Shown here: one piece after another, positions 1 to 20,000 of the stretch
Numbering within the stretch: position 1 is the first letter of the stretch
Layout: every line of letters starts with the position of its first letter
From: an uncultured virus (IMG/VR IMGVR_UViG_2731957961_000002)
Lineage: Duplodnaviria > Heunggongvirae > Uroviricota > Caudoviricetes
Length of the DNA stretch: 20,000 bases
IMG/VR virus record: IMGVR_UViG_2731957961_000002
Reading direction: 5' to 3' (one strand)
Program-made: the position numbers and the translations under genes
The notes under the pieces: generated by a model
The model's input: the letters and a program-made list of their open reading frames with translations, nothing else
The model's database searches: none
What the model was told of the DNA's origin: nothing

Positions 1-1
1 G

Positions 2-199
2 TATTGGGCCTACGCGCTGGCCGGTGTCGGCGTCTCCAACGACGTCATCTCAGGCGTCCCCGTGGTGACCGTGGTCGATAGCGGTTGCGTGGGTCCGGAG
101 TACAACGCCACCGTCAACGCCTTCGTCTACGGTGGCGGCAAGGTCATCCCCGGTGCCACCGCTGGCTCGGTCGGCAGCGGCGGCGTCTTCCAACCCTGA
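2..199 (+). CDS. 3' end of a probable phage tail fibre/structural protein (partial)
   Basis: Open frame 2 to TGA 197-199. Gly/Val-rich end YNATVNAFVYGGGKVIPGATAGSVGSGGVFQP resembles rhizobial phage tail-fibre C-termini. Lies upstream of an endolysin. Confidence 0.5.
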   Translation, partial: YWAYALAGVGVSNDVISGVPVVTVVDSGCVGPEYNATVNAFVYGGGKVIPGATAGSVGSGGVFQP

Positions 200-211
200 C
201 AGGAGAACAAC

Positions 212-421
212 ATGGCGAGAGTACCCTACGCGCAATTGCTCGCGGAGTTCGGCGACGCGCCGAACGCGCGGATACTGGCCGCCGCCAAGTACGGCTCGGA
301 GGCGCAATATTTCGAGCGCGAGCGCGAGGGCGAGCGCAATTTTCACCTCAACGGCGTGCTCAACAGTCCGGCGTGGAACGGCGGCGGTGCAGACACCGTC
401 GATCCGATCTCGGATCATTGA
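212..421 (+). CDS. hypothetical phage protein, 69 aa
   Basis: AGGAG RBS at 201-205; TGA overlaps the next ATG (TGATG). Confidence 0.7.
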   Translation: MARVPYAQLLAEFGDAPNARILAAAKYGSEAQYFEREREGERNFHLNGVLNSPAWNGGGADTVDPISDH

Positions 422-765
422 TGCGTGTTCTTGTCTGCGGCAGCCGGAATTATCGCGACCGCAATCACGTGTTTCGCGCGCTCGACATGCGCCACGCATC
501 ATCGCCAATCGCGGTGATCCTGCACGGCGGTGCGACCGGGGCGGACGCGATGGCGGCGGAATGGGCCAGCGAGAACGCCGTGGAAGCGCTCGAATACCTG
601 GCTGACTGGAAGAAGCTCGGGCCACATGCCGGCCCGAAGCGCAACGCCGACATGATCAAGTACGGCCAGCCGGATCTGGTGATTGCATTCCCCGGCAACT
701 CCGGAACAGAGGACATGGTCGACAAGGCCGAGCGCGCCGGCATCGAGGTCGAACGGATTGATTGA
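421..765 (+). CDS. DUF2493 / YspA-related SLOG family protein, 114 aa
   Basis: Motifs MRVLVCGSRNY, HGGATGAD, ADW...AGPKRN, VIAFPG..GT.DM. Translationally coupled to the upstream gene; true start is 421, not 85. Confidence 0.88.
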   Translation: MRVLVCGSRNYRDRNHVFRALDMRHASSPIAVILHGGATGADAMAAEWASENAVEALEYLADWKKLGPHAGPKRNADMIKYGQPDLVIAFPGNSGTEDMVDKAERAGIEVERID

Positions 766-777
766 AGGGAGTGAGCC

Positions 778-900
778 ATGATCGTTTTGCAGTGTCGCGG
801 TCCGTGCGTCGTCAATGCAGCTGTCCCGCTCCCGGATCCGCCGCCGGTCTGGACACCACCGGCCGCATTGGCTGCGCAGCGACAAACCAAGAGCAAGTAG
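778..900 (+). CDS. small Pro-rich hypothetical protein, 40 aa (MIVLQCRGPCVVNAAVPLPDPPPVWTPPAALAAQRQTKSK)
   Basis: AAGGGAG RBS at 765-771; fills the operon gap exactly and its TAG abuts the next GTG. Confidence 0.5.
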   Translation: MIVLQCRGPCVVNAAVPLPDPPPVWTPPAALAAQRQTKSK

Positions 901-1131
901 GTGATCTCCGCAACCATCATCCTGGCATTGCTGCATGCACCGAACGGTCACGACATTCACGTCAATCCGCGTGAAGTGACCAGTATGCATGCGGCAATTC
1001 CTGGCAAGAAGAACGAACTTGTCACTGAGGGTGTGCGTTGCGTGATCAATCTGACCGACGGCAGATTCGTCAGCGTGGTGGAGACCTGCGACGAAGTCAG
1101 CCGCCTGTTTCAAACCAAGAGGCCGCCATGA
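901..1131 (+). CDS. FlbD-like small protein, 76 aa
   Basis: Pattern L..PNG..I.VNP..V...VINLTDGRFVSVVET.DEV resembles the FlbD family; ATGA overlap with the lysin start. Confidence 0.6.
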   Translation: MISATIILALLHAPNGHDIHVNPREVTSMHAAIPGKKNELVTEGVRCVINLTDGRFVSVVETCDEVSRLFQTKRPP

Positions 1132-1876
1132 ACAGCGTTCCGATCTGCATCGATGTTAGCCACCACCAAGGCGTTATCGACGGCCGACTGTCGCGGCGTC
1201 AGGCGTGCGCGGCATGATCCACAAATGCAGCGAAGGCTCATCCTACACCGATCCCATGCGCGCCGAGAACTGCAGCGCCGCCCTCGCGGCCGGTCTCGGG
1301 ATCTCGACGTATCACTGGCTATCGCCTGGCTCAGATCCGCGCGACCAGATGGAGTTTTACCTGGAGCTGCTTGAGCCTCAGAATGGCGAGAGAGTTGTTG
1401 TCGACTACGAGGAAGATGGATGCCAGCTTTCCGATCTGAAGGCCGCAATCGCTGCGATCCTCGACATCAATGATACGCTCCGCGTAACCGTCTATTCCGG
1501 TCATCTCATCAAGGAACAATTGAGTGGCCGTGACGACTACTTGGCGGAGAATTGTGATCTCTGGTTGGCGCAGTACACGTCAGGCACGCCGACGTGGGAG
1601 ACCGCAACGTGGCCGGAATGGGCATTGTGGCAGTATAGCGAGACCGGCGTTATCCCCGGCATCGACGATGCCTATGTTGATCTCAATAACTTCAATGGCG
1701 ACGAGGAAGCCTTCCTGGCCTGGATCAATCCGGCCGGCGAGGAGCCGACACCGGTACCGCCGCCGATCACACGAGCGGTTACGGTCGACATCGAGGCGCC
1801 ACCCGGCGTCCAGGTGTCGGTCAACGGCACGACGATGTCCTATACACATCGAGCCCTACGAGCGAGTCTTAAATAA
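1128..1876 (+). pseudogene. GH25 muramidase (endolysin), frameshifted near 1182
   Basis: ATG 1128 gives MNSVPICIDVSHHQGVID. One missing base (GAC-[T]GG-CCG) would restore W-PTVAASGVRGMIHKCSEG...YHW...VDYEE...VYSG...LWLAQY...WALWQYS..G...VDLN, all GH25 motifs. Confidence 0.85.
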
Positions 1877-2109
1877 TGAATACCCTGGTCTGCTAGGCAA
1901 AGGGTCTTTGGAGGTTGAAGACCTGAAACAACATGAAAACGACCTGACCGAACTGCACGGCCAATTGGACGATTTTGCTTGGAAAATGGGCGGGCGGCGC
2001 GCCGAGAAAAAGACCGGCCAGACGTGAGATGATTGCACCTTGAGCGGGCGGCGGGGGGCTCCGGGGATAACCGGCGGTCGCTATCCGGCCGACGCAGGAT
2101 CGACGCTAG

Positions 2110-2328
2110 TCACCAGTCTCGATCATTCACGCGTTTGCCGATTTTCCAACAACCAGCCATGGACAGGTACTCGGCCTCGAAAAACGCCTTGACGTCGGTA
2201 CCCATCGCATCCTGCGTGGTGTCATCGAGCTGTTGATGCACCAGCCATTTGCGATCCTTGTCGTAGACCAATGCCAGCGCTTCCGGGTCGCTGCTCGCGA
2301 GCGTGGTCTGGACCTTCACGATTTCCAT
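2110..2328 (-). CDS. hypothetical protein, 72 aa (MEIVKVQ...RDW)
   Basis: GAAGG RBS before ATG 2328; EcfG-type promoter directly upstream. Confidence 0.7.
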   Translation of the reverse strand: MEIVKVQTTLASSDPEALALVYDKDRKWLVHQQLDDTTQDAMGTDVKAFFEAEYLSMAGCWKIGKRVNDRDW

Positions 2329-2356
2329 TTGGCGTACCTTCACGGTCCCGCCACAC

Positions 2357-2381
2357 AATGCTGATGCCCGACGTCGGTTCC
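2357..2381 (-). promoter_or_regulatory. EcfG/sigmaT-type promoter GGAAC-N16-CATT
   Basis: Near-consensus motif (consensus GGAAC-N16/17-CGTT) ending ~30 nt before ATG 2328. Confidence 0.6.
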
Positions 2382-2414
2382 AAAGCGCTCGTGGCAGAGT
2401 CCGGTTACGGGCCA

Positions 2415-2511
2415 TTAAAAAACGGCCCCTGGAGCGCAGGGACCGGTCAGTTGGGGGGAATCTCCATTTTTAGCTTAGGAGCAATATGCCGCAATGGACC
2501 GGCGGCACAGA
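2415..2511 (-). ncRNA. candidate EcfG-dependent sRNA B (~95 nt)
   Basis: Bounded by promoter 2517-2541 and terminator 2417-2445. Contains 5' hairpin TGCCGC/GCGGCA and C-rich tract TTCCCCCCAAC; no credible sense ORF. Confidence 0.55.
2417..2445 (-). terminator. intrinsic terminator
   Basis: Minus strand CGGTCCCTG-CGCTC-CAGGGGCCG-TTTTTT (9-bp stem with one G-U pair). Confidence 0.8.
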
Positions 2512-2516
2512 CCCGC

Positions 2517-2541
2517 AACCCATCGAAGAGGGCATCGTTCC
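2517..2541 (-). promoter_or_regulatory. EcfG-type promoter GGAAC-N16-GGTT
   Basis: Motif lies immediately downstream of terminator 2555-2588. Confidence 0.6.
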
Positions 2542-2552
2542 TAAGGCTCCAA

Positions 2553-2637
2553 CGAAAAAAAACGGCCCCCACGGGGATCGGGGGCCGTCGGTTCACAGAG
2601 TTTGCATGAGTGTGGTGCCGCTTCCACACGACACAGA
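2553..2637 (-). ncRNA. candidate EcfG-dependent sRNA A (~85 nt), coinciding with the csbD 3' region
   Basis: Bounded by perfect promoter 2643-2667 and terminator 2555-2588; 5' hairpin; no ORF. Confidence 0.55.
2555..2588 (-). terminator. intrinsic terminator
   Basis: Minus strand ACGGCCCCC-GATCCCCGT-GGGGGCCGT followed by a T-run. Confidence 0.88.
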
Positions 2638-2642
2638 CGACC

Positions 2643-2667
2643 AACGTGTTCAGGGCCGGATCGTTCC
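2643..2667 (-). promoter_or_regulatory. EcfG/sigmaT promoter GGAAC-N16-CGTT
   Basis: Perfect consensus beginning 8 nt downstream of the csbD stop codon. Confidence 0.7.
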
Positions 2668-2675
2668 TAGCGAAA

Positions 2676-2879
2676 TCACCAGCCTTGCCTGCCGTACCAG
2701 TCGTTGATTTCCTTTTGCGCTCGGTCCTTGGCATAGCCGTAGCGCTCCTGCAGACGCCCCTCAAGCTGTTCACGCTTACCGTCGATGACATCAAGGTCGT
2801 CGTCGGTTAGCTTGCCCCACTGCTCCTTGACCTTGCCTTTCATCTGCTTCCAGTTACCTTCGACGCGGTTCCAGTCCAT
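2676..2879 (-). CDS. csbD: CsbD/YjbJ family general stress protein, 67 aa
   Basis: MDWNRVEGNWKQMKGKVKEQWGKLTDDDLDVIDGKREQLEGRLQERYG signature; GGAGG RBS. Confidence 0.95.
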   Translation of the reverse strand: MDWNRVEGNWKQMKGKVKEQWGKLTDDDLDVIDGKREQLEGRLQERYGYAKDRAQKEINDWYGRQGW

Positions 2880-2909
2880 GATGAAGCCTCCAATTTTGAT
2901 ATTGGATTT

Positions 2910-2935
2910 AACGTCTTGAACGGGGCGCGCGTTCC
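2910..2935 (-). promoter_or_regulatory. EcfG/sigmaT promoter GGAAC-N17-CGTT for csbD
   Basis: Consensus motif 30 nt upstream of the ATG; csbD genes are typical general-stress-response targets. Confidence 0.8.
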
Positions 2936-2982
2936 TCGACGACACCCAAGCCGCTAGAGGTGGTCGGTCGTAGGTCAAAGCT

Positions 2983-3174
2983 CTAACTAAGATCGGGCTT
3001 AAAGCCCGCAGGCATTGCGGGGACGTCGTCCGGATCGGTGGCATTGACCTTGTTGCAGGCGGGGCACGGCGCGCCAGCGCCGCCACAACCGCAGGCCCGT
3101 TCCCCCAAGAACGGCCGATCAAGATGGTTCTCGCAAACCCACCGCGTGTTGTCGCATCTGGGGCAGTACTTCAC
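2983..3174 (-). CDS. small Cys-rich putative Zn-binding protein, 63 aa
   Basis: CPRC...WVCENH.DRP...ACGCGGAG.PCPAC; GGAGGA RBS before GTG 3174. Confidence 0.75.
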   Translation of the reverse strand: MKYCPRCDNTRWVCENHLDRPFLGERACGCGGAGAPCPACNKVNATDPDDVPAMPAGFKPDLS

Positions 3175-3196
3175 GATATGCGTCCTCCAGGAAACC

Positions 3197-3221
3197 AATG
3201 TCGGAGGATTCATTGTGTTCC
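3197..3221 (-). promoter_or_regulatory. EcfG-type promoter GGAAC-N16-CATT
   Basis: Ends ~22 nt upstream of GTG 3174. Confidence 0.6.
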
Positions 3222-3413
3222 GGGGTCTTGCTGCCGATCTAGCGCTGCTTTGCCCAGCCACTCAGCACAACGGTCAGCTAGCTTCTCGTATTCCTCGGCG
3301 ACCCGAAGCATTCGACGCGATTCGCGGGGGTCGTAGCGCAATTGCTTCGCCTTCATGCGGGTCGCCTTTGCGCGATCTCGCCAGTACTTCGGTTGTTTGA
3401 TCGGGTCATCCAT
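3210..3413 (-). CDS. small helical-hairpin hypothetical protein, 67 aa
   Basis: YWRDRA..TR..A...D...RRML.VAEEYEKLA pattern common in rhizobial small proteins. Confidence 0.7.
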   Translation of the reverse strand: MDDPIKQPKYWRDRAKATRMKAKQLRYDPRESRRMLRVAEEYEKLADRCAEWLGKAALDRQQDPGTQ

Positions 3414-3600
3414 GCAGCAAGTACTGCAACTTGCGAACCCATCGCTCCCAAACATTTGTGAAGCGGTCGGGAAAAATATGCAAGTTGGCGTTCCGAAAAC
3501 CGGTAGGCAGCCGTATAATACCGCTGTACGGCAATATGTGTTTTAGTTGCTATAGACGGTTGTAGTCGGGAACTTGTGGCAAACAAGCCAATTACGAAGG

Positions 3601-3679
3601 NNNNNNNNNNNNNNNNNNNNNNNNNNNNNNNNNNNNNNNNNNNNNNNNNNNNNNNNNNNNNNNNNNNNNNNNNNNNNNN
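3601..3679. other. assembly gap (N run)
   Basis: 79 consecutive Ns. Confidence 1.
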
Positions 3680-3779
3680 ATTTTTCTCACCTTGAATTTG
3701 ATGCAGGTCAATGCAGAAAGCCACGCTATGATCTCAATAGATCTCCCGTCCTACAGAGAGAAAGCGGAGGTCTATACGG

Positions 3780-3974
3780 GTGGATCATTTCGCCAACGCA
3801 AACGAACTTAGAAAACGAGCGGAAGAATTTCGACGAACGGCAGAAACCATCACCGAGCACCACACCAGAGCCAGCTTCCTGGAATTGGCGCGCTCCTATG
3901 ATGCGTTAGCTTACGCGGAGGAGGCGGCGGGAAAGGCCTTAGACCTGGCACGACGCCGGAGCCAAGAGAACTAG
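3780..3974 (+). CDS. small helical-hairpin hypothetical protein, 64 aa (same pattern as 3210-3413)
   Basis: GGAGG RBS; LRKRAEEFRR.AE......R..FLELARSYDALA. Confidence 0.7.
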   Translation: MDHFANANELRKRAEEFRRTAETITEHHTRASFLELARSYDALAYAEEAAGKALDLARRRSQEN

Positions 3975-4038
3975 CTGATCCAACTTTTGGAGTAGTGCCG
4001 CATCAGGTGCATGCACTTAGCCCCAAACGAAGCGCCCC

Positions 4039-4206
4039 TCACGTCTTCGCAGCTTCCTTGCTGATAGCGGAAATCGAATTTCCGGTCTTGCGCACGATGG
4101 CGGCCAGCTCAACGTTCGATAGCTTGAGACGCCGACGCAAAACCTTGACCTGCACCTTGCTGTTCATATCCAAAGAATTACGAAAGTACGGCCTTCGCTT
4201 GATCAT
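4039..4206 (-). CDS. DUF3606-like small protein, 55 aa
   Basis: RNSLDM...QVKVLRRRLKLS..EL..IV.KTGNSISAISKE pattern. Confidence 0.6.
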   Translation of the reverse strand: MIKRRPYFRNSLDMNSKVQVKVLRRRLKLSNVELAAIVRKTGNSISAISKEAAKT

Positions 4207-4276
4207 GATGCTCTCGCAATGATGGGAGCGACGCAACCGCCCTTGGCTGCTCGCAAGATTCCGTCTCTGGCAGCCA

Positions 4277-4302
4277 AACTGACTCAACCAGCTTATTGTT
4301 CC
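4277..4302 (-). promoter_or_regulatory. EcfG-type promoter GGAAC-N17-AGTT
   Basis: Motif 70 nt upstream of the DUF3606-like ATG. Confidence 0.5.
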
Positions 4303-4401
4303 TAAGTCCGCGCGATGGCGGCGACTAACTTTTGTTGTAGCGAGAGGTGGCCACCCGGTGCTGTCGTTCGACGTGGCCCTCTCCAAGGGCTGCCTCCAAG
4401 G

Positions 4402-4451
4402 GCTCCGGCTCCACGTCCCCTCCGTCCCCCGTCTGCGGAGCCGGGGCTTTT
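4402..4451 (+). terminator. intrinsic terminator-like hairpin with a large C-rich loop
   Basis: GCTCCGGCTCC...GGAGCCGGGGC-TTTT. Confidence 0.55.
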
Positions 4452-4458
4452 GGTGCGC

Positions 4459-4722
4459 TCACCGAGAATCGACCCACATCATGAACCAATGCGTGCGCCG
4501 GTCCGGCGCCTGGTTGCACGGATTTGGCGTCGGAGATCCCATCTTGAGCTTCGATTTGTCGATTGATTCCCACCGCCCCGGAAACTGCGTTGCAGCGAAA
4601 TCCTCGATCTCGACTTTCACCATGCTGTTCGGCGCACAGATCGAACAGGTGAAGCCGCCGAGCGCGGCGAACACCACAGACTCGTCGCCTCCATGTGCTG
4701 GAGAGTCATGGCTGATCGTCAT
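4459..4722 (-). CDS. hypothetical phage-like protein, 87 aa
   Basis: ATGA coupling to the upstream gene; CSIC and PNPC motifs. Confidence 0.7.
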   Translation of the reverse strand: MTISHDSPAHGGDESVVFAALGGFTCSICAPNSMVKVEIEDFAATQFPGRWESIDKSKLKMGSPTPNPCNQAPDRRTHWFMMWVDSR

Positions 4723-5156
4723 GATGATAGCGGTGGTTCGAGTTCAACAACGTTGACAGCGTGGTGGCCTGGTTCGAATTCTTCCATCCAGATCCGATGT
4801 GGTCGCCGCAATGGCCAACCGGTGAAGCCGAAGGCTCCCAGCACCGTCGTCAGCACCTCCAGCCCCGGCACCTTGCCGCGGTTGGCCGATGAGATCGACA
4901 GGTGCCGGAACAGGCCATCGGGTTGCTGTTCAAACGAGAGCGCGACCCGATAAGTGCCAAGGGCGAGATGTTGCGACGGATATTGCCGCCGTACCGCTTC
5001 AACACCCGATGCGCGTTCGCCGAGATCCAGGCTGTTGGTATCCGATTTGTCCGCGATTGATTCCAGCGCTTTCCAGGGGATTGGGTTCTGCCGGGCCTTC
5101 TCGACCGCTTCTGCGATCTGGGCCTCCTCGTCCGGACGGATCACAAGAACACTCAT
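4719..5156 (-). CDS. hypothetical phage-like protein, ~145 aa
   Basis: GGAG RBS before ATG 5156; SFEQQP.GLFRHLSIS motif; operon position. Confidence 0.75.
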   Translation of the reverse strand: MSVLVIRPDEEAQIAEAVEKARQNPIPWKALESIADKSDTNSLDLGERASGVEAVRRQYPSQHLALGTYRVALSFEQQPDGLFRHLSISSANRGKVPGLEVLTTVLGAFGFTGWPLRRPHRIWMEEFEPGHHAVNVVELEPPLSS

Positions 5157-5174
5157 ATACAACGTCTCCAACTG

Positions 5175-5738
5175 TTACGGCGTAACGGCCATCCTGGCTG
5201 GTGCACCCATGGCTTCCATTAGGTCGGTCAGCGAATGCTGCTGCTCTTGTTTCACGTTGCAGGCGTTCGAATTCAGTTCGTGCCATTGATCGTCCGGCGC
5301 CATCTGCGGCGGAATGATCGTGATCGCTTCGAGTGCGGTGCCGTAGCGCACCAGCCCGACGATGCCCTCGTCGCTACGCCGCGACAGGTAGGCACGCAGA
5401 TGCGGGTCGCGGTGGGCATCGGGATGCTTCGGGTCGCACCAGATTTGTACGACCTGAATGTGCTGCTGGTAGCCGTCGCCGTCGTTTTGCAGCGTGATGT
5501 AATCCGGCATGAGGTCGATGACATAATGCGAGCGATCCGGCCGCGAGAGATCCGCTGCGTCGTCGTTGACGAGCCAGCGGCAATTCCAGATCGCGCATTC
5601 GGGCGGCATGCCAGCGCGGTGATACAAAGCGCAGCCCTTGCCGAACTTCTGATGTCGGCAGCGCTCGCCAGCCTTCTTCCGCAGCGGCGGCACCGGCAGC
5701 AGCTTGCAGCAAAGCTGGCAATCACCGCATTGCCTCAC
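5175..5738 (-). CDS. CxxCxxCC (YkgJ-like) Zn/Fe-S-binding protein, 187 aa
   Basis: CGDCQLCC...C.H....GC.LY...P..C..WNC; GTGA overlap with the upstream stop. Confidence 0.8.
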   Translation of the reverse strand: MRQCGDCQLCCKLLPVPPLRKKAGERCRHQKFGKGCALYHRAGMPPECAIWNCRWLVNDDAADLSRPDRSHYVIDLMPDYITLQNDGDGYQQHIQVVQIWCDPKHPDAHRDPHLRAYLSRRSDEGIVGLVRYGTALEAITIIPPQMAPDDQWHELNSNACNVKQEQQHSLTDLMEAMGAPARMAVTP

Positions 5739-6049
5739 CGGAAGTATCCCTCAATCGACTCCATGATTTTCACTCGCTCGGCTTTCGGCATTGCCAGTCG
5801 CGCCTCAACTTCCTCGATCTCGACCTTGCGTTTGCCCCAAGCGGCAAACGTCTTGGGCGTGCACGAGCCATCCTTCACGCCAATAAATGGGATATACTCC
5901 ACGGTCTCGGGATCGATGTCGCGCCAGCTAACTGACCAGTCGTGGGCGACAAGCACTTCCCGGATGCGAGCCCATTTTCCGCCGATGTAGTAGCAGCCAG
6001 TTTTGATATCGGATCGTCTCAATTGTTCGTTCCTTGTCTCATCATGCAC
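5735..6049 (-). CDS. hypothetical protein, ~104 aa (start uncertain)
   Basis: Fills the operon gap; stop coupled to the next gene. Confidence 0.65.
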   Translation of the reverse strand: MHDETRNEQLRRSDIKTGCYYIGGKWARIREVLVAHDWSVSWRDIDPETVEYIPFIGVKDGSCTPKTFAAWGKRKVEIEEVEARLAMPKAERVKIMESIEGYFR

Positions 6050-6059
6050 ACGTTGACCG

Positions 6060-6530
6060 TCAGCGTCGCACCAATGTTCGCGCCAGGGCGACAATGCCGC
6101 GAATATGTTCCGATGGAAGTCGCATCATGGCCTCCACGACATCGAGTCCATCCTTGGTTGCGAGGAAGGCAGTGATCTTCGATGGCTGTCGCGATTTGCC
6201 ACTGCCAATGTCATCAATGAAGTGGGACATATCGGTATCCAGCAGATGAGCGATCTGCTGTAACCGCGAAGCACCAACGCGATTGACACCCTTCTCGTAC
6301 TTCTGGACCTGCTGGAAGCTCACGCCGAGCTTGTCACCAAGCTCAGCTTGACTCATCTTCATTTCCATTCGACGCGCCCGAATACGCTGGCCTAGCGTGG
6401 TGTCGACTGGTGTCGTGCCGCGCTGATGTCGTAACGTCGGTTTCTTTTTTGCGGCGTTGCCCATGGTTCTCTTCCCGCTTGCTCTTGCGTGGCTTGTGGT
6501 GGCCGTTCGTTTTGCATTCTTCCCCGTCAT
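6060..6530 (-). CDS. XRE-family HTH transcriptional regulator
   Basis: LGQRIRARR...MSQAELGDKLGVSFQQVQKYEKGVNRVGASRL. Start is 6530 (ATGA-coupled) or 6464. Confidence 0.92.
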   Translation of the reverse strand: MTGKNAKRTATTSHARASGKRTMGNAAKKKPTLRHQRGTTPVDTTLGQRIRARRMEMKMSQAELGDKLGVSFQQVQKYEKGVNRVGASRLQQIAHLLDTDMSHFIDDIGSGKSRQPSKITAFLATKDGLDVVEAMMRLPSEHIRGIVALARTLVRR

Positions 6531-7246
6531 GGGGCTGCGATCCGGTGGCGATGACCGTTGGTGCCTTTTGCTTTTTTCACCACCTTTGCCTTGTGCGCCG
6601 CGCGACCGCGCGGCTTCTTTGGGCGAGGCTCGACCGCGTTTAGTTTCGCCTGCCCTTGGTAGACGGTCAGTTCGCCTAGCCGCGCAAGGTAGTCCAGCTT
6701 CAGCTTGATCTGCTTGGGCGATAGCCCGGTGTCGCGCGCCAGCGCCGACAACGAAACCCATCGATCAAGGGACAGGTACTCCTTGATCTTCACGCTGCGG
6801 GAGCTGGGCGGCTCCGGCTTTGGCGGTGGCGGGACGACCTGCGCCGCGACCGTGTCGCGCAATGAGCCGACCACCTTGGCGACCCGCGTCATCAATGCCG
6901 TGAGGTCCGCCACTTCGCCACGCAGGGCGGACACCTGATCGGGGAGCGGCACCACCTCTTGCGGCAGGTTCAGCGCCTTGGCCAATTCGGGGTGCTTCTT
7001 TGGCTTCGTCTCCTGCTTCAGCGCCACGTTGTCGGCGCGTAACAGTCTGCGCACTTCGGCCCGCAGATTCATCCGAGCGCGCCAGTCGCTGCCTGTCTTG
7101 GAGGTGATGACGCGCCTGAGTTCTTTCTCGGGGACGACGCGCCAAGCGATTTCGATGTGCCCGCCGTTGGTGTGGGTGATTTGCGGCTTTATGCCGTGCT
7201 GCTTCAGTTCAGCTGTCGCGATTTCAGTTAGCTCTGAATGATGCAT
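6527..7246 (-). CDS. hypothetical protein, 239 aa: HicA-like N-terminus, coiled coil, winged HTH, basic tail
   Basis: TNGGHI...TSKTGSDWRARMNLRAEVRR; VSLSALARDTGLSPKQIKLKLDYL; Lys/Arg-rich end. Confidence 0.7.
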   Translation of the reverse strand: MHHSELTEIATAELKQHGIKPQITHTNGGHIEIAWRVVPEKELRRVITSKTGSDWRARMNLRAEVRRLLRADNVALKQETKPKKHPELAKALNLPQEVVPLPDQVSALRGEVADLTALMTRVAKVVGSLRDTVAAQVVPPPPKPEPPSSRSVKIKEYLSLDRWVSLSALARDTGLSPKQIKLKLDYLARLGELTVYQGQAKLNAVEPRPKKPRGRAAHKAKVVKKAKGTNGHRHRIAAP

Positions 7247-7384
7247 TGTCCCGCTTTTTCCCTAATTGAACTTGCGGACCATCGGGCCATCGCCGTCGCA
7301 TGTCCTTCTTGTTTACTCCCGGTGGTTGCGTTGACCGCAGGTAGTGCAAGCTAATTAACGCGCCGACGGTTGTACAGTGGCTTG

Positions 7385-7416
7385 CAAAAATTTTTGGGAA
7401 CAAAAGTTTTTGGGAA
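7385..7416. repeat. 16-bp tandem direct repeat
   Basis: CAAAAATTTTTGGGAA followed by CAAAAGTTTTTGGGAA (15/16 identical). Confidence 0.75.
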
Positions 7417-7712
7417 TCCAATTTGGTGCGCGATGCGCTGTTATTACGCAGTCAAGTGCCCCAAGTGGCAATAGACGAATGGTGTATCGGGATTTTGTGG
7501 CATCGGCCATCTTTGTTGCCGAATGCTCGGTGGATCGACTGAGGCACTATCGTGGCAAACTGCCGAATTGCGACGGTTCAACCAAGAGAAGCGCGGCGCG
7601 ATGCAATGCGCTCAGAGAATTCCAGCGCTGCAATTTTTGTCTGATTGTTTGTGCGTCTTTTTCCCGATACAGGCGCTAGCAGAATGGAATCGATGATGCG
7701 TAAGTTCCCGAC

Positions 7713-8675
7713 GTGCCTGTTACCGTAAAACGCGCCACAGTTTCTGATTTCGAAGTGCTACGTGATGCGGTGCAGGATTCGCCCGTGAACATCATGCAGC
7801 TTGATCGTGGCAAGATGGGCGGAAGCTTGCTGCACCTGGCGTTTGACTCGGAGGTCGGGGTCTCGACTGGTGAGTTCACGCGTGGCATTCGCACCACCGG
7901 CAGCTTGAGCGATCATCGATGGGGAATCGGCACGGTGCTCACCGCGCCGGCATTGATGAATCAGGTCGAGATCTCGCCGGGCGAAATCATGATCATCCGG
8001 CCCAACACAGAACTCTATACGCGCTTTTCCGGTGCCAATGGTTATGCGACGGTCTTCATCACGCCGGAGGAGCTGCGTGCGTATCCCGGCGCAGAAGAGG
8101 CGGTGGTGTTGCGACAGTCCAGCGCCGTGCTGCCCGCCGATCCTGTGATCGCTGCCCACAGAGTCCAGACGTTCCAGTGGTTGTTGGCGCAAATCAGCGC
8201 GGAAAGCCAGACGATGTCTGCCGGCGCTGCAGACTTTTTCAGGAGCGCCCTTCTGGATCTGATGATCCGGCCGGTGTTCGAGCGTGTCGACTATCGAAAG
8301 CCGAGAATGCAGCAATCAACAGCGATGCTGGTGCGAGCAGTTGAACAATACCTCAATGATGTTAGCGACCGGCCCGTTCACAACTCCGAGCTGGCCAACA
8401 GGTTCGGCATGGATCTGCGAAGCCTGCAGCGCGCCTTCAAGGACGAGATGGGCATGGGCCTGATCGCGTATCAGCGGCAGAAGCGGTTACATGACGTGCA
8501 TACGAGGCTACGGTTTGGCGACGGTCTGGCGCTCAGCGAAATGGACACCGACCTGCTCATCAAGGACATCGCAAAGGAGCACGGCTTTATCCATTACCCC
8601 AGGTTCACGCACCAGTATCAGCAGCTGTTCAGCGAGAAGCCGTCTCACACCATGCGGCGTGGTCGACGGTCCTAA
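7713..8675 (+). CDS. AraC-family transcriptional regulator (EutR-like architecture), 320 aa
   Basis: C-terminal ELANRFGMDLRSLQRAFK...IKDIAKEHGF.HYPRF...Y..LF.EKPS.T double HTH. Confidence 0.92.
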   Translation: MPVTVKRATVSDFEVLRDAVQDSPVNIMQLDRGKMGGSLLHLAFDSEVGVSTGEFTRGIRTTGSLSDHRWGIGTVLTAPALMNQVEISPGEIMIIRPNTELYTRFSGANGYATVFITPEELRAYPGAEEAVVLRQSSAVLPADPVIAAHRVQTFQWLLAQISAESQTMSAGAADFFRSALLDLMIRPVFERVDYRKPRMQQSTAMLVRAVEQYLNDVSDRPVHNSELANRFGMDLRSLQRAFKDEMGMGLIAYQRQKRLHDVHTRLRFGDGLALSEMDTDLLIKDIAKEHGFIHYPRFTHQYQQLFSEKPSHTMRRGRRS

Positions 8676-8791
8676 TGCTTGATGGTCGGGGTCGGCAGCA
8701 GACCAACCATGCCACCTTCGAACGCACCGCCGGCCGAATGCAACATTCTGTCTACATTCCTGATAAATCTCGTTTCACGGATAGCCTTTGT

Positions 8792-9568
8792 TCAGAATGG
8801 AAGGATGTCGGGCGGGAACCCCTCATAACTCCAATCGAAGCCAAAAAAATTGCGTGGCAGTAATTCGATCAGGGCACGAGCCCCGTGTTTGGCAATCTCA
8901 AGGTTCAGAATATGGATCACGTCGACGCCGGCTCTCCGTAACAGACGGTCGCGACGAATGTCTCTCGCGTAGCCCGCGGGCTCAGCACCGTCGATTTCAA
9001 CAGCAATCAATTGCTCTCCGTTCCAAAAGCCGTAATCGACACGAAAATTATTGTCTGGTTGGTAGGACTTCGTTTCTGCCAAAGGATCTTGAACATACAG
9101 TTGCAGTTCGGGGATGGGCAGTAGCGCGCGCCAAATGTCATTCTTTTTGGGCCGCGGGTGAAGCCAATCAAAGGGGATTTCGAGGTCCCTGGTGACATGG
9201 AAGGATCCGTCCTCATCGCTGGCATACGATGATAACGCTTTCAGCGTTGCAAAATACAAATCCAAGAACTGCTCTTCCGATGTCGTCATGTTCGGGTTCA
9301 GAGATTTGAGAACACTGCACATGTGACCGAGCATTGTCTGGTCATTGTCGTCGTATTTGGCGGTGTTCGGCCATTCTCGGACATGCATATCGAAGTCTCC
9401 AAGGCAAATCGGCCGGCGTTTTGCCTTGTTAATGAAAATAACTGGTACGTCGGTCGAAAAATAAAGACCGTCCGCGGAGACTGCCGACAGTGCAATCCTT
9501 TGCAGATCGCTCTTCACCGCCCGCCCGTAAGGCAGAATCAAATAGTCTGGCACATGCAAGATCGACAT
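8792..9568 (-). CDS. protein with a C-terminal DUF559/Vsr-like PD-(D/E)XK nuclease domain, ~258 aa
   Basis: FRVDY...IAVEIDG...RDIRRDRLLRRAGVDVIHI. Start is 9568 or 9628. Confidence 0.7.
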   Translation of the reverse strand: MSILHVPDYLILPYGRAVKSDLQRIALSAVSADGLYFSTDVPVIFINKAKRRPICLGDFDMHVREWPNTAKYDDNDQTMLGHMCSVLKSLNPNMTTSEEQFLDLYFATLKALSSYASDEDGSFHVTRDLEIPFDWLHPRPKKNDIWRALLPIPELQLYVQDPLAETKSYQPDNNFRVDYGFWNGEQLIAVEIDGAEPAGYARDIRRDRLLRRAGVDVIHILNLEIAKHGARALIELLPRNFFGFDWSYEGFPPDILPF

Positions 9569-9662
9569 TGCTGCTCTTTCATACGAATCGGGAGCCTGCA
9601 CGGTGACACAGTTCAGTGTCCACCGCATCAGAGGTGCAGAACGGGCGCGTTATATGCGGTCG

Positions 9663-9968
9663 CTATTTTGGGAGTGTCATGGCAACTGCACGAACGAGTG
9701 GCACCACATTCATGGCCACGTCCTTCGGATAGCCAGCTTTCATAAGGAGGACGGGGATCATTGAGACGACGTGTAAGCCTTGCCCTTGGTATCTTGCGTT
9801 GCTCATGAAGATCGCATGGATTCTAGTCGGATCGGGCGCTGGCGACGTTGTTAAATACTCGCAGATCTCTGCCGCACACTTTCTATTATGAGGGTCGGAG
9901 TTTCGTCGGCCATTAATGATCAAGTATGCGACAACAACTACTACGACGAGACCAATTGTTATTTCCAT
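9663..9968 (-). CDS. membrane-anchored hypothetical protein, 101 aa
   Basis: N-terminal hydrophobic segment ITIGLVVVVVVAYLII; GAAGGA RBS. Confidence 0.7.
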   Translation of the reverse strand: MEITIGLVVVVVVAYLIINGRRNSDPHNRKCAAEICEYLTTSPAPDPTRIHAIFMSNARYQGQGLHVVSMIPVLLMKAGYPKDVAMNVVPLVRAVAMTLPK

Positions 9969-10166
9969 TTCCTTCCCCCAAAAAATTGCCCCTCACACCA
10001 TTAGCATCTACGGTCAGAATGGCCCACAGACACGCGCGGACCCCGTGGAAGGGGGCTGGATGGAGAGTTTTCTTCGCGCCATCAAATGGTTACATACTCC
10101 AACAAATTGCCGAGCGTCGTTCGGCGCCTTGGCCGCAGTTACTCGACGAAGTTGATCTGGCTCATG

Positions 10167-10727
10167 TCAGGCCGTCGCGGTCGCCCGGTCGGCAAGCCGG
10201 GAAATGGTGGAATGAGCTACATTGTAGGAGCGGGCGATCACGCGGGTCGCTTCGCCCGCCGCCAGTCGCGCCAATGCTTCGCGCTGCTGATGGGCCGACA
10301 GTTTCGAGCTGCGACCGAGATGCCGGCCTTCGGCCTTGGCCCGCGCCCGGCCGTCGCTGGTACGCTGCAAAATCAGCGACCGCTCAAATTCGGCGATGCC
10401 GGCGAGCACCGTCATCATCAGCCGGCCGTGCGGCGTCGTGGTATCGGCCCAGCTGTCGCCCAGCGACTTGAAGCCGGCTTCGGCCTTGCCGATCTGGTCG
10501 ACGATCCGCAGCAGGTCCAGAGTGCTTCTAGCCAGACGGTCCAGTTTGGCCACCACGACGACGTCGCCGGGCCGCAGCTTGGCCAGCAGTCGCTCCAGCT
10601 CACGGCGCTGCTTCACGCCGGAAACCTTCTCGCTGTAAAGCTTGTCGACGCCGAAGGCGTTCAGCGCCTGCTCCTGCGTGGCCAGCGTCTGGCCCGTGGT
10701 GGAAACGCGCGCATATCCATAGATCAT
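10167..10727 (-). CDS. serine recombinase (resolvase/invertase), 186 aa
   Basis: YGYARVST, EKVSG, GDVVVVAKLDRLARS, DTTTPHGRLM, AEFERSLI..RT..GR, C-terminal HTH. Confidence 0.97.
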   Translation of the reverse strand: MIYGYARVSTTGQTLATQEQALNAFGVDKLYSEKVSGVKQRRELERLLAKLRPGDVVVVAKLDRLARSTLDLLRIVDQIGKAEAGFKSLGDSWADTTTPHGRLMMTVLAGIAEFERSLILQRTSDGRARAKAEGRHLGRSSKLSAHQQREALARLAAGEATRVIARSYNVAHSTISRLADRATATA

Positions 10728-10753
10728 TGAAGTCTCTCGGGGTTGTTGGTCGG

Positions 10754-10788
10754 CAGTATGTAATACGTACTGCAGCTCAGTTCGTCAA
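10754..10788 (-). promoter_or_regulatory. resolvase promoter (TTGACG-N17-TATTAC) overlapped by a 19-bp palindrome
   Basis: Minus strand CAGTACGTA-T-TACATACTG at 10754-10772. Confidence 0.55.
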
Positions 10789-11021
10789 CCCCGGATTTGC
10801 TCGCCGTCCTGAAAAATAAACAGGATCTCCGTCGCGGTGTGCACGGTGAAGCGGCTTTCGTCATTGAACGAGCGCATTTGCGCCCATTCCTCAGCGTGGT
10901 TCTTCTTGGCGAATGCCGCCGCAATGCGGTGATCGCGGCGGACGATGAACGGCAGGTTGGCGACGACGTCATCCACCGGAACCAGCTCGGTGGATTCCTT
11001 CGTGATGATGTTGAGGGGCAC
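10785..11021 (-). CDS. hypothetical protein, 78 aa
   Basis: AGGAG RBS overlapping the upstream stop. Confidence 0.7.
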   Translation of the reverse strand: MPLNIITKESTELVPVDDVVANLPFIVRRDHRIAAAFAKKNHAEEWAQMRSFNDESRFTVHTATEILFIFQDGEQIRG

Positions 11022-11022
11022 G

Positions 11023-11307
11023 TTATCTCCTAATCAGCAGCGCGTTGATGATCCTCGCAATTACAAACATCGTGCGCGGGAAGCGCTGGCCCAGCCAGAA
11101 CAGGCCGACGAAGACCGCCACCAGGGTGCTGATGATGATGAACGGCCACTTCAGCCAGTACCAGATCAACGCCGTGACGATCAGGAACGCGCAGGTGTGC
11201 CAGCTTTTCAGGCCCGAGGGCGCGATGACCGCGGTGGCGGCCGGCGCCGCCCTCCGTGGCTTGCTGGCGCGGGGCTTATCGGCCGGCATGGGGACGAGCC
11301 GAGACAT
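11023..11307 (-). CDS. small membrane protein, 94 aa
   Basis: Two hydrophobic helices; starts 2 nt after the higA stop. Confidence 0.7.
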   Translation of the reverse strand: MSRLVPMPADKPRASKPRRAAPAATAVIAPSGLKSWHTCAFLIVTALIWYWLKWPFIIISTLVAVFVGLFWLGQRFPRTMFVIARIINALLIRR

Positions 11308-11309
11308 CG

Positions 11310-11609
11310 TTATGCCGTGGCGATCTTCGGACCGGGCTGGATCTTGGCCTGGATCTCCTTGCCGTTCTCCTCGCGGGCCAATGCCAGCTCGTAGGCATTC
11401 TTCATATTGAGCCAGTGTTCGGGCGTTGTTCGGAAATAGCGCGCCAGACGCAGTGCGGTGTCGGCGGTGATTGACCTGGAGCCATTGATGATCGAGCTGA
11501 TGCGGTTCGGTGGGACGTCCAGTGCGCGCGCCAGAGCGTTGGCGGATAGCCCCAACGGCTTCATATACTCCTTGGCCAGGATCTCGCCGGGGTGGCTATT
11601 GTTCGACAC
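11310..11609 (-). CDS. higA: HigA-family antitoxin (addiction module antidote), 99 aa
   Basis: HPGEIL..EYMKPLGLSANALARALDVPPNRISSIING.RSITADTALRLARYF.TTPE.WLN....YEL; GGAG RBS. Confidence 0.93.
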   Translation of the reverse strand: MSNNSHPGEILAKEYMKPLGLSANALARALDVPPNRISSIINGSRSITADTALRLARYFRTTPEHWLNMKNAYELALAREENGKEIQAKIQPGPKIATA

Positions 11610-11642
11610 GATTGATTCTCCGATTGAAATGCAGTGCCGCTT

Positions 11643-11672
11643 TTAATACTTCATACGTACTACGTAAGTCAA
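11643..11672 (-). promoter_or_regulatory. higA promoter (TTGACT-N18-TATTAA) with a palindromic operator in the spacer
   Basis: TACGTA-G-TACGTA at 11654-11666. Confidence 0.6.
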
Positions 11673-11808
11673 GGTAAACACATAACGAATCCGCCATGCC
11701 ACAATGTCTGGACATGAAAATCATTTCGATGATCGCCCATGAGGCCATCTTGACTAGGAGCATGCCGGCCTTGTTGCTTGGGATCTTGGATTCTTGGAGG
11801 GGCAGCAA

Positions 11809-11946
11809 ATGGAGTCGTTCAAGAAGATACTGATGGCTATCGCGCTGTCAGGGCCGAACGTGGGCTTTGGTTACTTTGTCGAGTGGTCCCACATGCCGGG
11901 CGTGCCGGTATTCGTCTCGGACTGGAAAGTTCAACGTGCGAACTGA
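11809..11946 (+). CDS. small hypothetical protein, 45 aa (MESFKKILMAIALSGPNVGFGYFVEWSHMPGVPVFVSDWKVQRAN)
   Basis: GGAGG RBS; ends convergently 5 nt from the next gene; absent from the ORF track. Confidence 0.4.
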   Translation: MESFKKILMAIALSGPNVGFGYFVEWSHMPGVPVFVSDWKVQRAN

Positions 11947-11951
11947 CGGCC

Positions 11952-12164
11952 CTAATGCTGCTTCGCACTTGGCGATGGGATCGGCCGGTCGCCGAGCTTG
12001 TAGAAGGTTTGGCTTGGCGGTTGCCACGTATCGGGATCTAGGACGTGACTCAAGGCTTGCACCGCACCGAACAGCGCGAAGCGATCTTCATCCTTGAGCC
12101 TGTCATCGGCGATCATGGCTTTGATTTCGCTGAGTTCGGTGATGATGGCGTCGCGGTCGATCAT
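11952..12164 (-). CDS. hypothetical protein, 70 aa
   Basis: Protein-like composition; co-oriented with the upstream gene. Confidence 0.6.
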   Translation of the reverse strand: MIDRDAIITELSEIKAMIADDRLKDEDRFALFGAVQALSHVLDPDTWQPPSQTFYKLGDRPIPSPSAKQH

Positions 12165-12193
12165 TGGCTTACCAATCGCAATGTGAGTACGGC

Positions 12194-12532
12194 TTAGAGC
12201 AAGCGCAACGTTAGCTGCCGATCAGATCCGGCATGGCGGTCGATGAAGTCTTCCAGCACGGCTGGGACCAGCCGATCCTCCAGGCTGAGCCGGCGCAACA
12301 CTTCTTGGGCGACCGAGTGGGAAGCGTCTTCCGAGCGACCGGTCTCGGGGTTGAACATGATGACGCGCACGGGATCTGAGTGTTGGCCGCTCAAGAGGTC
12401 GCTGACGGTCGTCTCGTAATTGGCGTGGTCGAGATCGGTTTCAACGAAGGCCTGCCCGAGAGCGCCAAAGTCATTGATGACGATATAGTAATCTTCTGGG
12501 GCACCTGGAATGATCGACGGCATCTCACGCAT
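12194..12532 (-). CDS. conserved rhizobial hypothetical protein, 112 aa
   Basis: PSIIPG...Y.V..DFGALG..F.ETD......ETT..DLLSGQ..DPVRV..FN....SED.S pattern, recalled as often lying next to ATP-dependent ligase genes; GGGAG RBS. Confidence 0.75.
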   Translation of the reverse strand: MREMPSIIPGAPEDYYIVINDFGALGQAFVETDLDHANYETTVSDLLSGQHSDPVRVIMFNPETGRSEDASHSVAQEVLRRLSLEDRLVPAVLEDFIDRHAGSDRQLTLRLL

Positions 12533-12620
12533 ACGCAACTCCCGCCACGGACCCAGAAGCCTATTCCGGATCCAAACTATTTTGGACTCGCATTTTTTGC
12601 ATGACGGCCTATCTGCAACC

Positions 12621-13083
12621 ATGCGCAGAGATAGCCTTTTTGCCCTGCCGGTCAAGGCCGCCGTGGTTCCGGCAAGCCTCGACTGCATGAAATCAAGCAC
12701 GACGGCTACCGGATGATGGTGATCCGCGAGCACAAGGCCGTGCGCCTGTTTACCAAGAGCGGTCATGACTGGTCGAAGCGCTTCCCGTGGATCGTGGAAT
12801 CCGCGCTGCGAATCCGGCAACAGCAGTTCGTCCTGGACGGGGAGGCGGTGCTGCTAGGGGGCGATGGCAGGTCGCACTTGAGCGCCTGCATTCCCGTCAG
12901 CATGACGACGAAGTCCAATTCTACGCCTTCGACATGCTGGCCGGCGCCGGGGACGATCATCGCAAGCTGCCGTTCTCGCTGCGGAAGCACAACCTGGCCG
13001 CGCTGCTGGCCCGCCGCGCCGACGGCATCCACCTGGCGTCATACGAGCAAGGCGAGATCGGCCTGGATCTGTTCCGCCACGTA
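12621..13083 (+). pseudogene. ATP-dependent DNA ligase (LigD ligase-like adenylation domain), two frameshifts and 3' truncation
   Basis: Motif I HEIKHDGYR, RLFTKSGHDW, VLDGEAV and YAFDML spread over three frames (shifts near 12684 and 12878). Ends after LFRH without the EG.V.K motif. Confidence 0.9.
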
Positions 13084-13191
13084 GCGGTTCTGGTCGACGC
13101 CGGCCATGTCGACCACGGGCGCCTGATAGGTGGATTGGGTCGAGCCGCAGCCGGCGAGCAGCAGCGCGGAAAATAGGAAGAGACGCGGCAT
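13039..13191 (-). pseudogene. truncated lipoprotein (lipobox LAGC)
   Basis: MPRLFLFSALLLAGCGSTQSTYQAPVVDMAGVDQNRY, then runs into the antisense of the ligase fragment. Confidence 0.55.
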
Positions 13192-13225
13192 TGCTATCCT
13201 ATGGTGCGATCACAGCGCTCTTTGA

Positions 13226-13711
13226 TTATTCCAATGGTTTCCTCTTTCCCTGCGAAGGTTTTTGCTTGGCCGCCGCCGCGTCCTTCTCAGCTTCGGTAAT
13301 CAGCGCCTGCAATCGCTCCGGCCCATTAGCAAGCAAGGCTTTGCAGGAATTGGCGTGCTTGTGCAGCAGGATCGAAATGTTGGAGCAAGTCTTTTCGATC
13401 TCTTCCATCATTTCCTCGCGTGCGATGGATATCCGCGCCTCGGCCGCCTTCTGCGAGACGCCCGCGACTTTGCCTGTCTGCAAACCGCGCGTGAGCAGAT
13501 TCCCGGTGTAGGTCTGGTATTGCGCGACGGCCGGGTCATTCGGCTCTTTCTGAATCAGGCAGGCTGTGACGATGGCGGTGTAGGCCGCGCAGATCATGTG
13601 CTCGTGGGCTAGATTGTTGACACCGTCCAGCAGCTTGTCGGCTTGTGCGGAGGTCGCCGCAAGCATCATAGCCGCCACGGCGGCGGCTCCGGATTTGAGA
13701 AACGTGGTCAC
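13226..13711 (-). CDS. secreted hypothetical protein, 161 aa
   Basis: AGGAG RBS before GTG; signal peptide ending AQA; four Cys. Confidence 0.8.
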   Translation of the reverse strand: MTTFLKSGAAAVAAMMLAATSAQADKLLDGVNNLAHEHMICAAYTAIVTACLIQKEPNDPAVAQYQTYTGNLLTRGLQTGKVAGVSQKAAEARISIAREEMMEEIEKTCSNISILLHKHANSCKALLANGPERLQALITEAEKDAAAAKQKPSQGKRKPLE

Positions 13712-13740
13712 TAGTTTGATCTCCTTTTTGATTGAAACTG

Positions 13741-14106
13741 CTATTTGCTTTCCCCCGGCGGATAGCCGCATGCCGCATTGAAATAGCCAATGAGTGCAGG
13801 CAATACGTTTCGTTGGGCTTGCACTTGGGGATGTGCGCGCGCGAAGGCGGCGACGTTCTCGGCAAGCTGGACATTGGTCATTCTGGCGTTGCTAATGCAT
13901 GATTGTCGATGCTGCTGTAGCCGTGTCGAGGCCTCATCGGCGTCGTGCAACCCGGTATATGCGTCATAGGCTCCGGCGATGTAGGTGGCGCGGGCATTGA
14001 CGCTCAACTGTTCAAATTGCGCATAGGTGAAGTAGGCGCCTTGCGCAGACGTCGCCGCAAGCATCATAGCCGCCATGGCGGCGACTCCGGATTTGAATGT
14101 TGACAT
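13741..14106 (-). CDS. secreted Rap1a/Tai-immunity-like protein, 121 aa
   Basis: Signal peptide; YIAGAYD...C....MT..QL...V..F...HP...C pattern; GGGAG RBS. Confidence 0.55.
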   Translation of the reverse strand: MSTFKSGVAAMAAMMLAATSAQGAYFTYAQFEQLSVNARATYIAGAYDAYTGLHDADEASTRLQQHRQSCISNARMTNVQLAENVAAFARAHPQVQAQRNVLPALIGYFNAACGYPPGESK

Positions 14107-14479
14107 TAGGTTTGATCTCCCTTTCGACGAATCCAAACGAGCGACCATTTTGCAGTTTGGGCCGCCCACGTATTTTTGTGATTTTGCTGAGTGGGCTGAG
14201 AGGTTTTAAAGAACAGCGTACCCGCAATAGATACTTCGGGTTCTTTTTATACTGGCCAAAAGGACATTGCGGGTGTGCGAGCGCGCTGGTGGCACCCGGA
14301 AAACTACGGATATATTTCCGCGCGGCTTTTGATGGCGGCGCGGCTGGCGCGAGCGCTGCATTAGTCATGGCCGCGAACGCCATCGGATATTTCATCCAAG
14401 GCGATCATCCGCAGGCGTTTACCACGAGCCCCGCCGACGACCGAACAAGCCATTTTGCTCAATGTTCCTAAACGACTTA

Positions 14480-14505
14480 GGAACCCTAAGTGCGGCACTG
14501 CAATT
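14480..14505 (+). promoter_or_regulatory. EcfG-type promoter GGAAC-N17-AATT
   Basis: 30 nt upstream of ATG 14536; the -10 element is degenerate. Confidence 0.4.
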
Positions 14506-14535
14506 GGTCTTTCTCTACCAGAAGGACGACATCAG

Positions 14536-14835
14536 ATGGTTTCGATTCCCTCGTACGAGCGAGCTTTGACGGGAACCTGGAAGCAGAAGTTGATTCTAGC
14601 GCTGTTCACAATGCTCTTTTTACCGGACAATCTCTTTGCGCAGGGACAGCCCGTCGAAACTGGATCGCATCTGCCGGTCGCCGTGTGGTTCATCGGGGCC
14701 GGCGTACTCGGGCTGGTTATAGCCTACGGCATCATGCGAAACAGGACTAGATCCCGCGCCGAGAAGCAGATTACAGGACAAGCGACGAAGAATCTGTATG
14801 CGAAAGAAAATCGCGACCGGACAGCTTCGGGCTGA
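14536..14835 (+). CDS. small membrane protein, 99 aa
   Basis: GAAGGA RBS; transmembrane segment VWFIGAGVLGLVIAYGIM followed by basic RNRTRSR. Confidence 0.7.
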   Translation: MVSIPSYERALTGTWKQKLILALFTMLFLPDNLFAQGQPVETGSHLPVAVWFIGAGVLGLVIAYGIMRNRTRSRAEKQITGQATKNLYAKENRDRTASG

Positions 14836-14954
14836 TTGACGGTCGGAGGTGTGGACCCAACATTGGATTATGAAGGTGAGGAAACCGCCTGCGGCGGCCT
14901 TCACGTCCCGAAGTTGGGCCCTTGGTGTTGGGCGTGTTCGCGGTCTGCATGGGT

Positions 14955-15476
14955 TTAGCGGCGGTACTCCCTTGTCTCGGTAACGCTGTCGCCGTCACCC
15001 TTCTGCTTGGTCTCGGATATTGTTGTCGCGGAAGGGGCTGGCACGAGATCCGGGTTGGCACGCCCGCAACCTGTTTCCGTGCACATATAGCCGGTATATT
15101 CCATTCCCTTGCCAAGCGGGCTGCTGGCGCTCGGTCTCAGCAAGCCGTACACTTTCACCAGATGGCCGGCGACCGCAACGTTCATTTGATGAACGATGTG
15201 GCCGTCTGGCGCGTAAGCAATCACCAGAGCTTCGCCGGGCTGCATCGCTTCGATGGTAAAGGTGCGATCAGTTACCGGTCTGGCCCTCGCGATCCCCTCA
15301 GCCATGATACGCAGCTCGCTCACGGGCTGATCGAACATGAACGTTCGGGTCTGCCCGACATTGAACCCAATCGTGTCCTTTGCGGTGATCTCCTGCGGCG
15401 GCTGAGCATTTGCCACGCCAGCCAGCAGAGTTACCGCAGCAATCACGCAGGACCGCAAAATTCCTGAAAGCGACAT
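14955..15476 (-). CDS. pilus assembly (CpaC/secretin N-terminal-like, T2SS-T3SS_pil_N) domain protein, 173 aa
   Basis: Signal peptide; VGQTR...FDQPV..L.I...GIA.A...TDRT..I.A..PGEA.VI.Y..DG; Y.C....C motif. Confidence 0.75.
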   Translation of the reverse strand: MSLSGILRSCVIAAVTLLAGVANAQPPQEITAKDTIGFNVGQTRTFMFDQPVSELRIMAEGIARARPVTDRTFTIEAMQPGEALVIAYAPDGHIVHQMNVAVAGHLVKVYGLLRPSASSPLGKGMEYTGYMCTETGCGRANPDLVPAPSATTISETKQKGDGDSVTETREYRR

Positions 15477-15674
15477 GACAACCCCCTAAAAAAATAAACG
15501 CAGGCTACTTTGCTATTTATCCACAAGCGCTGATTTGGCGCAACATCTGTGACCGCCGGGTAGTGGGTCAGTTTGATTGTGGCAGCCGAACCGGGCTGGA
15601 ATGTTGACAATCAACAGCGCATATTCAGGGGGTGCCAAACTCAGAAAGCAGCCCAAAAGGCATTAGCGCCCTAC

Positions 15675-15911
15675 ATGACAGACAAGCACCCCAAACGCCC
15701 TAGGGACCCGAACCAGCTCGCCAAGTCGATCATCGACATAGCGACCGGGCAGAAGCCTGACCGCGATCCCACGCCCGAGGAAGAGGGCAAGGACACGGCT
15801 GCGGTGGCGCTTGGGAAGAAGGGCGGGAAGGCGCGGGCGGATGCTATGACGCCGGAGCGGCGGGCTCAGATTGCTCGGAAGGCGGCGGAGAAGCGCTGGA
15901 AGCGTCCTTAG
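15675..15911 (+). CDS. small basic IS-associated protein (often labelled 'histone H1-like'), 78 aa
   Basis: PKRPRDPNQLAK.I.DIATG...GKD.AAVALG.KGGKARA..MTPERR..IARKAA.KRW. Confidence 0.85.
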   Translation: MTDKHPKRPRDPNQLAKSIIDIATGQKPDRDPTPEEEGKDTAAVALGKKGGKARADAMTPERRAQIARKAAEKRWKRP

Positions 15912-16344
15912 GGCGCTCTATAACGTTGAGTATGCCGCATACTTCTTTCTGATCCCCGTATCGAAGAACAGCAACCAATTTTGTAGGCCCAGGAAACTCG
16001 ACCGGCTCCGCAAGTTCTGTCCGCGCAATAATCGTTGCGAAAGGCACCCCATTCTTTTTGGCGTTCGCGATAGAGCGCTCAATAACGTCGTGCGGTATCG
16101 GTCCGGGACTCTTGTTATCAACAACGACATGGTCGTTCTGAACGTCAAGATCGACCTTAATCGGTTTTGTGAATCTTCCGTCAACAGATAGTCTGATGCG
16201 GTAATAGATTGCCAACCTGCGAAGGGCCCCAGGGAAGCTTGGGACCCGAATGGTATCGGACATTGCTCCGATGATGGTATCCTTGCCGGGACCTTCGCGG
16301 CGGATATCCTCGCAGAAAATCCCAACTGCGCTTATGCCCTTCAT
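15844..16344 (-). CDS. DUF6941-like beta-rich protein, 166 aa
   Basis: IFCEDIRRE..GK.TIIG...D.I.VPSFP motif; TGATG coupling to the upstream HTH gene. Confidence 0.7.
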   Translation of the reverse strand: MKGISAVGIFCEDIRREGPGKDTIIGAMSDTIRVPSFPGALRRLAIYYRIRLSVDGRFTKPIKVDLDVQNDHVVVDNKSPGPIPHDVIERSIANAKKNGVPFATIIARTELAEPVEFPGPTKLVAVLRYGDQKEVCGILNVIERPKDASSASPPPSEQSEPAAPAS

Positions 16345-16733
16345 CAGGCCGCTTCGTTAAATTCGAAATCGGATTCGGGAGTCTCTTCGCCTTTTTCCTC
16401 GAAAGCGTAGTCAGTTTTCACGCGCAGGGCCGGCCGGCTAGTTTCGATATTCTGTCCAGCGACCGGCACCATTTCTGGGAAGCTGATTACAGCTTTCTTG
16501 CCCAGAAGAAACGCAAGCTCAGCCACGCGCCCCAAGGTCATGTCCTTTAGGCCGGTAAGCTCTCGATTGATTACTGAGCGATGAACCCCCAACGCCCGCG
16601 CGATATCCGTCTGCTTTATGCCGCTCTTCTTTTTTTCCTCAGCATAAGCTCTCTGTAATCCACGGCGAACACTCCCAATGAAACGGCCGGCAGCGCGCTT
16701 ATGAGGTTCAATCGTAATCTGAAACGACGTCAT
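16344..16733 (-). CDS. XRE-like HTH protein (putative antitoxin) with an acidic C-terminal tail, 129 aa
   Basis: GIKQTDIARALGVHRSVINRELTG.KDMTLGRVAELAFLLG. Confidence 0.8.
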   Translation of the reverse strand: MTSFQITIEPHKRAAGRFIGSVRRGLQRAYAEEKKKSGIKQTDIARALGVHRSVINRELTGLKDMTLGRVAELAFLLGKKAVISFPEMVPVAGQNIETSRPALRVKTDYAFEEKGEETPESDFEFNEAA

Positions 16734-17199
16734 GTGGATTTTTTCCCGGTACGAACTTGGGTGGGTCTAAGTCGAGCTGGTTCCTGAAAGGAGTTACTTC
16801 CACCTTCGCATAGGGGCCGTAGAGCCCGTAATCAATAATGCGCCTCTTCGTGTCACCTATCACTCCGACGAAGCAGTCCTTTTGAGGAAACCAACCGAAG
16901 ATACGCAGGTCAGTAGTTTTCAGTTCCCAAATGCCATCCTCCACATGATTGAGAGGCTTGAAATGTTGATCATAAGTAAGCGTGTCTCCTGAGCAGAAAA
17001 GCGCGACGAATTCGTCGAATTGCTGGATGGGCAAAGACTCAACATTTCGATCCGACACGAGGCCAGGCAAATCATTTTCGATCCATGTCCTCAGCTTGGG
17101 GCCAGCGTAAATGCGGCGCATCTCCTGCTGCGGGTGGTCCAGTTGCGGGTCCAACTTGAAAAGATCACCTCTCCCGACCAAATCTATAACTGTTGCCAT
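16708..17199 (-). CDS. putative RelE/HigB-like toxin, ~163 aa
   Basis: FKPL...EDGIWELKT.DLRIFGWF motif; lies upstream of and overlaps the HTH gene. Confidence 0.6.
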   Translation of the reverse strand: MATVIDLVGRGDLFKLDPQLDHPQQEMRRIYAGPKLRTWIENDLPGLVSDRNVESLPIQQFDEFVALFCSGDTLTYDQHFKPLNHVEDGIWELKTTDLRIFGWFPQKDCFVGVIGDTKRRIIDYGLYGPYAKVEVTPFRNQLDLDPPKFVPGKNPHDVVSDYD

Positions 17200-17305
17200 A
17201 CAAGTCAACAACCCTTATACGAAATGCTTAACGTGAGTCGAAAAGTCACACTCACTCTACCTATCCGCGCGCGAAAGGGAAATGTGACAACGTAAACTGA
17301 CCTAT

Positions 17306-17339
17306 TATGCTTGACGTTAAGAATATAGGGTCATATAGT
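17306..17339 (+). promoter_or_regulatory. sigma70 promoter of the transposase (TTGACG-N17-TATAGT), probably leaderless, with a palindrome over the -35
   Basis: -10 ends 6 nt before ATG 17346; imperfect palindrome TATGCTTGAC/GTTAAGAATA at 17306-17325. Confidence 0.65.
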
Positions 17340-17345
17340 CCAGCC

Positions 17346-18373
17346 ATGAACAAGCTGGACCGAAGGACGCGCGCCCAAATCCTGCNACCTCCTTTGCGAG
17401 GGCCAATCGATCCGCGCCGTTACCCGCCTGACCGGATGNCAGCAAGAACACCGTTGCGAAGTTGCTGGTTGAGGCTGGGCACGCCTGCGCCGCCTATCAG
17501 GACAAGGCGCTTCGGAACCTGCCGTGCAAGCGCGTCCAGATGGATGAAATCTGGAGCTTCGTTTACGCCAAGGCCGCCAACGTAGAGAAGGCTAAGGCCG
17601 CTCCCGCGAGCGCTGGGGACGTTTGGACGTGGACAGCCATCTGCGCCGACACCAAGCTAATTGTTAGCTGGTTGCTCGGCTCTCGCGATCTGGATGCCGC
17701 TCTGGCGTTCACTGGCGATCTGAGAAGCCGCTTAGCAAGCCGCGCCCAGCTCACCAGCGACGGTCACGGCTCGTACCTAAGTGCCGTGGACGCTACATTC
17801 GGTGATGATGTTGATTACGCCATGCTGGTGAAGCTGTACGGCGCAGACCCTCAGGCCGAAACACGCTACAGCCCGGCAAAGTGCATCGGGGCACGCAAAG
17901 AGCCTAAAATCGGCTCTCCCGACAAGAAGCACATCAGCACTTCCTATGTTGAGCGTAGCAACCTTACCATGCGGATGCACATGCGCCGCTTTACCCGGCT
18001 CACCAATGCATTCTCAAAGAAGGTCGAGAACCACGCCGCAGCGATTGCGCTCCACACGTTCTACTACAACTTCGTCCGTATCCATCAGACGCTCAAGGTG
18101 ACGCCCGCAATGGCTGCGGGCGTCACGGATAAGCTTTGGGAGATGGATGATTTGGTTGCGATGCTGGAGCAGTGGGAGCTATCGAACTTCAAGCCGGAAT
18201 ATCAATTCGTGGTGCGTCAATACGCGATTGGTAAGGGCCATTCGGTGAGCGTTCTGTGGCGCGGCGGTGAAGTGGACAGCATCTATGGTTTTGCAAGCGA
18301 ATACGACGCCTTGCAGTGGATCAAGGACAAGTCGCAAGCTTGGCTGATAGATACCAAAACGGCCCGATCATGA
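17346..18373 (+). CDS. IS1-family DDE transposase, ~341 aa
   Basis: Removing the two Ns (17386, 17439) gives one ORF: HTH LCEGQSIRAVTRLTGCSKNTV, MDEIWSFV, LTSDG...Y, STSYVER.NLTMR...RRFTRLTNAFSKK.ENH, YNF.R.H, TPAMAAG. Confidence 0.93.
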
Positions 18374-18495
18374 TACGGCAATGCCGTTGACCTTTTGTAT
18401 TGCAACTATTAGATGTTGATGGCGTTAGAGTGCAGGCGTAGGCTGGCAGAGCGCGCGCCGCGCCAACAAAAAACTGCTCTTAGAACTCCACATCG

Positions 18496-18511
18496 TTAAT
18501 CAAACATTAAC
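18496..18511 (+). promoter_or_regulatory. CtrA-box-like site TTAA-N7-TTAAC
   Basis: TTAA-TCAAACA-TTAAC, 22 nt upstream of ATG 18534. Confidence 0.5.
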
Positions 18512-18533
18512 GTCTAAAGAGCGAAAGTCAGCT

Positions 18534-18812
18534 ATGAACACAGACGTCCAAATCATCACCGTAGAAGTCCGACGCTCCAACAGCGGCCTATATACGGCCA
18601 CTAGCGACGCGCTTGATGGTGTGTACATGGCTCACACCGACCGTGAGGCCATCGTTGCCGACCTGCCGGCCGTGGTCAGTCGTTGGTTCAAGAGCAACCA
18701 CAACATTGACGTGGATGTCTTCATGCGGCCTCCGGTTCCGAACAATGGTGGGTTTTATATACCCACAATTCCGGTACCCGCAGAAATTGCGGCGCGCTCC
18801 CTAGGGCGCTAA
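18534..18812 (+). CDS. HicB/DUF1902-like protein, 92 aa
   Basis: ITVEV....SGLYTATSD.L.G........EAI...LP.VV pattern of a partial RNase H fold. Confidence 0.6.
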   Translation: MNTDVQIITVEVRRSNSGLYTATSDALDGVYMAHTDREAIVADLPAVVSRWFKSNHNIDVDVFMRPPVPNNGGFYIPTIPVPAEIAARSLGR

Positions 18813-18848
18813 AAGTCACCAGCCACTTTCGGGCTGGGATGATTCGCC

Positions 18849-19061
18849 GTGACTGTCGAAGAATACTACGGATGGTTCGAAGCCTGCGGCTATACAGCCA
18901 CGGGAGAGGGCACCGTGACGACGGTAGAGATGTACAATCCTGAGCGCCGCAAGTTTATCTACCCTCCACGCCCAGATGACCTATCGCCTGACCATAGACG
19001 GGAAGCAGCCGAAGGGCTGAGCCGTCACTTTGGATGGTCGATGGCGCAGGGTCTGCATTAA
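18849..19061 (+). CDS. small hypothetical protein, possibly HicA-like fold, 70 aa
   Basis: Size and predicted alpha-beta-beta-beta-alpha pattern; follows the HicB-like gene; no G-S-H motif. Confidence 0.45.
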   Translation: MTVEEYYGWFEACGYTATGEGTVTTVEMYNPERRKFIYPPRPDDLSPDHRREAAEGLSRHFGWSMAQGLH

Positions 19062-19216
19062 CCAAGCGATTTCTTTCGGGGTCATTTTTCAAACTGACCC
19101 ACTACCGACCGCCGAGTTCGGTTCATCGCTGCAAATAGTCGGCAAGACCACCATCGCCGCGCGCCACCCAACCAAGACCCTGTTAGCCGGGCTTAGCCGT
19201 GCAGCACGGTCAGCCA

Positions 19217-19603
19217 TTAGTCCCTCCACTCACGTCGAGACACAGGCGTGCGTGTTGTGGCGGTTCGCCATGGCTTGCTGCCTCGATATCCTCGCTCAAC
19301 CTCCACCCCATAGCTGTCGCGCGCTACAAACGTGTCGGGGTTGATGTTGCGCCAGCGCTGACTGCTGTCCTACTGCCACTCGAAGCTGATGGTGTCGGTC
19401 TTGTAAGCCCATTTGCGGAAGCCAAGCCCGAGGAAGGAATAGGTGTGCCCGTCGATCTTGATCACGTGTGAATGCCAAGCTCGTCCGTTGCGGCCCCGAC
19501 TCGGCGGCCGGTGCTTGTCCTTCAGGTAGGTCTCATAGCTGTCGATCTTGGCGTTCTCGACGCGATGGAGCGCGCCATTGTCGGGGAGGGTTGGGTCGGT
19601 CAT
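19217..19603 (-). pseudogene. hypothetical protein with an in-frame TAG at 19370-19372
   Basis: The frame continues with protein-like sequence after EWQ* (DSSQRWRNINPDTF...SRREWRD) to TAA 19217; likely a TGG>TAG change. Confidence 0.65.
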
Positions 19604-20000
19604 TGATAGGCGATCACGATCTCGATGCGCTCGCTCATGCTTTGATGGGGGAACTTCTCGGCGTGCTGCAGCACCTCCGGCGTCGGCATAACCAGACCAG
19701 ATTGCCCCTTTGGGGCGACGCAGTTCCGCCCGCTCTTGATGTAAAAGGCGCAGCCGCCATAGCCGGATTGGGGCTCGCCTCTAGATAGATGCGGCCCTTC
19801 TCTGGATTCTTGCCGGTGACCTTGGAGACGACGAACCACAGTCGGTTCGCATACGTCTCTCGGATCACGGCAACGTCGCCTTCGTTCGCGTTCCGGTAAT
19901 ACGCCGCGATCTCCTCCTGTGACTGCCCGGCGCTCGGATCACCGGGTCGCTCATGGCCCATCAACTGCCGCATGCCCGCGAGGACAGGATGGGTCGTCAT
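19600..20000 (-). pseudogene. hypothetical protein with a probable frameshift near 19770
   Basis: Frame A (...KGRIYLEASP) joins frame B (SGYGGCAFYIKSGRNCVAPKGQ...), whose stop overlaps the next ATG (ATGA). Confidence 0.55.

Follow-up and report, generated by a model that had tools for sequence, protein, structure and literature searches.

Tandem candidate small RNA genes with EcfG-type promoters downstream of csbD, and their relatives in Bradyrhizobium

Introduction

Among small RNAs under EcfG control, GsrN of Caulobacter crescentus is the only one known in any detail. 'GsrN-like' RNAs have been predicted in other Alphaproteobacteria; the single candidate published for Bradyrhizobium, a nitrogen-fixing genus of agricultural importance, was proposed solely from its genomic position (Tien et al. 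2018, PMC5869019). EcfG-type promoters are described by the consensus GAAC-N16,17-C/GGTT (PMC4814048). In Sphingopyxis, the small stress gene csbD is reported as a direct EcfG target, and EcfG transcribes in vitro from CATT and TGTT -10 boxes (PMC7083833).

Here, we analyse two neighbouring units that an earlier note had proposed as a duplicated, unannotated small RNA cassette extending the general stress response from a mobile islet. They lie in a 20,000-nt stretch of DNA on contig C81 of an 8.8-Mb genome; the whole of this stretch is referred to below as the window. Judging from sequence analysis, units A and B are probably independent small RNA genes of EcfG type, siblings alike in scaffold but not in seed that reside on a mobile stress islet. 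They appear to belong to a rare, undescribed, patchily distributed and Bradyrhizobium-restricted family of probable regulatory small RNAs.

Results and Discussion

Anatomy of the two units

The units follow csbD on the minus strand, 126 nt apart, with unit A at 2669-2553 and unit B at 2543-2417. Both read TAGGAACGAT-N14-GTTG-N5-CTGTG(T/C)CG, and continue with a hairpin, a linker that varies and an intrinsic terminator; their spacing is identical (GGAAC-N16-SGTT, then N5 to CTGTG). The strings given in the earlier note, and the two consecutive, equally spaced units that it had claimed, are thus all present on this strand. The features are as follows.

2910..2935, minus strand: EcfG-type promoter motif of csbD, GGAAC-N17-CGTT, by pattern match
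2676..2882, minus strand: csbD, gene for a 68-aa general stress protein (Pfam CsbD, E 1.9e-23; phrog_4133)
2642..2669, minus strand: unit A promoter, with the -35 region TAGGAACGAT at 2669-2660, a 13-nt variable spacer and the -10 region CGTTG at 2646-2642
2615..2638, minus strand: unit A 5' hairpin and predicted 5' end, GUGUCG, 8-nt loop, CGGCAC (GTCTGTGTCG at 2638-2629, CGGCAC at 2620-2615)
2590..2614, minus strand: unit A linker, putative single-stranded seed, with ..CAUGCAAACUCUGUGAACC and the stretch CUCUGUGAAC
2553..2589, minus strand: unit A intrinsic terminator, 11-bp stem at 2589-2561, then a T run
2516..2543, minus strand: unit B promoter, with TAGGAACGAT at 2543-2534, a 13-nt spacer and GGTTG at 2520-2516
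2485..2512, minus strand: unit B 5' hairpin and predicted 5' end, UGUGCCGC, 9-nt loop, GCGGCAUA (GTCTGTGCCG at 2512-2503, GCGGCA at 2492-2487)
2446..2484, minus strand: unit B linker, with a small hairpin (CUCC 2481-2478 / GGAG 2465-2462), the unpaired tract TTCCCCCCAAC (RNA UUCCCCCCAAC) at 2460-2450, then UGA
2417..2445, minus strand: unit B intrinsic terminator, 9-bp stem at 2445-2423, then T6

The geometry of the promoter would place the 5' end of RNA A near 2638-2637, and the predicted lengths are about 85 nt for RNA A and about 95 nt for RNA B. Both terminators were recovered by a terminator scan of the window (4 sites, 1.5 expected). The full 36-nt signature occurs at these two places only in the 8.8-Mb genome, and a reversed control gave no match. 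Each unit has its own promoter and its own intrinsic terminator and lacks a conserved ORF. The claim that neither has a sense ORF stands in the sense that no overlapping ORF carries a family match or a coding signature of its own, but program-listed ORFs do overlap the units, such as that at 2447-2794 (minus strand), which runs out of frame over csbD. The sole short ATG ORF, MEIPPN in unit B, is absent from the related unit of locus L051, as read by eye.

Promoter type and relation to csbD

The promoters, GGAAC-N16-CGTT in unit A and GGAAC-N16-GGTT in unit B, both fit the EcfG-type consensus, the GGTT of unit B included (PMC4814048). The 20-kb window contains three GGAAC-N16/17-SGTT sites, which all lie between 2517 and 2935 on the minus strand, against 0.58 expected from shuffles, and three were reached in 1 of 200 shuffles. 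The extended motif of the units, GGAACG(A/T)..(C/G)GTT(G), is also present in relatives, where it lies 24-46 nt ahead of the csbD start codon in 23 of 29 distinct upstream regions. The earlier identification of an EcfG-type motif thus agrees both with the published consensus and with the csbD promoters of the genus. Moreover, 14 further GGAAC-N16/17-SGTT sites were counted across the 17 unit-bearing loci (58 kb), compared with 1.8 in shuffles (maximum 5), and several of these precede protein genes such as those for DUF892 and csbD.

Promoters resembling GGAAC-N16-GTT are also read by other ECF groups, so EcfG is the probable, and not a proven, sigma factor of the units. A different ECF factor, either a host paralogue or one from a mobile element, could read them instead and place the RNAs outside the general stress response. 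The -10 element of unit B and of many relatives, GGTT or TGTT and not CGTT, would suit such a reading. We nevertheless regard it as very unlikely: the extended motif GGAACGA...(C/G)GTTG is the one found ahead of csbD in the relatives, and no sigma-factor gene was seen among the scanned window proteins. GGTT, TGTT and CATT also fall within the -10 variation published for EcfG, and csbD is a direct EcfG target elsewhere (PMC4814048, PMC7083833). By analogy with Sphingopyxis, we assume that csbD is EcfG-dependent in Bradyrhizobium as well (PMC7083833).

The stop codon of csbD (TGA, 2678-2676) is separated by 6 nt from the TAGGAAC of unit A, and csbD lacks a terminator of its own ahead of that unit, so RNA A may also arise as the 3' end of the csbD mRNA. 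This raises the question of whether the units are cis-acting parts of mRNAs, with unit A as the csbD 3' UTR and terminator and unit B as a promoter-proximal leader or attenuator of a 72-aa ORF (2328-2110), which lies on the same strand and starts about 90 nt past terminator B. The layout of csbD plus unit recurs in locus L110 at 86% identity, and the second csbD copy of the genome, on C125, has its own terminator directly after its stop codon; both fit a cis-acting role. However, each unit contains a complete promoter motif, locus L055 has three units and no csbD, and the first unit of a tandem array cannot lead a gene. The 72-aa ORF, for its part, has a promoter-like site of its own at 2381-2357, downstream of terminator B. 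In locus L059, the next family-matched gene downstream, encoding an ABC substrate-binding protein (2943-3944), is on the opposite strand, and hence that unit is not a leader. Taken with these arrangements, a cis-acting role of the units seems quite unlikely.

Recurrence and distribution of the family

We found at least 23 credible units built in this way, exclusively in Bradyrhizobium genomes and two metagenome contigs, always in accessory DNA and often in arrays of two or three (three units each in L055 and L058, two in L097). This list comprises the matches of covariance model R1 that withstood inspection, and such units are present in about 4% of Bradyrhizobium genomes. A strict pattern scan of approximately 185,000 species genomes returned nine loci, four in coding sequence and five intergenic units with terminators, the latter all in Bradyrhizobium or in MAGs placed in that genus. 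When the unit DNA was used as a BLAST query, only the csbD part was matched in 61 relatives, and short matches were obtained in 10 of 401 genomes of the genus. The same query found nothing in 50,697 phage records or 72,556 plasmids, and the strict pattern was absent from the viral contigs scanned.

The genome itself contains two intact units, the only ones that R1 matches, and one decayed copy at approximately 55.75-55.84 kb of C81, in which the -35 element has been lost (GCCAGCGAT) and the hairpin shortened. Some R1 hits were rejected for want of a convincing terminator, namely those in genomes G182 and G187 (two in the latter) and the second in G191; three of these we read as one conserved coding sequence. 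Three weak hits in other genera of the bacterial family (26-34 bits) had neither a -10 element nor a terminator and were also discarded. G100 and G266, which have a hairpin and no T run, were left out of the 23, and unit sp190_a of L058, whose terminator was mis-set, is outside the full-length set.

Across 24 aligned units, the -35 and -10 elements, the hairpin arms and the terminator are conserved, with information peaks at AGGAACGAT, GTTG, GTGCCG and CGGCAC, and the spacer, the loop and the linker are variable. This comparison favours the earlier reading as far as the structure is concerned. All 24 matches are followed, approximately 10-40 nt downstream, by a G+C-rich hairpin that was not part of the search pattern, with a T run in most; this run is weak or missing in some members. 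The terminator of unit B is nearly identical to those of units in L055, L051 and L052, and the UUCCCCCCAAACUGA tract of the unit B linker also occurs in the L051 unit, from another genome. The linker is the part that varies within the family, and where unit A has its linker, relatives have CUCCAAA(U)GAACU. Counted by eye, a YCCAA or C-rich linker motif is present in 14 of the 23 units. A Cys-rich gene and an 81-aa gene accompany the closest relatives only, and no protein gene is common to all units.

The surroundings of the units in the window consist of mobile DNA with genes for an endolysin, a resolvase and an IS1-like transposase, in keeping with the 'mobile islet' of the earlier note. Such an accessory, repeat-rich setting, with group II intron pieces nearby, could also harbour DNA that is not transcribed at all, such as a pair of REP-like palindromes or a mobile-element scar or recombination site, whose likeness to a promoter would then be fortuitous. 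REP elements are abundant in Bradyrhizobium (PMC5082802), and the conservation of the hairpin arms is one of DNA sequence, with no covariation. In the units, however, the -35 and -10 elements are kept at exactly N16 while the spacer between them diverges, the order and orientation of promoter, hairpin and terminator are constant, and the variable loop length speaks against a duplex operator. Two intact units in 8.8 Mb are also far fewer than REPs, and the printed Br-REP1 and Br-REP2 consensus sequences, compared by eye, are absent from the units (PMC5082802). We therefore give repeat DNA hardly any probability.

Folding and the 5' hairpin

One G.U pair is present in the 5' stem of each unit, formed by the U of GUGUCG against CGGCAC in unit A and by a G against the U of CGGCAU in unit B. 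Because of this, the contrast drawn earlier between G-U wobbles in A and G-C pairs in B is only partly right. The 5' hairpin of unit B is found in the minimum-energy and centroid folds alike; for unit A, an alternative 5' fold, GUGUGG/CCACAC, is nearly isoenergetic (-32.6 versus -32.4 kcal/mol). The linker of unit A is largely unpaired in the minimum-energy fold, and another folding run pairs CACA with UGUG inside it. Fold z-scores are modest (-1.9 for A, -2.1 for B). Among the full-length units, 20 of 23 have the 5' hairpin in their minimum-energy fold. Neither 5' loop is a C-tract (UGUGGAAG in A, CGGUCCAUU in B), and the C6 run of B belongs to the linker; UCCCCC 5' loops are present in the relatives L062 and L092.

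In the family alignment, the terminator shows compensatory changes at 7 of 11 pairs. For the 5' hairpin, no covariation beyond chance was found, since the value of 94% paired cells was reached in 245 of 500 shuffles as well; an RNA structure is therefore compatible with the alignment but unproven. The core GUGCCG/CGGCAC does not change in the 24 units except to G.U, with loops of 4 to 11 nt.

In view of this invariance, the main function of the transcribed RNAs could reside in the 5' hairpin and not in pairing by the linker; the hairpin could, for instance, be a site where a protein is bound or titrated, or a module for processing or stability. The freely covarying terminators make the contrast with the fixed hairpin all the sharper, and the target scans described below gave no signal for the linkers. 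Nevertheless, part of the invariance comes from the search itself: the patterns or model by which most members were identified include the hairpin arms. The YCCAA or C-rich linkers are typical of anti-Shine-Dalgarno seeds, and no one protein gene accompanies all of the units. We judge a function centred on the hairpin to be quite improbable and continue to favour small RNAs with different linker seeds.

Transcript, target and database searches

Of 24 public runs listed, none contained more than 8% of the sampled words. Four runs (two RNA and two DNA, as contigs) cover only the csbD-like part at 2663-3169 and leave 2300-2640 uncovered. One contig from an RNA library extends 64 nt past a csbD stop codon, into a unit-like promoter string of a relative, and marks neither a start nor independent transcription.

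With RNAduplex, the numbers of interactions between the seeds and 6,984 heuristic start regions stayed within the range of 12 shuffles per seed, and a blastn-short search of the genome with the linkers yielded matches of 11-13 nt only, at chance level. As a separate observation, a 17-nt linker match of the same sense lies in a 5' UTR on C125. The proposal of a duplicated small RNA cassette is thus supported in part, by the shared scaffold of promoter, 5' hairpin and terminator, by the different middles and by the recurrence in other Bradyrhizobium; the target scans added no signal for its different seeds.

No Rfam family reached its gathering score in the window, in agreement with the description of the units as unannotated, and the only matches in 15 related loci were two to group II introns, outside the units. 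Matches below threshold (suhB at 17.5 bits, isrD, Atu_C8, ctRNA and P10; E 0.58-9) were dismissed as chance or generic terminator likeness. In the literature on EcfG, csbD, PhyR and Bradyrhizobium small RNAs, we found no description of this family.

Proposed mechanism and significance

Each gene would consist of four parts. The promoter would be of the ECF-sigma, general-stress (EcfG) type, as for the adjacent csbD, and the transcript would start at the short, sequence-conserved 5' hairpin GUGCCG/CGGCAC, which most likely protects the 5' end and may serve as a handle for a partner. The third part would be the linker, presumably exposed and fast-evolving, often with a C/U-rich YCCAA motif (CUCCAAA, UUCCCCCCAA) followed by an A/U-rich AACUGA, and the fourth the intrinsic terminator. 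In stressed cells, csbD and the two RNAs would be induced jointly by the host sigma factor, and the linkers would pair, perhaps with some involvement of Hfq, with stretches in different mRNAs that are G-rich or resemble a Shine-Dalgarno sequence. In this way, an accessory, mobile islet would contribute two siblings, each bringing its own targets into the stress response.

An extension of this model, which we regard as unlikely, is that the cassettes form a mobile 'plug-in' kit of regulators, in which the promoter, a sequence-specific 5' hairpin handle and the terminator are fixed and the seed is exchanged or rewritten. A dedicated partner, either a protein or a nuclease, would recognise the handle. 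By means of arrays of cassettes, along with small stress genes that have this promoter too, prophages and islets would connect new targets to the general stress response of the host. Consistent with this idea, homology with L110 ends exactly at the end of the hairpin, and the siblings share their ends and not their middles.

In kind, the finding would be an ordinary one, adding one more family to the bacterial small RNAs. If it is true, the post-transcriptional arm of the stress response differs between strains and may be horizontally transferable, and part of the unannotated intergenic DNA in mobile islets is explained. The units would also provide a compact, testable natural set of variants with the same scaffold and different seeds.

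Comparison with known systems

Sibling or tandem sets of small RNAs include CcsR1-4 of Rhodobacter, which lie downstream of a small stress ORF, and AbcR1/2. The units resemble these sets in comprising related RNAs arranged head to tail, with a shared type of promoter and terminator, C/U-rich anti-Shine-Dalgarno motifs and an adjoining small stress gene. Unlike them, each unit has its own promoter and would not be co-transcribed and processed, the middles of the siblings differ far more, and no Rfam family of those RNAs was matched. Phage 'morons' and prophage-borne small RNAs are self-contained units of promoter, gene and terminator that lie between mobile-element genes and are transcribed by the host. 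The units share the self-contained build of morons, with a cargo that would be made up of non-coding RNAs under the stress sigma factor of the host, but differ from them in having no match in the phage records, plasmids and viral contigs searched.

The MmgR/SuhB family (RF00519) has a layout similar to the 3' two-thirds of unit B, comprising a small hairpin, a U/C-rich single strand (AUUCCCCCCAACUGA in unit B, UUUCCUCCCUAGAC in the consensus) and a terminator. Unit B scores 17.5 bits against a gathering score of 41 (E 0.58) and, unlike RF00519, has an additional 5' hairpin and an ECF-type promoter. In Sphingopyxis, suhB is reported to be under a LysR-type regulator, with a regulon largely apart from the stress regulon (bioRxiv 10.64898/2025.12.09.693200).

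In strain USDA 110, the small RNAs BjsR5, 6, 7 and 10 are genus-specific, as the units are, and occur in 2-4 imperfect copies (Hahn et al. 2016, PMC5082802). Their predicted promoters, given as RpoD, RpoN or none, differ from those of the units, although a unit might still be identical to a BjsR RNA; the unit strings had no match in 12 of the 28 supplementary files of that paper, in which the BjsR sequences appear in figures, probably as images. The palindromic Br-REP1/2 elements of 3' UTRs in the same strain can be likened to the units, which lack their consensus palindromes and their tens to hundreds of copies per genome (PMC5082802).

GsrN appears to be the closest analogue of the units and is not taken here to be a homologue. 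The earlier link to GsrN holds for the design and fails for position and for the place of the C-rich tract. Both GsrN and the units combine a sigma-T/EcfG-type promoter, a 5' hairpin and a terminator (PMC5869019). The positional criterion that Tien et al. applied outside Caulobacteraceae, adjacency to ecfG-nepR-phyR (PMC5869019), does not describe the units, which lie on C81; the stress locus of the genome is at C60:113037-114892 and holds no unit-like RNA. The exposed C-rich loop of the 5' hairpin of GsrN is seen in neither A nor B, and in B, the C-rich tract is in the linker. The C-rich exposed tract of GsrN pairs with G-rich mRNA sites (PMC5869019), and tracts of this kind are found in unit B, in L051 and in some 5' loops (L062, L092). 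GsrN adds a post-transcriptional layer to the general stress response (PMC5869019), and we propose the same for the units, which, unlike GsrN, would do so as multi-copy, tandem and accessory genes of patchy distribution.

Anatomy of csbD and the two units

The earlier note had placed a tandem pair of putative small RNA cassettes on the minus strand behind csbD, and this arrangement was borne out by the clustering of the promoter motif, by a signature confined to these two sites in the genome and by the calling of both terminators; some details were corrected.

Features of csbD and units A and B
2935-2910, minus: csbD promoter motif GGAAC-N17-CGTT, upstream of csbD
2882-2676, minus: csbD, 68 aa (Pfam CsbD, E 1.9e-23)
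2669-2660, minus: unit A -35 region TAGGAACGAT, then a 13-nt spacer
2646-2642, minus: unit A CGTTG
2638-2629, minus: unit A GTCTGTGTCG, 5' hairpin arm side, then an 8-nt loop
2620-2615, minus: unit A CGGCAC, then a linker of ~25 nt
2589-2561, minus: unit A terminator, 11-bp stem and T run (terminator scan)
2543-2534, minus: unit B -35 region TAGGAACGAT, the same string as in unit A
2520-2516, minus: unit B GGTTG
2512-2503, minus: unit B GTCTGTGCCG, then a 9-nt loop
2492-2487, minus: unit B GCGGCA, then a small CUCC/GGAG hairpin
2460-2450, minus: unit B tract UUCCCCCCAAC, between the CUCC/GGAG hairpin and the terminator
2445-2423, minus: unit B terminator and T6 (terminator scan)

Unit A starts 6 bases past the csbD stop codon, and unit B 126 nt after the start of unit A. 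Aligned, the two have a mean column identity of 72%, mostly in the promoter, hairpin and terminator blocks. Since csbD lacks a terminator of its own, unit A may also arise as the 3' end of the csbD mRNA. A rival explanation takes the units as a cis-acting UTR or leader; each has a promoter motif and a terminator of its own. The related locus L110 has 86% homology to the window from csbD across the promoter of unit A and its 5' hairpin, ending exactly where that hairpin ends (window 2615); the linker and terminator of L110 differ.

The strict motif GGAAC-N16/17-SGTT has three matches in the 20-kb window, all inside 420 nt and on one strand, against 0.58 expected from shuffles, of which 1 in 200 gets three. 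The combined signature has only two sites, units A and B, in the 8.8-Mb genome (reversed control, 0), and a regex scan was concordant. The feature is thus real and non-random. With a relaxed -10 (GGAAC-N16/17-BRTT), the whole window has 8 matches versus 1.67 expected, all 8 on the minus strand.

Genomic surroundings

The genome of origin comprises 135 contigs with a G+C content of 62.5%, and the window is accessory, mobile DNA.

Other genes in the window
427-765, plus: SLOG/YspA-type protein
1205-1876, plus: GH25 endolysin
further along: Cro/C1-type regulators and an AraC-type regulator
10167-10727: serine recombinase
17462-18373: IS1-like transposase

N bases (masked or unresolved) occupy 3601-3679, 17386 and 17439. 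A GGAAC-N16-CATT site at 2357-2381 (minus), possibly a fourth stress-type promoter in the row on this strand, lies ~30 nt upstream of a 72-aa ORF (2110-2328, minus) that matched no known family and whose paralogue at C81:38924-39136, on the contig of the window, is 58% identical. The nepR upstream region of this genome also reads GGAAC-N16-CATT. A pair of small genes without a known family (2983-3261 and 3210-3455, minus), one of them Cys-rich (CxxC..CxC..CxxC), also stands beside the most closely related units in four genomes (L055, L043, L052, L105, L061) and is absent beside more distant units. Outside the window, contig C81 holds a decayed third unit at ~55750-55840 (plus; locus L004, ~1390-1560), with GCCAGCGAT in place of the -35 and a shortened hairpin (GUGC..GCAC); its CUCCAA linker and terminator are kept.

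Relatives and distribution

When csbD and the units were compared by BLAST with 61 relatives, the csbD part alone matched; the units alone gave short pieces in 10 of 401 genus genomes, which on inspection had the same design. They include three tandem units, without csbD, right after the Cys-rich small gene also present in the window (L042/L055), and a single unit behind a csbD 3'-end remnant (L043). The exact pattern GGAAC-N17-GTTG-N5-CTGTGYCG-N3-14-CGGCA retrieved nine loci from ~185,000 species genomes (five intergenic units with terminators and four chance matches in coding sequence), six from metagenome contigs (two real units and four chance matches in coding sequence) and none from viral contigs. 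With two mismatches allowed, 30 of the 401 genus genomes matched, versus 7 matches for the reversed control.

A covariance model, R1, built from the promoter and 5' hairpin of 10 units, found 24 places at E <= 1e-4 among the related loci collected. Nine of the 151 genus genomes with a completeness of 95% or more matched at E <= 1e-3, and about six of these matches were credible on inspection. Matches in G182, G187 and one in G191 were rejected for want of a convincing terminator, three of these being one common conserved sequence read as coding; among 146 genomes of the family's other genera, three weak matches were found, none credible. In all, 23 units are credible, frequently in arrays (three each in L055 and L058, two in L097). 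Within the collections searched, this putative RNA family occurs solely in Bradyrhizobium, where it is rare and patchily distributed.

Several further elements accompany the related units. In L058 (1428-2610, plus), a DUF892 (YciE/YciF-like) gene at 1601-2098, with its own GGAAC-N16-GGTT site at 1550, is interleaved with three units. An extra unit-like gene in L055 (~776, minus), found via the promoter motif alone (GGAAC-N17-CGTT), has a terminator and a longer hairpin (GUGUGCCGACC..GGUUGGCAC). A G+C-rich conserved stretch of ~85 nt, absent from the window, follows unit arrays in three genomes (L042 ~1715-1800, plus; L043 ~1400-1320, minus; L045, past the terminator), with a degenerate promoter-like GAGAACGATCCCGCTCAGCATCTGTTGG upstream. 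Both L051 (1333-1417, minus; ~80 nt past a unit terminator) and L058 (4925-5055, minus) have pieces of group II introns (RF00029, RF02001) near units.

Conservation pattern

In a 24-unit alignment, information is high at AGGAACGAT, GTTG, GTGCCG and CGGCAC, and low in the spacer, the 4-11-nt loop and the region past the hairpin; conservation of these blocks is partly ascertainment, because the searches used them. A G+C-rich hairpin, which was not in the search pattern, lies ~10-40 nt downstream in all 24 matches, mostly with a T run. The 23 aligned terminators share 11 pairs, 7 with compensatory changes, and many units have AACUGA or AACUCA directly 5' of the terminator. The units of L051 and L052 were first found by terminator likeness alone, and the canonical hairpin is present in both. 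By our own count, YCCAA, which like the terminator features played no part in the search, occurs in the linker of 14 units out of 23; six close relatives have CUCCAAA(U)GAACU, and UUCCCCCCAA(A)CUGA is common to unit B and L051.

An alternative centres the units' function on the 5' hairpin. Minimum-energy folding recovers this hairpin for 20 of the 23 full-length units; the hairpin has no covariation: 94% of cells are paired, variants are only G.U and shuffles do equally well.

Sigma factor

The EcfG consensus is given as GAAC-N16,17-C/GGTT in PMC4814048. PMC7083833 describes GGAAC-N16-CGTT with a flexible -10, CATT and TGTT boxes being transcribed in vitro, and csbD as a direct EcfG target. 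Among the relatives fetched, GGAACG(A/T)-N-(C/G)GTT(G) lies 24-46 nt upstream of the csbD start in 23 of 29 distinct regions, and the extended motif is that of the units. Units excluded, 17 unit-bearing loci (58 kb) hold 14 further strict matches versus 1.8 in shuffles (maximum, 5), several preceding protein genes, such as the DUF892 gene between two L058 units and csbD in L105. The units therefore sit in small islets of genes that have promoters of the stress type. These data support, but do not prove, EcfG as the sigma factor; the rival is that another ECF sigma factor reads the same promoters.

Proposed mechanism

The anatomy of the units, their recurrence and their conservation are established by sequence comparison, and transcription, the sigma factor, the 5' ends, target pairing and any part played by Hfq are inferred. 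We consider it fairly likely that units A and B are self-contained small RNA genes acting as follows. Each would yield an RNA of ~85-95 nt, initiated by the stress sigma factor a few bases upstream of the hairpin. The 5'-terminal hairpin would stabilize the RNA and may serve as a recognition handle. Pairing with G-rich or Shine-Dalgarno-like mRNA stretches would fall to the exposed, C/U-rich linker, and the A/U-rich stretch, terminator and U tail would form a typical chaperone-binding 3' module, possibly for Hfq. As the scaffold is common and the linkers differ, A and B would be expected to have different targets.

Neither short-word BLAST nor duplex energies computed for 6,984 heuristic start regions set the linkers apart from shuffled seeds. 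At C125:236790-236830 (minus) of the same genome, a gene's 5' UTR reads UUUUCCCCCCAAAUGACCGGGCGUCCUGGGGGGGAGCAUCAUG and is a same-sense match to the unit B linker; the C6 tract of this UTR could sequester the G-rich ribosome-binding site. The units might alternatively be a non-transcribed repeat. In the public sequencing runs, at most 8% of words matched, and the four examined cover csbD-like sequence only.

Comparison with known RNAs

Neither the units of the window nor those of 15 related loci reached the threshold of any Rfam family. The best sub-threshold match, suhB/MmgR to unit B (17.5 bits versus 41), is alike in layout, with a hairpin, a U/C-rich strand and a terminator. The literature searched held no description of the family. 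The multi-copy BjsR RNAs of USDA 110 (PMC5082802), compared by description rather than sequence, have another predicted promoter type, and the printed consensus of the Br-REP elements differs from the units. Judging from sequence and comparison, units A and B most probably encode sibling small RNAs under stress promoters, in a family that is most probably new, Bradyrhizobium-specific and accessory, although of an already known kind of RNA. Their closest functional analogue is GsrN, the sigma-T-dependent small RNA of Caulobacter (PMC5869019); the Bradyrhizobium 'GsrN-like' gene of that source was predicted from position only, and the units do not lie at the stress locus of their genome.

Follow-up and report, generated by a model that had tools for sequence, protein, structure and literature searches.

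A three-gene cassette that is real and widely conserved lies at positions 15844-17199 on the minus strand of the window, the whole stretch of 20,000 nucleotides analyzed here. It presents, in this order, a toxin-like gene (g1), an antitoxin-like gene (g2) and a third gene (g3) that encodes a DUF6941 protein. We give about even chances to the reading that this locus is a three-part module of the toxin-antitoxin (TA) type, resembling the toxin-antitoxin-chaperone (TAC) systems but equipped with a third partner that is not SecB-like. A sequence-only reading of the same DNA had proposed such a TAC-like system, and its interpretation is partly supported by what follows: the fold of g1, the gene order and the conservation of the trio speak for it, whereas strict addiction of the antitoxin to a chaperone is called into question by other DUF6941-linked antitoxins with short, Lys-rich ends and by g1-g2 pairs that do without g3.

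Gene coupling and conservation of the trio

The putative toxin, of RelE/HigB fold, is encoded by g1 (16708-17199, minus strand; 163 amino acids from an ATG). It is followed by g2 (16344-16733, minus strand; 129 amino acids), which carries an Xre-type helix-turn-helix (HTH) and is the putative antitoxin for g1 as well as a probable autorepressor, and by g3 (15844-16344, minus strand; 166 amino acids), a DUF6941 protein with an Ig-like beta-sandwich. The first two genes overlap by 26 nt and a single base is common to the stop codon of g2 and the start codon of g3 (TGATG), which bears out the earlier description of three overlapping or coupled genes. This is the arrangement of type II TA systems, in which small, adjacent, co-directional and coupled genes specify a toxin-fold protein and its DNA-binding partner. 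Starting g1 at an alternative TTG at 17211 would add four amino acids, yet the aligned homologues all begin with MAT. The three reading frames are not a product of chance, because a search with g1 retrieved 111 relatives at E<=0.001 and the trio recurs in many genomes. An operator or promoter upstream of g1 was considered and dropped, as the palindrome found there (17252-17287) is weak (70%) and the promoter-like match overlaps the start of g1.

Conservation of the trio, whose absence had been named beforehand as grounds for refuting the TAC-like reading, was seen in three independently seeded sets. Among 80 alphaproteobacterial genome loci seeded with g1, 78 have a g2 relative, which follows g1 directly in 76, and 75 have a g3 relative, directly behind g2 in 61. 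Among 80 metagenome loci seeded with DUF6941 from a narrowed alignment, a g2-type gene lies upstream of DUF6941 in 71, and a toxin gene, either of the g1 type or of a divergent "U type", is present at every one of the 48 loci whose upstream sequence reaches 950 nt or more. Finally, the 26 viral contigs seeded with g1 all have g2, and 23 have g3. The start-stop overlaps are retained across distant taxa, and the cassette is often prophage-borne. The association is not without exceptions. Intact g1-g2 pairs without g3 occur at four genome loci and at three loci on viral contigs, so that g3 must be dispensable in some lineages; at the 11 loci of a Bradyrhizobium-like clade, g3 lies 1.5-2 kb away in the opposite orientation; and DUF6941 stands without a recognizable TA pair at three further loci and in phage MR13.

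At the other end of the locus, a small convergent gene for a basic protein of 78 amino acids (15675-15911, plus strand) overlaps the 3' end of g3 with its final 68 nt. Its relatives sit in the same convergent position at 29 of the 63 metagenome loci that extend at least 230 nt downstream, at 6 of 74 genome loci and at 1 of 111 viral loci. The Atlas clusters to which it is related are unnamed or labeled "Histone H1 family"; searches of NCBIfam with the 78-aa form and of Pfam with the 112-aa open reading frame that contains it gave no match. This gene may be an optional fourth member of the cassette.

Properties of the three proteins

Judged by its AF2 model (pLDDT 91.9), g1 folds as a member of the RelE/ParE (BECR-fold) superfamily. 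In a wide VIA-align search the model matched best to 6af3_A, a TA toxin chain of S. pneumoniae (Z 8.6, rmsd 3.6, 106 aligned residues), and second best to M. tuberculosis HigB1 (7nbu_Y), which is the toxin of a TAC system (Z 7.9, rmsd 3.1, 106 aligned residues); 5mje_A follows at Z 7.4, and TA toxins account for 23 of the top 25 matches. The RelE-like nature ascribed to gene 1 by the sequence-only reading thus agrees with the model. These fold matches come from VIA-align, as Foldseek against the PDB returned nothing at E<=0.001, its best match being again 6af3_A (E 6.1e-3, prob 0.99), and the g1 sequence profile gave chance-level matches only against the PDB. No family in Pfam or NCBIfam was matched at E<=0.1, including the curated RelE, HigB, Gp49 and ParE families, and neither was any entry in PADLOC or PHROGs. 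The core of the protein is flanked by an N-terminal extension of approximately residues 1-25 and a C-terminal one of approximately residues 145-163.

In the g1 alignment W91, L93, K94, T95, D97, R99, F101, G102, W103 and F104 are invariant, and R28, D108, Y127, R139 and K148 are nearly so. The motif WE[LI][KR]...R[IV]FG falls on the central strands, where active-site basic residues of the RelE family lie, and conservation points to K94 and R99, together with the five nearly invariant residues, as candidate catalytic residues. The U-type toxin-like genes are homologous to the g1 type (hhalign 98.9%, E 1.7e-17), and K/R94 and R99 are invariant across both of these divergent subfamilies.

The HTH core of g2 (residues 34-78; 16500-16634, minus strand) corresponds to the Pfam HTH_3/HTH_31 stretch and is the most conserved block of the g2 alignment. 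The match to HTH_3 (20.7 bits) stays under the cut-off of 23, and among the PHROGs g2 is matched by phrog_1373, "transcriptional regulator" (E 1.2e-9). As had been noticed before, the HTH protein ends in a tail of about 45 residues; read from the sequence, it comprises the 44 residues 86-129 (16347-16478, minus strand), is rich in aromatic and acidic residues, is probably disordered and terminates in DFEFNEAA. Across the family these tails vary in sequence. Counted after a conserved G-x-N motif, their length has a median of 41 (range 24-54) where g3 is adjacent; tails at loci without g3 are shorter (10, 12 and 15), but one measures 75, and where g3 is displaced the length is 23. Ala makes up a fraction of 0.118 of the residues in g2-type tails; of 135 non-redundant tails, it is the last residue in 57 and the last two residues in 34, compared with 5 and none of 89 control C-termini of g1 and 25 and 4 of 200 of g3. 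Terminal Ala-Ala looks like a degron in these tails, and the suggestion made earlier for the single protein thereby gains support at the level of the family. An alternating-hydrophobic pattern in the last 16 residues is found in 91 of the 135 tails, whereas 1000 shuffles gave 65.8 +/- 5.5 on average and never more than 83. Since related sequences are not independent of each other, these tail statistics overstate significance.

The third protein matches Pfam PF22091 (DUF6941) over residues 9-131 with 29.3 bits (cut-off 27), and its nearest Atlas clusters are likewise DUF6941. Its AF2 model (pLDDT 93.7) is nearly all beta and forms an Ig-like beta-sandwich from residue 1 to 145, beyond which follows a tail rich in Pro, Ser and Gln. 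SecB is absent among the listed structure matches and DUF6941 is the only Pfam family matched, in line with the claim that gene 3 is DUF6941-like and not evidently SecB-like. The VIA-align matches are generic Ig-like folds, with a best Z of 7.2 and 135 chains at Z>=5; no match reaches Z>=8, and hence the fold provides no functional lead. Foldseek against the PDB gave nothing at E<=0.001. The conserved motif FC[DE]D[IV]RxExxGK characterizes the protein, and a conserved polar stripe, C11-D13-R15-E17, is exposed at alternate positions of the first strands. A PPxEQSP-like element in the g3 tail was set aside as a linear motif: the convergent gene encodes its own conserved C-terminus on the opposite strand at this place, and the conservation of the element may therefore stem from that gene. 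As a family, DUF6941 is highly divergent (mean column identity 21-26%), and at a cut-off of E<=1e-3 its profile retrieves 6909 representative proteins, which with few exceptions are stand-alone and about 134-220 amino acids long. No fused forms were found among 8000 scored longer candidates, which is weak evidence, and a literature search retrieved no publication naming DUF6941 or PF22091.

DUF6941 behind other toxin-antitoxin pairs

DUF6941 is reused in a modular fashion. In two species of one genus it follows a HicA-HicB pair, in which HicA matches PF07927 with 30.6 bits and HicB matches PF15919 with 49.5 bits and continues for 56 residues past the HicB domain; a viral scan seeded with the DUF6941 of this type yielded no confirmed relative. 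A third family of pairs emerged from 80 viral DUF6941 loci, seeded with the narrowed alignment, in 50 of which DUF6941 is preceded by a toxin-like gene (T2) and a gene for an HTH antitoxin (AT2). T2 shows sub-threshold matches to ParE_toxin (8 of 29 members) and Gp49 (3 of 29), its profile meets RelE in the PDB at E 0.074, and by hhalign (6%) it is unrelated to g1. AT2 carries its HTH at the C-terminus, followed by about 15-20 Lys-rich residues, and ends in Ala in 1 of 33 non-redundant members; because these ends are short and Lys-rich, a long tail with an Ala-Ala end, similar to the chaperone-addiction (ChAD) tail of TAC antitoxins, is not universal among DUF6941-linked antitoxins. In every case a complete antitoxin-like gene lies between the toxin gene and the DUF6941 gene.

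In Pseudomonas phage MD8 (KX198612.1), the gene cI is immediately followed, on its own strand, by one such T2-AT2-DUF6941 trio, which is the prophage counterpart of the g1-g2-g3 architecture. The record names its products gp52, a HigB-like toxin, gp51, a HigA-like antitoxin, and gp50, a "putative Ig-domain containing protein", which is the DUF6941 gene behind gp52-gp51, with an overlap of 4 nt. Section 2.10 of Evseev et al. 2021 (PMC8508860), the part of that paper on which we draw, treats gp52-gp51 as a two-gene pair and leaves gp50 unlinked to it. Both loci thus join a toxin resembling the RelE superfamily, an HTH antitoxin and a DUF6941 protein; they differ in that the MD8 pair is not detectably homologous to g1 and in that the HTH of its antitoxin is C-terminal.

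A proposed TAC-like mechanism and its alternatives

In the proposed model, g1 would be a toxin of RelE/HigB fold, most likely a translation-dependent mRNA endonuclease, and g2 an Xre-HTH antitoxin that would neutralize it and probably repress its own operon. The tail of g2, variable and often ending in degron-like Ala-Ala, would expose the antitoxin to turnover, and g3, the accessory third component translationally coupled to g2, would most likely bind or shield the antitoxin and thereby set how long the toxin stays neutralized. g3 would then do for this module, with an unrelated fold, what SecB-like chaperones do for TAC systems. Because several TA families have the third gene in common and it is found in the immunity regions of prophages, the module probably serves phage defense by abortive infection or the addiction of a prophage or island.

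Several features are shared with the TAC systems M. tuberculosis HigB1-HigA1-SecB(TA) (Rv1955-57) and E. coli HigBAC and CmdTAC, as these are described in the portions of the literature used here: the order toxin, antitoxin, third gene; an HTH antitoxin with a variable C-terminal extension; and a third gene that is common to unrelated TA families and has a link to phages. The toxin likewise has a HigB-type RelE fold. In contrast to TAC, the third protein here is an Ig-like beta-sandwich, the AT2 family linked to it has no long tail, g1 stands outside the curated HigB/Gp49 families, and reliance of the antitoxin on g3 is a prediction. The ChAD of TAC antitoxins, according to the sections consulted of a bioRxiv study (10.1101/2024.02.24.581848), is their most variable part, is conserved in subgroups only, forms beta-strands on the chaperone and acts in a ClpXP-dependent manner. 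Extending the model to the whole family, one could tentatively envisage DUF6941 as a large, as yet unrecognized class of peptide-binding "guardians" that capture the antitoxin tail as a beta-strand and so mask its Ala-Ala from ClpXP-type proteases, with competing phage proteins freeing the toxin, which would amount to a TAC-like family of prophage abortive infection systems built on an Ig-like fold. We regard this extension as possible rather than probable, and both the short AT2 ends and the g1-g2 pairs without g3 speak against a simple tail-chaperone model.

It is also conceivable, if rather unlikely, that g3 acts as a sensor or trigger that recognizes some signal, a phage protein for instance, and responds by releasing or activating the toxin, with no holdase role on the tail. 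That the trio is found in prophages, and immediately behind cI in the case of MD8, fits such a role, and so does the divergence of DUF6941, which could reflect an arms race. Among the fold matches of g3 is the AGS-C domain, itself Ig-like, of a Pycsar cyclase (Z 6.9); it would point the same way, but many unrelated Ig-like domains match equally well and we have made no use of it. Moreover, the PADLOC models cover the HTH alone, and none exists for g1, g3, T2 or DUF6941. Sensing and stabilizing are in any case not separable from these data, and in TAC systems, as far as the excerpts drawn on here describe them, both roles coincide.

Three-component systems with a separate regulator and antitoxin, namely omega-epsilon-zeta and PaaR2-PaaA2-ParE2, offer a different precedent. 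They share with our locus three small co-directional genes that include a regulator or HTH protein and a toxin; there, however, the third protein is the regulator and the antitoxin is small and separate, whereas here the HTH protein itself is antitoxin-like and the extra gene encodes a beta-sandwich of 140-170 amino acids that is also found beside a complete HicAB. By analogy, g3 could be a (second) antitoxin that binds the toxin directly, with g2 being mainly a transcriptional regulator. That AT2-type antitoxins offer g3 no long tail, that the polar stripe of g3 would suit a protein interface and that g1 and T2 are both RelE/ParE-like would all be explained in this way. Nevertheless, DUF6941 is likewise found behind HicA-HicB, a pair whose toxin differs in fold and whose HicB is already a complete antitoxin, at least seven loci keep g1-g2 without g3, which implies that g2 suffices to neutralize, and the gene next to the toxin is always a complete antitoxin-like one; we thus deem a directly toxin-binding g3 unlikely.

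A growth-arresting activity of g1 might itself be questioned. If g1 were an inert protein of RelE fold, the three proteins would work together in mobile elements in a regulatory or structural role, and the failure of g1 to match curated RelE/ParE sequence families, its sizeable terminal extensions and the fact that its catalytic residues are candidates from conservation would be less surprising. Such a reading is quite improbable given the placement of the conserved motif, the invariance of K/R94 and R99 in two divergent subfamilies, the HTH partner with overlaps and a gene order typical of HigBA, and the service of DUF6941 to bona fide HicAB. Finally, that g3 is an unrelated hitch-hiker beside an ordinary two-gene TA pair, as its absence or displacement at some loci and the occurrence of DUF6941 in other contexts such as phage MR13 might suggest, is hard to hold and highly improbable in view of its co-occurrence with the pair in all three sets, the overlaps held across distant taxa and its position behind three different TA families.

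We therefore return to the TAC-like module as our preferred reading. The tripartite association of DUF6941 with TA pairs appears to be undescribed, as the sequence-only reading had supposed; the parts of the NetFlax paper and of a RelE/ParE survey that we consulted mention no such third gene. The sensing of phage proteins by bacteria has found a model in TA systems that bear a chaperone. To our knowledge, every dedicated chaperone described for such three-part systems is SecB-like. If our reading is true, the cassette would solve the problem that TAC systems solve in a second way, with an unrelated structure, and it would assign a function to DUF6941, a large orphan family. Within the RelE/ParE superfamily, the g1 family would form a further, so far unclassified branch, and the MD8 trio, located right after cI, lends itself to tests as a candidate defense or addiction module expressed in the lysogen.

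Gene order and the fold of the toxin-like protein

Read for open reading frames, the interval 15844-17199 is filled by three genes, all on the minus strand, namely g1 (16708-17199; 163 aa from ATG), which encodes the putative toxin, g2 (16344-16733; 129 aa), which encodes the putative antitoxin, and g3 (15844-16344; 166 aa), which encodes a DUF6941 protein. The first two overlap by 26 nt, the stop codon of g2 shares one base with the start codon of g3, and MAT is the N-terminus of all aligned g1 homologues. The G+C of g1, g2 and g3 (0.50, 0.53 and 0.54) is lower than the 0.55-0.63 of most of the window, and the genome (8.8 Mb in 135 contigs) holds a single g1 copy and a single DUF6941 copy. 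Judging by gene content, the neighbourhood looks like a mosaic accessory region. Directly adjoining g1 is an IS1-family transposase gene (PF03400; 17462-18373, plus strand), seemingly split across two frames (17307-17585 and 17462-18373, plus strand), and two N bases lie in its region, at 17386 and 17439. The window also encodes a serine recombinase (10167-10727), a YspA-type SLOG protein (85-765), a GH25 lysozyme (1205-1876) and, by a sub-threshold match, a Rap1a-like immunity protein (13741-14169); a CsbD-like protein, DUF3606 and an AraC regulator are likewise found within 1-14500.

The g1 protein has no match in Pfam, NCBIfam, PADLOC or PHROGs and no sequence match in the PDB, and every one of its 111 relatives (~165 aa) is named hypothetical. 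With its AF2 model (37-sequence alignment; pLDDT 91.9, pTM 0.88), Foldseek returned sub-threshold rows only, led by toxins of toxin-antitoxin systems (top 6af3_A, E 6.1e-3, prob 0.99). In an exhaustive VIA-align search the top match was 6af3_A (Z 8.6, rmsd 3.6, 106 aligned), followed by ribosome-bound M. tuberculosis HigB1 (7nbu_Y; Z 7.9, rmsd 3.1, 106 aligned) and then by HigB2 of V. cholerae (Z 7.4); a Z below 8 may reflect a common arrangement. However, entries for RelE, HigB, YafQ, YoeB, ParE or BrnT make up 23 of the 25 highest rows, and we accept the RelE/HigB fold because one family fills the match list, covering residues ~25-145. An invariant block of the g1 family, W91-E-L-K94-T-x-D-L-R99-x-F-G-W-F, lies on the central strands according to the alignment and the model. 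The predicted structure thus places g1 in the RelE/ParE fold, as the sequence-only reading had supposed in calling it RelE-like; by sequence, g1 falls in no curated family.

Conservation of the trio and its DUF6941 protein

Conservation of the trio was one of the points on which the sequence-only reading had made its proposal depend, and the trio is conserved, since g2 and g3 recur across genome, metagenome and viral scans. A g1-seeded scan of species-representative genomes gave 136 relatives, from which 80 loci were kept, all of them alphaproteobacterial as judged by their record titles (Bradyrhizobium to Sphingomonadales, Rhodobacterales, Caulobacterales and one Rickettsiales MAG). A g2 relative is present in 78/80, directly after g1 in 76, and a g3 relative, sought with an HMM built from the first hits, in 75/80. 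Among the 78 loci with g2, g3 follows it immediately in 61, is inverted and displaced by 1.5-2 kb in 11, all of one Bradyrhizobium-like clade, and is absent in 4, while in 2 the best g2 match is on the opposite strand; one further g1-seeded locus stops at a contig edge. The displaced-g3 clade (L030, L035, L053 and 8 similar loci, ~4900-6950) has a g2 shortened to 117-120 aa and, between g2 and g3 on the g3 strand, a gene for a 430-460-aa secreted protein rich in curlin-like Q/N/G repeats.

In the reverse direction, a DUF6941 alignment was run against metagenome contigs and 80 loci were kept, with a g2-type gene upstream in 71 and a toxin gene that is g1-type in 32 and of a divergent form, the U-type, in 29. 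Where no toxin match was found (19 loci), fewer than 950 nt precede g3 in every case, and a toxin gene occurs in 48/48 of the loci with at least 950 nt there; hhalign shows the two toxin types to be homologous from end to end (98.9%, E 1.7e-17). On g1-seeded viral contigs, g2 is found in 26/26 and g3 in 23/26. The cassette, in which a RelE/HigB-fold protein and an HTH partner are coupled to a DUF6941 beta-sandwich, is widely conserved.

The g3 protein exceeds the Pfam cut-off for DUF6941 (29.3 vs 27 bits), and its model (pLDDT 93.7) is a beta-sandwich that includes a single helix. Its fold matches are generic Ig-like domains (best RbmA, Z 7.2; 135 chains at Z≥5, and no PDB chain at Z≥8); it is not SecB-like, in line with the earlier remark that the third gene was not evidently so. 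Four uncharacterised phage proteins in BFVD share the fold (E≤0.001). In the family signature FC[DE]D[IV]RxExxGK, the alternate residues C11, D13, R15 and E17 sit on the first strands of the model. A profile of g3 relatives collects 6909 representative proteins at E≤1e-3, of which 3865 also pass E≤1e-10; DUF6941 representatives are nearly all stand-alone (~134-220 aa), and a search for fused longer forms turned up none, which is weak evidence.

Convergent to g3 and overlapping its last 68 nt is a gene for a small basic protein (15675-15911, plus strand; 78 aa from ATG). Its relatives, convergent and usually overlapping, occur in 29/63 of the metagenome loci that have 230 nt or more downstream, 6/74 genome loci and 1/111 viral loci, accompany both g1-type and U-type trios, and share the consensus ...KRPRDPxQLAKxIIDIATGQ...GRKGGKARAxxMTxExRxEIAKKAAxKRW. 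The 78-aa form has no NCBIfam match and the enclosing 112-aa ORF no Pfam match; Atlas neighbours are unnamed clusters (one with 641 members, mostly phage) and one auto-named 'Histone H1 family'. The gene may be an optional fourth cassette member or an antisense regulator of g3. The g3 tail (15847-15909, minus strand) carries a Pro/Ser/Gln-rich, PPxEQSP-like motif, seen in many DUF6941 tails; because it is the antisense reading of the small gene's conserved C-terminus, it may not be g3's own feature, and the overlap may be what keeps it conserved.

The tail of the putative antitoxin and the proposed role of g3

The g2 product is an Xre-type HTH protein (HTH_3 20.7 bits, under the Pfam cut-off of 23; PHROGs 'transcriptional regulator' family, E 1.2e-9), well conserved in its first 30 residues and HTH and variable beyond a G-x-N motif. 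From 159 g2-type proteins adjoining g3 we derived 135 non-redundant tails, which end in Ala in 57 cases and in Ala-Ala in 34, Ala frequency within the tails being 0.118; the control C-termini of g1 gave 5/89 and 0/89, and those of g3 25/200 and 4/200, respectively. An alternating hydrophobic pair occurs within the last 16 residues of 91/135 tails (65.8 ± 5.5, maximum 83, in 1000 shuffles); a three-position pattern is weaker (25 vs 14.1 ± 3.4, shuffle maximum 29). These tail features resemble those described for the chaperone-addiction (ChAD) elements of toxin-antitoxin-chaperone (TAC) antitoxins in the part of the TAC literature covered here (bioRxiv 10.1101/2024.02.24.581848).

Past the G-x-N motif, the tail has a median length of 41 where g3 is adjacent (24-54, n=61). 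In the clade where g3 is displaced the length is 23, and at the loci lacking g3 it is 10, 12, 15 and 75; the cases of displaced or absent g3 represent very few independent events. The 75-aa tail belongs to L033, the sole g3-less locus to retain a long one; there, a 136-aa ORF without Pfam match (5002-5412) occupies the g3 position and is possibly a different third partner. A universal tail model is counted against by AT2, the HTH antitoxin-like member of a second kind of pair preceding DUF6941 (T2, toxin-like, and AT2), because AT2 proteins extend only ~15-20 residues beyond the HTH and have Lys-rich ends (Ala-ended in 1/33 non-redundant sequences).

We propose that g1 would act as a translation-dependent mRNase, that g2 would neutralise it and repress the operon, and that g3 would act on the antitoxin, by binding or shielding its tail or by masking a degron; like the SecB-like chaperones of TAC, g3 may in addition serve to sense phage. 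We consider the chances of this proposal as a whole, comprising the module, its toxin-antitoxin nature and an action of g3 on the antitoxin, to be even; the module and its toxin-antitoxin nature, taken alone, deserve greater confidence, and the step in which g3 would guard the antitoxin tail is tentative and, taken alone, less likely than not. Sensing could also be the only function of g3, which we deem unlikely. Somewhat less probable is that g3 neutralises the toxin directly as a second antitoxin. That the cassette is not toxic at all strikes us as improbable. A g3 that simply hitch-hikes, set beside its recurrence in all three scans, is hardly credible.

DUF6941 behind other gene pairs and in phages

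DUF6941 is rare per genome (3/400 other genomes sampled from the phylum; 5/301 from another alphaproteobacterial order). Two of the sampled genomes with DUF6941 carry U-type trios, and in two species of one genus the order is HicA, HicB, DUF6941 (66 bits), with HicA matching PF07927 (30.6 bits) and HicB matching PF15919 (49.5 bits) and PF05534 (27.8 bits; the match stops at residue 108 of 164). In one genome (L084, 676-1783), DUF6941 stands behind two small predicted membrane proteins with no recognisable toxin-antitoxin pair, the nearer of which has a strand-like end, ...TQVQFLVV. A second viral scan started from a different DUF6941 subgroup; of its 80 loci, 24 carry g1-type trios and 50 carry T2-AT2-DUF6941 trios. 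By hhalign, T2 (~140 aa) shows no relationship to g1 (6%); it has sub-threshold matches to ParE_toxin in 8/29 members (best E 0.002) and Gp49 in 3/29, and its profile finds RelE (E 0.074) and HigB-2 (E 0.36-0.49) in the PDB. AT2 (~160-190 aa) has a C-terminal HTH_3 at 51-55 bits. Within the window, two genes at 6060-7145 (minus strand) are possibly another toxin-antitoxin-like pair: the first is an ORF of 126 aa, the second encodes 233 aa with a C-terminal HTH_3 (49.5 bits), and the layout is reminiscent of T2/AT2.

In Pseudomonas phage MD8 (KX198612.1; L283, 1323-3432), cI is followed immediately, on the same strand, by T2-AT2-DUF6941. The depositor's names are 'HigB-like toxin', 'HigA-like antitoxin' and 'putative Ig-domain containing protein'. 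In lambdoid phages, this cI-adjacent slot houses exclusion genes that are expressed in the lysogen. In phage MR13, DUF6941 lies downstream of cI without an annotated toxin-antitoxin pair. Section 2.10 of the MD8 paper presents gp52/gp51 as a two-gene HigBA-like pair, gp50 being unmentioned in that section (PMC8508860).

By analogy, the cassette may work like TAC, but it is not a member, the defining SecB-like chaperone being absent. The earlier claim that the system is undescribed stands within our literature search, which found no paper with 'DUF6941' or 'PF22091': the cassette is not described in the passages covered of the RelE/ParE survey (PMC11980606) or the NetFlax paper (PMC10440598), and none of g1, g3, T2 and the other DUF6941 proteins is represented by a PADLOC model. 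We regard the cassette as a putative toxin-antitoxin system of three parts whose third partner belongs to a new class. It is frequent in prophages, in one named phage in the cI-adjacent slot, and DUF6941, as a modular third gene, recurs downstream of at least three toxin-antitoxin pairs.
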